From a virus (lineage: Duplodnaviria; Caudoviricetes), in IMG/VR virus record IMGVR_UViG_3300031787_000100, positions 2,214 to 66,213 of that record: 64,000 nucleotides of DNA. One strand, 5' to 3'. Positions within the stretch are counted from its first letter, which is position 1. The number at the start of each line of letters is the position of its first letter. This document shows, in pieces, positions 1 to 64,000 of this stretch. Both the position numbers and the translations under genes were made by a program. The notes under the pieces are model-generated. The model saw only the letters and a program-made list of their open reading frames with translations. It was not told where the DNA came from and did no database searches.

Positions 1-2
1 AC

Positions 3-932
3 CTTACGGGCGTACAGTTCCAATGGAACTCCCAACCGCTTGGCGAGATTCACCTGTGTCTGCGTCAGCACGATTTTGCGCGGTGCTGTACTACGCGTTG
101 CAGGTGCAACGTTATTGGATTTGGTTCGCTGAGGTTTAGCATCAGCGGGTTCGTCGGCTCCAAACTGGTCGGCGAACCTTTCGCGCATGTCAGTGTTGAT
201 ACGTCGGTAGTATTCTTCACTGCCTGCCGGAATTCCTTCCCCTACCAAGTCCTCGTGCAAGCCAAGGGCATAAGCTGTCATCCGTTTATTTGAACCAAAC
301 CACTGATTTTGGTCTTGCCATGCAAGCAGTTTTTCGTCCACGGGTGCAGCCGGTTGGGGCTGATATGCGGGTTGTACCTCAGTTTTTTCTTCCTGTAAAG
401 GGGCTGGACGGAAATTATTTACTTTTTCCGATTTCATCTTGGCCGAGGTAAGCGCTTCTTGGGCGTTTACCAGAGCATCAGAATCACCCGCTTCATAGGC
501 TTCTTTGTACTGACGTTTTGCAGTTTCAAGCTCGTTGGCCACCACTTTCTTGGCTTGTTCCAACAACGCTGTCTGGTTCTGGCTAACAGAACCTTTTAGC
601 TGTTTGTTTTCTTCAGCCAGCGACCGGGCAAACCGCAGGGCTTCTTCTTTCTCGCGTTCCGCCGTTTCTTTAGCGCGGCGCTCGTCGTGATAGCCTTTTG
701 TAAAGTGTTTTATGCGTTTTTGAACACTTTCGTCGTACTTTGCCAACTCATCATCCGTCACCTCTTTAGGAGGCTCAGTCATGGGTTTGCGCCCACGGTC
801 CTCGGGAGGCGTGTCGTCTACGACTTCAATTTCCGGTTCGTCGGACTCAGGTTCTACAACCTTGCCACCCTTACGGGCGTTGACTTCGACTTCATCAGGA
901 AACTCAAATTCTGTTTTCTCAATTTCTGCCAT
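3..932 (-). CDS. Probable capsid scaffolding protein (3' end runs off the window)
   Basis: Hand-translated open frame not in the ORF track: MAEIEKTEFEFPDEVE...AKRLGVPLELYARKV. AAGGAG RBS at 938-943. Acidic N-terminus, coiled-coil middle, position downstream of portal/GroES. Confidence 0.7.
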   Translation of the reverse strand, partial: MAEIEKTEFEFPDEVEVNARKGGKVVEPESDEPEIEVVDDTPPEDRGRKPMTEPPKEVTDDELAKYDESVQKRIKHFTKGYHDERRAKETAEREKEEALRFARSLAEENKQLKGSVSQNQTALLEQAKKVVANELETAKRQYKEAYEAGDSDALVNAQEALTSAKMKSEKVNNFRPAPLQEEKTEVQPAYQPQPAAPVDEKLLAWQDQNQWFGSNKRMTAYALGLHEDLVGEGIPAGSEEYYRRINTDMRERFADQFGADEPADAKPQRTKSNNVAPATRSTAPRKIVLTQTQVNLAKRLGVPLELYARK

Positions 933-941
933 GATTACTCC

Positions 942-1346
942 TTAGGTTGGACGCTGGATACCACGAGGGTCTTGCACAACGGCTTGTACGGAATCATCGT
1001 TAATCAGACGCCATTCGGTGCCATGAATTTTCATGCGCGTGCCAGTGTTTGGACGAACCAAAACAAAGTCACCAACTTTGCATGATGGGCCAGATGGGAA
1101 TCTGGCAGCGTCTTTGAACGCGTCGGGACCAATCTTTGCGACAAACAGCACGGGGGATAAAAGCTCCTCGTGATACATCATCGTTGCGGATTTAATAATC
1201 CCTGTTTCACCAATTTCTTCTTCAGCTTTGGGAAGCATACAAAGAATGTGGTAAGTGGCCGGATCGGGCACTTGTTTGGCTTTTTCTTCAGTGGATGTAT
1301 TTAGCAACCCACTCAGATTAACAGCCTTAACATCAAACTCAGTCAT
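942..1346 (-). CDS. groES: GroES-like co-chaperonin
   Basis: Cpn10-like motifs TGII, VAKIGPDA, CKVGDFVLV, RLINDDSV. Start moved to ATG 1346 because of AAGGA at 1355-1359. Confidence 0.8.
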   Translation of the reverse strand: MTEFDVKAVNLSGLLNTSTEEKAKQVPDPATYHILCMLPKAEEEIGETGIIKSATMMYHEELLSPVLFVAKIGPDAFKDAARFPSGPSCKVGDFVLVRPNTGTRMKIHGTEWRLINDDSVQAVVQDPRGIQRPT

Positions 1347-1533
1347 CGTCATAATCCTTAGTTTTTCGCACGAGGTCAGCAAGTTCATACTGCGCGGTTT
1401 GCAGACCTCGGATAGTTCCGCACAGTTCTTTATAGTGCTCGTGGGATTTAGCTCCACCAGCACTAATTACGTCAACCAACTGCTTGACGTGTTCATTGAG
1501 TTTTCCGTCTAAAACTTCAAGCAGTGAGGCCAT
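1339..1533 (-). CDS. Small hypothetical head-module protein
   Basis: 64-aa ORF with RBS, tightly packed between portal and GroES. Confidence 0.7.
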   Translation of the reverse strand: MASLLEVLDGKLNEHVKQLVDVISAGGAKSHEHYKELCGTIRGLQTAQYELADLVRKTKDYDDD

Positions 1534-1535
1534 GA

Positions 1536-4097
1536 TTACTCCTTATTACCTTGTAATAACTTCTGAATTCTGTCCATCTCAGCGTGCTCTAACTTCTGTG
1601 CATGAACTTGTCCGCCGTGAGCCATCTTCTGCTGGACTTGAGCTTGTTGTTGCTGCATCTGCTGTTGTTGCTGAGCTTGCGCTTGCTGCAACTCCATCTG
1701 TTTGGCAGCCATCTCCATGCCGTGTAACTCCTGCGCCTGCATAATTTCTTGCTGTAATCGCATTGATGCCATGGCTGGGTCTTCACCAGTTTTAGCCGCG
1801 TTCTCCTGCGCCTTGAGTGACAACTCCTCGGCCTTAAGCTGCAAGTCACCTTTGACCTTGAGCGCTTTAGTGTCAGCTTCCTGTTGTTTAATCTTGATCT
1901 CAGCTTGCTGCAACTGCATAACTGGGTCTTGCTGCATCTGCTGGGCCTGTTGACTTGCCGCCTGACCTTTGCTCGCAGCCAGCACCTGCTGTGCGCCTTG
2001 GGCAACCAGACGCGACAACATAACTTCTGCGTCTTCTGGCATTTCTTCGTCTGGTGGTGGCAGTGGCACGCCAAGCTGCTCCTCGACTTTCTTGCGGTAC
2101 GCAAACGCCAAGTGTTCTGCAATGTGCGCTTGAATCTCGGCCATCATTTTCTGGGCTTGTGGGTTCTGCCCAATTTGCGCCATTATGAGTGGGTCCTGCA
2201 TCATTGATGTATGTACAGAAATGTGTGCGTCGTGGTCCTGATAGATAAACGCTTTAGTCGGTTTGCCATTCAGGAACGCCATGTTCTCCGAGACAGGATC
2301 GCGTGGTGTCATGTCGTCATCTGTAGGTACAAGCTTCTCAGCGTTCTTTACACCCAACACTTCAATCATCTGGCGGTGCAATATGGGCAAGTCGTAAATC
2401 TGCGGAGCTTGCTGCGCCAACTGCATCACCGCTTGGTACTGCATGATGCGCTGCGCCATTGTCGCGCTGTTCGGATCGGACACTGGGATCACGTCCACCA
2501 TGTCGTAATCTTCTTGCTTTGCCATGCGGTCGCCGCTTGATGGATCAAAGCTGTACTGATCTGGTGTGTAGTCGCGGATGATGTCACGCAGGAGTTTGAA
2601 CTCTTGCTTCATGCTGTAGTGCACGCGGGCCTGTACAGCAGACATTGTCTTCAACTGACGCTCAAGTAATGCAAGCGTGGTACCTACCGGAGCATTTGCA
2701 CTCATGTCGCTGATGTTCATGTCAGCAATAGAGCCAAGGCGTTTGCCCTCGTCAGTGATCTGATTTAACAAGGCTAGTAAGACTTGTGATGGCTCTTTGT
2801 ACGGCAACATCATGATGTTGTCTTTGACCGCACCGCTTGGCACATCTACATCACGGAACTCACCGGGATTGATTGGTGTATCGTCTCCCTTGATACGCAG
2901 ACCACGAGCCTTCAGACCACCGGGCAAGTTAGCCAACGTACCCGCGTCTACGAGTTGACGAATGATAGAAGTACCTGCGCGTGCGTAGCCGCCGATCAAG
3001 TGGATTAGCCCCAAGCCATAAGCACCAAAGCCGGGTATGTATGTGTACTGTACGAAGTGATCGCGTTTTAGTTTGCGCTTGTCTTCTGGGTTCCAGTTAC
3101 GGCGGATGGCCAACACTTTGTTAGTGCCACGATCTATTGTCACCACGTATGGCAGTGCAATCTCATCTTCATCCTCGTAACCCGGCAAGTCGTAGTCAAC
3201 GTGGATTTCCAGAATCTGATAGCGGTCGTCTTCCGTCAGGCTAAAGCCTTGGTCTTCCGCTTTCTTCTTCTCAATATCCGTGTGGATAATCTGTGGCTCA
3301 CCCAACTCAACGTCACGATAAAAGCCCGCTACCTGCAGCTTCTTCATGTCGTTCTTGGTCTTACGCATGATGTGGGTTACACGATCAGACGTCTTCAAGC
3401 TCGACGCACCATACGGAATAATGATGTCTTCCGCAGGAATAAACACCGCAATCTGGCGAGCCAGACCGGGGTCGTAATAAACTTTCTTAAACGCGCTGCC
3501 TGCCAAACCAAGGGAGTACAGCATCTTCTCATGCTCGGGGCGATACTCAGACATTACCTCGGTTAACTGGTAATTCATGTCCTCCCGGACACGTTCCGCA
3601 GCCTCTTCTTTAAGACGATCAATGGCACCAATGATTTCCGTTTTAACAGGGCCTTGAGCCGGGAACGTCTCAATGATCGTTTCGCTTTGGAACCTAACTG
3701 CTGCTTCGGTAAGGACTGTAGAAAACACTCCACAAGCTCCAAGCCAAGGTTCCGTTCTTTCCTCATACTTCATCCCCAAGACATCTAAGCCCTTGACATA
3801 CATCTCCACCCATTCTTTGCGGCCAGAAATGTCACTGTCCACCATCTCAACCAAGTCGCTGGCAACTTTCTGCAACTCGCCCTCGTCCATCTCTTCGGCA
3901 AGGTTGGCATCGAAGTCGTCGCTTTTATCGCCTGCAACAATCTCCATCAAGTCAATCTCTATGCCGTCCATGCCGACAAGTACGCCATCTGGGTTCTCAA
4001 TCTGGACTTCAATCTCGGGACCCTCGTCCATCTCAGGAGCCAGTGCATCTAACCCAAGCGGTGCTGGGTTCAAGGAGGGGAACATATTAGTAGCCAT
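1536..4097 (-). CDS. Portal protein (P22-like, Gln-rich C-terminal coil)
   Basis: 853 aa directly after terminase large subunit; portal-like motifs (FPAQGPVKT, GSAFKKVYYD, YGLGL); Q-rich helical tail. Confidence 0.85.
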   Translation of the reverse strand: MATNMFPSLNPAPLGLDALAPEMDEGPEIEVQIENPDGVLVGMDGIEIDLMEIVAGDKSDDFDANLAEEMDEGELQKVASDLVEMVDSDISGRKEWVEMYVKGLDVLGMKYEERTEPWLGACGVFSTVLTEAAVRFQSETIIETFPAQGPVKTEIIGAIDRLKEEAAERVREDMNYQLTEVMSEYRPEHEKMLYSLGLAGSAFKKVYYDPGLARQIAVFIPAEDIIIPYGASSLKTSDRVTHIMRKTKNDMKKLQVAGFYRDVELGEPQIIHTDIEKKKAEDQGFSLTEDDRYQILEIHVDYDLPGYEDEDEIALPYVVTIDRGTNKVLAIRRNWNPEDKRKLKRDHFVQYTYIPGFGAYGLGLIHLIGGYARAGTSIIRQLVDAGTLANLPGGLKARGLRIKGDDTPINPGEFRDVDVPSGAVKDNIMMLPYKEPSQVLLALLNQITDEGKRLGSIADMNISDMSANAPVGTTLALLERQLKTMSAVQARVHYSMKQEFKLLRDIIRDYTPDQYSFDPSSGDRMAKQEDYDMVDVIPVSDPNSATMAQRIMQYQAVMQLAQQAPQIYDLPILHRQMIEVLGVKNAEKLVPTDDDMTPRDPVSENMAFLNGKPTKAFIYQDHDAHISVHTSMMQDPLIMAQIGQNPQAQKMMAEIQAHIAEHLAFAYRKKVEEQLGVPLPPPDEEMPEDAEVMLSRLVAQGAQQVLAASKGQAASQQAQQMQQDPVMQLQQAEIKIKQQEADTKALKVKGDLQLKAEELSLKAQENAAKTGEDPAMASMRLQQEIMQAQELHGMEMAAKQMELQQAQAQQQQQMQQQQAQVQQKMAHGGQVHAQKLEHAEMDRIQKLLQGNKE

Positions 4098-4106
4098 TTA
4101 AAGTCC

Positions 4107-5630
4107 TTAGTAATACGCTTGCCGACGGGCCGCGTAATAGGGGTCATTATCCTCGTGGTCACTGCTCAAGCGCAAGAGTCCACCTTTACGAATTCTCATC
4201 AACGCCAGTGTCATGGTGTCCACCTCGTCGTCATGCTCGCCTGCGGGAAATGCCAAAATCTCCTCCACAGTGGCCGCAGCCCACGCATTCTCGGGGAACC
4301 AAACGTGCCCTGACGCAAACATATCTGCCACGGCATTGAGCCGCGCAATTTTATCCTGCCCCTTACCGGGGCTAAAGTCCTGTACAAATATACCTGACCT
4401 GCGCATCTCGTCAATCAGCGGCTGACCACTGGCTTTAGCCTCGACAATCACACTGTCCGGCTCCCATGTCTTGTACTGCTCGTGCGCCATGGCTTTTAGC
4501 TCAGGAAACTCGTATTTCCCCTTCACTTTGTTCAGCAGGATCACATTCTGCGTGCCGTCTTCTTCACTTTCAAACACGCCCCACGTATGGCACACGGAGA
4601 AGTCAGACCTTTCCTTGGTCGTAAGCGCCGTATCAAACGCCTGCACCATAAAGTCAATTTTTGGCGGATCATCTTTCTCCCACCAGCGTATCCAGTCCCG
4701 TTTTATGATCGCAGCTTCGGCTGCGGTTGGGTTTTGCTGGTATTGAGCGTACCACTGCCACATGATGTGGTGCATTGACGCCCGGGTTTGCTGCAAAGAC
4801 TCGATTGACCACTGTTCTGGCCAGATTGACTTCTCGTTATCCGTGCCTTCGTTCAAAATTGCAGGGAATTCAAAGGTTTCGTAGCTGTCCCCGCCCTCAT
4901 TCATGGCGGAATCCTTAATTAGACGCCCAATCAGGTCCCTCTGGTGCCACCTTGTGTGCAAAACACAGATTTTCCCGTCTGGCATGAGTCGAGTACGCAG
5001 ACCAGCACTGAACCACTCGTATGCGTTGTCCAAAGATGTGGTGTTTCCAGCTTTAATGTCCTGTTCAGACAGCGGATCGTCGGCAATAATCAAGTGAGCG
5101 CCCCGTCCGGCTAGCGCACCACCCACACCAATTGCAAAATACTCGCCCCCTTTGGTCGTATTCCACTGCGCAGCCGCTTTTGCGTCGCTTGCGATGCTTG
5201 TATTGGGGAAAATTGCCTTGTATTCAGGCGTATTGATGAGATTTCGCACCTTGCGGGCCATGACAACCGCCAAATCTGCAGTGTGTGAGGCCACAATTAC
5301 CTTGTGATCGGGGTGTTTTCCCAAGTACCAAGCCGGATAGTAGATAGAAATCATCTGGGATTTACCCATACGAGGTGCCATAGACACCGCAATCCGGTTC
5401 TTGATGTTGGTTTCTACCTCCATCAGCAGAGTACCCAGCCGTTTTAAGTGCGTACCAAACTTATAGTTAGGATCAATGGCAGCAATAAACGACAAAAAGT
5501 CGTTCTGGGCCAGAGTCTGGCGCTTTCTGCCATCCAATTCGGCAAACATGGCAAGTAACTCCACCGCCTCGTCTGGAGGCAGCTTCTTAGAAATCCTGTC
5601 AATGATCTCTGGAGTTAGGGTTTGGTCCAT
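4107..5630 (-). CDS. terL: Terminase large subunit
   Basis: Walker A MAPRMGKS, Walker B LIIADD, TRWH motif, YQQNP linker, nuclease acidic residues FDTA / VEAKASG / HDDEVD. Confidence 0.95.
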   Translation of the reverse strand: MDQTLTPEIIDRISKKLPPDEAVELLAMFAELDGRKRQTLAQNDFLSFIAAIDPNYKFGTHLKRLGTLLMEVETNIKNRIAVSMAPRMGKSQMISIYYPAWYLGKHPDHKVIVASHTADLAVVMARKVRNLINTPEYKAIFPNTSIASDAKAAAQWNTTKGGEYFAIGVGGALAGRGAHLIIADDPLSEQDIKAGNTTSLDNAYEWFSAGLRTRLMPDGKICVLHTRWHQRDLIGRLIKDSAMNEGGDSYETFEFPAILNEGTDNEKSIWPEQWSIESLQQTRASMHHIMWQWYAQYQQNPTAAEAAIIKRDWIRWWEKDDPPKIDFMVQAFDTALTTKERSDFSVCHTWGVFESEEDGTQNVILLNKVKGKYEFPELKAMAHEQYKTWEPDSVIVEAKASGQPLIDEMRRSGIFVQDFSPGKGQDKIARLNAVADMFASGHVWFPENAWAAATVEEILAFPAGEHDDEVDTMTLALMRIRKGGLLRLSSDHEDNDPYYAARRQAYY

Positions 5631-6187
5631 CAGATTGCTTCGACGTCGCTAATATCTATCTGTACTTGGGCTTTGGTTGGTTTGGCGCTGTTATCCACCA
5701 CCTCGGCTTCCAACACCTTGGTCAGGCGTTCACGCAGCATTTGTTCTAGCTCTTCCGTAGGCCGGTGGCGCATCGTGATTTCTGTCTTGTCCGTGAACAA
5801 TCCAACGTCGCTGATCTTGCCGAGCAGTTCCAGTGACTTCATCCGTATGCGGGGGTCAGGGTTTGCCGTCTCAGATAGCAGCTTATTAGTTACGTAGGTT
5901 CGCAGTTGTTGGGCCGACTTCACAACCACCTGATCGTATTCAGATAGCAGGGACTGCAGATACACCACCATGCCGGGGGAAGACAAGTCCTCGTCGGACG
6001 CCAACTCGTTACCCAGAAACACTTCGCGGGCCTTGTGCTTGTCCGTTTCGGATATTTCGTTTGGCGGTGGCAGGTTGTTAGTGTCTACTAACGCAGACAT
6101 GGCTGCGGCCACGCGGGTCTCCAGCGACTCGAATGTCGGGGAGTAGTCCGCAAGCGGAATGTCGTAATCAATTACAGGTGTGTACAT
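5630..6187 (-). CDS. Probable terminase small subunit
   Basis: 185 aa abutting terL; helical motif RMKSLELLGKISDVGLF resembles TerS proteins. Confidence 0.6.
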   Translation of the reverse strand: MYTPVIDYDIPLADYSPTFESLETRVAAAMSALVDTNNLPPPNEISETDKHKAREVFLGNELASDEDLSSPGMVVYLQSLLSEYDQVVVKSAQQLRTYVTNKLLSETANPDPRIRMKSLELLGKISDVGLFTDKTEITMRHRPTEELEQMLRERLTKVLEAEVVDNSAKPTKAQVQIDISDVEAI

Positions 6188-6246
6188 AGGCGGAGTAGCA
6201 GCCGTTAGTTTTGCGGATTATATATGTAATTTTTTTCTTGTGTGTT

Positions 6247-6765
6247 TTATTTAACAAGGGGGCGTCTTCCGTTAACGGACCCCCACGGCCTGCGGTTGGC
6301 AATTTGTTCTTGCATGGTAGCCCATCGGCAGTTGTCCGGACTATAGCCTTTTGTATTGTCTATTCTATCTATGGAATGCCCAGTTGGTTTGGGTCCCATA
6401 TCTTCAAAGAAACATAGCCAGCCGGTCTTGCCGTTTTCCCCAAATCTCCAACGATCACATACAGATACCCCACGTCCACCATAAAAACTATACTTGGGAT
6501 GCTTTGGGTTATAGCATCTGCTCATCATGGATTTCCAAGACTGCTTGGTATATGTGCGGCGCTCCACATCGGCGGCTGTAACTAGTGCGGCACGAAACTC
6601 AGTTGCGTAACAACCACAGGATTTGGTAACTCCAGTCTTTAGCTTGAACCCTAGCACTACCGATGTATTGCCGCAGTCGCAAAGGCAGGTCCAGCGTGCA
6701 TTGGATTTTTTATCCCGGCTGTGTAAATTCTGCACAATTAATCTACCAAATCGTTGTTGTTCCAT
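6247..6765 (-). CDS. HNH-family endonuclease (Cys-rich type)
   Basis: RFGRL..W.C.CDCG..SCGC, RC.NP..YGGRG..C.RW, SIDRIDN.KGYSPDNCRWAT; AAGGA RBS. Confidence 0.8.
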   Translation of the reverse strand: MEQQRFGRLIVQNLHSRDKKSNARWTCLCDCGNTSVVLGFKLKTGVTKSCGCYATEFRAALVTAADVERRTYTKQSWKSMMSRCYNPKHPKYSFYGGRGVSVCDRWRFGENGKTGWLCFFEDMGPKPTGHSIDRIDNTKGYSPDNCRWATMQEQIANRRPWGSVNGRRPLVK

Positions 6766-6965
6766 AAGATTCCTTAGTGGGGGGTAGGGTGGGATTGTAC
6801 TTGATTTTTTATATTTTTGTTATAGGTTTAGTTTTATTTTGCTGCCAGAGGATTCAGCGCTCAGCGTAAAGCGGACGGGACTCCGTCAGCCCACAGCTTG
6901 GGGTGGCGGGGCGGTGGGGTCAAAACAGGGTCAAAAAAAGATAAGGTTATAACTAAAGATAAGTG

Positions 6966-6994
6966 TTGACAAACATTATAGTTTGATATACATT
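6966..6994 (+). promoter_or_regulatory. Sigma70-type promoter for the first early unit
   Basis: TTGACA-17 nt-TACATT, followed by hairpin ATCGGTTAAGC/GTTTAGCCGAT (7001-7028). Confidence 0.7.
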
Positions 6995-7059
6995 TCACCC
7001 ATCGGTTAAGCAATTCGGTTTAGCCGATATGTAAGTAAACGCTATTCAAAGGAAATGAA

Positions 7060-7599
7060 ATGGCACAATTCTCAAAACTTCATGCATCAATTATTGGTGC
7101 GTTCGCAACTGCTAAAGCTAAAGCTGAAAAGCTAGAAGCTGATAGCATCACAAAACAAAACGCTGAAATTCAGAAGTTAGTAGATGCTCACGTTTTGGCT
7201 TGCAGTACAACAAAAGCTGAGTATTTGAAGGGCAATTCAAAAACCAACGAAGCAAGGGGCGAAGTGAAAGCCTTATTTGATACGCTAGTATCAAAAGAGT
7301 ACATCAGCAAAAATTCAGCGCAACAGTATGCCCAATGTTTTTGGATAGCGTTCGAAACGAACGTGCCATTTTCCCGAGACCTTGTAAACAAAAAAGCTGA
7401 AGCTAAAGCTGAAGCAAATACAAAAGCTGAAGCTACCGCTAAAGCTGGAAAAGTAGAAGTTACCGATATGCCAGCTTTAACGCTGACATTACAAAAGGCT
7501 TTGCACCAATGCACCTTGTTGAATCAAACTTTGCTGAAGGGCGCTTTGCTTGATGCAATAGTTGAATTTATCCCTGATTTTACAGAATCAGCTAAGTAA
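7060..7599 (+). CDS. Hypothetical early protein (Ala/Lys-rich)
   Basis: 179-aa ORF with AAGGA RBS downstream of promoter. Confidence 0.8.
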   Translation: MAQFSKLHASIIGAFATAKAKAEKLEADSITKQNAEIQKLVDAHVLACSTTKAEYLKGNSKTNEARGEVKALFDTLVSKEYISKNSAQQYAQCFWIAFETNVPFSRDLVNKKAEAKAEANTKAEATAKAGKVEVTDMPALTLTLQKALHQCTLLNQTLLKGALLDAIVEFIPDFTESAK

Positions 7600-7613
7600 A
7601 AACCTAATCAACG

Positions 7614-7642
7614 GAAACCCTAGGGGAAACCCTAGGGGTTTT
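7614..7642. repeat. Tandem GAAACCCTAGGG palindromic element (third copy at 8042-8055)
   Basis: GAAACCCTAGGGGAAACCCTAGGGGTTTT; AAACCCTAGGGTTT at 8042. Confidence 0.75.
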
Positions 7643-7645
7643 AAA

Positions 7646-7831
7646 ATGAACAAATATTTTCACTATTCAAAAGCAAAACCCGAATCCGATGTTTTGACAT
7701 GGAAAATCTACAATGACCCTTTGGTTAACCGATGGAAAGTTGAATTTTCCGATGGGGAAACCCGTTCGTTCCGTCATGAAAAAGACGCACTCGCATACAT
7801 CAATGACAAGTTCTTTTCAATGTACTTTTAA
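7646..7831 (+). CDS. Hypothetical early protein
   Basis: ORF from ATG 7646 (MNKYFHY...); AGGGG from the palindrome could serve as RBS. Confidence 0.65.
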   Translation: MNKYFHYSKAKPESDVLTWKIYNDPLVNRWKVEFSDGETRSFRHEKDALAYINDKFFSMYF

Positions 7832-7842
7832 GGGTTAACATC

Positions 7843-8043
7843 ATGTCCGATTTTGTTGGAGTACTCACAATTTATACTTGGGTCAATGCACCAGAGGGTA
7901 AAAGGGGCAAAAGGTTAAACGTAAACAAAAGCCATTTTTGTGACACGTTCGAAATGGGAAAAGACCTTTTGAATCAATGGCGCGAAGCAAACCCCAGTAT
8001 TGAAATGCACGCTGAACTTGTCATTACCCGATACATTGACTAA
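7843..8043 (+). CDS. Hypothetical early protein
   Basis: 66-aa ORF with AAGGG RBS, ends just before terminator. Confidence 0.65.
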   Translation: MSDFVGVLTIYTWVNAPEGKRGKRLNVNKSHFCDTFEMGKDLLNQWREANPSIEMHAELVITRYID

Positions 8044-8060
8044 ACCCTAGGGTTTCCACT

Positions 8061-8086
8061 AAGCCACCGCAAGGTGGCTTTTTTTT
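8061..8086 (+). terminator. Intrinsic terminator
   Basis: AAGCCACC-GCAA-GGTGGCTT followed by T run. Confidence 0.9.
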
Positions 8087-8289
8087 CGCCCTGATTTTTT
8101 CCATGCGTGCGCTTCCATTGTCCGTTTGGAAAACGTCATAGTAGTTAGGCGGTGCGGGAGAGCGAGCGTGAGTGCGCGTGTGTGCGAGGGTGCGGGAGAG
8201 CTTCGGGGCAAAAACTTCCCAAAAGTTATAACCTTATAACTTTTACCCCACGGGCTGATGGCACAACTATGACGCAGGGAGAATGGCAT

Positions 8290-8710
8290 GCTTGTTACAA
8301 TGTAACAAAACACCCCCGATTTGTTACAAAACCCCGTAACGTTGTTTTTTTGCAAATAGCCCCGCAAAAGTAATACTAAGCGTTTCAAAAACCAAGAGAG
8401 AGAGATAGATATATATATAATATATTATATTGTTACATTGTAACGGTCTTTTTAGGTTATGAGAGTCAAATTCCCAAAACGTATAGTTCCCTTAATGGTT
8501 ACCCTGACGCTTATAGCAAACTAAAAGAAAAAGATTTTAGACCTTCATACCCCCAAATACCCTGTTACAGCGTAACCACGACCCATTTAACCCAAAAGCT
8601 ATACTATAAAATCGGCTAAGTTGTTGATTCGCAATGACCGACCTATAAACCCCCTCGTAACGACCCCCCTGTAACATTCCCCACCCGTTTCGTAACACCG
8701 TAACACGACC
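8290..8710. other. Candidate replication origin / protein-binding platform
   Basis: About a dozen GTTAC/GTAAC pentamers, including three GTTAC-N3-GTAAC palindromes, around a near-pure AT tract (~8405-8435); no credible gene. Confidence 0.45.
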
Positions 8711-8777
8711 CCCCCAAAGTTATAACCTTATAACTTCTGCTACACTACACACCTCCACACCAACCCAAGGACTTACT

Positions 8778-9236
8778 ATGACACAAGACCTCTACACCCT
8801 CGAATTGAACTTCCCCACCGAAGTTGCCGACCGACTTGCCAACTCACACAAAGACGGCATCGAAGCAGCCACCACACAAGCCATCAAGTTCTGGCTCCAA
8901 CTGGGCGACGACACATGGCAAACCATTGCCACACAAGCCAACACCGAAGGCATGTCACGGGCGGAGTTCGTACGCAAAGCCATTGCAAAACTAATGCACC
9001 CCGAAGCCCCCGCCTATGTAAACCTCAAATCAGACCTAACCCTTGCCGAACGACGCAAGGCACGAGATGAGGACATTGCATACCGCGCACTACGCGGAAC
9101 ACTACGCAGAGACCTTGCAACCCAATACGGCATATCAGAAATCAGGGTGCATCAGATCGTAGCTGCTGCAAAGAAAGAAATTGCCAAGGAAAAACTCAAG
9201 CGGGATTGGACTCCAGACCCATACGAAAACGCTTGA
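8778..9236 (+). CDS. Putative transcription regulator (RHH-like plus C-terminal Mor-like HTH)
   Basis: EGMSRAEFVRKAI (CopG/RHH-like helix) and RRDLATQYGISEIRVHQIV (HTH); AAGGA RBS; extended -10-like TGCTACACT at 8738-8746. Confidence 0.7.
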   Translation: MTQDLYTLELNFPTEVADRLANSHKDGIEAATTQAIKFWLQLGDDTWQTIATQANTEGMSRAEFVRKAIAKLMHPEAPAYVNLKSDLTLAERRKARDEDIAYRALRGTLRRDLATQYGISEIRVHQIVAAAKKEIAKEKLKRDWTPDPYENA

Positions 9237-9261
9237 CAACATACCTATAATCTGTTATAAT
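9233..9261 (+). promoter_or_regulatory. Consensus sigma70 promoter with extended -10
   Basis: TTGACA (9233-9238), 17-nt spacer ending TGT, TATAAT (9256-9261). Confidence 0.9.
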
Positions 9262-9267
9262 TGATTT

Positions 9268-9985
9268 ATCAAGTCGAGTAACGCCTCGGCTTGTTTAGTT
9301 CTTTAACAATTTATACATAGGTTTTTGTGTAGCTTATAAAGTTATAACCTTATAACTTTCGCCCAGTCCACATAGGGTACACAAAAAATGCAAGCCGTCG
9401 CTGTAAATACAGAAGCTCGATAGATTAGTGTCCAGTTCATACAAGAGTTGGTCGTATCCCGATGCCTCAATAGCCACCGCACCTCTTATGCGTGTTTCAT
9501 ATCCCATTCACTTGGGTTTCCCTGATTCCGAGAGTTTACTGTAAGTCCCCAAGGGCAGGTAGTGCCATGCCAGTTAGCTATTGTTGAGTAAAGATACCAA
9601 ACCGCCAAAGATGTAAGTTACTTTTCTTCCTCGTTTGAATAGACGTTGGGTTAAAGCCCCAGTATGTTGTGGTGTAGTTTCAATAGGCTAGTGTCAACGA
9701 AACGATAGCAACATGCAGCACTAACGCACACTACCTAAATGGGTGCAGTATTTGTATGCCAATCATACAAACTGCTCAGTGGAGTTTATGTAGCACCTCG
9801 GGTCGCTACCGCTAAGACAACCATGGGAACTGGAACTGACAAGGGTCAGGATATGCCAGAACGACAAACCCTATCGTAGTAAAAAAGCCAAATCAATCGA
9901 CGCACTACTCACGGCATTAGCCGTGTCAACAAGTTGTATTCAACTGGGAGGGGATACTGTCCCCTCTTGGGTGTGTACCACACCA
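9268..9985 (+). ncRNA. Candidate large structured ncRNA (~720 nt), family unassigned
   Basis: No ORF of 60 aa or more in the track; lies downstream of a perfect promoter; more than 10 nested complementary helices found by eye. Confidence 0.65.
9270..9333 (+). promoter_or_regulatory. rRNA-operon-like antitermination leader (boxB hairpin, boxA, boxC-like)
   Basis: Hairpin CAAGTCGAG/CTCGGCTTG, then GTTCTTTAACAATTTAT (9298-9314), then TGTGT. Confidence 0.7.
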
Positions 9986-10017
9986 AACCTATAACCTTAT
10001 AACTTTGGGAGATCACC

Positions 10018-10227
10018 ATGGGACTTGAGAAAGTAGTACTTAACAAACTAAAAGAGGTTGACCCTCACCTGCAAGCTAGCTTCTACAACGGCACATTGTT
10101 TATCGACAACGAGCCGAACCTTGACACGCTGACTATCTATCGCATCAACAACGCAGTCAAAAGCGTAGTCACATGCCCCATACAGATCAGCAAAAACCGC
10201 GACGAGATCGCTATAGATTTTCTTTAA
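10018..10227 (+). CDS. Hypothetical early protein
   Basis: Repeat plus GGAG RBS directly upstream. Confidence 0.75.
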   Translation: MGLEKVVLNKLKEVDPHLQASFYNGTLFIDNEPNLDTLTIYRINNAVKSVVTCPIQISKNRDEIAIDFL

Positions 10228-10259
10228 ACCTAACCCTAACTTTAAGACTGGAGAATGAT

Positions 10260-10499
10260 ATGAAAGTGTCCGAACTAATCGCAGAACTGGAGTGCTACGA
10301 CGGTGATGCCGAAGTACACATGGCATACGGTGCTGGTGACTACTGGCGTACAACGCTAGCCCCAAGGGTAAGCCGAACCTTTCAAGGTACGGTGCAGAAG
10401 TCTGAGTATCACCAGACCGACCGCTTGTATGAACGTGACCTCGACGAGCCTGAGGATGAGGAAGACGAACCCATTCGTCAAGTTGTGGTGATTGAGTAA
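10260..10499 (+). CDS. Hypothetical early protein (acidic C-terminus)
   Basis: MKVSELIAELE... start after GGAG RBS. Confidence 0.75.
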   Translation: MKVSELIAELECYDGDAEVHMAYGAGDYWRTTLAPRVSRTFQGTVQKSEYHQTDRLYERDLDEPEDEEDEPIRQVVVIE

Positions 10500-10529
10500 C
10501 TTATAACCTTATAACTTTTGGAGATGCAA

Positions 10530-10682
10530 ATGATTGAAACCAGTTACACAGAGACAAGACACTACATCTTGCTCAAGAACCTACTCATTGCTATTGCCAA
10601 TGACCGTGATGCCCTGCGCATCATGGCTACCAAAAAAGAAATGGCAGAAGCCGTAGCTGCAATGAAACATTTGTGGGAGTGA
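10530..10682 (+). CDS. Small hypothetical protein (50 aa)
   Basis: Hand-translated MIETSYTETRHY...MKHLWE; repeat plus GGAG RBS upstream. Confidence 0.65.
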   Translation: MIETSYTETRHYILLKNLLIAIANDRDALRIMATKKEMAEAVAAMKHLWE

Positions 10683-10684
10683 GT

Positions 10685-10906
10685 ATGACCCACTATCACC
10701 TGCCGATCTGCACTTGTTGTTACGCAGAACGGATACCCCCTGCCCGAGCTTCGCTCGGTTACAAAACATGCCTGTCATGTGGCGAGATACAAGCCAAGAC
10801 ACGCAAGCACACCATCGTGCCTATGCCTAAGTCCAACTACATCGTAGTGACTGACCGCAATTTATTGAAGGGGCTTAACTCATCACACAAGGGAGGGGCT
10901 ATGTAA
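10685..10906 (+). CDS. DksA/TraR-like C4 zinc-finger protein
   Basis: CTCC-YAERIPPAR-ASLGYKT-CLSC matches the CxxC..IPxxR..CxxC pattern. Confidence 0.65.
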   Translation: MTHYHLPICTCCYAERIPPARASLGYKTCLSCGEIQAKTRKHTIVPMPKSNYIVVTDRNLLKGLNSSHKGGAM

Positions 10907-11154
10907 TGGCAATCGTTCATGGGAAACACCGAGCGCAATACCAGTGGTATCAATACGCATATAAAACATGGGCTTACGAAATACCGAAACCTGACTTGTA
11001 TGCCCATGATGTACTGCGTGTTGGGTATTCATCCGAAATAGACGGGTGGAAAATCTTTATAAATCACATCGAGGCGGGACAAGCCTCAACACTCGAAGAA
11101 GCCAAGACATTGGCAATCATGCTGTACAAACTGCACCCCGACTGGGGACACTAA
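10906..11154 (+). CDS. Hypothetical early protein
   Basis: 82-aa ORF coupled to upstream stop (TAATG); GGAGG RBS. Confidence 0.7.
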   Translation: MAIVHGKHRAQYQWYQYAYKTWAYEIPKPDLYAHDVLRVGYSSEIDGWKIFINHIEAGQASTLEEAKTLAIMLYKLHPDWGH

Positions 11155-11208
11155 CTCAACCCTAAACAAACAACAAACCTATAACCTTATAACTTTTGGA
11201 GAAACACA

Positions 11209-11967
11209 ATGAGCATGTACTCAAAACTTTCAATGCACTTATCACGTCACATGTATAAGCGTGGCAAGAACAAGGGTAGCGCCCCTGCCAATGCACATAG
11301 GCGTGGCATGGATCACTTCAGAGTGGTCAAGGGTAACGACGACACAATGCGTATCCGCATGTGGAGTACCGACATTATTACCGCTTACCCCAATGGCGAT
11401 GTGAAGATCGACACCAACGGATACTACACACATAACACAACAATCATTCGGCTCAACGAAGCGTTTGGTTTCTTCGAGGGTGTGGGCGTGGGTATGGGTA
11501 AGCGTAGCATCTACAGTTATTCACAACCTGTGCTTCGGGTGGGCGTTAAACTTTATTATTACTATGACGGCATCACACTCAATGCCCAAGGCGAAGTCAT
11601 CACGCCACTTCAAGCGTTTGAGCAGAAACGTGTAGATAAAGCAGCGACTAAAGAACTAGCCGTTGACCTAAAAGAGTCAGGGTTTGCCGATGCGTTCAAT
11701 CTACTGTATGCAGTAGCTACACCCGATGATATGGAAACCGATAACTACGGGATGTTTGGTGTACGACTCCCCGATGCTTTGTCTGACTCTGCCCGAGCCG
11801 ACACATGGAAAATGATTATCGCTCGCAACAAATTCCAACGTGAGTACGCATATCCGCAGTACCAATACGTAGAGAAATCAAATGCAAAAGCATGTTGGGC
11901 AACCATCATGGCTGCATGCAAAAAGAACATGTACATTGTGTCTCGCTCTGAGACCTTTGTCTTGTAA
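11209..11967 (+). CDS. Hypothetical early protein
   Basis: 252-aa ORF preceded by repeat and GGAG. Confidence 0.8.
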   Translation: MSMYSKLSMHLSRHMYKRGKNKGSAPANAHRRGMDHFRVVKGNDDTMRIRMWSTDIITAYPNGDVKIDTNGYYTHNTTIIRLNEAFGFFEGVGVGMGKRSIYSYSQPVLRVGVKLYYYYDGITLNAQGEVITPLQAFEQKRVDKAATKELAVDLKESGFADAFNLLYAVATPDDMETDNYGMFGVRLPDALSDSARADTWKMIIARNKFQREYAYPQYQYVEKSNAKACWATIMAACKKNMYIVSRSETFVL

Positions 11968-12030
11968 ACGTGGCGTAAGCCAACTTAAGTAAACTTATAA
12001 CCTTATAACTTTCAATCCAAGGAAATCAAA

Positions 12031-13098
12031 ATGCAATTGTCTGTAAACCTCAAACAAGCAGCTACTCTCATTCGCAATGTGGGTACAACAAACACAATCC
12101 TACTGCGGGGTCAGCCCGGTGTAGGTAAGTCATCTATTCTTGCAACACTAGGCAAGGAACTACCTGACTATCACGTTTGCTACATCGACTGTGCAAACTT
12201 AGACCTCGGTGACTTGGCTATGCCTGTCATTGACCGAGAGAACATGACCACATCGTATGCACCCAATGTGCGCTTCGGTGTAGGTAAGAATCAGACTCGA
12301 CCCGTCATACTTATGCTTGACGAGTTGGGTAAAGCATCACGCCCTGTGATGAACATGTTGTTGCCGACTATCCTTGAGCATCGTGTAGGTGATGTGCAGT
12401 ATCGTACTGGGTCAATCATCTTAGCAACAACCAACCTAGATACAGATGGTGTGGGTGACAATATCCCTGCCCATGCCTACAACCGCATGACTGTGGTGAA
12501 CCTAGCCAACCCAACAACTGAGCAGTGGCTCGAGTGGGCATCGGACAACAACATTGCCCCCGAAGTTATGGCATTTGCTAAGCAGTATCCGCAAGTGTTC
12601 GACTGCTATGTAGACCTTGACCCCAAGGCTAAGAACCCCTACATCTTCAACCCATTGACGGGCAACGTGAAAGCATACTGCTCGCCTCGTTCACTCGAGA
12701 AAGCATCTAACATTATCAAGATGCGTCATGTATTGGGTGATGCCTTGTTGCCTGCATTGGCGGGTACTGTGGGTGAAGCAGCAGCTAGGGATATGGATGC
12801 ACTCATTCACTTGGCAGATCAGTTGCCTTTGTTCGAGAACATCGTGAAGGAACCATTCAAGGCTAAGGTTCCAAGCAGTGCGGGTGCGTTATTCATTCTC
12901 GCCTTTATGTTGGCAGGTCGTGTCGATGCTAAGACTATCGACGCAGTGATGGACTACTCAGATCGTATGGCTAACGAATCATTCGAGGCACATGCACTCT
13001 TTATCACATCACTTGCATCCAACAAAGCCAAGGTAGGTATGGCATGCGGTAGCCGTAAGTTCACGACCCAAGCAGCCAAGCTTGGTAAGTTCTTCTAA
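12031..13098 (+). CDS. MoxR-like AAA+ ATPase
   Basis: Walker A GQPGVGKS, Walker B ILMLDE, sensor ATTN, SPRS motif; vWA partner downstream. Confidence 0.85.
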   Translation: MQLSVNLKQAATLIRNVGTTNTILLRGQPGVGKSSILATLGKELPDYHVCYIDCANLDLGDLAMPVIDRENMTTSYAPNVRFGVGKNQTRPVILMLDELGKASRPVMNMLLPTILEHRVGDVQYRTGSIILATTNLDTDGVGDNIPAHAYNRMTVVNLANPTTEQWLEWASDNNIAPEVMAFAKQYPQVFDCYVDLDPKAKNPYIFNPLTGNVKAYCSPRSLEKASNIIKMRHVLGDALLPALAGTVGEAAARDMDALIHLADQLPLFENIVKEPFKAKVPSSAGALFILAFMLAGRVDAKTIDAVMDYSDRMANESFEAHALFITSLASNKAKVGMACGSRKFTTQAAKLGKFF

Positions 13099-13118
13099 AC
13101 TTATAAGGTTATAACTTT

Positions 13119-13208
13119 ATGTTTACACCTTGGGAACGCTTCGAGCGTTTTATCTTAGTCCTAGCACTCATTGTGCTAGCCCTTGACCTCTACTACTGGA
13201 GACCATGA
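13119..13208 (+). CDS. Small membrane peptide (29 aa)
   Basis: Hand-translated MFTPWERFERFILVLALIVLALDLYYWRP; TAAGGT within the repeat as possible SD. Confidence 0.55.
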   Translation: MFTPWERFERFILVLALIVLALDLYYWRP

Positions 13209-13381
13209 TGCTTATCGTAGAACGAACATCTAACGGGCAGACCATCGTCGTCATTAAGAAAGATTGGCATCCCAATCGAATCAGCAAGGCGTACCAACGC
13301 CCACTGCCTAACCATGTGCAGTCAAATGATGCATGGAATTTACAAACCGCATTACTAAACAAACTAAGGAAACCATCATGA
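13205..13381 (+). CDS. Small hypothetical protein (58 aa)
   Basis: Hand-translated MMLIVERTSNGQ...; ATGA overlaps at both ends; GGAG RBS. Confidence 0.6.
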   Translation: MMLIVERTSNGQTIVVIKKDWHPNRISKAYQRPLPNHVQSNDAWNLQTALLNKLRKPS

Positions 13382-13977
13382 GAAATATGTACGAACTCGC
13401 AAGACAACTGCAGTCCCCCGGTGTAGTCACCACGGCATACTTTAACCCAACTCGTTTGACTAAGTCGCTACGCAACCTTGCTCGTAAGAGCATTGCGTCA
13501 GGCAAGCATAGCGGTGGGTGGTCAAGTCAAACAAAGAAAGTGCGCAACCTTATCTTTAAGTTAGCGGGTGAAGCACCTGTGATACACGCTAAGCCTGAGC
13601 ATGGACCGTATGTATCTTTTGTAGCACCACGCCCTATACCTCATAGCGTTCAGAATGAGATGATTGGACTGCTCGAGGCGGACTGCTCGTTGACTAAGAT
13701 GAACTTCGAGACAGAGAAGAAGAACTACTACAAGATCACATACGATGAGTTTGTAGAACGAGTTGATGATACTTTTGTTACTAACATGAAACGTTTGCAA
13801 GAGGTGGGTGGTAGCACGCACTACTCAATCATAATCCGCAACAAACCAATACGAGAGCAGGTAGTTGACTTGTTTCTTACATTGCGAACCTCTGATGAGG
13901 TGGCATTGGCTGAGCGCATAGCTTCGCTACTAGATGAGAATCGAGAGTTTCTCATCCCATTGGACTACAACTTTTGA
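13378..13977 (+). CDS. Hypothetical protein
   Basis: ORF; start at 13378 chosen from AAGGA RBS. Confidence 0.75.
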   Translation: MRNMYELARQLQSPGVVTTAYFNPTRLTKSLRNLARKSIASGKHSGGWSSQTKKVRNLIFKLAGEAPVIHAKPEHGPYVSFVAPRPIPHSVQNEMIGLLEADCSLTKMNFETEKKNYYKITYDEFVERVDDTFVTNMKRLQEVGGSTHYSIIIRNKPIREQVVDLFLTLRTSDEVALAERIASLLDENREFLIPLDYNF

Positions 13978-14011
13978 AAACTTATAACCTTATAACTTTT
14001 GGAGAAATCAA

Positions 14012-15184
14012 ATGAACGTATCAGATCGAATCAAGAAAGCGCACATCGCTATCATGCAACACAAAAAGTTCTGTGTGTATAGCGGTATCCTTGCGTGTGG
14101 CAAGGTGCATGTCAACAACGACGTACCTACCGCAGCTACTAACGGTTGGGATGTTATCTACAACCCTGCCTTCATCGAGCAACACATGAAGACCGACCCC
14201 GAGTTGCGCTTCCTCATCTTGCATGAGGGTCAGCACAAAGCGTATCGTCACTTGCAAGTATGGACTGCATTGCACGACGAGGATGCTCAGTTGGCTAACA
14301 TCGCAGCAGATCACTTCGTTAACTTATCCTTAGTGGATATGGATGACGGTGAGGGGTTCATCAAGATGCCTGAGTTAGGTGTGCAACCTGATGCCAAGTA
14401 TCGTGGGTGGTCAGTCAAGCAAATCTTCGAAGACCTCAAGCAAGAGGAAGAAGAAGGCGGGGGTGGTGGCGGTGGCGAAGGTGGCAATGGGTTCGATGAG
14501 CATGACTGGGCTAATGCAACAAGCGGTGACCCTGCTAAGGATGCCGAGCGTGGCAATGAGATACAACGAGCCATTCGTCAAGGCGAGATCGTGCGTCGCA
14601 AGATGCAAGGCAAGGGTGCAGGCGATGCAGATGGTGCGTTCGGTGAGTTGTTGCAACCCAAGATCGACTGGAAGAAAGTCTTGCGTGACTTCATCACCGA
14701 GACATGTGCGGGTCGTGACGAGTCCTCATGGCGTAAACCTAATCGTAGATTTTTGAGCTACGACGTTTACATGCCCTCTATGGTGGGGACTACTATGACA
14801 GAGCTTGTCATCGGGTTCGACACGTCGGGTTCATGTTTCGGTGGCGATGAAATGACTGCGTTTGTTTCCAACATCAAGACCATCATTGAAGAGGTCAAGC
14901 CAACCAAGACACACGTCATCTATTGGGACACTCAAGTAGCAGGGCATCAAACATTCGAGGATGGTCAGTTTGCCGTAGCCGACATGAAACCCAAGGGCGG
15001 TGGTGGTACAGATGGTTCTGTGTTGTTTGAATACTTGCGTGAACACCGTATCAACCCACAAGCTATTGTGCAGTTTACCGACGGCTACGTAGGTGATTGG
15101 GGTAACACCAATGTGCCTACCTTGTGGGCTATCACAACCGATGTGGTTGCACCATTCGGTACGACGATTCGTGTCGAAGTTTAA
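14012..15184 (+). CDS. Metallopeptidase-like plus vWA domain protein (DUF2201-like)
   Basis: TAATNG, HEGQH (HExxH), ANIAAD, MIDAS DTSGS, GGGTD, FTDGY. Confidence 0.85.
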   Translation: MNVSDRIKKAHIAIMQHKKFCVYSGILACGKVHVNNDVPTAATNGWDVIYNPAFIEQHMKTDPELRFLILHEGQHKAYRHLQVWTALHDEDAQLANIAADHFVNLSLVDMDDGEGFIKMPELGVQPDAKYRGWSVKQIFEDLKQEEEEGGGGGGGEGGNGFDEHDWANATSGDPAKDAERGNEIQRAIRQGEIVRRKMQGKGAGDADGAFGELLQPKIDWKKVLRDFITETCAGRDESSWRKPNRRFLSYDVYMPSMVGTTMTELVIGFDTSGSCFGGDEMTAFVSNIKTIIEEVKPTKTHVIYWDTQVAGHQTFEDGQFAVADMKPKGGGGTDGSVLFEYLREHRINPQAIVQFTDGYVGDWGNTNVPTLWAITTDVVAPFGTTIRVEV

Positions 15185-15216
15185 AACTTATAACCTTATA
15201 ACTTTTGGAGAAAACC

Positions 15217-15582
15217 ATGGGATATAGATCAGATGTGCAGGCACTTATTTACCCTGCGAACGGTGACACTAACTTGTTGGAGTACGACAAGCTCAAAACG
15301 CTAATGAACACCACGTTTAAGGATATGTTGGATACATGGGGCGATTACTTTGATTGGAATGACCATCATCGTGTACTCCAGTTTACCGCTAACTCTATTA
15401 AATGGTACGACAGCTACCCCGATGTGGCTAGGTTTACTAAGTTTTTGGAGGAGGTGCGCGACCTTGAGTACGAGTATGAGTTCATTCGTATTGGCGAGGA
15501 TGACAACGATGTTGAGTCCGATAGCACAGGCGATGCCGAGAACTTTATGTACGTAGAACGAACCATACAGGTGAATTTATGA
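15217..15582 (+). CDS. Hypothetical protein
   Basis: MGYRSDV...KWY...FIRIGED; repeat plus RBS upstream. Confidence 0.75.
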   Translation: MGYRSDVQALIYPANGDTNLLEYDKLKTLMNTTFKDMLDTWGDYFDWNDHHRVLQFTANSIKWYDSYPDVARFTKFLEEVRDLEYEYEFIRIGEDDNDVESDSTGDAENFMYVERTIQVNL

Positions 15583-15857
15583 AATTCAAGTTAACTATCA
15601 ACGGGCATCACGTATTGGTGGATGCAGGGCAACTCCAAATCCTTACAGATACTCTGTCGTTTGCCGAACACCTAACCGAAACTCACGTTGGGCACAACAT
15701 GGGGTCACAAGGGTATCAGAACGCATACGTACCGGCTATCAAGCCAGTCGTAACACACGAGCTATTCACTGTAGCACCAGTGAACCAAGACTACATCGAC
15801 ACAATCAAACTGACGATGAAGCTAAATGACACATCAACCATGCAAGTAACAACCTAA
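15579..15857 (+). CDS. Hypothetical protein
   Basis: 92-aa ORF overlapping upstream stop. Confidence 0.7.
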   Translation: MKFKLTINGHHVLVDAGQLQILTDTLSFAEHLTETHVGHNMGSQGYQNAYVPAIKPVVTHELFTVAPVNQDYIDTIKLTMKLNDTSTMQVTT

Positions 15858-15887
15858 AACTTATAACCTTATAACTTTGGAGAAACC

Positions 15888-16814
15888 ATGAACTACTACA
15901 CAATCGAAACAGAAAAGCCTATCGCAGGCGTCGCACGTTCCGCCATGATGGTGGACTTAAACATCGCAGTCTACTCGGGTCGCAAGCAAGACAAGAGTAC
16001 GCAAGCCGAGGTCACCAATGCCAAGGGGTCAGGCTCCAAGAAAGCAGCGTCGGTGTACAAGAACTTGTTTGCTGAGTGCAAAGAGTTGGAAGCTATCACC
16101 AAGTTCCAAGCCCGTGCCCGAGCCGAACACTATCGCTTGACGCTTCCTTGGAATGACCAAGGTGCAAGACTGTTGCCCACTGCAGCCCTGCTTGAGTATC
16201 AGAAGACTATGGGTAGGCATAACACAGAGTTCAATCGCTTGGTCGATGCGTTCTTGGACAAGTACGAGACACTCGTAGCAGGGGCAGCGTTCCAACTCGG
16301 CACATTGTTTGATCGCAACGAGTACCCAAGCAGGGGCAAGGTGGCTCAGCGTTTTCGTATGGAGGCATCGTTCACTCCCTTGCCTACTGGCGGTGACTTC
16401 CGACTTGATGTGGAGAGCGAGGTACAACGCAACCTGATCGCCCAATACGAAGAGAAGCTCGATGCTAAGTTGAAGGCAGCGAACCAAGACTCATGGACTC
16501 GTTTGTATAACGCTATCAGTAAGTTGAGTGATCGCTTGACTGTGGATGAGGATGGCAAGAAGCGTACGTTCCACGACACAACGGTGACCAATGCCGTTGA
16601 CTTGTGTGAGTTGTTGCAGGTCATGAACATTACCAACGACCCTGCGTTGACGAAAGCTTCACGTAAGCTTGAGGAAGTATTATCTGGCATAACACCTAAG
16701 GAATTGCGGGAAGAAGATAGCACTCGTGCTTTAACCAAGATCAAGGTGGATGAAATCCTTGGTGCATTTGATTGGGGGATAAATGATGGGGAAAGTGAAG
16801 GCGATGGTAACTGA
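15888..16814 (+). CDS. Helical hypothetical protein (DUF3150-like, tentative)
   Basis: 308 aa; TLPW..GARLLP and F...YP motifs; context with AAA/vWA genes. Confidence 0.55.
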   Translation: MNYYTIETEKPIAGVARSAMMVDLNIAVYSGRKQDKSTQAEVTNAKGSGSKKAASVYKNLFAECKELEAITKFQARARAEHYRLTLPWNDQGARLLPTAALLEYQKTMGRHNTEFNRLVDAFLDKYETLVAGAAFQLGTLFDRNEYPSRGKVAQRFRMEASFTPLPTGGDFRLDVESEVQRNLIAQYEEKLDAKLKAANQDSWTRLYNAISKLSDRLTVDEDGKKRTFHDTTVTNAVDLCELLQVMNITNDPALTKASRKLEEVLSGITPKELREEDSTRALTKIKVDEILGAFDWGINDGESEGDGN

Positions 16815-17145
16815 GATTATGGAAGTAGCAGACAGGCATGGGCGAGCTAAGTCAGACGCCCTTCGAATGCTAGAACATAAACTTGGATACCACAAAGACA
16901 ATCCTATGTACGAATGTAGATACGAAGAACGTGGGCTTGACTACACGCTAAAGAAATGGCGTGACGGACACGAGGAAGCATCTCGTGGACTGGTAACAGA
17001 CCTACCTGATTGGCTAGAGAGAATCAGGGATGTGGCGACGGTGGGTGGGCATCTTAAGAAAGTGAACGTGCCTCCCCCTGACAACATCGTATGGTTCACT
17101 ATCGACGACGATGGAAATTTAATTAACTTTATGGAACTTACATGA
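16783..17145 (+). CDS. Hypothetical protein
   Basis: ORF within the operon. Confidence 0.7.
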   Translation: MMGKVKAMVTEIMEVADRHGRAKSDALRMLEHKLGYHKDNPMYECRYEERGLDYTLKKWRDGHEEASRGLVTDLPDWLERIRDVATVGGHLKKVNVPPPDNIVWFTIDDDGNLINFMELT

Positions 17146-17315
17146 ACTATGACAACTTGACCGATGAGGAACTAATCCGTTTTGCCGATGGGCATACGGG
17201 TTTAATCAAAGTCTTATCTGAAAGGTTGGAGATGCGGTTGCGTGACATGGAGGATTTATCACGCACCATGCCTGACCCCAAACAACTTAACCTATTCGAG
17301 GATGACGATGCCTGA
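17142..17315 (+). CDS. Small acidic protein ending in clamp-binding-like QLNLF motif
   Basis: Hand-translated 57 aa MNYDNLTDEELIRF...PKQLNLFEDDDA; ATGA overlap with upstream gene. Confidence 0.65.
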   Translation: MNYDNLTDEELIRFADGHTGLIKVLSERLEMRLRDMEDLSRTMPDPKQLNLFEDDDA

Positions 17316-17859
17316 CATACAAACAGAAATGCAAAAGATATTGCAAGCTTGGGAACAACCCGAAACAACTGAAACAACTAAGGAAACAACAGTGTTTAAA
17401 CCTACAAACAACGTAACAAAAGAAACCTTTAACTTTATTCGAGACAACTCCGGTTGCGCTCGAAACGATGCAATCCGAATCCTTGTAGCGCAAGGGCATA
17501 AGAAATCATCTGTGTCATCTTTGCTTGGACAGATGCTACGCCAAGGGCATATCTACAAGGATAGCGACGGCTTGCTACGCCCCAATGGTAAAGAGTACAC
17601 ACCCATCAAATCTTCTAAGACGCTTGCTAAGCGAGAAGCTAAGGTGAAGAAACCAAAAAGTTATAAGGTTATAACTTCTAAGCCAAGTCAAGAGGCATTG
17701 GGTTTAGCTGCATTGGTGAACGAGCCAATAGCTAAAGCGTTCAATCACCAACCTGACATTCGTACAAACATCGACATTATCATGGATACGATTAGCCTCA
17801 ATGATGCCCACGAGTTGTATCGTCGCTTGCACTTGTACTTCGGTGGCTTGGGTAAATGA
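17308..17859 (+). CDS. Hypothetical protein with possible winged-helix domain
   Basis: TFNFIRDNSGC.R..KKSSVSSLLGQMLRQGHIYK resembles a wHTH. Confidence 0.55.
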   Translation: MPDIQTEMQKILQAWEQPETTETTKETTVFKPTNNVTKETFNFIRDNSGCARNDAIRILVAQGHKKSSVSSLLGQMLRQGHIYKDSDGLLRPNGKEYTPIKSSKTLAKREAKVKKPKSYKVITSKPSQEALGLAALVNEPIAKAFNHQPDIRTNIDIIMDTISLNDAHELYRRLHLYFGGLGK

Positions 17860-18050
17860 GATCAAAAGCCATATTGGAGTTTGATTACCCCGACGATGAG
17901 GATGCGTTACTGTTCGCATTGAAGGGGCAAGCTATGTATAAGGCGCTGGCAAGTATCAAGATGGTTATGTCTGCACCTTATACAAAGGCTGAGATGGTCA
18001 GCCAAATCAAAACTGTACTCAACGAAATATTTGAGGAGTTGGGTGAATGA
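17856..18050 (+). CDS. Hypothetical protein
   Basis: Overlapping ORF, KAILEF motif. Confidence 0.65.
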   Translation: MRSKAILEFDYPDDEDALLFALKGQAMYKALASIKMVMSAPYTKAEMVSQIKTVLNEIFEELGE

Positions 18051-18235
18051 AGCCCAATGCTAAACGCATTACGATACCGGTGTCCGAGGGCATTGATAAG
18101 ATACGAGATCAACTGTCTGCGGATACTGGCATCAAGATGACATACAACCAAGTGCTTGACTACCTGATTCATTTCTATTTAGTACGCACTCAACAACCTG
18201 ACGCACCACGAACACAATGGAGGAAATTAAAGTGA
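18047..18235 (+). CDS. Small hypothetical, possibly RHH-like protein
   Basis: KRITIPVS then helices ending MTYNQVLDYLI. Confidence 0.55.
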   Translation: MKPNAKRITIPVSEGIDKIRDQLSADTGIKMTYNQVLDYLIHFYLVRTQQPDAPRTQWRKLK

Positions 18236-18336
18236 CTTGGCCCTTCCCCCCATTCCCAAACCCCAAGGACAAGGGCAACCGAGTCCCTAAGTTCAACCCT
18301 GATAACCACGAGGATGCACCGGTATGCGACAACTAA
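18232..18336 (+). CDS. Small Pro-rich peptide (34 aa)
   Basis: Hand-translated GTG start, MTWPFPPFPNPK...; GGAGG RBS. Confidence 0.5.
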   Translation: MTWPFPPFPNPKDKGNRVPKFNPDNHEDAPVCDN

Positions 18337-18515
18337 GCGAAACAACCGCAAGGCAAACCATAGGCATGATGCGCTCAATCGCTAGCCACGTACCAATCAG
18401 CCCATTTCATTTGCAAGCAGCCAAAGATATGGAACAATTACTGGAAGAAGTTTTGAAATACCGAAAGGAAAAGAAAGATGAAAAACCCACGCGTAATAAT
18501 TTACACAAGGGATAA
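18324..18515 (+). CDS. Hypothetical protein
   Basis: ORF within the operon. Confidence 0.6.
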   Translation: MRQLSETTARQTIGMMRSIASHVPISPFHLQAAKDMEQLLEEVLKYRKEKKDEKPTRNNLHKG

Positions 18516-18726
18516 CTGCCCGAACTGTGAGATAGCCAAACGTATTCTTTCGACTGCGAACATTGAATACATAGACGTCGACATCATGCTAGGCAACCGA
18601 TTGCAAAACTTTCTAGCGGAGTATCCTGATGCCCGTCAGATGCCTCAAATTTTTATCAACGACCAACGTGTTGGTGGTGTTGAGGGTCTGAAGGTTGCGT
18701 TACGCCAGTTGGGGATACTGCAATGA
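18478..18726 (+). CDS. Glutaredoxin
   Basis: IYTRDNCPNC active site, RQMPQIFI..RVGG. Confidence 0.9.
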   Translation: MKNPRVIIYTRDNCPNCEIAKRILSTANIEYIDVDIMLGNRLQNFLAEYPDARQMPQIFINDQRVGGVEGLKVALRQLGILQ

Positions 18727-19178
18727 TTAACAGTTATGCGCACAGTGGATTTCTAAAGCCCGATGTTGTAGATGCAAAGGGTTTTGGGTGGAAGGTAGAA
18801 ACAATCACTAAGTTTGCCGCAAACGAACTAACGCTAGAAACAGGAACAAATTTAACACGGAGAGCTAAAGATATGTCAACAGATTACGAAACCGCAACCA
18901 AGATTGCCGATGACGCAAGCAAGATGTTCAAGAAAAGTTACAGCGATTTAATTGAAACAACGGCACAGCTACAAACATCAACTAAAAAAGTATCAGGTGA
19001 TATTCGCAAATCAGCCGATGATTTAGCGCAAGGGTTACTGAAGGTGCAGAAGCAGGCGGACTTTAACAACCTGACACGATACGTTGAGTTGCTTGAGAGG
19101 GCAGCTACTGCCATGACTACGCTAGCTGACCTAGAGAAGGCAGGGAAACTGCAAAAGATTGCGGGTGCGCTGAAATGA
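18723..19178 (+). CDS. Hypothetical coiled-coil protein
   Basis: ORF within the operon; start uncertain. Confidence 0.65.
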   Translation: MINSYAHSGFLKPDVVDAKGFGWKVETITKFAANELTLETGTNLTRRAKDMSTDYETATKIADDASKMFKKSYSDLIETTAQLQTSTKKVSGDIRKSADDLAQGLLKVQKQADFNNLTRYVELLERAATAMTTLADLEKAGKLQKIAGALK

Positions 19179-19450
19179 AAGTTTTAGATTTAGTAAGGTA
19201 TGACCCTGATAAAGGATGCTTCGTTATGAAAGACAATACACCCCCGCGTGTGTTCAACCCATGGGAAGAGTTAGCGCAAGTTGACCGCCCTAGCATCTTT
19301 CTAAAAGATGTTTACTTCCGTGCCAAAGGTGCGGGAACCCTTGAGAGTGAGAAGGGTCTAGGCTACAAACAATTTGGCACTTACACCAAAGCACGACAAC
19401 CAAACAAACACGAAAGGTCACCCGAAGATGCCAAGACCAAAGCCCCCTGA
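19175..19450 (+). CDS. Hypothetical protein
   Basis: ORF within the operon. Confidence 0.6.
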   Translation: MKVLDLVRYDPDKGCFVMKDNTPPRVFNPWEELAQVDRPSIFLKDVYFRAKGAGTLESEKGLGYKQFGTYTKARQPNKHERSPEDAKTKAP

Positions 19451-19619
19451 GCCATTGATAGGAAGACAGATACGAATGTCTGACAGACAGTGGATTATTT
19501 TTAATCAGCTTGGCGGTGCCGAATGGTTACGTACCATCATCACCAAGAAAGCCCCGATGCCCAAGCAGTACTATGACGCACTACTACAGGAGAAACCAAA
19601 TGATTCAAAGAGCCGATGA
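19428..19619 (+). CDS. Small putative DNA-binding protein
   Basis: MPRPKP..RQIRMSDRQW..LGGAEWLR. Confidence 0.55.
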   Translation: MPRPKPPEPLIGRQIRMSDRQWIIFNQLGGAEWLRTIITKKAPMPKQYYDALLQEKPNDSKSR

Positions 19620-19815
19620 CACGCAAATTGGCGGGTCGCATTACAAAGACAAAACCATACAGCCATGGGACTACATCATTGCCAACGACCTTGGGTATCT
19701 CGAGGGTAACGTGGTGAAGTACATATCCCGTTGGAAAAACAAAAACGGTGTTGAAGACTTGAAGAAAGCCCAACATTACTTATCCAAACTAATTGAGGTG
19801 GCAAATGGAAAATAG
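19600..19815 (+). CDS. DUF3310 (SaV-like) protein
   Basis: QIGGSHY..IQPWD..GNVVKY..R..KNG.EDLKKA.HYL. Confidence 0.8.
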   Translation: MIQRADDTQIGGSHYKDKTIQPWDYIIANDLGYLEGNVVKYISRWKNKNGVEDLKKAQHYLSKLIEVANGK

Positions 19816-20293
19816 AATGATAATGCGGGACGCTTGGGGTCGCACGATTGCCGGTGACGGGGGGCACTGCCCTATATGTGATCGGTGGGGCAAGATATAC
19901 ATCCGCAACATTAACAAAACAATGGCACAAGGTTTGGTGTGGCTGAACCATCAAACTGGCGATGAGGACGGTTGGGTAAACGTTCCCGTAAAGGGGCCAC
20001 AATGGTTGGTGCGATCTAACCAACTGGCTACGTTGCACTGGTGGAACCTTGTGGAACGCAAAAGCAAAGACGACTCACACAAGTCCAAGTTCTCAGGCAT
20101 CTGGCGTACTACACGGTTAGGTAAAGAATTTGTGGCGGGGCTGATACGTGTCCCACGTAGCGTGTACACATACAACAACACGGTTGTTAAACACGGGGAT
20201 GAAGAAGTGCTACTCAGTGAATGCCTCGACGAGGGGTTCGATTACAACCAAGTTATGAGTACCAATCTACATGGCAGCAACACCCGAATCTAA
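19805..20293 (+). CDS. Hypothetical protein with CxxC
   Basis: GHCPICDR; ORF within the operon. Confidence 0.65.
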   Translation: MENRMIMRDAWGRTIAGDGGHCPICDRWGKIYIRNINKTMAQGLVWLNHQTGDEDGWVNVPVKGPQWLVRSNQLATLHWWNLVERKSKDDSHKSKFSGIWRTTRLGKEFVAGLIRVPRSVYTYNNTVVKHGDEEVLLSECLDEGFDYNQVMSTNLHGSNTRI

Positions 20294-20570
20294 AGTAAAA
20301 GCCAAGATCAAAGCAATCTTGAAAGCCCACGGAGCTTACTACGCCATGCCTATTGGCACTGGCTACGGCAACAGTGGTGTGCCTGACTTCCTAGTGTGCC
20401 ACGGTGGTGAGTTTCTTGCCATTGAAGCCAAGGCGGGGAAGGGCGTGCCTACTGCATTGCAATACAAAAACCTAGACGCCATCCTGACCGCAGGGGGCAG
20501 GGTGCTAGTCATCAACGAAGATGAACTCAAACGAGGTACCCTCGAAGCCACATTAGATAGGATGTTATGA
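20271..20570 (+). CDS. VRR-NUC / PD-(D/E)XK nuclease (resolvase-like)
   Basis: PESKVK, GVPDF, AIEAKA, TALQ. Confidence 0.8.
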   Translation: MAATPESKVKAKIKAILKAHGAYYAMPIGTGYGNSGVPDFLVCHGGEFLAIEAKAGKGVPTALQYKNLDAILTAGGRVLVINEDELKRGTLEATLDRML

Positions 20571-22465
20571 AAATCGTAACGCTTGACCTTGAGTGCTTCT
20601 ACTCAACTGAGTATTCCCTGACCAAGATTCCTACCGAGGAGTATGTGCGGTCGCCTCAGTTTGAGATGATTGGCATTGCAATCAAGGTGGACGATGGTGA
20701 AACCGTTTGGTATCCCAAACCGCAAGTGGAACGGATACTGAAAGAGTTTGATTGGTCTGATGCGATGGTGGTTGCACAGAACACTGCGTTTGATGGTGCG
20801 GTACTTGACTGGCTGTATGGCGTAAAGCCACTGGCTTGGTTGGACACACTTGGTATGTCACGGGCTTTGTTTCCGCATGAGAAGGCGCATGGCTTAGCCA
20901 AGCAAGCTGAACGCATGGGTATCGGAGCTAAGGGTGATGAGGTGCTTCATGCCAAGGGCAAGCACTACGCTGACTTCTCACCCGAAGAGTTGGCACGCTA
21001 CGCTGAGTACTGCATCAACGACACTGAGTTGACGTACAAGCTATTTAACATGTACATGGCGATGGGTTTCCCTAAGCAAGAACTGAAACTGATGGACATG
21101 ACTCTGCGTATGTTTATTGAGCCTGTGCTTGAGTTGGATAAGAAGTTATTGGTTGACCACTTGGAAGCCGTGAAAGATGCCAAGGAAGCCCTGATGGAAT
21201 CGGTGCGGGACTTCATGCTCAAAGACGCTGATCCCGAGTACGTACACGCTATCTTTAGCGAAGGTATGGATGGCATCAAGAAGCTACTAATGTCTAATGA
21301 CAAGTTCTCTAAGGTACTCGAGAACTACGGTGTTGTACCGCCCACAAAGGTAAGCCTGCGCACTGGCAAGACGGCATGGGCATTTGCCAAAACCGATGAA
21401 GAATTTAAAGCACTAGAGGAGCATCCTGATGAACGAGTACAAATGCTTGTCGCAGCCCGCCTTGGAAACAAGACGACAATTGAAGAGACTCGCACTGAGC
21501 GCTTTATCGGTATGTCTACTCGAGGCAGGTTTCCTGTACCTCTACGTTACTACGGGGCACACTCTGGTCGTTGGTCTGGTCAAGACTCTGTAAACCTGCA
21601 GAACCTACCGTCACGCGGTGACAACGCAGGCAAGATCAAGAAGGCTATCAAGGCTCCGGCAGGGCATGTGGTCATTGACTGCGACTCAGCGCAGATTGAG
21701 GCACGTACCTTGGCTTGGTTAGCAGGTCAGCATGACTTGGTGCAGGCGTTTGAGGATAAACAAGACGTTTACCGCCTCATGGCTAGCCAGATTTACCAGA
21801 TACCGCCCGAGCATGTGACGACCGGCCCCGCCAGTCAGCGTCAGGTGGGCAAGACCGTGGTGCTTGGTGCAGGCTATGGCGTTGGACCAAACAAGTTACA
21901 GATATTCTTAAAGACACAGGCGGGGGTTGAGGTGACGCTTGACGAGGCAAAACGCATCATCCACGCATACAGGACAACGTACTACAAGATACCCGAGTTG
22001 TGGCACAAAGCTGATGAAGCGCTGATAGCGTTGCGTACAGGCAACGGTTTTCAAGTGGACGAGCAAGGCTTGATTAGAGCCGTACCGAAGAGCGGGTTAA
22101 CCCTACCTAGTGGGCTACATATCCAGTACCCCGGCTTGGGTGAGGTGTTAGATGAGAAGACCGGCAAGACTCAGCTACGCTATTTCTCTAAGGGAATACC
22201 CGTGTATATCTACGGGGGTAAGGTAGTCGAGAACCTGTGTCAAGCCGTAGCAAGGCAGGTCGTGGCGGAGCAGATGCTCAAAATCGGCAAGAAGTACAAA
22301 GTGGTGTTGACAGTCCATGATGCCGTGGCTTGCATTGCACCGATTGAGGAAAAAGATGAAGCAAAACAATATGTTGAGGAGTGTATGTCATGGCGACCAA
22401 AGTGGGCACAAACTCTGCCGTTAGCCTGCGAGTCAGGCGTAGGGGCTTCCTATGGGGACTGTTGA
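20567..22465 (+). CDS. polA: DNA polymerase, family A, with 3'-5' exonuclease
   Basis: Exo DLE / NTAFD / YCIND; NLQNLP; motif A DSAQIEAR, motif B RQVGKTVVLGAGYG, motif C TVHDA. Confidence 0.92.
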   Translation: MKIVTLDLECFYSTEYSLTKIPTEEYVRSPQFEMIGIAIKVDDGETVWYPKPQVERILKEFDWSDAMVVAQNTAFDGAVLDWLYGVKPLAWLDTLGMSRALFPHEKAHGLAKQAERMGIGAKGDEVLHAKGKHYADFSPEELARYAEYCINDTELTYKLFNMYMAMGFPKQELKLMDMTLRMFIEPVLELDKKLLVDHLEAVKDAKEALMESVRDFMLKDADPEYVHAIFSEGMDGIKKLLMSNDKFSKVLENYGVVPPTKVSLRTGKTAWAFAKTDEEFKALEEHPDERVQMLVAARLGNKTTIEETRTERFIGMSTRGRFPVPLRYYGAHSGRWSGQDSVNLQNLPSRGDNAGKIKKAIKAPAGHVVIDCDSAQIEARTLAWLAGQHDLVQAFEDKQDVYRLMASQIYQIPPEHVTTGPASQRQVGKTVVLGAGYGVGPNKLQIFLKTQAGVEVTLDEAKRIIHAYRTTYYKIPELWHKADEALIALRTGNGFQVDEQGLIRAVPKSGLTLPSGLHIQYPGLGEVLDEKTGKTQLRYFSKGIPVYIYGGKVVENLCQAVARQVVAEQMLKIGKKYKVVLTVHDAVACIAPIEEKDEAKQYVEECMSWRPKWAQTLPLACESGVGASYGDC

Positions 22466-22506
22466 TTGGTACACTAGGGCTTGCAAAAACAAACCCAGTT
22501 CTTTCC

Positions 22507-23172
22507 ATGACGCTAGCACACTCCTACTCAGGCATCAAAGACTACGAAGGCTGTCCACGCAGATACCACGAAGTCAAGATACTAAAAAAGTTTAAATCTA
22601 AAGACACTGAAGCAACCATGTACGGCACTGCCGTACACAAAGCATTTGAAGAATACATCCGTGATAAGACACCACTTCCAGCGAGTTATGCGAATTACAA
22701 ACCATTCGTGGAACCCCTCGCCAACTTCCAAGGCGACGTCCGTTGCGAGGAAAAACTTGGCATCCGTGCAGACTTCACACCCTGTGGATTCTTTGACAAA
22801 GATGTATGGTTCCGAGGTATACCCGACTATCTTGCAATCAACCACGACAAAGGAATTGCAAGGGTAGCCGACTATAAGACTGGCAAGTCAAGCCGGTACG
22901 CAGACAGCGCTCAATTAGAACTAATGGCAGCTATGGTGATGATTCACCATCCCAACGTAAATACCGTCAAGGGGGCACTGTTGTTCGTTGTAGTTGGCGA
23001 TGTGATTAAGTCTGAGTACACTCGTAAACAATTGCCTGAAATCCTGTCTAAATGGGCTGGCAGGGCTAGTGCAATCGAAGCAGCGGTAGTGCATGGGGTA
23101 TGGAATCCCAAAAGCTCTGCCCTATGCAAATTCTGCCCAGTTACTACTTGTGAGAACCACAATGGCCACTAA
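22507..23172 (+). CDS. PD-(D/E)XK exonuclease (RecB/Cas4-like fold)
   Basis: SYS..CPR, GTAVH, RGIPD, VADYKTG, QL, C-terminal CKFC..C. Confidence 0.85.
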   Translation: MTLAHSYSGIKDYEGCPRRYHEVKILKKFKSKDTEATMYGTAVHKAFEEYIRDKTPLPASYANYKPFVEPLANFQGDVRCEEKLGIRADFTPCGFFDKDVWFRGIPDYLAINHDKGIARVADYKTGKSSRYADSAQLELMAAMVMIHHPNVNTVKGALLFVVVGDVIKSEYTRKQLPEILSKWAGRASAIEAAVVHGVWNPKSSALCKFCPVTTCENHNGH

Positions 23173-23446
23173 ACGAAACTATAAGCAAGAATACGAACGG
23201 TATCAGGGTACGCCTAAACAGTTGGCTGCCCAATCCGAAAGACACAAAGCTAGACGGGCATACGAGAAGGAGCATGGCACTCTGCCTGACACCGTAGACG
23301 TAGACCATAAGAAGGCTATGTCCAAAGGCGGTACGTCTAAACTAAGCAATCTACGTGCCTCACCGCAGTCTGAAAACACAAGCTTTTCCCGTACCAAAAC
23401 TGGTGCGCTGAAGTCACAAATTTCTAAGCGAGAGCGTAAAAAATAA
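23162..23446 (+). CDS. Small HNH endonuclease-like protein
   Basis: DVDHKKAMSKGG...SNLR...N. Confidence 0.75.
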   Translation: MATKRNYKQEYERYQGTPKQLAAQSERHKARRAYEKEHGTLPDTVDVDHKKAMSKGGTSKLSNLRASPQSENTSFSRTKTGALKSQISKRERKK

Positions 23447-23518
23447 TGTAAGATGAAATCACTTAGCGGTTGCCACTTCTAAGTTGTTTCATTTGGTTCT
23501 CCTCCCAGTAATGGGTTT

Positions 23519-23548
23519 GCCCAGTAGCAGTGCTACTGGGCTATTTTT
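23519..23548 (+). terminator. Terminator-like hairpin upstream of helicase
   Basis: GCCCAGTAGC-AGT-GCTACTGGGC then TATTTTT. Confidence 0.65.
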
Positions 23549-23569
23549 GTCAACTCTATTCAAATTTAT

Positions 23570-25123
23570 ATGCAAATCATTGATAACAAAGCATTGGTGT
23601 TTAACACACGTAAAGCAAATCAAATCACTTCAATCATTCCTAAGAGCAAGGTGCTTGAGAACAACGGAGACGTTGACCAAGTTATTGTTAACTGGGGCTT
23701 TGACGAAGTGCAACTACTACGCAATCTAGGTATACGTGATGTGCCTAGTCCCATTTTGGGACGCTATCAGTGGCCGGGAATGTTTACGCCGTTTGATCAT
23801 CAGCGTACTACCGCAGAGTTCCTTACACTCCATCCACGTTGCTTTGTGTTCAACGAAGCAGGCACAGGCAAGACCAGTGCAGCAGCTTGGGCTGCGGATT
23901 ATCTGATGCAACAAGGCAGAGTTAAGCGTGTGCTTGTTGTGTGCCCAGTGTCCATCATGGACACCGCATGGCGTTCTGATTTATTTAAGACAGTCATGCA
24001 CCGCACAGTGGCTATCGCTCAGGGGTCACGCACACAAAGACAGAAGGTTATTCAAGGAGATTACGAATTTGTAATCATTAACTTTGATGGTGTGAAGGTA
24101 GTCAATAAAGAGTTAGAAGCCGGTGGGTTTGACCTCATCATTGTGGACGAGGCTAACGCAGTTAAGAGCGTGACTACCGATAGGTGGAAGTGCCTTGCAA
24201 CCTTGATTAAACCTACTACACGCCTATGGATGATGACAGGTACGCCTGCCTCGCAGTCACCGCTAGATGCCTATGGTCTGGCTAAGCTTGTGGCACCTGA
24301 TGCGGTGCCTAGATTCTTTGGTGCGTTCCGTGACAAGGTGATGCTCAAGCTTACGCAGTACAAGTGGGTGCCGAGACAAGACGCACAACAGATCGTTCAC
24401 CAAGTATTGCAACCCGCCATTAGATACACAAAGCTTGAGTGCTTGGACTTGCCTGACTTGTTGTACTCGACTCGTGAGGTTCCCTTGACTGCTCAGCAGA
24501 CCAAGTACTATGACGCGCTCAAAAAACAAATGATGACCATCGCAGCAGGCTCAGAAATTACAGCGGTGAATGCGGCAGCAATGCTTAACAAACTTTTGCA
24601 AGTTGCGCAAGGGGCGGTATATACCGATGATGGTGGCGTTGTTGAGTTTGATGTAACCAACCGCATGAGTGAGTTGTTAAACGTGATCGAGCAGACCGAC
24701 CATAAGATATTGGTGTTTATCCCATATCGACACACGCTTCAAATGGTTGAGAATACTCTGCTCAAAGAAGGTTACACAGTGCAGACAATTCATGGCGGTG
24801 TTGCGTCAACACGACGAGCAGACATAATTAAAGAATTCCAAACAGAAGATGACCCACGCATACTCCTCTTAGTACCGCAGGCAACTGCACACGGTATCAC
24901 GCTGACTCGTGCCGACCAAGTTGTGTGGTGGGGTCCAGTAGCGTCCACAGAAATCTATTTGCAAGCTAACTCACGAGCGCACCGAGCAGGGCAGACAAAC
25001 AAAGTTACAGTCACACACCTGCAAGGCAGTCCGGTCGAGCGACGCATGTACACCATGCTGCAAAATAAAATAGATTTACATCAAAGTTTGGTAGATTTAT
25101 ACAAACAAGAGCTTGACACGTAA
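23570..25123 (+). CDS. SNF2-family (SF2) helicase
   Basis: EAGTGKT, IIVDEA, MTGTP, HGITLT, QANSRAHRAGQ. Confidence 0.9.
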   Translation: MQIIDNKALVFNTRKANQITSIIPKSKVLENNGDVDQVIVNWGFDEVQLLRNLGIRDVPSPILGRYQWPGMFTPFDHQRTTAEFLTLHPRCFVFNEAGTGKTSAAAWAADYLMQQGRVKRVLVVCPVSIMDTAWRSDLFKTVMHRTVAIAQGSRTQRQKVIQGDYEFVIINFDGVKVVNKELEAGGFDLIIVDEANAVKSVTTDRWKCLATLIKPTTRLWMMTGTPASQSPLDAYGLAKLVAPDAVPRFFGAFRDKVMLKLTQYKWVPRQDAQQIVHQVLQPAIRYTKLECLDLPDLLYSTREVPLTAQQTKYYDALKKQMMTIAAGSEITAVNAAAMLNKLLQVAQGAVYTDDGGVVEFDVTNRMSELLNVIEQTDHKILVFIPYRHTLQMVENTLLKEGYTVQTIHGGVASTRRADIIKEFQTEDDPRILLLVPQATAHGITLTRADQVVWWGPVASTEIYLQANSRAHRAGQTNKVTVTHLQGSPVERRMYTMLQNKIDLHQSLVDLYKQELDT

Positions 25124-25140
25124 ATTTTACAGTGTATAAT
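25113..25140 (+). promoter_or_regulatory. Sigma70 promoter
   Basis: TTGACA-16 nt-TATAAT. Confidence 0.8.
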
Positions 25141-25260
25141 TTCTAAAAAACGGGGGGAAAGCTGCTACTGATTGTTAAGTCGAGACTTTTTTAAGATCGC
25201 ATCAATCGGACGAGCGGTTAGTACCCTCACCCAATGTTCAACGTAAATCAAAGGAATCCT

Positions 25261-25650
25261 ATGGATGCAAGTCAGTTAGTCAATGTGTATATCAAGATAC
25301 GTGACGCCAAAGAAATAAAAAAGAAACAGATGGAAGCCGAGATTGCTGACCTTGATGTTCAGCTTGAGGCAGTCGAGCAAGAGCTTCTAGAAATCTGCAA
25401 GACCACTGGACAAGACGGTGGCAAAACACAATTCGGTTCGTTCACACGAGCCGTCAAAACACGCTACTGGACCAGTGACTGGGACAGTATGTACAAATTC
25501 ATCCGTGAGCATGATGCACCTGACTTACTCGAACGTCGGATTGCGCAAGGTAACTTCGCACAGTTCGTCAAAGAGAATCCGGACAGCATGCCTGCAGGTG
25601 TGAATATCGAGTCGAAATACTCGATCACGGTTCGCCGTTCATCCAAGTAA
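25261..25650 (+). CDS. Hypothetical replication-module protein
   Basis: AAGGA RBS; N-terminal coil, DW..Y.FI..LLERR motif. Confidence 0.75.
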   Translation: MDASQLVNVYIKIRDAKEIKKKQMEAEIADLDVQLEAVEQELLEICKTTGQDGGKTQFGSFTRAVKTRYWTSDWDSMYKFIREHDAPDLLERRIAQGNFAQFVKENPDSMPAGVNIESKYSITVRRSSK

Positions 25651-25670
25651 CTTCCCAATAGGAAATCAAA

Positions 25671-26561
25671 ATGAGTAACATGACACTTTTTAAATCCGGT
25701 TCCGTTATCCCTGACTATTTACGTGAGGCTTCTGACGCTACTACCCGTGACATTGCAGGTAGCTCTGGCGGTAAGCAAATCTCTATCAAGGGCGGTGTGT
25801 GGCGTATGGTCGTAGGCGGTGAAGAAGTCGCCAAGAACGAAGAACGCGCCATGAACTTCGTGGTGATTGCATCCGGCAAGGGTGTGACACGTACGTTCTA
25901 TGCAGACAAATACGAAGAAGGCAAGGACATTAAACCTGCCTGCTGGTCTGCTGAAGGCGTAGTGCCCAACGAAGAAGTGACTAACCCACAGGCTAAGACC
26001 TGCGCTACCTGCCCACAGAACATCGAAGGCTCTGGCGATGGTAAGGCTCGTGCCTGCCGTTACAGTAAGCGCTTGGCTGTAGCTTTAGAGAACGACATTG
26101 GTGGCAACATCTACCGCTTGTCAGTCCCCGCCAAGTCATACTTCGGTCGTGCTGAAGGTGAGAAGATGCCACTGCAAGCGTTTGGTAAGTTCTTGTCAGG
26201 ACACGGTATTCCGATTACAGGCATTGTGACCGAAGCTCGCTTCGACACTGCCGAAGCAGTGCCCGTGTTGAAGTTCCGTGCTGTACGCCCCTTGTCGAAA
26301 GAAGAGTGGGAACTGGGTAAAGCACAGAGCCTGACAGAAGACGCTCGTCAAGCTATCGAGTTGAAGATGGTTCCATCTAAAGCCGAAGGCATGCCTGCGT
26401 TACCACAGTCGTTCAAGGAAGCCCCTGCTGCCGTCGAGAAAGCGGAAGCCGTGGCTGAGCCAGTGAAACGTGCCCCTGCTAAAGCAAAGCCTGAGACGCC
26501 TGCAGCAGCAAAGAACGTATCTGACATCTTGAGTGACTGGGCTACTGACGAAGATGCGTAA
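25671..26561 (+). CDS. Probable single-stranded DNA-binding protein
   Basis: PACWS..CATCP.N..GS..ACR core; flexible tail ending in acidic DWATDEDA; replication context. Confidence 0.55.
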   Translation: MSNMTLFKSGSVIPDYLREASDATTRDIAGSSGGKQISIKGGVWRMVVGGEEVAKNEERAMNFVVIASGKGVTRTFYADKYEEGKDIKPACWSAEGVVPNEEVTNPQAKTCATCPQNIEGSGDGKARACRYSKRLAVALENDIGGNIYRLSVPAKSYFGRAEGEKMPLQAFGKFLSGHGIPITGIVTEARFDTAEAVPVLKFRAVRPLSKEEWELGKAQSLTEDARQAIELKMVPSKAEGMPALPQSFKEAPAAVEKAEAVAEPVKRAPAKAKPETPAAAKNVSDILSDWATDEDA

Positions 26562-26802
26562 TAGACCACGGGGGCATGACACCCTCTTCATTCAGAAAGT
26601 TGAAGATGCAGACCAGAGGCCGATTGTTATGCAGTTGGCTGACGTTTGCATCAACAAAGGTACACCGATTACCGAGATAGCGCTGATGTTTGGCGTGACT
26701 CGTGCGAGTGTGTACAACTGGCTGACTGGTAGATCGGTGCCACGCGCTCGTCATCAGGCAGCAATGCCTAAAGTTATTGCACGTCTTTCAAAACGTAAGT
26801 AA
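26554..26802 (+). CDS. XRE/Cro-like HTH protein
   Basis: ITEIALMFGVTRASVYNWLTGRSVP. Confidence 0.8.
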   Translation: MRNRPRGHDTLFIQKVEDADQRPIVMQLADVCINKGTPITEIALMFGVTRASVYNWLTGRSVPRARHQAAMPKVIARLSKRK

Positions 26803-26809
26803 CCCTCGT

Positions 26810-26843
26810 GGGGTGGCAGGTAGCACTGTCACCCCTATTTTTT
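26810..26843 (+). terminator. Terminator-like hairpin upstream of primase-helicase
   Basis: GGGGTGGCAG-GTAGCA-CTGTCACCCC then TATTTTTT. Confidence 0.65.
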
Positions 26844-26865
26844 CCCCTCAACCCAGTGAGGTTCT

Positions 26866-29715
26866 GTGACTGACTTTCTCAACTCCGTATTACCTACGCA
26901 GGGCTTGTATTGCACTGTGGGTATTCGGTCAAACGCCGTCAAGCAGTCGTTCCAAGCGACGATTGAAGACGTGGAGGCAGTCGGCTCAGGTATGGATTCT
27001 CAAGGCGTGGATGCGTATTTTGCGCTTGCCACATTTGAAGATGACTCAGGTCGCAAGGTGGACAATGCCATCTTTCTGCGGTCGTTCTTTCTAGACCTAG
27101 ATTGCGGTACAGGTAAGCCATACGCTGACCAAGCTGCTGCTGCCCAAGCCCTATCCATATTTGTTGCTGACACGAAGCTCCCAAGTCCAACGCTTGTTAA
27201 CTCAGGTGGTGGGCTACATGTCTATTGGCCCTTGACCGAAGACGTGCCCGTATCCGAGTGGATACGACACGCAAAATCACTGAAGCGTTTGTGCGCTCAG
27301 AAGAAACTATTTGCTGACCCTGCCGTAACTGCAGATGCTGCACGTATCTTGCGCATACCCGGCACCCATAACTTTAAGAACGAAACCTCGAGACCCGTAC
27401 AGATTATTGCAATGGGTACGCCCGTATCCCTTGCTGAGTTTATTGAGCCGTTACCCGCCCCTGCAATGGACTTGAGTGCTGCCAAACAGTTTGGCATGGA
27501 CGATACGTCTAAGGATATTGGTGGCACTGGCGACTACCCTAAGTGTTCGTTTAAGCGCATAGCTATCCGTAGCATTAACGGTAACGGTTGTGCGCAGATG
27601 AAGCATGCCATTGAGCAAGCACCTACACTGGAAGAGCCGTTGTGGAGGGCTGCGCTGTCTATCGCTGTGCGTTGTGAAGATGGCCCCACGGCTATCCATA
27701 CCATGTCCAAACGGCATCCCGAGTACTCGGCAGAGGCGACTGAAGCTAAAGCTGCTGAGACCAAAGGCCCGTACACCTGCGAGTGGTATCGGGACAACAA
27801 CCCATCACTGTGCGAGGGTTGCCCACAGAAGATTTCTACACCTCTTCTGTTGGGTAAGTTTGTAGAGCAGGCAGTGGTTGAGGATGACCAGTACATCATT
27901 GAGACGCCCAAGGACGAGACGGCACCTGCACTCACCATGTCGATACCGGCATATCCGTTCCCATACTTCCGTGGGGCTAACGGTGGTGTATACAAGAAAG
28001 AACGTACCCCTGATGGTGAGGAAAAGGATGTTGAAATTTACCCATACGACCTATACCTGACAGAAAGGTTCTTTGACTCTGACCAGTATGGCAATGGTGA
28101 AGGCGAGATGGTGGGGCTGAACTTGCACATGAAGCAAGACGGTATCCGCAGGTTCTACGCCCCAGTGACAACACTGTTCACTAAAGATAAGATGCGTGAC
28201 CTACTGATTAAAAACGGTGTGGTCGCTTACGGAAAACACTTGGATGCAATCATGGCTTATTTTGCTTCGACACTACGCAAACTGCAGTCGCAGTACGCTG
28301 CAAACAGAACCCGCAATCAAATGGGGTGGACACCGGATGGGCTTGGCTTTGTTGTAGGTGAGTTGGAATACACGGCAGCGGGTACTAAACTAGCGCCCCC
28401 CGCAAGCGGTACACGAGAGTTGGCTGAGCAGTTTAAACCAACTGGCACGTTAGAGGAGTGGAGCAAGATCGCTAACTTCTACAACCGGCCCGGACTTGAG
28501 ACACATGCACTGGCGTTGTTTTTTGGCTTTGGTTCACCCCTGTTGAAGTTTATTGGCCCCAAGCAGAACGTAAAGGGCGCGTTGATTCACCTTAAACACA
28601 ACGGGTCAGGCTCCGGCAAGTCAACGGCTCAGATGGTGGTCAACTCTATCTTTGGCAACCCTGACACCCTACTGCTGAAGCAAGACGACACGTACGCTTC
28701 CAAGATGCACTTGCTTGGCATGATGAACAGCATTGCGTTTACTGTGGATGAGATCACCAACGAGAAGCCTGAGGTTCTGTCTGACTACGCCTATGGATTC
28801 ACCTCAGGGCGAGGCAAGCACCGTATGGAATCGCAGAGTAATAAACTGCGTGTGAACAACACAACATGGTGTAACTTTACCCTGTCGTCCGGCAATGCCT
28901 CTGTTGTTGACGCCCTGCAGAACCTTAAGAGTACGGCAGATGGTGAGCTTCGTCGGGTGCTTGAGGTTGCGTTCCACAAATACACAGGCTCAACCAAGGC
29001 CGAGATTGACGAGACGTTTGGCAAGCTTAATTCTAACTACGGCTTGGCAGGCCCGATATACATTCAGTACATCATTGACAACCACGACCATGTAATGAAG
29101 CTGCTTGCTGATATGCAAGCCAAGGTGGACAAGGCGCTGAACCTAGATCAGACTGACCGTTTCTATTCTTGTTTGTTGACGTGTGCCTTTGTGGGTGCCT
29201 TGATTGCAAAAAAGCTTGGCCTAATTGACATCGACATTACACGTATTTACCAATACGCACTGGGCGTAGTTCGGGAGTCGATTGCATCTAACTTGTCTAG
29301 CGTTGGTAATCCAATGACTGTGGCACAAGAGACACTGGGCGCGTTCATCAACGAGAACGTCAACAATGCAATGGTGGCTGCATATACCCCCAAGGGTGGC
29401 TTGCCTGAGAGACCTGCGCTAACACCCAAGGGCAAACTGGTGATGCGGTACGACCCTGACACCAAGACGCTTGCAATCCCTGTGGCTGATTTACGCAAAT
29501 ACTTTACCGGTAGACAGGTGGACGTGCGTGATAGCTTGGCACGGCTAACCACTGCGGGGTATCTAAAGCACGGTGGCAAGTCGCATCCAACTCGGATTGG
29601 TGCGGGAGCCGTTGGTGGGCTTAGCGGTATTGCAGTACGCTGCTACATCTTTGATGGAGACGTAATTGGCATTGACGAAACGGCGTTCGCGCAAGCGGAA
29701 GCTTCCGACATTTAA
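26866..29715 (+). CDS. Primase-helicase (AEP/RepB-like primase plus DUF927-type helicase)
   Basis: FLDLD, NSGGGLHVYW, RILRIPGT; Cys cluster; GSGSGKST Walker A, VDEIT Walker B. Confidence 0.85.
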   Translation: MTDFLNSVLPTQGLYCTVGIRSNAVKQSFQATIEDVEAVGSGMDSQGVDAYFALATFEDDSGRKVDNAIFLRSFFLDLDCGTGKPYADQAAAAQALSIFVADTKLPSPTLVNSGGGLHVYWPLTEDVPVSEWIRHAKSLKRLCAQKKLFADPAVTADAARILRIPGTHNFKNETSRPVQIIAMGTPVSLAEFIEPLPAPAMDLSAAKQFGMDDTSKDIGGTGDYPKCSFKRIAIRSINGNGCAQMKHAIEQAPTLEEPLWRAALSIAVRCEDGPTAIHTMSKRHPEYSAEATEAKAAETKGPYTCEWYRDNNPSLCEGCPQKISTPLLLGKFVEQAVVEDDQYIIETPKDETAPALTMSIPAYPFPYFRGANGGVYKKERTPDGEEKDVEIYPYDLYLTERFFDSDQYGNGEGEMVGLNLHMKQDGIRRFYAPVTTLFTKDKMRDLLIKNGVVAYGKHLDAIMAYFASTLRKLQSQYAANRTRNQMGWTPDGLGFVVGELEYTAAGTKLAPPASGTRELAEQFKPTGTLEEWSKIANFYNRPGLETHALALFFGFGSPLLKFIGPKQNVKGALIHLKHNGSGSGKSTAQMVVNSIFGNPDTLLLKQDDTYASKMHLLGMMNSIAFTVDEITNEKPEVLSDYAYGFTSGRGKHRMESQSNKLRVNNTTWCNFTLSSGNASVVDALQNLKSTADGELRRVLEVAFHKYTGSTKAEIDETFGKLNSNYGLAGPIYIQYIIDNHDHVMKLLADMQAKVDKALNLDQTDRFYSCLLTCAFVGALIAKKLGLIDIDITRIYQYALGVVRESIASNLSSVGNPMTVAQETLGAFINENVNNAMVAAYTPKGGLPERPALTPKGKLVMRYDPDTKTLAIPVADLRKYFTGRQVDVRDSLARLTTAGYLKHGGKSHPTRIGAGAVGGLSGIAVRCYIFDGDVIGIDETAFAQAEASDI

Positions 29716-29968
29716 GACACCGAAGGCTCCTAAGCCAAAGCCGAAGCTGTCGGACAACATGAGAGTACTCACCCTGTTTGGGGTTGAGTATTTTCTCCTT
29801 TGGGAGCGGTTTGTTATCGGTAGCTCGTTCTTCTTGCCTACCACTGCAACACCCGCGCAGGTGCGAAACGCACTCCTACCGGCTACTAGGTTTCTTAAAA
29901 TCAAAATAGAAGTACGCGCCCGTTGTGAGTACGGGCGGTACGGTACGCGAGTTTGGCGGGTCTACTGA
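29666..29968 (+). CDS. Hypothetical protein (start may be 29759)
   Basis: Last plus-strand ORF; GSSFFLP..GTRVWR. Confidence 0.6.
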   Translation: MALTKRRSRKRKLPTFKTPKAPKPKPKLSDNMRVLTLFGVEYFLLWERFVIGSSFFLPTTATPAQVRNALLPATRFLKIKIEVRARCEYGRYGTRVWRVY

Positions 29969-32900
29969 ACTTTGCGTAGTTCTGCTTTGGCTTCACGTAC
30001 CCAACCAACCAACTCAATCTCCATCTGTTTCAGTTCTTTGAGTTCTGCTTCGCGGTCTGCCTTGCTCATGTCATTAGCACCCTCTGGGCTGTTCAAGAAC
30101 TTGCGATAAGCACGGGTGCGTTCCAGTTGTTCAAGCGTAGAGTTAACTGCGCTCTCTAACATTAACTCATCCCCATGTTCCTCAATGTATTTCTCAGCAC
30201 GGGTTAAGTCGGTTTTCATCAACTCATTCAGCGTAGTGTTTGCCTTGCCGACCTTCTCGCGCTCCTCGTAGAACTCAGTCATGCGTCGTGTGCCAACTGG
30301 GTCATATAAGTAGTTGCTGAACAGTGCGTACTTATGTAGTGGGCGATCAACTCGCGTTGGGTTAAGTAAGCTGTCCGTCACCATCGTAACCATTGCAGCA
30401 GTTGAGCCGAAGTATCCACGCAGTGCGTTGTCAAGCATGATTGGAGAAACTTCAACGCCAATCTCATCACGGCTAAATACGGCAATGGCTTTAGCCAACT
30501 CAGACGTCTGCTCAGTCATACGCATGCTTGGGTCCATCGCCCTGTGGTGATAGCCTTCCAAGTCTTTGCCAGTCAAGAATGACTTGTTAGCCCATGCCTC
30601 AATCACCGGTTTGATAGCTTGCGGTATTGGCACGGCACGACCTAAGTACTGCTCAAACATATAGCTCAGCGTTGTACGCACGGCTTCAAATGCCGTTTGC
30701 TCTTCTGGTGTACCCTGACGACGCATGTATTCTACGATACGCTCGGGAATGACTTTAAAGATAGCACCTAGTTCGCCCGGAACTCCGATCTTGTATCCGC
30801 CACCAAGAATCCAGTTGCTGTCCCGAGTACGCAAGTCCATCTCGTTGTAGTCTTCGTCGTCATCGCCCTTACCCAACGCATACAGGGAACTCAGCATCGT
30901 GACAGTAACCGCACGGCTATAGAACAATCGCCGAGCTTGCGCACGATCAACAGAAGAACTTGAGTCCTTGCCTGACGCTGCGCGATACAGCACATCCATA
31001 CCTTGTATGTAAGCGTTAAAGAACGGGATGACCGTAATCATGTCAGTCACAAACTGATTCGCACCACGGCGACGGAAGTTAATAAACTCACGGGCACGGG
31101 TCTGTGCCAACAACTCATCGCCCTTGCTTTCCTTCATGGTCTGATCGTAGATTGCCTTACGAACGGCCAAGTCAGACGCACGGGTAATGCCATCGAGTTT
31201 GTGAATCAGTGACTCAAACCTACCGCGCTTTTTGTAACCTAAATCTTTTAGCAAAGATGTTGCAGGCTTACCGGCTTCAAAGTCGTACTCACCAGTCAAA
31301 CCGAGGCGTCCAAAATCTCTGACGTATGGGTGTTCAAGCCCCGGCAAACCAAACAGCGCCTTCACAGTTTGTTTCCCTTCGTGCCACACTAAATTACCAA
31401 AGTTAGTCAAAGACATCCATACCAATGCGCCGGGGTTTCTTACACCGGAGGTCATGATGGCACGTTGCACGTCGTCCATTACCTGCTTCAACGCAAATGG
31501 CGGCAGTACAGTAACTGTTTTGCGTAGGATGTTAGAGAACGCACCCATTGCCCGAATCCAACCCGCCTTAGGTGGGTTCAAGTCTTTAAACGCCATGACG
31601 TCGTACTTGCTTGGCACTGACCAATACATCATCTCGCCGTCAACATAAGCGCCAACAACGTTTGGTTTGCCTTGGTTAGTGCGCCCCAAGAACTTAGCCT
31701 GTCCAATGTCTTCTAGGCTACGCAAAGTTGTTAAAGTAGCGTCGGCTTTAAGTGTTTGCCCAACCATCCAACCGAGCGTGTTTAGGTAGTTATCGAACAC
31801 ATTGCCCACCGGACGGTTGAGCGAACCAACCAACTCAGGTAGCTTGCCAAGTTGTGCCAAACCTTTACCACTGATCTTTTTGGCTTTGTTGAAGTTGGTG
31901 GTTACCTCGTCAATTGTTTCACGGTCAAATGGTACATAGCCTACGACCTCGCGCCACAGCTTGCCTTCTTCAGCAGACAATCTACCTACCGAAACCAAGT
32001 TGTCAACCATCGCTTTACGGGCTTCGTCCATGAGCTTGCTCATTTCCTGCAAGTCTGGGTCGGCGTTGTATGCTTTTACTAACTGGTCGATCTCGTTGTC
32101 TTTTAAGTGAATCAGGAACGTTGTGCCGTCTTGCGCATTAGACCTGCGCATCTCATTTAAACGCACACCTTCCAACACACGGCTGGCAATTTGTGTGGCG
32201 CGTTCACGGCTGTATCCGTTTTTTTCTCCGTACTTGTCAATCAAACCATAAACTTCTGCAGGTGGGCGTACGCCTTCACCCATGCCGGACTTCCACAAGC
32301 CTGTTGTTTTATCTTTATACAACGTGCCAGTTTGGAAATACTCAAGCAGCATCTTGGTGTAGTCTTGCGCTTGACGGTACAGACCCATGGGGTTTAGCTT
32401 GCCCAGCTTGTCACGCACCGCGCCATCAAACTTCTCACTCAAACGTTTTTCAATCGTGGCAGCAATGTCTGATACTTGCGTACGGAACTTAGTCACGTAG
32501 CCAATGTCAGAGTTGGATTGAACACCGGTAAGTAAGTTTTTTAATCCGGATTTGTCGTCACGGTTTAACGGCCCCATGGAGTCAATAAGTTGCTCGTCGC
32601 TAAAGGTAACGGCAAAATCAATCTTAGTGTCTGCTGGAGAAACAGAACGCGTACCAGCGGGGTTAAACCCCCATAAGAAAGCATCAGCACTGCCCGGCCC
32701 CATGTTTTCTAAGAATTCTGCAACGGCTCTGGATGGTGGGAACTTACGCCCTGACACCACGGCAACCAAGTCACGCATCATTTGCGCAACTTTAGAGAAG
32801 AACTTTTCGGCAATCGTCAATGGCTTATCGGCAGTGGTGGCCCAACGAGACACGTTGTCTGCAAACCACTCACTAAATCCTAACCAGTATTGCTGTTGCT

Positions 32901-35900
32901 TTGCTCTTAGTTGATCTGTAGTTACGTCAGGAATACCGGACCGTTCCATGTTTTCCGTACCACGGCGGTTGCGAAGATTGGGAACTAACTCCCGCATGCT
33001 CTTGCCTTTGTTGGTGGCAAGCCATGCATCGTACTCATACAAGACCGCTTCTTTTTCTTTTACAGACGCGGTGTCAAACGCAATATGCTGGATCATGTGC
33101 CCAAGTTCATGAGCAATAATCTCAAGGGTCATGTCCGGGTCCATATCGTCCCGGATATAGAGAAAGAACTCTTGGTAGTTTGGCCCCATTCGCGTTGTAG
33201 CGCCTTTGGTTTCGTCCCCCCGCGCCAACATTTCGTATGGACGAGCGTACCTACCATGCAGATGAAACTTCTCGGGAAAGTTTTCTACGTCTTTACCAGT
33301 AAAGAAAAATGTGTTGATGTCCTTTAAACCCAATGAGTCCATCAAATCCCGCAGATATGCAACGTATCGTGGGTTAATATTGTCGCCAGCCACTACGTTT
33401 GATTTGGCATTGGTAAACGGCCCGTTGGGGTATTTCTTGGTTAAGTCTTCTTCACGTTTAACGTCTTCCCGTTTTGCTTTTTGCAGTTCAGCAATTTCTT
33501 GGCTGGAAAAACGTCTGGTAGTTGTTGGGTCCATTACAGACACATCAGTTGACACGTAGGGAGACGTGTCACGCGCTGCACCGTAAACAATTTTGCCGTC
33601 GGGGTCTACGTACTTAACAAGCGCAATATTGCCTTGGCTGTATGTAACAACGCCTTTGTATTTTATTGCTACAGAATTAGCCCACTTTGGATGCACAGGT
33701 TTGGCTGCTATAGCGGCTGCGTTTTTGGCAGCGTCTGCCTTGGCTCTGGCTTCTTTTTCCTTGCGCTCCACTTCCTCCATCTGCTTTGCAAATTCATCTG
33801 CTTCGCGCTTGCGTTCAGCCTCTTCCTCAGCTTCTACTTTGGCTTTACGGTCAGCTTCCGCTTTAGCTTCCGCATCCTCTTTGGCTTTACGCTCGGCATC
33901 TTCACGAGCTTTGCGTTGCGCGTCAGTTTCTACAGTTTCAGCAGTGCCAGTAGCAGCCGGTGCTTTAGTCGTTTTGGTAGTGGTAGTTTTAGTAGCTGCC
34001 CCAGTAGCCTTCTTTGATCCCTTAGTAGTCGTGGTAGTGGCAGGAGCACCAGTAGCAGCAGGAGTAGTTGTAGGCGCATTTGTTCCTTTAGCGAGTCGTT
34101 CTGCTTTGTCTAGCGAATCCCACTCCGCTTTCTTTTGAGAAAGCAGGTCAGTTATCTCATCCCATCTTGCACGAGCTTTAGATTTCACAGCGGGCCGTTT
34201 CCCTGCGCTAGTGAGAAGGGCTTGTTGCTCTTCCCTTAGCACCCGCATTTCATCCATAACTTGGTCGGCTGTTCTATTAGCCGTTACTGCAGGGGGCTGA
34301 GTTCCTTGAGCTTGAGTTCCCGTGCCAGCAGGTTGTCCAGCAGGTGCCAATCCGAGTCCGTCAGGTGTTGCAGATGTTCCGGTGGTGGCGGGAACTCCGG
34401 TTCCGGGTTGTACCACGTCGGTGCCGGTAGGCTTACCAGATACTCCCACGCTTGGCTCACCTCCTCCGAGGTCAAGCTCGCCTTGAGGCTGATCCGTTTG
34501 GGTAGGGGTCGGGACATTTTTCTTCTCCTCAAAAACTGCAGGTTGTGGCGATACCAACGCTTTCAATACCCCCGCACGCGCCCCAGTACCACTGATAAGT
34601 TTAGGGTCACGCTGAACCAGCGCTTTAATTTCCTCAACGGTTTTGCCTAGCACATTGTCTTGTATCCACTTTGCGGATGTTTTCAAAGGCAGACCTATGG
34701 CATCAATATCTGCTTGTGTAATAGGTGCAGTAGTTGCACCAGCCAATCCGGGAAAGCGTTGCGCACCGGCTTCGTCAGCGGCTTTTTTCTCTGCTTCTTC
34801 CGTAAGTCGTTGTTCTTTAATGATTTTTTCGGCTTGACGTCTGCCAATATCGGCTTCGTCGTATGACGCCCGTTGCTCGGCCAGTTCTTTGATACGCGCC
34901 TTGACCTCAGGGGTTTGGGGCTGCATCTTAAGCGTTTCTTGTTCTTTAACAAGGTCAGCGTAGTCGCGCTCGTAATCTAATCCTAAACCAAGTTGTTCGC
35001 CTTGCTGCACTGCAGCAGGCTGGGCGGGGGCGGGTTCTTCTTTGGGTTCTGGAACCCGCTTGCCCATTTCTTTGGGCGTGAACAGCGTACCCTGCGTACC
35101 CACAGGAGCTTCCTCAGGCAGTTTGGCTCCGGGAACTACTTCTTCTGGGGGTGTAGGCGCGGGTCTTGCCGCTTCTTCAGCACGTTGTTGCTGTTCTACC
35201 TGTCCACGGGCTTGACCGCGTTCTACAACCCCCGCTGCGCCACCTAGCGGGCCACCAATCAACGCAGCTTGGTATGCGGACTCGCCGTACTCTTTGAGGG
35301 CATCTGGGGATGTTAGGTCTAACCCAGCTTGATAGCGTTCAAGGATTTGCTGGCTAACCTCAACTGGCATTTCAGCAGTACCACGGGCAACACCACGCCC
35401 CGCAGATGCAGCCAGCGAACGCTCGGCGGCTTTGACTAACTCAGCTTGCGATTTGGCTGTAGCAAGTGCGGCATCATCTGCAACACCAAGAATACCTTTG
35501 ACAACTCGTTTGCCTAGCGTAAAGGCAGTACCTACGCTCTCTAATGCGGCTTGGCCTGCGGCAGCGGTATAGGCTTTTGTGCGGTCAATACTGACGTCTT
35601 TGCCTTCTTCCATTTGCTCAGAAGCTTGGCGCTCAACGTTAGAACCCATAAACTGGGGGAGAAGCGCACCTGCGGCACCAGCCGCACCACCAATAATTCT
35701 GCCTCTTGCCCCAAACGGGGCACCTGCAGCAGCACCGGCTTTACCGGCAGCATACATAGACGCTAAGTTAGCGCCTTGTCCAGCTAACGCACGGGGGATT
35801 TGAGATACGGCTTCGCCTGCTGCAGACAGTACGCCTTTGTCTTGATACGCTTTTTGTACGGCTTCTAAGGAGGGTCCAACACCAGCTTCTTCTCCAATGG

Positions 35901-36141
35901 CTTGGCTACGGGCAACACCAGCCTTAGCTGCCTCCTCAGGGTCAAAAACGCTACCAACACCCGTACGAGCAGAAGATACTAACTGTTTGGCACCACGGAC
36001 TAACTCACTACCAAACGTAGATTCTTTGGGTGCGGCGGGTGCCTGAGTATGAGTGTAGTTAGCCCACTGCCATGCCGTGTTGGAATCCGGTGCATCTACT
36101 TCGTAGGTTTTACCACCAACATCGACTTCATACTTAGGCAT
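29962..36141 (-). CDS. Large polyvalent / ejected virion protein (zincin metallopeptidase plus LPD38-like C-terminus)
   Basis: 2059 aa; IIAHELGH..EWFAD; C-terminal PFFNAYIQG, KPVIE...NKSFLTG, SP..LD..LRGYFG. Confidence 0.7.
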   Translation of the reverse strand: MPKYEVDVGGKTYEVDAPDSNTAWQWANYTHTQAPAAPKESTFGSELVRGAKQLVSSARTGVGSVFDPEEAAKAGVARSQAIGEEAGVGPSLEAVQKAYQDKGVLSAAGEAVSQIPRALAGQGANLASMYAAGKAGAAAGAPFGARGRIIGGAAGAAGALLPQFMGSNVERQASEQMEEGKDVSIDRTKAYTAAAGQAALESVGTAFTLGKRVVKGILGVADDAALATAKSQAELVKAAERSLAASAGRGVARGTAEMPVEVSQQILERYQAGLDLTSPDALKEYGESAYQAALIGGPLGGAAGVVERGQARGQVEQQQRAEEAARPAPTPPEEVVPGAKLPEEAPVGTQGTLFTPKEMGKRVPEPKEEPAPAQPAAVQQGEQLGLGLDYERDYADLVKEQETLKMQPQTPEVKARIKELAEQRASYDEADIGRRQAEKIIKEQRLTEEAEKKAADEAGAQRFPGLAGATTAPITQADIDAIGLPLKTSAKWIQDNVLGKTVEEIKALVQRDPKLISGTGARAGVLKALVSPQPAVFEEKKNVPTPTQTDQPQGELDLGGGEPSVGVSGKPTGTDVVQPGTGVPATTGTSATPDGLGLAPAGQPAGTGTQAQGTQPPAVTANRTADQVMDEMRVLREEQQALLTSAGKRPAVKSKARARWDEITDLLSQKKAEWDSLDKAERLAKGTNAPTTTPAATGAPATTTTTKGSKKATGAATKTTTTKTTKAPAATGTAETVETDAQRKAREDAERKAKEDAEAKAEADRKAKVEAEEEAERKREADEFAKQMEEVERKEKEARAKADAAKNAAAIAAKPVHPKWANSVAIKYKGVVTYSQGNIALVKYVDPDGKIVYGAARDTSPYVSTDVSVMDPTTTRRFSSQEIAELQKAKREDVKREEDLTKKYPNGPFTNAKSNVVAGDNINPRYVAYLRDLMDSLGLKDINTFFFTGKDVENFPEKFHLHGRYARPYEMLARGDETKGATTRMGPNYQEFFLYIRDDMDPDMTLEIIAHELGHMIQHIAFDTASVKEKEAVLYEYDAWLATNKGKSMRELVPNLRNRRGTENMERSGIPDVTTDQLRAKQQQYWLGFSEWFADNVSRWATTADKPLTIAEKFFSKVAQMMRDLVAVVSGRKFPPSRAVAEFLENMGPGSADAFLWGFNPAGTRSVSPADTKIDFAVTFSDEQLIDSMGPLNRDDKSGLKNLLTGVQSNSDIGYVTKFRTQVSDIAATIEKRLSEKFDGAVRDKLGKLNPMGLYRQAQDYTKMLLEYFQTGTLYKDKTTGLWKSGMGEGVRPPAEVYGLIDKYGEKNGYSRERATQIASRVLEGVRLNEMRRSNAQDGTTFLIHLKDNEIDQLVKAYNADPDLQEMSKLMDEARKAMVDNLVSVGRLSAEEGKLWREVVGYVPFDRETIDEVTTNFNKAKKISGKGLAQLGKLPELVGSLNRPVGNVFDNYLNTLGWMVGQTLKADATLTTLRSLEDIGQAKFLGRTNQGKPNVVGAYVDGEMMYWSVPSKYDVMAFKDLNPPKAGWIRAMGAFSNILRKTVTVLPPFALKQVMDDVQRAIMTSGVRNPGALVWMSLTNFGNLVWHEGKQTVKALFGLPGLEHPYVRDFGRLGLTGEYDFEAGKPATSLLKDLGYKKRGRFESLIHKLDGITRASDLAVRKAIYDQTMKESKGDELLAQTRAREFINFRRRGANQFVTDMITVIPFFNAYIQGMDVLYRAASGKDSSSSVDRAQARRLFYSRAVTVTMLSSLYALGKGDDDEDYNEMDLRTRDSNWILGGGYKIGVPGELGAIFKVIPERIVEYMRRQGTPEEQTAFEAVRTTLSYMFEQYLGRAVPIPQAIKPVIEAWANKSFLTGKDLEGYHHRAMDPSMRMTEQTSELAKAIAVFSRDEIGVEVSPIMLDNALRGYFGSTAAMVTMVTDSLLNPTRVDRPLHKYALFSNYLYDPVGTRRMTEFYEEREKVGKANTTLNELMKTDLTRAEKYIEEHGDELMLESAVNSTLEQLERTRAYRKFLNSPEGANDMSKADREAELKELKQMEIELVGWVREAKAELRKVQ

Positions 36142-36152
36142 ATATCACTCCA

Positions 36153-38159
36153 TTAGCGTTTCACCTCGCGAACGGCACCGGGAGGTGGTGTAGAACTGGT
36201 TCCGCCGGGGCTTGCTGCGCCGGGGGCTTCTGGAATTGTAATACCAAACTGTCCGTAGATGGCTTTTGTTCGGTCGTTAATCTGCTTCTCAATAGCGACA
36301 ATTTTTGCTTTGTTTGACGGTATTGGCATCTTGGCCAACTCTTTAAGTTGAGCTTGCCAGTTGTTAATAGTCTCGTCCCGTGCAGCCAACTGACTTGCCG
36401 CGTTAATCTTGGCAATTTCTTGGTTGTCTCCACGCTGGGCAGCAGCAGCCATAGCTGCGCGGTATGTCATATCCTGACCACGTCTTGTAACGTCTGCTTG
36501 TATGTCTTGTCCACGGGCGGTGCCTAAAGACTGCAGCTTTTCCCGATCAAACGCCCGCACATCCCCAACGTCTTTCTCACGAGCAGTTCTAACTCCCGTA
36601 GCAGAAGTAGTTTTCTCACCACGTTGGGTATCCTCAACGCCACCCATGAGTTCGTTAATCATCTTAGCCTGCGCTGCGTCTGCGGCACGTTTCTTCTCAG
36701 CCATGCTTGTGTATGCGGGAGCCAAACCAGACAGCCCTTTGTACTGACCAGACTTACCGAGCATGGCAATAAGCTCGTCCATGGGAGACAATTGCGTTGC
36801 CGCATACTGCTTGTTCATTTCCTCAATACGTTCCAGTTTGGCTTTACCGGCGGGTTCGTCTAAGCCCAGACGTTTCTTAATGTCTTGGTCTTCTGCAATA
36901 AGGTCTTCAACTTTGCGCTCTTTAGGGCCACCCTCCAGTGACGTTCTGTACATAGCTTCCATGCTATCTGGAGCAGGCGCTGCGGGTGCCGCAGGAGGCG
37001 CATTAGGGTTTACCTTAACTGCGTTAGGGTTGACGTTCTGTGGAACATTGCCCTGTGGTTTAGGTCTAGCCGACGCTGGAATAAGGTTGGGCGATACATT
37101 GATGCCGTTGCCCGTAGCAACCTGACCTGTACGGCGACCTTCGGTACCCATGTCTGGAGCCGGTGCTTTTGCAGCCAACCGAGCATTTTCAGAAGCCATG
37201 TCGCCTTTTTGCGATTCACGATATTTCTTGAGCGCGTCGCCTTCTTGGTCAATCAAAGCGGCAAGGCCAGTACCTGCGGCAGCACCGGCTATGGTGCCAG
37301 CAACAGGAGCGGGGATTAAACTTCCCACAGCACCACCTGCAATTGGCAACGCCGTTCTAGCGCCTGTACGGGCAAATTGTTTAATCTTCTCCGCCATTGG
37401 TACGTTAGGATCGTCATAAAACCCTTGGGCATCGCTTACTTCACCCAGTCCTTGATAAGCCGCTAAGCCTATGTTAGCGCCGGGAATCAGTTTAGTTTTT
37501 GCAGCGTTCTTTGCTGCGTCTATTGCGGGACGCATGGCTTGACCTGCGGCAAAAGCTTTTGGAGACGCACTGCCTTGAACGGTTTGCGGAGTTGGTGCTG
37601 CTTGTGCCGCTGGCGGTGAACCTTGTACGGAACGAAACATGTCCTTAATACTGTCTTGAGCGGCGGCGGGAGACTTTACAAAATCTGTGTAGTCAATACC
37701 CATGCTCTGTAAGAACTTAATAAACTCAGGGCCAGCTTTAACCTTGTCTCCAGTTGCAAACGCAACGATACCGCCACCGGCCATCTTGATATTGGACTGC
37801 AGTTGGTCAAGTCCGGCCATCTGTGGGGGTTGAGGTTGTGCTTCGGGTTGTGGAGTTCCCGTAGGTACAGGTCCTGACATAGGGCGTGCCTGCATCATTG
37901 CCTGCTGCTGCGCACCTTGCTGTGCTTGCTGAAGTCCTAATAGACCTGCTTTTTGCTCAATCTGTTCTTTGACGCTAGGCTGTTCTCCTTGCGCTGCGCC
38001 TTGCCTATTGTTGGCCATCTCAGCAAGTTTTGTTTTAGCCTGCATAACGCCAGTGGCTACCCATGGTGGGATCATGGCTGGATTCATTCCATCCACATAC
38101 TTTTGCAAGTCCGGTATGGGGAGCGATTGTGCGTATTCTTGCGCTTTAACGAGATTCAT
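36153..38159 (-). CDS. Probable internal virion / ejection protein
   Basis: 668 aa Ala/Gln-rich, hydrophobic Gly/Ala segment, position next to giant protein. Confidence 0.6.
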   Translation of the reverse strand: MNLVKAQEYAQSLPIPDLQKYVDGMNPAMIPPWVATGVMQAKTKLAEMANNRQGAAQGEQPSVKEQIEQKAGLLGLQQAQQGAQQQAMMQARPMSGPVPTGTPQPEAQPQPPQMAGLDQLQSNIKMAGGGIVAFATGDKVKAGPEFIKFLQSMGIDYTDFVKSPAAAQDSIKDMFRSVQGSPPAAQAAPTPQTVQGSASPKAFAAGQAMRPAIDAAKNAAKTKLIPGANIGLAAYQGLGEVSDAQGFYDDPNVPMAEKIKQFARTGARTALPIAGGAVGSLIPAPVAGTIAGAAAGTGLAALIDQEGDALKKYRESQKGDMASENARLAAKAPAPDMGTEGRRTGQVATGNGINVSPNLIPASARPKPQGNVPQNVNPNAVKVNPNAPPAAPAAPAPDSMEAMYRTSLEGGPKERKVEDLIAEDQDIKKRLGLDEPAGKAKLERIEEMNKQYAATQLSPMDELIAMLGKSGQYKGLSGLAPAYTSMAEKKRAADAAQAKMINELMGGVEDTQRGEKTTSATGVRTAREKDVGDVRAFDREKLQSLGTARGQDIQADVTRRGQDMTYRAAMAAAAQRGDNQEIAKINAASQLAARDETINNWQAQLKELAKMPIPSNKAKIVAIEKQINDRTKAIYGQFGITIPEAPGAASPGGTSSTPPPGAVREVKR

Positions 38160-38172
38160 GATTTACCTTTAC

Positions 38173-40146
38173 TTACGGCTTAATGCCCAAGTTAGCCAAT
38201 TTTTGATACAACGATGCTAAGCCAGAAATGTCTGTTTGCACTTTAGATAACGCGTCTTGATCTGTTGATTTAGTTTCTGCACCAATTGGCAAGCCTTCAA
38301 GCATCTTGCGCTGGAACTCCAAGTTAGTGTAAGGACGAGCTTGCTGTTCCTCAAACTGCCGTTTGTCAGCGGTAATACCCTCAGACTCAATTGCACGTTG
38401 AGTTTCACCGGCTCTCATTAAATCACTCAAAGACTTAAGTCCGTAGTCTGCGCTGTACCGGCGGGATTCTTCGGTGGCTTTCTGGGTATCTAATCCACGG
38501 CCTTGTTCAATATTAAACTGACCCATGGCGGTGTCGTACGCTTTGTTGTAGCCCGAACCGGTAATACCTGCCAAGTTAGCGCCCAAAGAACGCTGAGTTT
38601 CGGCATCAAGAATAGCTTGGCGTGAGCCACCAAATGCACCGGCTTGAGTCATCTTAGCAGCGTTCTGCTGTTGGGTAATTTGAGACTGGCGACGCGCTTC
38701 GTCAATCTGCGGCTGCAATGATGCCTGCAAATACGGGTTCATGTATTTGTTAGCGGCGCTGGCGTCAAATGTGCCAGAGGTAAAGGTCGCTGGATTAAAC
38801 CCACCCTTAGTTACTTCGCTAAGCCCTGCAAAACCTTGTTGTTGCAAGTTAGATGCGCCAGCCGTTAAAGGACCGCCGTAAGTTTGCATGGGGGCGTTAG
38901 TTAAAGCTTCGGTTTTACCCAACATATTGGTAACGTAGTCACCGGCCCAAGGGGACAGAGTAGAAGTCTTAGAGGTATCAAGCGGTATCCCGCCTTCTTG
39001 AAACTTCTGCACGGAGCCACCACCGGCATAAGCCGCAGCCAAACCACCTGAAGCTGCAGCAAGGAATTTGTCGGGGTTAATCTTTTTGCCCTGTTCCTTT
39101 GTGCCAGTACGAGCTTCGCGAATGCGGTCCATCATGGCATACAGTTTTTTAGCGCCAGCATCCGAGTTGCCATTACCTAGGTGGGATACCACATCGGCAG
39201 GGATTACGAACTCACCATGGCTTAGTGCTGCCTCTTGGTCGCCATCAATTGTGGTTGAAATCTTATCAGCCATGCCATCTGTGTCACCACCTAAATAGCG
39301 ACCTTTAGCCATTGCAATACCACCGTCAGCCATGCCAATTGAGTTAATTTTAAAGTTGGGGTCCATAAGCTGTTCTTTGGTTGGTATGGCAGCTATGCCT
39401 GCAGTGGTTCCTGTTGGAGTAGTTGCAGCGGCGGCAGGAGCGTTGTATTTCATAGCCATTTGCCCAGCGTATGGGTTAACCGCTGGAGGGGCGGCGGCAG
39501 GTTTATAGGCTGCCAAAATACCGGCTTTCTGTGCGTCCGAAGCGGCTTGGGCTGCGGCTAAGCCTGCAGCATCGCCTTGTTTTACGTAACGCGGGTCGGT
39601 CGTATACTGGCGACCAGCGGAGCCGGGTCTGCGGTTTGGATCGTTGTAGTCAATCTGTTGTGTAACTGCATCCATCTTAGGGACAGGGACGTTGTAGCCA
39701 CCCTCGTCTTTGTTAGTTGCAAGTTTATACGCGCCAATACCAGCAACTAACAATTTTTTGGGGTCAAATTTGCCGTTTGTTTTAAGCAGATCAATCGCTT
39801 TTGAACCATACTTTTTTATGTAGTTAAGCAAAGAATTGTCGCCGCCAGCAAAGTTCCCGTCTTTATCTGTGAAGCCGCCTTTCTCTGCGTTGTACGTAAA
39901 GTCAGTGCCTTTGCTGTCTTTAAAAGTTAGGTTGCCAGAGTCGTCTAACTTGTAGGCGTTGCCAGTTTCGTCTTGCAAAAAACCTTGCCCAGCAAGGGCT
40001 TCAGATGACGTCAGATCATAATCTTGCGATTCTCCCCCAGTAAAGTCGGAGGTATCAACGGTGCCGTCGTCGTAACATTGTTCTTCAACAATGGCAGACC
40101 CATCGTCTGGGTCATAGCCAACAATAATATCTTCACAAACTCTCAT
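38173..40146 (-). CDS. Probable DNA pilot / ejection protein
   Basis: YMNPY..GAFGGSRQAI segment and a DG..D.I..LSHGEFVIPADVV module. Confidence 0.6.
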   Translation of the reverse strand: MRVCEDIIVGYDPDDGSAIVEEQCYDDGTVDTSDFTGGESQDYDLTSSEALAGQGFLQDETGNAYKLDDSGNLTFKDSKGTDFTYNAEKGGFTDKDGNFAGGDNSLLNYIKKYGSKAIDLLKTNGKFDPKKLLVAGIGAYKLATNKDEGGYNVPVPKMDAVTQQIDYNDPNRRPGSAGRQYTTDPRYVKQGDAAGLAAAQAASDAQKAGILAAYKPAAAPPAVNPYAGQMAMKYNAPAAAATTPTGTTAGIAAIPTKEQLMDPNFKINSIGMADGGIAMAKGRYLGGDTDGMADKISTTIDGDQEAALSHGEFVIPADVVSHLGNGNSDAGAKKLYAMMDRIREARTGTKEQGKKINPDKFLAAASGGLAAAYAGGGSVQKFQEGGIPLDTSKTSTLSPWAGDYVTNMLGKTEALTNAPMQTYGGPLTAGASNLQQQGFAGLSEVTKGGFNPATFTSGTFDASAANKYMNPYLQASLQPQIDEARRQSQITQQQNAAKMTQAGAFGGSRQAILDAETQRSLGANLAGITGSGYNKAYDTAMGQFNIEQGRGLDTQKATEESRRYSADYGLKSLSDLMRAGETQRAIESEGITADKRQFEEQQARPYTNLEFQRKMLEGLPIGAETKSTDQDALSKVQTDISGLASLYQKLANLGIKP

Positions 40147-40156
40147 CTTGAGTCCT

Positions 40157-42955
40157 TTAGCGTAATAGGTTAAGCAGGTCGTCTACTGTCATCTGCTCCG
40201 CCAGCAGGTCATCAAGGTGCCCGCCGGTAGCCATTTTAGTAGTTTGTTGGGATTTTTTGTTGTCTTTTTTATCTGTGTCGTCAGATAAGAGTTCTGGCAA
40301 AGTTGCAAACAGATCAAAATCACCCATAGCGCCTGCATAAATAGGGCTTGTAGTTTCTGTATTGACCGCCGCAGTCGAGATGGCAGGGGTAATAGTCGGC
40401 GTAACGGTCGTTGGGGTTACAACCGTGGGAGGCGTAGTAGTAGTAGCAATTGGAACGCAACTTATACCATCTGGGCCGCGCTTAAAGCCAGTGCCGCATT
40501 TGGGTATGCAACTCTTACCGTCAGGACTTTTCTCTTCATTGGCTCCGCATACAAGCGTACTATCTTCAATTTTCTTTAACTCGCACCGTTCAGTAACTGG
40601 GTCCCAGTACTTACCATCTCCGCAATCAATGGGTACACATTTGCCCGCAGCATTTCGTTGTTGGCCGCTTGGACAGGCTTTAATTACGATCTCATCGTCT
40701 TTAACGCAGCTAATACCATCAGGACCCCGTGTATATCCCGGCCCGCATTTATTTAAACAACTTAGCCCATCGGGGCTTAGTTCTTGGTTGGCTCCGCATA
40801 CAAGCGTTTCAACTTTCCTTAGCTCGCATTGTTTGGTAACCGGGTCCCAATACTTGCCGTTGCCACAATCAATATCTTCGCATATGCCTTGAGCATTACG
40901 GACTTTGCCCTCGCCACAAGCGGTAACCGTAATGGTATCGGTGCCATCACCTTTTACCTCTACAGTTTCAACTTTCTTTAGCTCGCATTTACCTGTAGTT
41001 GGGTCCCAAAACTTACCTTCTCCGCAATCAATATCGACGCAATCGCCTTTAGCATTACGCACTTTACCCGGCCCACAAGCGGTAACAGTAACGGTGCCCT
41101 TGTCGGTGCCTTTATCTGTAACATCAACCGTTTCAATCTTTTTCAGTTCACATTGCTTGGTAACGGGGTCCCAGTATTTACCTTCGCCGCAGTCAATATT
41201 TACGCATATACCTGCTGCGTTACGGACTTTGCCCTCACCACAACCGGTCACATTGACGGTACCAAGATCGGTACCTTTTGTGGTTAGATTATTACCGGAA
41301 GTATCAACACCGGTAACGTCTTTATTACCGGTAACATTTAACGTTTCTGTGCCATCTGTGCCGCCGGGAATAGTTTCCCCCGTATCCAGACCCGTGGTAT
41401 CTGTAATGTTGCCACCGGCGTCAGTGCCGCCGTAGATCATGTCCAAGATGTCTTGGTTGCTCAGGCCGCTGTCTTTGTTTTCGCTGGCCCCAGCATCAAT
41501 ACCGCTTAGTAATTTGGTGATGTCTGCTGTATATTTGAGGCCCTTTGTTCCGTATTCGTCGTATACGGCTTTTTCTTCGGGCGTCAATTCGGCAATGGCT
41601 TTGGCGTCTAACGGAGCGTTTAGTTTTCTTTGCTGTGCAATCTCAGCATTTGCGGCAGAAATAGCGGTGTTGATTAAAACTTGATCCAACGGTTTGCCAG
41701 ATACCGTGCCAACTACAGCATTGGAAATCAGTTTTTTCTGAGTGTTGCTCAGTTCCTTAAACCCCTCTATATTGGGCAACAGTGCGTTTACCGCACCGTT
41801 CAATCCACCACTGGTAAATCCTTTTACCACGGCATCGCTAAGGTCTTGGCCAGTCAATAAAGCTTTTGCGCCAGATACTGTTGCAGTCTGGACAGCGTTG
41901 TTCAAAGTTTTAGTTAGTTCTACTGGCAACCCCAGATCACTGATAAAGCTATTGGCTTCTTTCATGATGTCTGTGCCGGGAATCTGCGCTACCGCAAAAC
42001 TGACCGCCGCGTTTTTAATTGCGTCGTCAAGGTCTACACCGCTTAAAACTTGAATTGCCATCTGTGCAGCAATCTGTTGGGGGATAGACAGTCCACCCGT
42101 AGCAATAGCCAAACCAATCTGACCAATAGGGCCAAGGTCTTCTAGTAGGTTTGCAAGGTCATTTGACGAGGCGTACGTGGTGTAGAAAATAGGGGTGCCG
42201 TCAGGCGTAAACTGCACGCGATAGCCAGTATTACCATCTCCAGCAAAGGTACCGCCCCAAGCATTTCCTGTTTGGCGCTCGCTGTATGTATTGGGTACTG
42301 CTTGACCAGTAGCTTTATTGCCAAAAGTTTCACCAACTGCAACAACAGGTTTTCCATCTTTAAATGTAATTTTTGATTGATCAACTGGAGTAACAGTGTC
42401 GAAGCCGACATACAGACCATAAACAGACCCAAGTTTTGCGTCAGGAGGAACTGGCGCAAACTGTGTTACGGGGTACTGTTGTCCAGTGTCCCAGTCGTAT
42501 TGATATTCTCCTGTTGGTTGGCGAATATAGCTAACAGTTTTGCCCTCTTCATCAGTCGTGGTAATGACTTGTTGGCCGTTATACGTTTTGTACATTTCTT
42601 GTACCGGCTCATACGCTGTAACCTTACCAAACTGCTTAATGTCGGTAATCCCAATACCAGTCAGGATGGTAGCCATGTCTTTGGCATTTGCTTCAGCAGA
42701 ACCGTAGCCTTGACCTTTCCATTGGGAGGTCAGCTTTTGACCAAGAATTTGGTTTGCAAGAGTGTCAATATTTTTGGTTAAGCCTTCAGTCCCAGCACGG
42801 TTTTCATTCCTCCCGTAGTTGCGGTAATGGTATGCGACGTAAGATTCTGGCGTCCATTTACTAGGCGCTCGTGCTTTAAAACGCTCAAACTCAGCGTTCA
42901 CATCAGGATTGGCATCAAGATATTGTTGTGCAATAGATTTAACTGTTGTTGCCAT
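40157..42955 (-). CDS. Virion-associated protein with Cys-rich repeats
   Basis: 932 aa; tandem CxxG..RNA.G.C..IDCG.GK.WDP...C repeats; N-terminal YLDANPDV..HY..YG..ENR motif. Confidence 0.75.
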   Translation of the reverse strand: MATTVKSIAQQYLDANPDVNAEFERFKARAPSKWTPESYVAYHYRNYGRNENRAGTEGLTKNIDTLANQILGQKLTSQWKGQGYGSAEANAKDMATILTGIGITDIKQFGKVTAYEPVQEMYKTYNGQQVITTTDEEGKTVSYIRQPTGEYQYDWDTGQQYPVTQFAPVPPDAKLGSVYGLYVGFDTVTPVDQSKITFKDGKPVVAVGETFGNKATGQAVPNTYSERQTGNAWGGTFAGDGNTGYRVQFTPDGTPIFYTTYASSNDLANLLEDLGPIGQIGLAIATGGLSIPQQIAAQMAIQVLSGVDLDDAIKNAAVSFAVAQIPGTDIMKEANSFISDLGLPVELTKTLNNAVQTATVSGAKALLTGQDLSDAVVKGFTSGGLNGAVNALLPNIEGFKELSNTQKKLISNAVVGTVSGKPLDQVLINTAISAANAEIAQQRKLNAPLDAKAIAELTPEEKAVYDEYGTKGLKYTADITKLLSGIDAGASENKDSGLSNQDILDMIYGGTDAGGNITDTTGLDTGETIPGGTDGTETLNVTGNKDVTGVDTSGNNLTTKGTDLGTVNVTGCGEGKVRNAAGICVNIDCGEGKYWDPVTKQCELKKIETVDVTDKGTDKGTVTVTACGPGKVRNAKGDCVDIDCGEGKFWDPTTGKCELKKVETVEVKGDGTDTITVTACGEGKVRNAQGICEDIDCGNGKYWDPVTKQCELRKVETLVCGANQELSPDGLSCLNKCGPGYTRGPDGISCVKDDEIVIKACPSGQQRNAAGKCVPIDCGDGKYWDPVTERCELKKIEDSTLVCGANEEKSPDGKSCIPKCGTGFKRGPDGISCVPIATTTTPPTVVTPTTVTPTITPAISTAAVNTETTSPIYAGAMGDFDLFATLPELLSDDTDKKDNKKSQQTTKMATGGHLDDLLAEQMTVDDLLNLLR

Positions 42956-42963
42956 GTTTTACC

Positions 42964-43629
42964 TTACGGGGGAGTTGGGCGGGGGTCAGGCAACCGCGCA
43001 ATAAAGTTTACAGCCATTACCGCCGAAGCAACAGCAGGGTATGGCGCAGATGCAGGAATAGCTTCCATTGTCACAGCAGTATCGTCTGCGCCCCAGTACA
43101 TCTCAATGTATTCATTGGCCGCCAAGTCAATGTCAAATATCCAAACAACATTCATGTGGTTGTCTGAACCTTCAATCGTGTACCTATGGGAAGAATATCC
43201 AATCGTTGTTGTACCGCGTTTGATCCAAATTTGCACATCTTTGGCAGATGCGTTAGTGCTTTTTAACTGAGCCGACAACTGGAAGTTGTAGACACCGGCA
43301 ACAGCCACTTCAATTTTGGATGTACTAGCGGCTTGGAGGGCCACAAAGTTATTAAGGTAAGTCTGGTTAAACGTGATGGGGTAGCCTGTATCTACAGCGG
43401 CCAGCGTCTGGTCTGCGGTGTTGAAAAACAGACCGTTAGGTACGTTAATGTTAGCTGGATCAATGGTTTCGCTTGTTTTTAGTTGAGCCAAAATTGCGTC
43501 AAGCCGATTGAAATACAGCCGCAGGACGTCGTTAAGCTGGTCGGTGTATTGCCGCTGATACTCCGTTGGAGCCAAGGGTAAGTTAGGCGCAACTACCTGC
43601 TGGATTTCAAATTCAGAAATAACAATCAT
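42964..43629 (-). CDS. Tail/virion structural protein (possible C1q/TNF-like beta domain)
   Basis: PNLPLAP.EY N-terminus; AGVYNFQLSAQL beta-rich domain. Confidence 0.55.
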   Translation of the reverse strand: MIVISEFEIQQVVAPNLPLAPTEYQRQYTDQLNDVLRLYFNRLDAILAQLKTSETIDPANINVPNGLFFNTADQTLAAVDTGYPITFNQTYLNNFVALQAASTSKIEVAVAGVYNFQLSAQLKSTNASAKDVQIWIKRGTTTIGYSSHRYTIEGSDNHMNVVWIFDIDLAANEYIEMYWGADDTAVTMEAIPASAPYPAVASAVMAVNFIARLPDPRPTPP

Positions 43630-45503
43630 GAGTTACCTCTGCGGCCATCTTGTTTGATGTCAATACGGGGGCTACCCAACTGCCATGCACATCCAAGTTG
43701 GTTTGATTCAACTTGCAAAATCATTTGGCGTCCACGAACCCTGACGTAAACTTGACCGGTAAATTGCTCGATAACAGATGTTGATGTACGGGTTACTGTA
43801 GCGTTCTCATTACCGCCCAACGAGATGGGGTCGTTATACCCAGAGCCAGCGTTTTGCATTGGGATTAGCGTCATAGTAACCTGCGGAGAAGCTGTGTCAG
43901 ACCCACGGAATGTAATGTCAGGCAACATCCTCCAGACAAATCCAAAGTGATCGCCGTCGTCAATGTCAAACTCAGCAGACCCAATGATTGCATTAATTGC
44001 TACAGGCGTGGCTGTTTCCGCATCGTCATTCCCAAATTCGTGGTTAACCAAGTTATATGTATATGTAGCAGCCAGTGGGTAATCGCGCAGCCCTGAGTCA
44101 AGCCATGCTGTACGGCCCAGCGTGCCATAAGACCACACGCCCTCGCCATTGTTTTCAAAATAATTAAAGATAACGTAGCTATCAATGACGGTGCTGTTGG
44201 CTGAGCAATAGAACCACCAGACTTCGTTAAAACCCTCGTTGGTTCCAGCAAACACTTGAGCCGCTTGGCTTAAATTAATATTTTGAAAAATGTGTTGGCG
44301 CAAATCGCAACGCAGAGTTTGAGTACGACCATCGTACTTATAGAACTTGTCTACGCCCATCCAATACACAACACCTGATGCAATAACGGCGGCGTTTTGA
44401 CTGAATATAGAAATGTTATCGCCAAGCAGTTGGCTTGACCAAATAGCTGGTGGGCCTTGGTACTGAAATGAATACACAGAAGAATCAGTAAAAACCACAA
44501 TCTCCTGACGGGTCTGAACACAAGTCACAATTCTAGAGCCGTGCGAAAGCCTAATGCTATTAGCCTGATTGGTAATAGATGGCGTCCAATTAACTACGGA
44601 TTCTTGGTCTGACCAGCGCACAAGCATGGGGTCTTGTGTAGCACTGCCAATTTCATTAGCGCCGAAAGCAAACACAAACCGGCTGATATCAGATACAAAA
44701 ATAAAGTTTTGCACTGTTGGAACATCGGAAGCTCCGGCCAAACTAGACACCAATACGCCACGGGTTGTTACACCATTAGTGGCGTCCCAATAGTAAAGCT
44801 GCCCCCCTGCTGGGGCAAAGATCAAATCTTCACCAAAGTTTTGCTGGCTCCAAATGCGAATATTTGTTTCAGTTGTGGATGGAGTTCCAACACCCCAAGC
44901 CCCTGCGCCCCACGCGCCCGCACCCCAACCTGTCAGGGCAACTTCAATTGCTGGGCCAACGCTTACTTGGTATGCGGCTACAACAGAAGCGCCCCCGCCC
45001 GTGGCTGTAGAAGTGGCTGCAGTAGCTGCCGTAATTGTGTATGTATTGGCAGTCAGTACCGTTATCTGATACTCATTGTTTAAATCCAACCCACCAACAG
45101 CCGTAGCGCCACTAAAAGTTACAAAATCGCCCGTTGCCCCACCATGCGCAGTATCAGTAACCGTAACTGTGGTACTTAAATTGGTTGTAGAAAACGGGTT
45201 GTTGTTGATGGTAGAAGACGAACGAATAGGCGTGATGTCGTTATACGCACCACCTTTTTCAATATAAAACTTTAAGTTAGTGCCCACTCCAATTAGATTG
45301 AAGTTTTGCAACGTAACCCAGTTCCACAAAGAACGACAAACACCTAAGAAAGTACTCGCAGATATGCGCTGCCAGCCGCCAATCTTTTCAGGCGTACCTT
45401 GGCGAAACCGCATCTTGTCGGATATATACCAACCGTTCTCGTTGGTATAGCGGGTGTTTTCTTGGTTTACACCCGGTTTCAGTACAAGTTTTTTCAGCGC
45501 CAT
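43626..45503 (-). CDS. Tail hub/nozzle protein (P22 gp10-like, tentative)
   Basis: 625 aa beta-rich; RF..G.PEKIGGW, RWSDQE, VRVRGRQ, DGRR C-terminus. Confidence 0.6.
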   Translation of the reverse strand: MALKKLVLKPGVNQENTRYTNENGWYISDKMRFRQGTPEKIGGWQRISASTFLGVCRSLWNWVTLQNFNLIGVGTNLKFYIEKGGAYNDITPIRSSSTINNNPFSTTNLSTTVTVTDTAHGGATGDFVTFSGATAVGGLDLNNEYQITVLTANTYTITAATAATSTATGGGASVVAAYQVSVGPAIEVALTGWGAGAWGAGAWGVGTPSTTETNIRIWSQQNFGEDLIFAPAGGQLYYWDATNGVTTRGVLVSSLAGASDVPTVQNFIFVSDISRFVFAFGANEIGSATQDPMLVRWSDQESVVNWTPSITNQANSIRLSHGSRIVTCVQTRQEIVVFTDSSVYSFQYQGPPAIWSSQLLGDNISIFSQNAAVIASGVVYWMGVDKFYKYDGRTQTLRCDLRQHIFQNINLSQAAQVFAGTNEGFNEVWWFYCSANSTVIDSYVIFNYFENNGEGVWSYGTLGRTAWLDSGLRDYPLAATYTYNLVNHEFGNDDAETATPVAINAIIGSAEFDIDDGDHFGFVWRMLPDITFRGSDTASPQVTMTLIPMQNAGSGYNDPISLGGNENATVTRTSTSVIEQFTGQVYVRVRGRQMILQVESNQLGCAWQLGSPRIDIKQDGRRGNS

Positions 45504-45511
45504 CGGTTGTC

Positions 45512-46015
45512 CTAAGATAGAAACAAGGCACGTTCAGCGTCCCTGCGCTTTTTTAGCCCTAGTAGTATTTTGCCACCAGCCATGCAATACAGCAAGAGCG
45601 CATCGGCTGCGCCTTCCCAGTCACCACGGTTTATTTTCATCCGAATAGAAGAACGCTGAAAAGCCCCCACTCCGGCGTTGAAGGCAAAGCTGACACACGC
45701 GTCGAAAGCGCCTTGACGACCAGATAAAGCGGGAGCAAGTCGTAGAACACCACGTTCAGTAGGGCCGACGTCATCTGTGAATAGTTTCTCGATCTCTTCT
45801 TTAGTCCAGACACGGTTGTCCTCCGGTTTCAGTGGCATCTCTTTGCGGATCATCCCTGTGTAGCCTTCCTTCCTGACTACGGGCAGGCGGATTTGCTCTT
45901 GATAGAGTACGTGCCCGTACCCAATCGTATGAATATGGGCAGGGCAGAGGTACGGTTTAGTGCGATACCCCTCCCACTGGTGCATCAAATCAGCGCCAGC
46001 TTTGCCTAGTTTCAT
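45512..46015 (-). CDS. Endolysin, GH24 lysozyme
   Basis: EG....Y.C....TIGYGH, FDACVSFAFNAG, GLKKRRDAE..LF. Confidence 0.9.
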   Translation of the reverse strand: MKLGKAGADLMHQWEGYRTKPYLCPAHIHTIGYGHVLYQEQIRLPVVRKEGYTGMIRKEMPLKPEDNRVWTKEEIEKLFTDDVGPTERGVLRLAPALSGRQGAFDACVSFAFNAGVGAFQRSSIRMKINRGDWEGAADALLLYCMAGGKILLGLKKRRDAERALFLS

Positions 46016-46515
46016 TTCTTGCTCCAGCTACGTGAGCCAAACCAAAAACCAATGATGCCTCCAAGCATTGCCATCTCATCAGTGCTGAACAGGATGTCAG
46101 TCAAACGAACCAAATCGTCCATGCTTGTAACCAAACTGGGGCGAGTGTAGATGTAGTAAGCCATCCAAGCGTTAATGGCACATAGTTCTAGCACAAAGAT
46201 GTAAGTGACCATCGGGCGCACAGTACCCACAAAGTTGACCACCCAGCGGCTGGCTTCTTCCATGATCTTTTTGTCGTGGTCATAGGCCGCTACAGTCATC
46301 TGCGCGTCTGTTTCCATAGCAATCTGATCGGTGCGAATCTCTTCCATGCGCTCTTGGGCGGCAAAGCCCTGCGCCATCATCTGAAGCTGTAACTCCATCT
46401 GCACACGGGCAAGAGCCAACTCATGCTTTTGGTCAGCCTTGTTCTGGAAGAAGTCTAGTAGTTTTGGTAGGCCCGATATGAGCAAGCCACCAAGGGTTGA
46501 AAATAGTGAAAGCAT
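46012..46515 (-). CDS. Holin-like membrane protein
   Basis: VRP..TY then TM segment, C-terminal IIGFWFGSR; adjacent to endolysin. Confidence 0.6.
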   Translation of the reverse strand: MLSLFSTLGGLLISGLPKLLDFFQNKADQKHELALARVQMELQLQMMAQGFAAQERMEEIRTDQIAMETDAQMTVAAYDHDKKIMEEASRWVVNFVGTVRPMVTYIFVLELCAINAWMAYYIYTRPSLVTSMDDLVRLTDILFSTDEMAMLGGIIGFWFGSRSWSKK

Positions 46516-46667
46516 TATCCGAGTCCTATCATTCCAAGTAGTTTATCGACAATTTTCCCCGCCAACTCATCTGGCAGGAATTGGAGAAACCCAAGCACCC
46601 ACCACGCAACACACAGCCTGACAAAAACTTTAAGGAAGAGGTCAAACTGTTTTTGGTACTCATTCAT
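46515..46667 (-). CDS. Small membrane protein (50 aa)
   Basis: Hand-translated MNEYQKQFDLFLKVFVRLCVAWWVLGFLQFLP... Confidence 0.55.
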   Translation of the reverse strand: MNEYQKQFDLFLKVFVRLCVAWWVLGFLQFLPDELAGKIVDKLLGMIGLG

Positions 46668-46749
46668 TGCCCAACCTTGGATAAATAACTATCCAAAAGA
46701 AATAGTTAAAAGGTACAGCAGACCAAAGCAATACATCAAACCAAGTCAT
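46660..46749 (-). CDS. Small membrane peptide (29 aa)
   Basis: Hand-translated MTWFDVLLWSAVPFNYFFWIVIYPRLGNE; fills the gap with overlaps at both ends. Confidence 0.45.
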   Translation of the reverse strand: MTWFDVLLWSAVPFNYFFWIVIYPRLGNE

Positions 46750-47240
46750 CTTCCACACCTGTTGACAGCACAAAACTCAAACAGTTCATACAAGCCAAAC
46801 GCCAGCAGCATTAACAAAAAAGCACCTGCGGTCAACCCAGCCGCCAATTCAAGTTCTTCTTGTTCTTTTTCTTTACGGCGTTTCTCTTCTTCTTTGGCTT
46901 TACGGGCTTCTATAGCGTCATCCCTGTCCATCTCAGCGGCTCTGGCCTTGATCTTGTTCCACACGTCTATGTGGCCCGTCTGCATATAGAGCATCTGCAA
47001 CTCAGCCTCCAGCTTGGCGGTCTGCATCAGCGTGTTTTCTATCTGCATCGCCAGCGCAAAGTTAGACTTATTGCCTGATCGCTTGGCTTCCACCATCGCC
47101 TTGGATGCCTGACTCTTAGCGTCAAACATCCGACCAACCATCACGCCTAGGCCACCTAGGTCATTTGCCACCTGTGCCGCCTTACGGACTAGCCCTATGG
47201 CACTTTGCAGTCCTTCTAGCGCGGCAACAGGATCAATCAT
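46746..47240 (-). CDS. Coiled-coil protein with C-terminal TM segment
   Basis: MIDP start; charged coil followed by hydrophobic helix. Confidence 0.7.
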   Translation of the reverse strand: MIDPVAALEGLQSAIGLVRKAAQVANDLGGLGVMVGRMFDAKSQASKAMVEAKRSGNKSNFALAMQIENTLMQTAKLEAELQMLYMQTGHIDVWNKIKARAAEMDRDDAIEARKAKEEEKRRKEKEQEELELAAGLTAGAFLLMLLAFGLYELFEFCAVNRCGR

Positions 47241-47689
47241 TTCATTTCAAAACTTAAATTCGCATGGCGAGGGTACTGCACAACGCGCTCCCCTTCAGGA
47301 CACTTGTACTTGATCGTTGCCAGCAAAGTGGCTTTGCCGCTGGTAACCTTTTCCTTGCCTACCATCGTAAGTTCGTAGGTGAACGTATCAATCTCTGGCC
47401 CGGCTGGGCCGCTAAACTTACTTGCGGTGGTGGCTGCCTCATGCACCATACCAGCCGCATCACGGATGCTTGGCGTAAAACTCTCAACAGAACAATCGTC
47501 CCGTTTTTTTATTCTTGCAACTGTGACGTTGATAGGCTGTCCAGCGTCTGCCACAATTTTAAAATTCTCTGGCGACCATTCAATGATTGCGCGGTCAAAC
47601 CAACCAAACTTATCGGCAAGCGTGTAACTACCGCCTAAAGCGGCAACGGTAGCGGCAACGGCTCCAATTGCTTTGGTAATGTCAATCAT
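47237..47689 (-). CDS. Membrane-anchored protein
   Basis: N-terminal hydrophobic helix, beta domain with two Cys. Confidence 0.65.
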   Translation of the reverse strand: MIDITKAIGAVAATVAALGGSYTLADKFGWFDRAIIEWSPENFKIVADAGQPINVTVARIKKRDDCSVESFTPSIRDAAGMVHEAATTASKFSGPAGPEIDTFTYELTMVGKEKVTSGKATLLATIKYKCPEGERVVQYPRHANLSFEMK

Positions 47690-47690
47690 T

Positions 47691-47783
47691 TTAAACCAAA
47701 CTCCATGCAATTATGTAAGTGCCATAGATGACGAAGGCCACTATACAGGCTGCGGCAATGAACGCTTCAGCCCAGTCCCACAT
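47691..47783 (-). CDS. Small membrane peptide (30 aa)
   Basis: Hand-translated MWDWAEAFIAAACIVAFVIYGTYIIAWSLV; GAGGT RBS. Confidence 0.5.
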   Translation of the reverse strand: MWDWAEAFIAAACIVAFVIYGTYIIAWSLV

Positions 47784-48276
47784 TTTGGATCACCTCAACC
47801 CAAGAAGTTGTAGCTTCGTCCCAGCTATATTTTTTGCCGTCATTAGGCATGGGGGTTGGCGCTTCCCATCGACCGGTAGTTTCGTTTTTAACCCAACTTG
47901 GATACGGTGATGGATAAGGAATTTCCACCCAAGCGGTTGTCGCTTCGTCCCAGCGGTACTGTTTGTTGTCTGTCGGATACGCTACCGGAGCAATCCATTG
48001 GCAAGTAACCTCGTCTAGAACCCAGCTTGGGTAGGGTGTTGGCGGAACAAACGCATCCAGCGTAGGGTTGTATTGGAAACCAATCCCCGCATAATTTTTA
48101 CGGATGTTGCCGTTGTAACTTGTTTGCCTCCAGCGCGTACCGGGGAACAATGATTGACAAAAGGCAATTCCAACAGATTCGGATTCATTTCCGTTGTCGC
48201 CTAAGCATTCATTGTTATGTACCACAATAACTTGCAGTACTACATTGTTGTCATCAAGTTGTGCAAAATGTGCCAT
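47767..48276 (-). CDS. Fibre-associated protein with duplicated PYPSW..W.AP..P.D...Y.WDE repeat
   Basis: MAHFAQLD..W.QTSYN..RKNYAGIG; follows the Gly-rich genes. Confidence 0.7.
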   Translation of the reverse strand: MAHFAQLDDNNVVLQVIVVHNNECLGDNGNESESVGIAFCQSLFPGTRWRQTSYNGNIRKNYAGIGFQYNPTLDAFVPPTPYPSWVLDEVTCQWIAPVAYPTDNKQYRWDEATTAWVEIPYPSPYPSWVKNETTGRWEAPTPMPNDGKKYSWDEATTSWVEVIQNVGLG

Positions 48277-48284
48277 GTGTCACC

Positions 48285-49445
48285 TTAGAAAGTAATTGAG
48301 CCGGAGCTATTCCATTGATAAATGCGATAGCCCCCCGCAACGGTAATTGTAGGAGAACCGGTTGTACTTGTCGCGGCTTGGAACGTATCTGCGTAGCGAA
48401 TAATAACAACGCCCGAGCCACCATTACCGCCCCTATACTGAACAGCGCAGCCGCCACCACCACCGCCAGTGTTGTCGGTTCCGTATTGGGCATTACCGGG
48501 GAAGTTTTCAGCGTTTCGACCAAAGCCACCACCACCTAAACCTCCGGGGATTGGATCGCCCTGTCCAAGTTGTGTACCACCGCCGCCGCCCGCATAGTAA
48601 GTAGCTGTTCCAGTAATAGAAGACTCTAGGCCATTACCTCCTCGGTAACCTACAGTGTTACCCGCCTGCCCAGCACCGCCACCTCCACCTCCAGAGCCGC
48701 CTCCATTACTGCCTTGCGATGGACTTGTTGATGGGGTATTACCAGCGCCACCACCGCCTCCATCACGTCCACCGCCACCGCCACTGCCACCAGAGCCGCC
48801 ACTGCCTTGGTAAGTTCCGCCAAATCCTCCGCCATTAGAAGTGATGCTTGAAAATACAGAATTTGATCCGGTTGAGCCTTGACCTGTGCTGGAGCCAGTA
48901 CCCCCGCCGCCCACAGTTACAGTAATAGAAACGCCAGCAGAAACGGCAAAACCTGTTGCAGTTCTATAGCCGCCCGCCCCGCCACCGCCACCGTTGTAGT
49001 GACCAGTACCTTGTGAATTATTTGCGCTACCACCGCCACCGCCACCGGCTACAACCAAATACTCGACTGTCGATGTAATAGCAGGGGCCACTGGAGTTAC
49101 GCTATTTGATGCTGCGCTTGCAGGGCCAGTACCTTGTGTGTTGGTAGCCCGTACAGTAAAAGTATATGCCGTGCCGTTGGACAGTCCAGTTACTACAAGA
49201 GGAGAAGACGCCCCACTAGCCGTTAAACCGCCGGGGGAGGATGTTACGGTGTAGCCCGTAATTGCACTAGAGCCAACATAAGTAGGCGCAGTAAAAGTAA
49301 CAGACGCTTGCGCATTACCGCCAGTGGCAGTACCAATTGTAGGCGCTCCGGGGAACTGCGGCCAGTTGCTACCTTGAATAGCTCGCTTGACCTTTTTTAC
49401 AGTCCATAGGCCATTGGCGTTTGTTGGTGATGGGAATTGAGCCAT
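48285..49445 (-). CDS. FN3 plus glycine-rich domain virion protein
   Basis: PGAPTIGTAT..GL.NGTAYTF.V.A.N (FN3); VEYLVVAGGGGG...GGSGVVIIRY. Confidence 0.8.
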   Translation of the reverse strand: MAQFPSPTNANGLWTVKKVKRAIQGSNWPQFPGAPTIGTATGGNAQASVTFTAPTYVGSSAITGYTVTSSPGGLTASGASSPLVVTGLSNGTAYTFTVRATNTQGTGPASAASNSVTPVAPAITSTVEYLVVAGGGGGGSANNSQGTGHYNGGGGGAGGYRTATGFAVSAGVSITVTVGGGGTGSSTGQGSTGSNSVFSSITSNGGGFGGTYQGSGGSGGSGGGGGRDGGGGGAGNTPSTSPSQGSNGGGSGGGGGGAGQAGNTVGYRGGNGLESSITGTATYYAGGGGGTQLGQGDPIPGGLGGGGFGRNAENFPGNAQYGTDNTGGGGGGCAVQYRGGNGGSGVVIIRYADTFQAATSTTGSPTITVAGGYRIYQWNSSGSITF

Positions 49446-49447
49446 GG

Positions 49448-50023
49448 TTAACTGTACCGAACGTTAAAAGACAAGCTAATTCGCTCTTGAGTCGTTGGAA
49501 TTGTACGGTGCATCAAGTGGCTTGGAAATATAAAACATCTACCAGTTACCGTTTCATACTCAAGATTGTGGCAATTCTGCGGTGTTAGCTCTGTATGTTT
49601 TGGGTAAGACGGTTGAAAAAAGTGCCAAGGCGCTTGAGTAATAAAATCTTTGACCCCGTGTGCTTTGAGATACACACAGCCAGACAATACGCTATCTTCA
49701 TGCGTATGCAAATCTTGATAGCCGTTAGTTTGATATTCGTTTAGCCAAGAGCCGCTGAACATCAAGTTATTTTTGTTAATCTTTGCAAAGTCACAGTACG
49801 TTGCAACGCATTCAATTACAAACGTTTTAAGCTGTGCAAACTCTGGCAGTTCTAACACGGTACCAAATGTTCGCACGGTGCTATTACATGGGCTATAAAA
49901 CGGGTTGTCGCCATGCGTTTTTAAAATCTGTTTTGCGCAGTCAATAAGCTCAGGTGTGATTAAGCCGTCAGAATCTCGTTCTAACATTGGCACGGGGAAC
50001 ACATAAGAACATTTTGCAGTCAC
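49448..50023 (-). CDS. 2OG-Fe(II) oxygenase-like protein
   Basis: W.N......HTH..SVLSGCVY, IFPSHLMH, RISLSFN. Confidence 0.8.
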   Translation of the reverse strand: MTAKCSYVFPVPMLERDSDGLITPELIDCAKQILKTHGDNPFYSPCNSTVRTFGTVLELPEFAQLKTFVIECVATYCDFAKINKNNLMFSGSWLNEYQTNGYQDLHTHEDSVLSGCVYLKAHGVKDFITQAPWHFFQPSYPKHTELTPQNCHNLEYETVTGRCFIFPSHLMHRTIPTTQERISLSFNVRYS

Positions 50024-51237
50024 GATAGATATATCCTTCCGGTAACTCCTGTACCACCGCCCGCAGAACCGCCATTACCCGCAGTGCCACGGTTGGCATC
50101 ACTTGAATTACCTACTGTACCCGTAGACGCATTGCCGCTGTATAGTGTTCCGGATGTAACAACTGAGCCGTTAACGTAGCCAGAACCGCCGCCACCACCA
50201 AAACCACCAGCGTCACCGCCACCTTCACCGCCGCCAAAATAACCCGCGCCGCCACCCCCAGAACCGGCATCACCACCGTTGAACGTACCAACACCGCCCG
50301 TTCCAAACCCAGTACCGCCTGTTGTATATGCTGATCCAGTATTACCGCCGCCACCATTACGACCAGAACCTGAAGCGCCAGTACGACGACCACCATTACC
50401 ACCAGCGCCAGCAGCGCTTTGAGTACCACCAAAACCACCGCCTCCGGGAGCAGTCTCACCCGTAGTACCACCACCGCCGCCACCATATCTACCTGATCCA
50501 CCCTCAGCGTTACCGCCACCGCCACCGCCAACCATAATTGGTGTAGAGCCAGAAGTAAATTGAATGCCCGAACCCGCACCGCCAGCACTAGCTGCACGGC
50601 TAACCGAAGTGCCTTGACCGCCCGTACCAACAATCAGTTGATATGAGGTTCCGTTAGTCATTGCAATCGTGCCCGTGGCCGCACCAGCGGGGCCGCCGGA
50701 AGTTGTCATACCGCCACCGCCCGCACCCCAAACTTTTGCAGATACGTTATAACTTGATGTAGGGACAATAGTCCATGTACCGCCAGAACCGAGATTAAGC
50801 GCTCCGTCACTCTCTAGTGTCCACGTACTCTTACCAGATACCGCAGGGGATATTGTAAAAGCTCTAACCGATGCGGGAGTAACGCTGTTAGATGCAGCAC
50901 TTTCCGCACCATAACCAATAGCATTTTGTGCCGCCACTGTAAATGTGTAGGCGGTGCCGTTTGTCAAACCTGTAATTGTGATGGGAGATGACGCGCCTGT
51001 TGCAGTAATACCGCCGGGTGAAGAGGTAACTCTGTAACCTGTAATTGCGGAACCGCCATCACTGGCTGGCGCTGTAAATGTTACCGATGCAGAAGCACTA
51101 GCGCCAGTAGCCGTGCCAATTGTTGGCGCTCCGGGAACAGTAGCCGTTACAGGCCAATTATCGCCAGCTTCCGCACGATAGACATCCGTCATGTTCCAGA
51201 CGTCTGATGCACTAGAGGTGGATGGAAATGTTGCCAT
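50020..51237 (-). CDS. FN3 plus glycine-rich domain virion protein
   Basis: FN3 similar to 48285-49445; VWGAGGGG-type Gly-rich domain. Confidence 0.8.
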   Translation of the reverse strand: MATFPSTSSASDVWNMTDVYRAEAGDNWPVTATVPGAPTIGTATGASASASVTFTAPASDGGSAITGYRVTSSPGGITATGASSPITITGLTNGTAYTFTVAAQNAIGYGAESAASNSVTPASVRAFTISPAVSGKSTWTLESDGALNLGSGGTWTIVPTSSYNVSAKVWGAGGGGMTTSGGPAGAATGTIAMTNGTSYQLIVGTGGQGTSVSRAASAGGAGSGIQFTSGSTPIMVGGGGGGNAEGGSGRYGGGGGGTTGETAPGGGGFGGTQSAAGAGGNGGRRTGASGSGRNGGGGNTGSAYTTGGTGFGTGGVGTFNGGDAGSGGGGAGYFGGGEGGGDAGGFGGGGGSGYVNGSVVTSGTLYSGNASTGTVGNSSDANRGTAGNGGSAGGGTGVTGRIYLS

Positions 51238-51239
51238 GA

Positions 51240-52148
51240 TTAGAACGTGATTGAGCCGGAGCTAGTCCATACATAAATACGATACCCACCAGACACTGTA
51301 ATAGTAGGGCCACCTGTTGTTGAAACTGCTGCAATGTATGTGTCTGCGTAACGAATAATAACAATACCTGACCCCCCGGCTCCACCACTTCTGCCGCAAG
51401 AGTTAGTTACACCGCCAGCGCCCCCACCCCCACCACCAGTGTTGTTTGTTCCTGCTGCACCGTTACCTGTGGAGCCGCAATCATAAGCGCCACCTGTTCC
51501 TCCGCCACCATTACCGCCTGTAGCAGCACTGCCATCAGCCATGTGGCGTCCACCACCGCCACCACCTGCATAGTAAGTAGCAGAGCCACTAATTTCGGAA
51601 TATAAACCCCCGCCCCCGTTACCCGAAGAGTTTCCGGATGCGTTTTGACCAACAACAGAAGCGCCGCCCCCGCCGCCGCCAGTATTAGAGTTACCGCCTG
51701 TACCACCGGCATTTCCTTGACCCGATACCCCTGCACTTCCCGCCGCACCCGTAGCGCCACCGCCACCAGAACCACCAGAACTACCACTAGAGCCGTTGTA
51801 TCCACCGTAACCACCACCAGTAGAAGTGATAGAAGAAAAAACTGAATTAGAACCAGCGGTAGGCAAGGTGCTTTGATTACCGCCTCCTGTACCACCACCG
51901 CCAACAGTAACAGTAATTGCTGAACCGGAAGAAACCGCAAAACCTGTAGCCGTTCTACAACCCCCAGCACCGCCGCCACCACCCCCCGCCCATTGACCGC
52001 CCCCACCGCCACCAGCAACTACAAGGTATTCAACGGTTGGTGTAACTAGCGGCGGAGGTACAGGCCAGTTATCGCCCATTTCGGCGTCGCGCACATCCAT
52101 GAGGTTCCAACGCCCATAGGCGCTGCTAGGGGATGGAAAATCCGCCAT
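51240..52148 (-). CDS. Glycine-rich domain virion protein
   Basis: VEYLVVAGGGGG...GGSGIVIIRY. Confidence 0.8.
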   Translation of the reverse strand: MADFPSPSSAYGRWNLMDVRDAEMGDNWPVPPPLVTPTVEYLVVAGGGGGGQWAGGGGGGAGGCRTATGFAVSSGSAITVTVGGGGTGGGNQSTLPTAGSNSVFSSITSTGGGYGGYNGSSGSSGGSGGGGATGAAGSAGVSGQGNAGGTGGNSNTGGGGGGASVVGQNASGNSSGNGGGGLYSEISGSATYYAGGGGGGRHMADGSAATGGNGGGGTGGAYDCGSTGNGAAGTNNTGGGGGGAGGVTNSCGRSGGAGGSGIVIIRYADTYIAAVSTTGGPTITVSGGYRIYVWTSSGSITF

Positions 52149-52501
52149 CAGCTAATGTCCTCGTATGAACACACGCCTTCAAGGTAGCTGTTAACGCTGG
52201 CTGTTAAACGCAAGGTATCGCCTTCTTCTAAGTAAATACGACTTGAAATAATATCAAGCGTAGCCCCCGCAGGCACGGTCATTAGGTACGCAAGATCGTA
52301 CGCAACCGAAGACCGAAAAATATCTATGGTTACGGTCGCATTGTTGGTGCCGTTAACGTTTGTGATAAGAAGCTGGTCTATCTTCAGAACCTTACCGCTG
52401 GCGGCAGAGTTAGTGACAATAGCCGTAGCTGCTGTCGTAATTGCCAACACAGCGGTTTTACCGAGGATTGTTGTTGGTGCGATGATATTAGGTGCTGCCA
52501 T
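52148..52501 (-). CDS. Small beta-rich structural protein
   Basis: MAAPNI..IYLEEGD..SYEDIS. Confidence 0.7.
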   Translation of the reverse strand: MAAPNIIAPTTILGKTAVLAITTAATAIVTNSAASGKVLKIDQLLITNVNGTNNATVTIDIFRSSVAYDLAYLMTVPAGATLDIISSRIYLEEGDTLRLTASVNSYLEGVCSYEDIS

Positions 52502-52509
52502 GATTTACC

Positions 52510-53382
52510 TCAAAATTCTATTGAACCTGAACCCGTAAAACGGTATGTGCGGTATCCGCCTGAAACTGTGACTGTTGGAGAACCTGTCGTGGTAGCTGCA
52601 GCAAAAGTGTCAGGGTATTTAATGACAACTACGCCGGAACCACCGATACCGCCGTCACTTCCACCGCTATTACCAGCAGCGCCCCCGCCAGCGCCAGAAC
52701 CGCTATTAGCAGCCCCGTTAGCGCCTTGGTAATTACCAGAAGTTCCCGTACCACCTTCACCGGAACCAGCAGAAGCGCTGCCTGATCCACCAGCACCGCC
52801 AGCACCGCCACCACCGCCTCCGCCAGCGGCATACCTATTTCCATCAAACCCTAGAGTACCGTTGGTTGAACTGCCACCGCCAGTGCCGCTACCATTTTCA
52901 CCAATAGAATTAGAGTTGCCGCCACCGCCACCGCCCCCATTGTCTGGGGCGCTTGTAAAACCACCGTTACCGCCAGCGTAACCTTCAACGGGAGAGTAGC
53001 CCCCCTCATTACCCGGCCCCCCCGTGCCGTCTATACGTCCACCACCACCGCCACCAGAACCGCCGTAACGACCATTATTACCCGGGTCACCGCCGTACCC
53101 ACCACCCGTGGCCGAAATGGTAGTTATAGCCGCAAAACTGGAAGCACTACCCGCGCTAAAACTACGTTCTCCACCCGCGCCAACAGTTACAGTGTAAGAG
53201 TCGCCCGGATTTACAGCAAGTGAACTGCCGGTTCTGTATCCCCCAGCCCCACCGCCGCCACCACCGCCGTTGATGTTATCGCCAGCACCGCCGCCGCCTC
53301 CGCCAGCAACAACAATATATTGGACAGACGTTAGCCCAGTAACTCTAGGCTTTAGACCTAGCATCATCTGGATACCGCTCAC
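52510..53382 (-). CDS. Glycine-rich domain virion protein
   Basis: VQYIVVAGGGGG...GGSGVVVIKY. Confidence 0.8.
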   Translation of the reverse strand: MSGIQMMLGLKPRVTGLTSVQYIVVAGGGGGGAGDNINGGGGGGGAGGYRTGSSLAVNPGDSYTVTVGAGGERSFSAGSASSFAAITTISATGGGYGGDPGNNGRYGGSGGGGGGRIDGTGGPGNEGGYSPVEGYAGGNGGFTSAPDNGGGGGGGNSNSIGENGSGTGGGSSTNGTLGFDGNRYAAGGGGGGGAGGAGGSGSASAGSGEGGTGTSGNYQGANGAANSGSGAGGGAAGNSGGSDGGIGGSGVVVIKYPDTFAAATTTGSPTVTVSGGYRTYRFTGSGSIEF

Positions 53383-54644
53383 GATACGTTTCCTGAGACA
53401 ACGCAGACTGTACTGCTGATAAACAAAATGGTTGCTACGCCTCGGGTGGCTAAAGCAAGTGATGCGTTAGAACTATTAGTGCCAGCAATATAAGCGGTGG
53501 TAGTGTTACAAGTAATCGTAATGTTGCCAGCGGTGTTGTTAAAAATACTAATGGCGTCGCCTTCTGCAAACGTTGAATTGGGAATTACGATGGAGCCGCC
53601 TGTACTGACTTGCACGTATTTGCCTACATCAGCGGTAGTCAACGTATACGAACTTGTCTTTGTGCCAACGGGTGGAATGCTTCTAAAGCCAACAGCATTT
53701 GTGCCGTCCACGGTACAGCTAGACAACGTACCGGATGAAGGGGTGCCAAGGACAGGCGTTACAAACGTGGGTGATGTGGCCAAAGCCAATACCGTTCCCG
53801 TGCCAGTGGTTGTGTAGCTTGTACCCCAAGCAGAGCCGGTTGAATTAGCAATACCTGCGCCTGGATAAACCTGCGCGGAACTAGAGGCATTGATCGTTTG
53901 ATTAGGCCATGAGCCACTCACTGTAACGTTAGTTCCAGCCACGATTGCTGGCGTCGCCGTACCCGTACCACCGTTTGCAATGGGCAGAAGTCCAGTTACA
54001 CCAGTAGACAGTGGCAAGCCGGTCAAATTCGTAGCTGTGCCGCTTGAAGGCGTTCCAAGAGCACCGCCCGGAGCCACATAGTCTGTACCCGCAGTGGCCG
54101 CTGAGATCGCGGTTCCGTTACCTTTGAGCACACCTGTGATGCTGGTAGAAACCGTGATGGCGGGGGTTGTGGTTGCTGTGGCCACCGTACCTGCAAAACC
54201 ATTAGCTGATGCTACGCTGACAGAAGTTACCGTACCATTTGAAGTAGACGAGGCCACCTTAACAAAATCAGAATCGCTCCAAGCAACAACGCATTTCTCT
54301 CCAGAAACAATTGTGACGCCTGCTGTTGGTCCTACGCCGCGAAACACAATGGAGCCAGTTCCAGCATTGATGACTACGTAGGTTTTGCTTTTAGCTGGGG
54401 CTGTGACGTTTCTAGTACTTGCGCCATTACTTGCCGTCCAGCGAATAATCGCCTGCCGTGCTTGGTTTGCTACGTAGTCGGTGGAAGTTAGCGTGACATC
54501 TGCGTCAGCACTAAGTGTGGTAACCCCAGCAACAGCCGAATCTAACAAAGATGTAATGGAGTCGTTAACGGTGTCGCCCCATGTACCAGACAGGTCGCCC
54601 TGTACGGGTAGCGCAAGGCCAAGAAGTGCGGTAGGTGAAGTCAT
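53379..54644 (-). CDS. Tail fibre-like protein
   Basis: G.WG..N N-terminus; LGTPSSG and LPIANGGTG fibre repeats. Confidence 0.75.
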   Translation of the reverse strand: MTSPTALLGLALPVQGDLSGTWGDTVNDSITSLLDSAVAGVTTLSADADVTLTSTDYVANQARQAIIRWTASNGASTRNVTAPAKSKTYVVINAGTGSIVFRGVGPTAGVTIVSGEKCVVAWSDSDFVKVASSTSNGTVTSVSVASANGFAGTVATATTTPAITVSTSITGVLKGNGTAISAATAGTDYVAPGGALGTPSSGTATNLTGLPLSTGVTGLLPIANGGTGTATPAIVAGTNVTVSGSWPNQTINASSSAQVYPGAGIANSTGSAWGTSYTTTGTGTVLALATSPTFVTPVLGTPSSGTLSSCTVDGTNAVGFRSIPPVGTKTSSYTLTTADVGKYVQVSTGGSIVIPNSTFAEGDAISIFNNTAGNITITCNTTTAYIAGTNSSNASLALATRGVATILFISSTVCVVSGNVS

Positions 54645-54654
54645 TGTTTCTCCA

Positions 54655-57144
54655 TTATCGTCCGAAGACTAAAGACATTCCAACAGCAAAACCTTTTGCT
54701 GCGGCTGTAGATGTTTGCCAAGATGGTGCTGCGCCTGATCCTGCTGATGTTAGTACTTGACCTGCTGTGCCGTAGTTAGCGCCACCGATGCCTAGTTGAC
54801 CAGCAGAGCCAATGCGGAATCGTTCAGATAATGTTGTATTGCTAGAAGTCCAAAGACCTAAAGTACTACCAAAACCACCACCTGAATAAACGCCAAAGGC
54901 CTTAATATTGATATTGGATTCGCCAAGAGCACCGCCGCCTGCTGGGTATGTTCCATCAATTGCAAGTCCTGAATCATAGGAAGCACTATAACTATTAGTT
55001 TTGACTGCAAAACTTCCGCCAGTAACGCCCCTTGCGCCAACAATTGCACCAGCAGTTGCTGTAGCCGCAAATGTAAATCCTGTTGTTGTAGATACATCTA
55101 GTTTGCTTGAGGGCGAAGTTGTCCCAATACCCAGACCTGTCGAGGTTAGGCGCATACCTTCTGTTGCATTTGCCGCAAACGCAAGACTGTCAGAACTATG
55201 AAAGTATGCAAGATAACCAGCGTATTCACCACTTCCACTATCAGCATCAGCAAAAAATAAATTAGACTGATTTGAATCTGTTGAGGCTATGGTTATGCCA
55301 CGCTGACCAGTTCCAGCAATCACAAGGTTGTTTGCCGCTGAACTGTAATTGTTGGGGGTTGCAGTTCCAATTCCCAAATTAGTCCCATTCCAAGTAAGCG
55401 CAGACCCAGTAGCCAATGCACTTGTGCTAGAAGCGTAAACAACACCGCCTGATGTAAATGATGTAAGCCCCGTGCCGCCGTTTGCAGTGGCAACCGTGCC
55501 AGACACATTAGTTGCAGTACCACTCAACGTGGCTGTAATTGTTCCCGCACTAAAGTTACCCGATGCGTCACGAGCTACAACTTTAGAAGCTGTATTAGCG
55601 GAGGTGGCATCCACCGTCCATGTTTGTGCTGCTGAACCGTTGTAGGCGGTGCCGGTTAAATATGTACCGGCGGTAAGGCTGTTTAAATTAGAACCTAAAG
55701 CCACACCAGAAATTGTTCCTGACACCCATGTAAACGCAGAACCGTTGTAGTTCAATACGTAGTTAGTGCCGGACGCCGCCGTAGTAAACGCTGTTGTGCC
55801 CGCTGCCGTTTGATACGGAATCTGGTTGGCTGCACCACCAGCCAAGTTAGTTGCGGTTGTTGCGCTTGTAGATGACCCGCTTAGCGTAGCTGTAATCGTA
55901 CCGGCAGAGAAGTTGCCAGAACCGTCCCGCGCCACAACCTTGGAAGCAGTGTTTGCCGAAGTCGCGTCAACGGTTGCTGTTACAGCAGCAGAGCCGTTAA
56001 AACTTGTGCCCGTCAGGTATGTACCCAACGTCAGCGCATTCGCCACAGACCCAGCCGATCCAGAGATATTGCCCGTTACAGCAGAACCATTGATGGCAAT
56101 GTTGGTGTTGGTTACAGAAGTAACTTGACCCTGTGCATTGGTAACAAACACAGGAACCGCAGAAGCCGAGCCGTATGTGCCAGCAGTGCCTGTATTGGCA
56201 ATGTTGAATGTGTAAGTTGGTGACTCACTAAGTCCTGTGCCAGCCGTGTAGGTAATTGGGGCAGAAAACTGCTGGAACACAATTGCTGTTGTACCAATTG
56301 TAATAGGGGGAGCGGTCTGTTGTACCCAAGCGGTATTAGCATTAACTGTACCGCTAGTGACCAAGAAAAAGTCACCTTCGTCGATTTGGTCAACTCCGGT
56401 TCCGGCAGTATCAAAGTCTGTAGCGCGAGTTAGGATGTATGGCGTTCCAGCAGCGCCAACTTGCGTAACCGTGTATACACCGTTGTTTGCTTGCGTAACT
56501 TCGTTCTTGACTAAGATGCGGTTGCTAACAACAGTAAGCGTTGAGTCAACAGACAGAGCGCCATTAGCGTTGGCTGTAAGCGTTGCCCCTACCCCAGATG
56601 TTCCGTTGTTGTACGTGTTTGCTGGCAGGGCTGCGGTAGTTGCCAAGTCCACCGCCTCATGGAAATGGATGCCAGAAGCAATAGCGTCAGCGTACTGCTT
56701 ATTAACAATGTCAGTATTGTTAGTTGGAGTCGTAGAAATCGTACCGGACGTAAGATTTGCAGTTGTAATGTTGGCAGTGGTAGCGTTGATTGTGTTGAAC
56801 TCATACTGCACCAAAACGTTGCCTGCGCTGTCAAGCCAAACCGCCCGTTCAGATGGATAAGTTACAAAAACATCTTTAGAATTGGCCGCAAAACTAACAA
56901 GCGACCCGCTATTACTTGAAGACAACACAGTTGTACGAGACAGCGTAGTCCCAGAAGATGTGTATGTACCAATACCCACTTCCCACGCGCCCGCAACGGG
57001 GTCAACAATGGCGTAATAAGTACTGTTACCGTTACCTACAGCCGAGAAAGATTGAAACCCCGCGACCGCGCCAGCAAGCGTAATCGTGCCTGTACCAGCG
57101 GTGGTAGAGGTTTCTTTAACCCGATCTTTTAGTACGAGAGCCAT
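54655..57144 (-). CDS. Tail fibre protein
   Basis: DRVKET..GTG N-terminus; RILVKN...NGVY..LTRATD; LGIGT.TP repeats; duplicated ~53-aa VVARD.SGNFSAGTITA unit. Confidence 0.8.
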   Translation of the reverse strand: MALVLKDRVKETSTTAGTGTITLAGAVAGFQSFSAVGNGNSTYYAIVDPVAGAWEVGIGTYTSSGTTLSRTTVLSSSNSGSLVSFAANSKDVFVTYPSERAVWLDSAGNVLVQYEFNTINATTANITTANLTSGTISTTPTNNTDIVNKQYADAIASGIHFHEAVDLATTAALPANTYNNGTSGVGATLTANANGALSVDSTLTVVSNRILVKNEVTQANNGVYTVTQVGAAGTPYILTRATDFDTAGTGVDQIDEGDFFLVTSGTVNANTAWVQQTAPPITIGTTAIVFQQFSAPITYTAGTGLSESPTYTFNIANTGTAGTYGSASAVPVFVTNAQGQVTSVTNTNIAINGSAVTGNISGSAGSVANALTLGTYLTGTSFNGSAAVTATVDATSANTASKVVARDGSGNFSAGTITATLSGSSTSATTATNLAGGAANQIPYQTAAGTTAFTTAASGTNYVLNYNGSAFTWVSGTISGVALGSNLNSLTAGTYLTGTAYNGSAAQTWTVDATSANTASKVVARDASGNFSAGTITATLSGTATNVSGTVATANGGTGLTSFTSGGVVYASSTSALATGSALTWNGTNLGIGTATPNNYSSAANNLVIAGTGQRGITIASTDSNQSNLFFADADSGSGEYAGYLAYFHSSDSLAFAANATEGMRLTSTGLGIGTTSPSSKLDVSTTTGFTFAATATAGAIVGARGVTGGSFAVKTNSYSASYDSGLAIDGTYPAGGGALGESNINIKAFGVYSGGGFGSTLGLWTSSNTTLSERFRIGSAGQLGIGGANYGTAGQVLTSAGSGAAPSWQTSTAAAKGFAVGMSLVFGR

Positions 57145-57153
57145 TTTTATTCC

Positions 57154-57873
57154 TTACGACGGCAGGTTAGTCCAACCGGGAGATTGTTCATCGTTTATGA
57201 CTGTCCATGCGGGCGATTGAGTATTGCCTATATTTTGCCAGTTTGGGTTCTGGTTGTCATCAATAGAACCCCAAACAAGTACGTCACCAATCAAAACATA
57301 AATTTGCACCCCAACAGGGTATACGTTAATTGTGGCGGTAGCACTTAAAGAATCTGCTGCTGCTGCGGCTTCAGCAACCGTACCAATAAACGCGACTTGC
57401 GCTGTTTGGGTATCCGTGCCGGTAGCCCCTTCACTAATGACGGCACCAAAAACTATAGTGGCACTAGACGCATCTAAAGCTGTGGCCAATTCCGAGATGG
57501 CCGCTAAAACACTAGCACTTACACTAAAGGACGCAGTTCCTGTCGCACTTTCCGATAGGGCGGCAAAAACACTTGCAAGCGCCGTTTGAGTATTTGCTGC
57601 CGTTGCAATTTCGGCTATCTGTGCCAATACATCAGTACGCGCTACTTGTGTAGACGTGGCAGTAACTGTTTCACTGTTTGTAGCCAGTAAAGTGTTATTG
57701 GCGTTAAACACCGTGTCAGTGGCCGCAGCAGCTTCTTCCGCAACCCCGCCTAGTGTGGTTTCGGCATCCATAGACGCCAAAGCTACAGCGCTTTCAGAAA
57801 CGGCGAAGCTATACGTATTACCGCCTAAAGCGGCAAAGGGTGCTTGGGCAAATGTAACATCTCCAAACACCAC
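57154..57873 (-). CDS. Ala/Thr-rich structural protein
   Basis: FG...F...PFA N-terminus; repeated SE.A.A units; Q.P.W C-terminal repeats. Confidence 0.65.
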   Translation of the reverse strand: MVFGDVTFAQAPFAALGGNTYSFAVSESAVALASMDAETTLGGVAEEAAAATDTVFNANNTLLATNSETVTATSTQVARTDVLAQIAEIATAANTQTALASVFAALSESATGTASFSVSASVLAAISELATALDASSATIVFGAVISEGATGTDTQTAQVAFIGTVAEAAAAADSLSATATINVYPVGVQIYVLIGDVLVWGSIDDNQNPNWQNIGNTQSPAWTVINDEQSPGWTNLPS

Positions 57874-57879
57874 GCATCC

Positions 57880-58464
57880 TTAAGCTGCGTCAAGCGAGAA
57901 TGTATATGTAACCGCTAATGTATCGCCGTTGTCTACAGTTTTGTCACCACCAGTAAAGTCACCAGCAGAAAACAAAACACCAGATGTACCAGAAGCTGCG
58001 TTTGTTAACAACGCGCCAGCTACCACAGTACCGTTAACCAACATGGAAAACGACGATGGTGCTGCAGAGTTTGAAATTACTGAAGGATCAGCAGTTGTGG
58101 CTGTACCAAATGTAACCGCCTTACGGTTGCCCGTGTATGCTGTACCGGGAACCAACTCAGTCCAGCCTGCGTGAACAGCCAAAGTATTACCGGCGGCGTA
58201 TGTAGTGCCTGAACCGGGGCCTTGCACTAAGCCTAAGTACCAAGCAGCGGTGTAGCCTGAGCCTTGGAAATATTTGGCATTCATGTCCTGTAGACCTTCG
58301 TTTACCACTAAGTTGTGGAACGTGTCAGACCACTTGAACTGACCATCAGAGCCGTGGCAAGTGACTGTAAAAACACCGCCTGCACCCACACGCTCTGTGC
58401 CGTTGGGACGCGCAACCAATGCTGCAGATACTACGTCTTGTGCTTTTGAAATTTCTGTGCTCAT
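57880..58464 (-). CDS. Tail/virion structural protein
   Basis: KW....NLVVNEG..., GDTL.VTYT. Confidence 0.65.
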   Translation of the reverse strand: MSTEISKAQDVVSAALVARPNGTERVGAGGVFTVTCHGSDGQFKWSDTFHNLVVNEGLQDMNAKYFQGSGYTAAWYLGLVQGPGSGTTYAAGNTLAVHAGWTELVPGTAYTGNRKAVTFGTATTADPSVISNSAAPSSFSMLVNGTVVAGALLTNAASGTSGVLFSAGDFTGGDKTVDNGDTLAVTYTFSLDAA

Positions 58465-58473
58465 TTTTAGTCC

Positions 58474-58929
58474 TTACGAGATACGCACGATGGCGCTGTT
58501 TGCATCGGGGGTTGGGAAAATAATTTGGAACGTGTCGTTGGTTACAGTCTTGTCTGCACCAAAGTCCAACACAGCTACAGATGGGTCACCTGCAACAGAG
58601 TCGTTATAGATCAGTGCCCCACGCGCAGTAAACGATGCGTTTGTCCAAGTTGAGTTGTTAAACGAAATAAACGCTGTTGGAACACTAGCAGAGTTGTTAC
58701 CGGATGTTGGCGATGTAGAAATCACCAAAGTATTACCGCCCGCCGTGTAGCCAGTACCTGACACTTCCCCAGTCATACCTACTGTATACGCCGTGGTATC
58801 AGCACTGAGATTGGCTGCGCCTGTAAACAACGCAACTTTAAACGTGTTGGGTGATGTTGGGCCAAAGTTATGTACTGCTTGAAGCAGTTGCACTTTAAAA
58901 CTTGTTGTGGCCGTTTGAAGAATACTCAT
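58474..58929 (-). CDS. Tail/virion structural protein
   Basis: SFK.QLL, GY.AGG.L, ARGALIYN, VLDFG.DK. Confidence 0.65.
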   Translation of the reverse strand: MSILQTATTSFKVQLLQAVHNFGPTSPNTFKVALFTGAANLSADTTAYTVGMTGEVSGTGYTAGGNTLVISTSPTSGNNSASVPTAFISFNNSTWTNASFTARGALIYNDSVAGDPSVAVLDFGADKTVTNDTFQIIFPTPDANSAIVRIS

Positions 58930-59582
58930 GATACCGCCGTTCTTACTTGACCGTCGCGATAAGCATCCATGCGTTGCTTACCATCAGCCAGATTTTTATA
59001 CAGAGCAATTGCTTGAACATAGCGATCTTGCGCTAATTTAACCATTTCCGCATCGCCCTTCATGTAGGTGTACGCTTCGCAGATAGTCCCATACAAAAGC
59101 ACAGAATCAAAGTTATCACCAAGCCAAGATGTGTTAGCGGTAACAATAGACTCAGGGTAGTAGTAATAGTGAAGTTCGGCCATATACGCAGAATCAGGCG
59201 TGGGGCCAACAATAAACGCCAACTCGTTTATATCGTTAGATTGCGGTCCAAAGATTGCATAGTGTTTGGGCTTACCTGTAGTTGTTGGATTTGGATATGC
59301 TTCACGCATGAAGTTCACATCTTTGTTCAGCAAATACAGGTAATCACCGGTACCAGATGCTGGGTATATGGCTAAGCTATATACCGACAAAAAATCAGAT
59401 GGGCACCCCAAATATTTATTGCCAGAACTCAAAGAGCCTGTCACGTTCTTTCTTAAATTAGCAGGTTGCGCCGTGTTATAGATGCGCTGCTCCGCCTGAC
59501 GAATGAACGTATTCATATTGTCAGTTGGGAAAGAATTCTCGCAGTAGTCGCTTACCTGCGTGACAAGCTGGGTGTAGTTCAT
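58926..59582 (-). CDS. Head-tail adaptor / tail tube-like protein (tentative)
   Basis: MNY.QL..FI..AE.RI, G.PK.YA, P.PD..Y..EL.Y. Confidence 0.55.
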   Translation of the reverse strand: MNYTQLVTQVSDYCENSFPTDNMNTFIRQAEQRIYNTAQPANLRKNVTGSLSSGNKYLGCPSDFLSVYSLAIYPASGTGDYLYLLNKDVNFMREAYPNPTTTGKPKHYAIFGPQSNDINELAFIVGPTPDSAYMAELHYYYYPESIVTANTSWLGDNFDSVLLYGTICEAYTYMKGDAEMVKLAQDRYVQAIALYKNLADGKQRMDAYRDGQVRTAVS

Positions 59583-59842
59583 GCCATCGGGCCTCTTGAC
59601 ATTACGCCTTTAGTCGCTGCACCTGCGCCGCGCATCTTAATGCCAGAAGTTTTAGCTGCTGGTTGTGCGCGACGATAAACATTACCCACAGCCATATTAA
59701 CTGTGCCAGCATCGCTGTGATCTGGGCCACTGCCGGGGTTGGTAGAAGCTGTAACTACTTTGCCCGTCATAGTATGCGGTGTGGCGTAGACTTTGGCATC
59801 GCCAACTTCTTTACCCATCATCTTTTTGCTAAATGTAGCCAT
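59579..59842 (-). CDS. Small basic protein
   Basis: C-terminal RGAGAATKG..RGPMA. Confidence 0.65.
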   Translation of the reverse strand: MATFSKKMMGKEVGDAKVYATPHTMTGKVVTASTNPGSGPDHSDAGTVNMAVGNVYRRAQPAAKTSGIKMRGAGAATKGVMSRGPMA

Positions 59843-59844
59843 GA

Positions 59845-60033
59845 TTAGCCTCGCTTCTGTGCGGCAATTTTTGCCAAGTTACGACCCATGGACAACATAT
59901 CGGCATTGGTTTTACCCTTACCTTTACCCTTGCCGCCCATGACTTCTTTTTGAGTAGGGCCACTATTGCCCAAGTTTTTGCCCTCGGTCTTGCCTTTTTT
60001 AGCGATGCCATCGGCTGATCGTGTGTATGCCAT
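59845..60033 (-). CDS. Small basic protein
   Basis: Lys/Gly-rich; ADGIAKKGKT motif. Confidence 0.65.
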   Translation of the reverse strand: MAYTRSADGIAKKGKTEGKNLGNSGPTQKEVMGGKGKGKGKTNADMLSMGRNLAKIAAQKRG

Positions 60034-60034
60034 A

Positions 60035-60427
60035 TTAAGCTCCTATTTGTATCGTTACTGTACCAATTTGTACACCTAATGCCAAGTAGTTTGGCGTTAG
60101 TAAATTATCAAAAAACCTAGACCCACCAACCGGGTTCCAGCCCCATTGAATGTCCCGCGATCCACCTGCGGTGTACCCATTAACGTTAACACCGGAAGTT
60201 ACATACGTTGTGTCTTTGCGAGGATTACGCAAAGCCTGTGGGTCATCCACAGGAAACGTACCCAACATCAACTGCGGCTGGTCAGGGTCCCAGCACTCAG
60301 AGCAAACCAGCAACTGATACTTTCTCTGTTTAATAACTTCGGTTTTAAGCTTTTTGAGCAAGTATTGCTGGCCACAGCGGTCACACATAGCAATCGCTTT
60401 TTTGCCGGATGCGAACCTATTTCCCAT
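60035..60427 (-). CDS. CxxC zinc-binding protein
   Basis: CDRCG...VCSECWD..PQ..DPQAL.NPR. Confidence 0.7.
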   Translation of the reverse strand: MGNRFASGKKAIAMCDRCGQQYLLKKLKTEVIKQRKYQLLVCSECWDPDQPQLMLGTFPVDDPQALRNPRKDTTYVTSGVNVNGYTAGGSRDIQWGWNPVGGSRFFDNLLTPNYLALGVQIGTVTIQIGA

Positions 60428-61353
60428 TATGTGCTACCAATAAACATTTGACGGGGGACAAGCCTGATAGCCGCCTTCTCTCGGTCTTCACCAGCAGCAA
60501 TCTCAAACGCCTCGTTGTACATCATCTTGAGCATTTCGACACGAGGCATCAATTCAGGGACCTTAACCGCAATGTTATACGCCAAGCCCGCTACCAAACA
60601 AGGTAGGAAACGGAAATTCATGTCTGCAGTACTGACCCCAGCGCCAGCGTCTTGAACACGTCTGAGTCTCCAGTATACGAACTGGTAGGGCGTTGAGTTG
60701 TCAGGAGTAGGCCAGACTGTTACGGCTGGTAGTTGGGGCACAAAGACTGCAGTACCATCAGTTTGTGCCGCCGCAGTTGTATTATTCTGACCACGGAACA
60801 CGCCGCCTAAGGTATTACCCGTGACATAACCGTAGTAAATGTCTTCTGTGCCAAGACGGATAAAGCCCGCATTTGCTAACCCAACCACCGTACTAAGCGT
60901 TATTGTGGTGTCCGTTGACGTAATCGCGCCCACCAAGACCGAATTGGTTGGGTTAGTTTCGCCAGAAAGTCTTTGCACCCAGACTTGAATTGGGCGAGCT
61001 TGGCTAAGCTTGTTTGGGATAGTTGCATAAGTAGAGACGCTAATGCGTGTAATGGTTAAGTCCGCTTGCGTAGACGCAGTGTTGGACCCAGTACGAATGA
61101 CGTGTTCTAGCAAATCAATCGTGTCCGTTGGCAGGGCGTAAGTACTAAGCCCCGGAGTCAGGTTAATGATTCCCTGCTCCATTGTCCACATGTTAATACC
61201 CTTAGACTGCCACTCAATAGTCATCAGGTTCATGGAACGACGCGCCGTACGCAAGTCATAACCAGAACGCATTTCACGGCCCGCACGCTCCCACGCTTCC
61301 TCGGCGATCTCCGTGAAGTCCATGTTGAACAGTGTGGTTCCGGTAGTGGTCAT
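60427..61353 (-). CDS. Head-tail adaptor (P22 gp4-like, tentative)
   Basis: EEAWERAG..ARRSMNL..W; WPTPD; RFLPCLVAGLAY. Confidence 0.55.
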   Translation of the reverse strand: MTTTGTTLFNMDFTEIAEEAWERAGREMRSGYDLRTARRSMNLMTIEWQSKGINMWTMEQGIINLTPGLSTYALPTDTIDLLEHVIRTGSNTASTQADLTITRISVSTYATIPNKLSQARPIQVWVQRLSGETNPTNSVLVGAITSTDTTITLSTVVGLANAGFIRLGTEDIYYGYVTGNTLGGVFRGQNNTTAAAQTDGTAVFVPQLPAVTVWPTPDNSTPYQFVYWRLRRVQDAGAGVSTADMNFRFLPCLVAGLAYNIAVKVPELMPRVEMLKMMYNEAFEIAAGEDREKAAIRLVPRQMFIGST

Positions 61354-61583
61354 CTAAATCCTGCCGTTTTCTTTGCAATAGTCTTGGGTTGCGCTACGAA
61401 CTGTTTACCAGATGCCTTACCTGCACGCTTGGCTTTAGTAGTCGCAGCGTATTCTGCTGGAGTTAGAGATTTAATGGCTTTCTCAGGCAAATATCGCTCC
61501 CCCGTCTTACTTGACGGTTTACCAGACTTAGTGCGCCACTTCTGGTCGCCCCAGTCCTTGAGCGATTTCTGAGGAGCTTTCAA
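61350..61583 (-). CDS. Small basic protein (DUF5872-like, tentative)
   Basis: W..QKW.TKSGK..GERYLP..A. Confidence 0.55.
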   Translation of the reverse strand: MKAPQKSLKDWGDQKWRTKSGKPSSKTGERYLPEKAIKSLTPAEYAATTKAKRAGKASGKQFVAQPKTIAKKTAGFR

Positions 61584-61855
61584 TCTCTATACCCCCCACC
61601 AGCATCTTTGTACTTTTTAGCAACAAGCTGTGCTTTACGTGCAGACCACTGTCCTGCGCCTGTACCGTGGGTAGCTGCGGCTTTTACCTGAGACACAATC
61701 CGCTTACGCAGATCAGGTTTAGTGTAGTTGCCAGCCTCATTGACTTTACCGCCTTCAGCATATTGCGTGAAGTCAGTATCATCCCGGCGTGCTTTACGTA
61801 CACCTTTAGGCATCTTAGAGGGCAGGATAGCCCCCATACCACGGCTGGCCATCAT
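61580..61855 (-). CDS. Small basic protein
   Basis: YTKP.LR.RI..GQWSARKAQL....Y...GGGY. Confidence 0.65.
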   Translation of the reverse strand: MMASRGMGAILPSKMPKGVRKARRDDTDFTQYAEGGKVNEAGNYTKPDLRKRIVSQVKAAATHGTGAGQWSARKAQLVAKKYKDAGGGYRD

Positions 61856-61857
61856 GA

Positions 61858-62430
61858 TTAGATGTACTTTCCGCGAGTTTTACCCTTGGATGCAATACCA
61901 TCTGCGCGGCTAGAAGCTGAGCCAAATGAAGGCTTAGCAGTCTTTACACCACCCATCTTAGAAGGCTTTACAGAACCACCGCTCTTCATGCCTAAGCCCG
62001 TACCGCCAAAGTCAACGCTATTTCCACCGCGATCTTTACCGGCAAAAGCGGAGCGCAAGCGCTCGCCAACAGATCGTGTATCAGTCGTACCGCTACCGGC
62101 TCTTGCGCGTTCGCGGCTTGCCTTTGCGCGATCTGCCAAAGACATCTTGGTTACATCATCGGAAGCTGCGGCTGCTTTAGGGGCAGGCTTAGATTCTGCT
62201 TTAGGGGCAGGCTTAGATGCGGCCTTGGGCATAGCCTTGGGGGTAGCCTTGGGGGTAGCCTTGGGGGTAGCTTTTACCGTTCTACTAGAACCCGCATCGC
62301 CAAACTGACCTGCTTCTTCTGCAGCGCTAGCGTCGCCCATTTCTTTAAGTGGGGGTTTGTTAGCTCTATAAGCTTTGTCGGCTTCTTCCATGGCGTCTAT
62401 GTCACCGCCGCCTTCGTAACGTTTTTTCAT
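61858..62430 (-). CDS. Lys/Ala/Pro-rich (histone H1-like low-complexity) protein
   Basis: Start at 62430 from AAGGAG RBS; KATP/KPAP repeats. Confidence 0.7.
   Translation of the reverse strand: MKKRYEGGGDIDAMEEADKAYRANKPPLKEMGDASAAEEAGQFGDAGSSRTVKATPKATPKATPKAMPKAASKPAPKAESKPAPKAAAASDDVTKMSLADRAKASRERARAGSGTTDTRSVGERLRSAFAGKDRGGNSVDFGGTGLGMKSGGSVKPSKMGGVKTAKPSFGSASSRADGIASKGKTRGKYI
62222..62272. repeat. 12-bp coding tandem repeat (GCCTTGGGGGTA, ~4 units)
   Basis: Encodes KATPKATPKATPKAMP. Confidence 0.85.
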
Positions 62431-62441
62431 GTTAACTCCTT

Positions 62442-62786
62442 TTAGCAGGCGTATCCGCCCATGTTCATGGTAATCATTTTGCCTTTGGTTTTGCCTTTTG
62501 AGCAGCATCCATCAGCGGCTTTGGTATAGCCGCCAGCGGCTAATTTGGTTTTGGGCTGACCTTTATGCAAGCGGCTTTCGTGTTTACTTACGGCCTTCTG
62601 CATCATGGCTTTGTCCATCTTTACGTCTTCGTGTTTCATGTCGCCACCTTTAGCAAATTTGCGGCCCTTGTCCGCTTGATTAAAGTCCTTGCCCACGGAT
62701 TGTGGGACGCCTACTTTCTTAGCAAACGATGGGTTGTTAGCCACCGCAGCCATGAAATTGTGTTGCTTTTTAGAACTACTCGGCAC
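62442..62786 (-). CDS. Small basic protein
   Basis: MPS.SKKQH.FMAA.A.NP.FAKKVG.PQSV. Confidence 0.7.
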   Translation of the reverse strand: MPSSSKKQHNFMAAVANNPSFAKKVGVPQSVGKDFNQADKGRKFAKGGDMKHEDVKMDKAMMQKAVSKHESRLHKGQPKTKLAAGGYTKAADGCCSKGKTKGKMITMNMGGYAC

Positions 62787-62967
62787 TTTGTTTGCCTTTC
62801 CTACCCAGCAAATTTTGAACCGTTTCGGTTTCCCAGATGCGGATCACCGTCCACACAATTGTAAAGATTGCGGCAATAGACGGCAACATTTCTACTAGTG
62901 TTCCTACAACAGTCATTATCGACAGCGCATCAACAACATGCTTTGTGGTTTCGTGTGAATCGCTCAT
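62776..62967 (-). CDS. Small membrane protein
   Basis: Hydrophobic LPSIAAIFTIVWTVIRIWET. Confidence 0.6.
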   Translation of the reverse strand: MSDSHETTKHVVDALSIMTVVGTLVEMLPSIAAIFTIVWTVIRIWETETVQNLLGRKGKQSAE

Positions 62968-62968
62968 G

Positions 62969-63223
62969 TCAGCAGTTCCACGCCCGCAGGCTCTTGTTGA
63001 TACGTGAGTCCGGATCGTTGGCCGTCTTTGCACTGGTCAACTTCTTTTTCATGCCACTCATCCGAGCGCAGAAAGAGTCGCGCCGTGAGCCGCCCTCGGG
63101 CTGGGGTGCTTTCAACCCCGGCTTGCCCGGATTGGCTCTGTTGTAGGAAGCACGGCCCTTGGCGTTCAAACCGCCCGCGTCCGATTTGCCTTCCTTGCGC
63201 TGCCATGCTGGACTCTTAGCCAT
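62969..63223 (-). CDS. Small basic protein (DUF6321-like, tentative)
   Basis: GGLN.KGR..YN, RR.SFCARM.G, SR...SLR.W.C. Confidence 0.6.
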   Translation of the reverse strand: MAKSPAWQRKEGKSDAGGLNAKGRASYNRANPGKPGLKAPQPEGGSRRDSFCARMSGMKKKLTSAKTANDPDSRINKSLRAWNC

Positions 63224-63491
63224 AGAACACCACAGCGGTTAGTCCCGCGCCGGTAGTAATGACTAAACTTGTCTCACACAACACGCCTTCACCCGGAATC
63301 CAGATGTCATCCGAGGCTTGACCTGCGACTGTGAAAGTAAATAAAGTAGTTGCGCCATCTTTGACGGCAATTGTAGAAGCGCCGGAAGAACTGTACCAAA
63401 TACCTTTAAAGCGAGCACGTCCTGCATATACGGTAGTGGTTGCACCAGCCGCGCAATCTTTACCTATTACGTCCGTTTGCATCATAATCAA
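63216..63491 (-). CDS. Small beta-rich virion protein
   Basis: IPGEGVL motif; AAGGAG RBS. Confidence 0.65.
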   Translation of the reverse strand: MIMMQTDVIGKDCAAGATTTVYAGRARFKGIWYSSSGASTIAVKDGATTLFTFTVAGQASDDIWIPGEGVLCETSLVITTGAGLTAVVFYG

Positions 63492-63499
63492 TCTCCTTT

Positions 63500-63520
63500 A
63501 AAAACGGGGCCGAAGCCCCT
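63500..63520 (-). terminator. Intrinsic terminator
   Basis: Minus strand GGGGC-TTCG-GCCCC-GTTTTT. Confidence 0.8.
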
Positions 63521-63528
63521 TGAGTTGA

Positions 63529-63999
63529 TTAGGAGTTGGCGAATGGCGTGGCAACAGTGCCTGTACCAAGCACCATACCGGTAACCATGTACTTGTTAGC
63601 AGCAATGGCAACGATTTGAACCCATGAACCTGCAACACCACCAGTGGTAGTGCCGTTCAGGTTAATAAAGTCATTAGCGGCGGCGGCGTTAAAACCAACC
63701 AATGCTGCGCCGTCGGTATCGGCATCGTTCATAACAATCGTGCCAACGTACTTGTCAGTGCCGTTAGTGCCAATCTTCAATGAGCTAGTGGCAATTGTTG
63801 TAGGAACCCAAATTGTGTACACAACACCTTCATTGTTAGCTGTGCTGGGGTCTTGACCGGGGCCAGATGTGGTGGAGTTAGCCGATGTGTTAATGGCTGG
63901 CAATGTCAAAGTCAGTGCAGCAGCCAATGTGCCACCAACAGAAATAATGCGACCGCCATGAGCTTCTGGGCTTAATGTGGTGCTTGCTGTGATTTCAAC
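63529..63999 (-). CDS. Virion (possibly capsid decoration) protein, 5' end outside the window
   Basis: Frame open to the window edge; TLPA..G..Y, LNGTTTGG..G, ATPFA. Confidence 0.6.
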   Translation of the reverse strand, partial: VEITASTTLSPEAHGGRIISVGGTLAAALTLTLPAINTSANSTTSGPGQDPSTANNEGVVYTIWVPTTIATSSLKIGTNGTDKYVGTIVMNDADTDGAALVGFNAAAANDFINLNGTTTGGVAGSWVQIVAIAANKYMVTGMVLGTGTVATPFANS

Positions 64000-64000
64000 A

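Follow-up and report, generated by a model that had tools for sequence, protein, structure and literature searches.

The intergenic region described here encodes a real structured non-coding RNA with a conserved multi-helix architecture, and not a chance fold. The DNA analyzed (the window) is a stretch of 64,000 nt from a phage; it corresponds to positions 2214-66213 of a 66,213-nt virus record (IMGVR_UViG_3300031787_000100) that is rated complete. Judging from comparative sequence analysis, we regard it as likely that positions 9233-9880 harbor a gene whose product is a non-coding RNA about 610 nt long, a member of an uncatalogued family from a clade of uncultured freshwater phages; in this RNA, a leader segment would load host Nus factors and the core would form a stable, multi-helix RNA. 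As an element, the boxA leader is of a known kind; no catalogued family matches the RNA that follows it. A preliminary description of this DNA had proposed a multi-domain structured RNA that possibly constitutes a new class, and this central proposal is supported by the covariation observed, by the lack of both an Rfam match and a conserved open reading frame, and by contigs from RNA libraries. To our knowledge, only few classes of bacterial or phage non-coding RNAs with a size above approximately 400 nt are known, and each of them has opened new biology; the RNA presented here combines a comparative structure of unusual clarity with evidence that it is transcribed in lakes and, through its boxA leader, offers a mechanistic handle.

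Genomic setting, promoter and transcript limits

The phage is a tailed one and possesses genes for a terminase, a portal protein, a DNA polymerase, a primase-helicase and a helicase; judged by the terminase, its nearest cultured relatives are the Pelagibacter phages HTVC027P and HTVC023P (about 43% identity). The gene upstream of the RNA ends at position 9236 and the next gene starts at 10018, and the intervening stretch (9237-10017) is indeed free of open reading frames of at least 60 amino acids on either strand, as had been noticed earlier. Within the family, the position of the RNA is constant: it lies 3' of a gene for a 152-amino-acid regulator-like protein and 5' of early/replication genes, and the genes immediately 3' of it vary among loci while the RNA itself is retained. 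An iteron-rich and AT-rich stretch (8270-8720) adjoins the region, with the iterons located outside the RNA. Further downstream, a 77-amino-acid protein with a CxxC...CxxC arrangement (10673-10906) was considered as a DksA/TraR-type factor, a candidate that was dropped in view of missing Pfam and PHROG support. A search of the 66-kb genome for a T7-type RNA polymerase (PF00940) gave no match, a negative result that is weak since the control genomes were silent as well.

A sigma-70 promoter precedes the RNA on the + strand (9233..9261); it consists of the -35 element TTGACA (9233-9238), a 17-nt spacer, the dinucleotide TG (9253-9254) and the -10 element TATAAT (9256-9261). Its earlier characterization as perfect is accurate, since it matches the consensus at 12 of 12 positions and possesses the extended -10 TG in addition. 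It is the sole 12/12 match within positions 6500-19000, and an exact TTGACA-N16-18-TATAAT arrangement is present just twice in the 64-kb window; the other copy, at 25113, is without the TGn and represents the next consensus promoter on the + strand. An A-rich stretch is located directly upstream of the promoter. When a regular expression comprising the -10 element plus the 5' hairpin was used, the promoter was detected upstream of 48 of the 55 family hits, and inspection by eye revealed that the seven misses are either cut by contig ends or possess the variants TACAAT or TAGAAT. Promoter geometry places the predicted transcription start at the A of position 9268, 7 nt after the -10 element.

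Six freshwater metatranscriptome runs contain part of the stretch. Four runs, each from a different study and chosen using this same stretch, were compared over positions 6500-14500, and their RNA-library contigs turned out to be confined to the region. A contig of 594 nt corresponds over its full length to positions 9277-9870 (depth 13.8, no loose ends), and the other studies yielded contigs for 9282-9631, for 9405-9555 and 9539-9717 (together 9405-9717), and for 9335-9606; being assembled contigs, these data attest to presence only and not to strand, level or true ends, and DNA carry-over is possible. The 5' ends of two contigs (9277 and 9282) fall just inside the predicted start at 9268, which may be taken as a weak hint, and the contig end at 9870 sits at the closing helix of the structure. 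No RNA contig from the four runs covers 9880-10580 or bridges the RNA and the next gene, a finding that is uninformative either way, and a scan for terminators 3' of the RNA (9880-9990) retrieved nothing. From the span of 9268-9985 that had originally been assigned to the RNA, the 5' end at about 9268 can thus be kept; the 3' end has to be moved from 9985 to about 9880, because the 594-nt contig covers 9277-9870 and in line with the conservation among homologs. The mature RNA's 3' end is probably formed by the 3' strands of the closing helices (9869..9879). The accompanying claims that the RNA is abundant and early draw weak support from these data, because contigs cannot rank expression and the runs had been picked with the same stretch.

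A conserved multi-helix RNA family

With the upstream protein as a handle, seven related phage contigs were found, and two conserved strings of the region retrieved 11 and 25 stretches from IMG/VR and 32 from metagenome contigs. A covariance model of 113 positions (R1), which represents the first half of the 3' core and scored 119.4 bits in the window (9634..9745), produced a single match in each of 55 sources out of 56. The remaining source, a metagenome sequence containing the core 20-mer (L052), lacks the promoter and boxA, is purine-rich and scored 22.7 bits, and was hence judged to be a chance match. After the removal of identical copies, 37 distinct full-length RNAs from uncultured phage contigs were available; they are not independent of each other, because several loci are one contig present in two collections and many stem from related lake samples. 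The RNAs range in length from approximately 380 to 700 nt, and the family is modular, with different insertions in other members and with versions of the 3' core of about 106, 155 and 200 nt. The RNA from the window is 97% identical to that of locus L010 (flanks 87-92%), 98% to that of L014 (flanks 77%) and 93% to that of L024 (upstream protein 40%); such high RNA identities among diverged phages could in part reflect a recent exchange of modules, and not selection alone. The core 20-mer was found zero times in 185,579 representative bacterial genomes, and there is therefore no prophage copy among them; a blastn search with positions 9200-10020 against 50,697 GenBank phage records gave no match either.

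The comparison of folding energies with those of shuffled sequences, a check proposed at the outset, favors the + strand: as a single sequence, positions 9268-9985 fold with -209.5 kcal/mol (z = -4.16), which is better than all 20 shuffled sequences, and the z value of the - strand is -2.05. When 49 pairs were counted on the MAFFT alignment of the 37 RNAs, 96.0% of the cells were paired versus 85.6 +/- 0.5% after column shuffles (0 of 500 as high), and changes on both sides were present in 28 of the 49 pairs versus 13.5 +/- 2.0 in the shuffles (again 0 of 500 as high), values that are to be read with the understanding that the structure was derived from the same sequences used for the counting and that relatedness inflates the shuffle test. 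When the partners were displaced by 1-3 columns, 33-43% remained paired. In a model-based alignment, the 13 pairs of helices P6 and P7 are 96.8% paired (78.5% in shuffles), with nine of them changed on both sides; the corresponding values for the second half of the 3' core are 96.8% and 78.6%. Both-side changes affect 11 of the 19 pairs there, a number that 12 of 500 shuffles equalled, and the pair types of this half were equalled by 92 of 500. Covariation, which the preliminary description had named as a check, is thus strong across the 37 distinct homologs, and helices P3, P11a and P11b hardly vary. At several positions, U.G or G.U is the commonest pair (27/37, 19/37 and 18/38), which assigns the structure to the + strand, because these G.U pairs would be A.C mismatches on the other strand. 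The minimum-energy fold of positions 9268-9882 holds just 34 of the 80 comparative pairs.

From the 5' end onward, the fold comprises P1, an optional second hairpin that is absent in the window, a single-stranded motif, P3, P4, P5, P6, P7, a junction and P11, with P11a and P11b bracketing P8, P9 and P10. All elements are given here on the + strand. The 5' hairpin P1 (9270..9293) is paired in 93.5% of the cells, and all eight of its counted pairs change on both sides. P3 (9322..9387) is formed by 9322-9331 and 9378-9387; its five counted pairs are 96.0% paired, it varies by G.U wobble only, and 7-10 of its 10 pairs are kept in nine long-form RNAs. It encloses a palindrome hairpin (9338..9359; AAAGTTATAA-CC-TTATAACTTT), four of whose five counted pairs change on both sides and whose sequence changes in step with the intergenic copies of each contig. 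P5 is a long-range helix of 4 bp that joins CGUC (9396-9399) to 9642-9645 and is paired in 37 of 37 RNAs, with variation at two positions (GC in 34 and AU in 3; UA in 21 and CG in 16). Next to its 5' strand lies hairpin P4 (9401..9412), a CUG-loop-CAG that is paired in 29 of 29 aligned rows (eight rows misaligned by MAFFT were counted as gaps) and for which longer covarying stems are visible in homologs. There follows a long-form insertion domain of 220 nt (9413..9633), which the window shares with eight other RNAs; the remaining members possess 33-110 nt or a different insertion at this place. Among its nine carriers the domain varies too little for a structural test, apart from one covarying local hairpin, in which CCAGUUC/GAGUUGG is replaced by CAGUUC/GAACUG in L056.

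The first half of the 3' core (9634..9745) consists of GAAUAGACGU, which holds the 3' strand of P5, of P6 (9647-9650 with 9658-9661), of P7 (9662-9670 with 9708-9716) and of the invariant junction ACGCACACUACCUAAAUGGG. Hairpin P8 (9745..9775) has an outer helix GCAG/CUGC (9745-48/9772-75), all four pairs of which change on both sides, and an inner helix (9751-58/9764-71). P9 (9790..9809), a GUAGC/GCUAC hairpin with GUGGC/GCCAC variants in L017, L026 and L053, is part of a 48-nt block specific to the 155-nt version of the 3' core. In P10 (9830..9859), CUGG (9830-33) pairs with CCAG (9856-59) around an inner hairpin (9836-40/9845-49); its pair types alternate among the homologs (CG in 23 and GC in 12; UA in 24 and AU in 10; GC in 28 and CG in 10), and three of the four pairs of the inner helix change on both sides. 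The closing helices P11b (CCC 9869-71/GGG 9741-43) and P11a (GUAG 9876-79/CUAC 9731-34), the 3' strands of which occupy 9869..9879, are paired in 37 of 37 RNAs and exhibit one compensated change (CG to GC in L016). Beyond them extends a variable tail of hairpins without a U-tract (9880..9990; hairpins at 9910-25, 9948-66 and 9970-84), and related phages possess other hairpins at this position.

This architecture departs in large part from the pairing scheme suggested earlier. The complementary segments on which that scheme was built are all present in the window (with 9/10, 8/8, 6/6, 8/8, 5/5, 10/10 and 6/6 pairs). The scheme itself is mostly wrong, as most of its five long-range pairs are not kept when examined in nine long-form homologs. 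The pairing of 9417-26 with 9891-900 reaches 9/10 in the window only and 0-7/10 elsewhere; that of 9431-38 with 9827-34 drops to 5-6/8 in four of the nine, in which the 3' CUGG is changed to CACG without compensation, a change that is compensated within the local helix P10 instead; and that of 9573-77 with 9721-25 is complete (5/5) in just two of the nine. The pairing of 9503-08 with 9738-43 would draw on an invariant GGG whose partner in 37 of 37 RNAs is CCC 9869-71, and most members are without 9503-08 altogether. The match between 9557-64 and 9729-36 is more durable, with 8/8 pairs in seven of the nine, yet helix P11a, its competitor, is paired in 37 of 37 RNAs. Homolog support was obtained for the helix 9322-31/9378-87 and for the hairpins at 9745-75 and 9790-809.

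A leader of the rRNA operon type

At the sequence level, the first ~70 nt of the RNA reproduce both the order and the sequence of the leader of an rRNA (rrn) operon: a hairpin, a boxA-like motif and a GU-rich helix strand. The boxA-like single-stranded motif GTTCTTTAACAA is located at 9298..9309 on the + strand, and the 15-mer TCTTTAACAATTTAT (9300-9314) is identical to a segment of the E. coli rrnH leader, a likeness that extends to 21 nt in L045. In the rrnH leader of E. coli K-12, GCTCTTTAACAATTTATCAG is found after promoter P2, and the rrnH boxA reads GCTCTTTAACAA. Across the 37 RNAs, each position of G.TCTTTAA.AA is either invariant or conserved to at least 90%, and no consensus pair touches the motif. 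The distance from the -10 element to the start of boxA is 40-104 nt in 27 distinct leaders; inspection by eye of eight further rows (six distinct sequences) revealed variant boxA motifs at the same place. When a family HMM was run against the 5.9-kb rrnH operon, it recognized only the boxA of the leader (E 6e-4) and that of the 16S-23S spacer (E 0.39), which are the two known places of boxA in rrn operons according to PMC10250234. The family-consensus 20-mer, from which the window departs at two positions, is a multicopy sequence in Pasteurellaceae and also in some other Gammaproteobacteria; the two Pasteurellaceae loci that could be checked have it upstream of the 16S gene, at distances of 168 and 171 nt. 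A contig of a Nanopelagicaceae MAG that contains the boxA 20-mer (L100) was rejected as a family member; it has no core.

P1 is a hairpin 5' of boxA and takes the place that boxB holds in rrn leaders, and most relatives add a second hairpin; P1 and the E. coli boxB have no likeness in sequence. The GU-rich strand UUUUUGUGUA (9322-9331) lies 3' of boxA, from which 12 nt separate it, and supplies the 5' strand of P3. Against the published Enterobacteriaceae boxC UCUGUGUGGG, this boxC-like strand matches only as UUUGUGUA, and its partner is 45 nt away. PMC10250234 describes the order boxB-boxA-boxC just after promoter P2, with boxA necessary and sufficient for the rrn antitermination complex and boxC as the 5' strand of the leader-trailer helix. 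Furthermore, PMC5725501 ascribes to the Nus factors a main role in RNA folding when they act on rRNA. A function of the phage boxA would follow from its likeness to that of the E. coli rrn operons, and the boxA of the phage's own host may differ. The rrn-type leader had been overlooked in the preliminary description, and it is the sole part of the RNA to which a mechanism can be assigned.

As in rRNA operons, a strong sigma-70 promoter is followed by a hairpin, boxA, a GU-rich helix strand and then a large structured untranslated RNA. Unlike in these operons, the RNA is not rRNA (no Rfam SSU or LSU match) and exhibits no similarity to rrnH beyond boxA, the partner of the boxC-like strand is 45 nt off and not beyond the product, the unit is phage-borne, and protein genes follow. 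Bacteriophage T7 presents a further parallel. In this phage of the lytic type, the host polymerase reads the early operon from strong sigma-70 promoters, and an exact GCTCTTTAACAA follows promoter A3 at a distance of 63 nt from the promoter position and precedes gene 0.3; in contrast to the phage studied here, T7 has no large conserved structured RNA after boxA, and gene 0.3 starts approximately 100 nt later. The lambdoid nut sites and the put sites of HK022 are likewise cis-acting RNAs just past an early promoter that render the host polymerase resistant to termination. However, put, with about 70 nt, is without boxA, and neither nut nor put has a conserved core of 300-600 nt. Nut sites contain boxA (as stated in PMC10250234 and PMC2800207), but their boxA stands before boxB and protein N is needed, whereas here a hairpin precedes boxA and the palindromic hairpin is found about 30 nt 3' of it. 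The literature searched provided no description of a large phage RNA gene that has an rrn-style leader at its head.

Proposed mechanism and competing explanations

In the mechanism that we propose, boxA on the nascent transcript would bind the host NusB-NusE(S10) pair, and, through the joining of NusA, NusG and SuhB, the host RNA polymerase would become a Rho-resistant and fast antitermination complex of the rrn type. Rho would thereby be kept off about 600 nt of untranslated RNA, a length for which such protection makes sense. With the 5' end of the RNA tethered to the polymerase by this complex, the long-range helices P5 and P11, together with the core, could fold co-transcriptionally, as has been proposed for 16S rRNA. 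The complex would probably stay on the polymerase into the early/replication operon, which follows without an intervening terminator, and the core (P4-P11) would be left as a stable RNA ending at the closing helix. If the leader works as it does in rRNA operons, lytic phages would co-opt the host Nus factors and SuhB for a large RNA of their own, the same complex would also drive an early operon of 15-20 kb, and the element would provide a natural system for Nus-assisted RNA folding outside the ribosome.

For the core, our best guess is a protein-binding scaffold or a decoy that acts on a host factor, and a platform for protein binding or catalysis is suggested by its invariant unpaired stretches and by the way in which its helix tips tolerate insertions. 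More speculatively, and with considerable doubt on our part, the locus might be viewed as a phage "pseudo-rRNA gene", a new class of large functional RNA in which a copied boxB-boxA-boxC leader borrows the host machinery for transcribing and folding rRNA, so that the product would be made rapidly, safe from Rho and in the correct fold, and the core serves as a trans-acting RNP scaffold, decoy or catalyst; possibly, its boxA soaks up NusB-S10 and thereby starves the host rRNA operons.

The whole element might instead serve only in cis, as an extended 5' leader of the early operon that either functions in antitermination, in the manner of an enlarged nut or put site, or controls the translation of downstream genes; a released core would then be functionless. 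Its location directly behind the main early promoter, the presence of boxA, an end without a terminator, the early genes that come at once and the lack of any other consensus + strand promoter before 25113 would all suit such a leader; nevertheless, we consider it unlikely, given that the known RNA signals for antitermination are far smaller (about 12 nt for boxA and about 70 nt for put), that the unpaired stretches of the core are more conserved than the neighboring proteins, and that the RNA stays while the genes following it differ between loci. The contig that ends at the closing helix of the core, and not in the next gene, is a weak hint in the same direction. A much lower probability still is accorded to an element that acts as DNA (a replication origin, a packaging site or a recombination hotspot), with hairpins in single-stranded DNA and an incidental transcript. 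Compensatory changes alone would also fit DNA hairpins, the iteron-rich, AT-rich stretch is adjacent and the palindrome found genome-wide lies within the region, but the predominance of G.U pairs at several positions points to the + strand only, the head of the element has kept a consensus promoter together with a boxA, a signal that functions as RNA, the RNA-library contigs match its limits, and the iterons lie outside.

Equally improbable is a known RNA class (an intron, RNase P, tmRNA, 6S, GOLLD, ROOL, HEARO or OLE, for example) in a diverged form that has escaped the Rfam models, even though insertions at helix tips are typical for large modular RNAs and Rfam can miss distant relatives. 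The Rfam check recommended earlier matched no family: Rfam 15 gave no match at the gathering score for the whole window, none at E<=10 for positions 9100-10100 and none at E<=1 for ten divergent homolog loci; covariance-model matches to GOLLD, ROOL, HEARO, OLE, raiA, 6S, RNase P, tmRNA and group I/II introns were all lacking, ARAGORN reported neither a tRNA nor a tmRNA, and the gene context includes no flanking exon, reverse transcriptase or nuclease gene. The likeness to GOLLD, ROOL, HEARO, OLE and raiA is one of general character, as these RNAs, too, comprise several hundred nt with many covarying helices, are associated with phages and have functions that are not known; we know of none among them that carries an rrn-type leader. 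Large ornate RNAs have been found through the comparative analysis of environmental sequences, as reported in 10.1101/2024.12.08.627333. No description of the present RNA was found in the literature, and pieces of it may be among the 8,495 candidate RNAs of 29-151 nt from IMG/VR that are mentioned in PMC10690425. The least probable explanation is a coding function, with at least one small protein specified by the region and an incidental structure. The longest open reading frame in the window does begin at an invariant ATG (9739) and spans 46 amino acids, but it is intact in just 13 of the 37 RNAs, and in the other 24 the same frame stops after 5-31 codons; the longest frames lie at different places in different homologs, insertions and deletions come in lengths other than multiples of three, and the changes compensate each other in pairs. 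Hence, none of the short open reading frames is conserved.

The palindrome deserves a remark of its own. It occurs genome-wide in this phage, and its intergenic copies stand before each early gene; the copy that follows the tail of the RNA (9991..10017, + strand) is succeeded by GGGAGA, after which the next gene begins with its start codon at 10018. The 152-amino-acid upstream regulator was considered as its binder and dropped, as the identity of this protein does not track the type of palindrome: the L024 protein is 40% identical to that of the window and comes with the same palindrome, and the L012 protein is 81% identical and comes with a different one. The early cistrons of T7 are separated by RNase III hairpins, of which the palindromes before each early gene are reminiscent.

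A palindrome shared by the RNA and the early genes

The hairpin enclosed by helix P3 of the structured RNA is one copy of a near-palindrome, AAAGTTATAA-CC-TTATAACTTT, that recurs in the phage genome; 26 matches with at most three mismatches were detected, against 0.49 expected, and the copies span window positions 6935-24051. Examples are found at positions 8222-8243, 8716-8737, 9338-9359 (the RNA-internal copy), 9991-10006, 10503-10518, 11181-11196, 11997-12012, 13984-13999, 15190-15205, 15863-15878 and 17657-17678. For most copies, the start codon of an early gene lies 10-41 nt downstream of the end of the palindrome. The sequence of this element differs in related phages, and on any one contig the copy inside the RNA changes in step with those between the genes; in these phages, the RNA-internal palindrome is found at the tips of differing RNA helices. 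The element could be bound by a factor specific to the phage, act as a hairpin for RNA processing, or be a small mobile palindrome.

A different hairpin, with the loop motif CCACCUAC/CCACCUAU, recurs at either of two unrelated sites in the RNA, depending on the phage: as a second 5' hairpin in the homologs from the uncultured-phage contigs L018, L036 and L071, and as an insertion into the 3' core in those from L054, L049, L043 and L016. This hairpin may represent a common protein-binding or tertiary-contact module.

The genomic surroundings of the RNA

The RNA is invariably preceded by the gene for a 152-aa protein (8778-9236, + strand), whose N-terminus weakly matches HicB-like/RHH proteins (PHROG E-value 2.8e-4) and whose C-terminus weakly resembles a Mor/sigma-70 region 4-like helix-turn-helix (Pfam Mor E-value 0.0011, below the cut-off). 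The identity of this protein across loci ranges from 31% to 84%, and the RNA is conserved throughout. A few hundred nucleotides downstream of the RNA, a 77-aa protein with a CxxC...CxxC arrangement (10673-10906, + strand) is retained in most loci, including divergent ones; searches of Pfam and PHROG assigned it to no family.

Further upstream, 3' of a terminator at positions 8061-8080, lies an ORF-poor stretch of 690 nt (8090-8778). It contains iteron-like GTTACA/TGTAAC repeats, among them those at 8292-8306, 8430-8444 and 8562-8576, together with an AT-rich run (8395-8440), and two copies of the palindrome flank this iteron-like and AT-rich part. GTAAC repeats of a similar kind are present upstream of the RNA in the related contig L057. 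We regard the stretch as a candidate replication origin.

A second promoter and a second boxA match

A second exact promoter match, TTGACA-16-TATAAT, is located at positions 25113-25140 (+ strand), where the helicase gene ends and upstream of the gene at 25234. It is not followed by a boxA and may serve as a middle promoter. The exact boxA-like sequence GTTCTTTAACAA is matched twice in the window, versus 0.08 matches expected. Its second occurrence (34941-34952, + strand) is antisense within the ORF of a 2059-aa protein (29962-36141, - strand). Close to its C-terminus this protein carries an LPD38 domain (Pfam E-value 1.7e-27), and it is probably an injected polyvalent protein.
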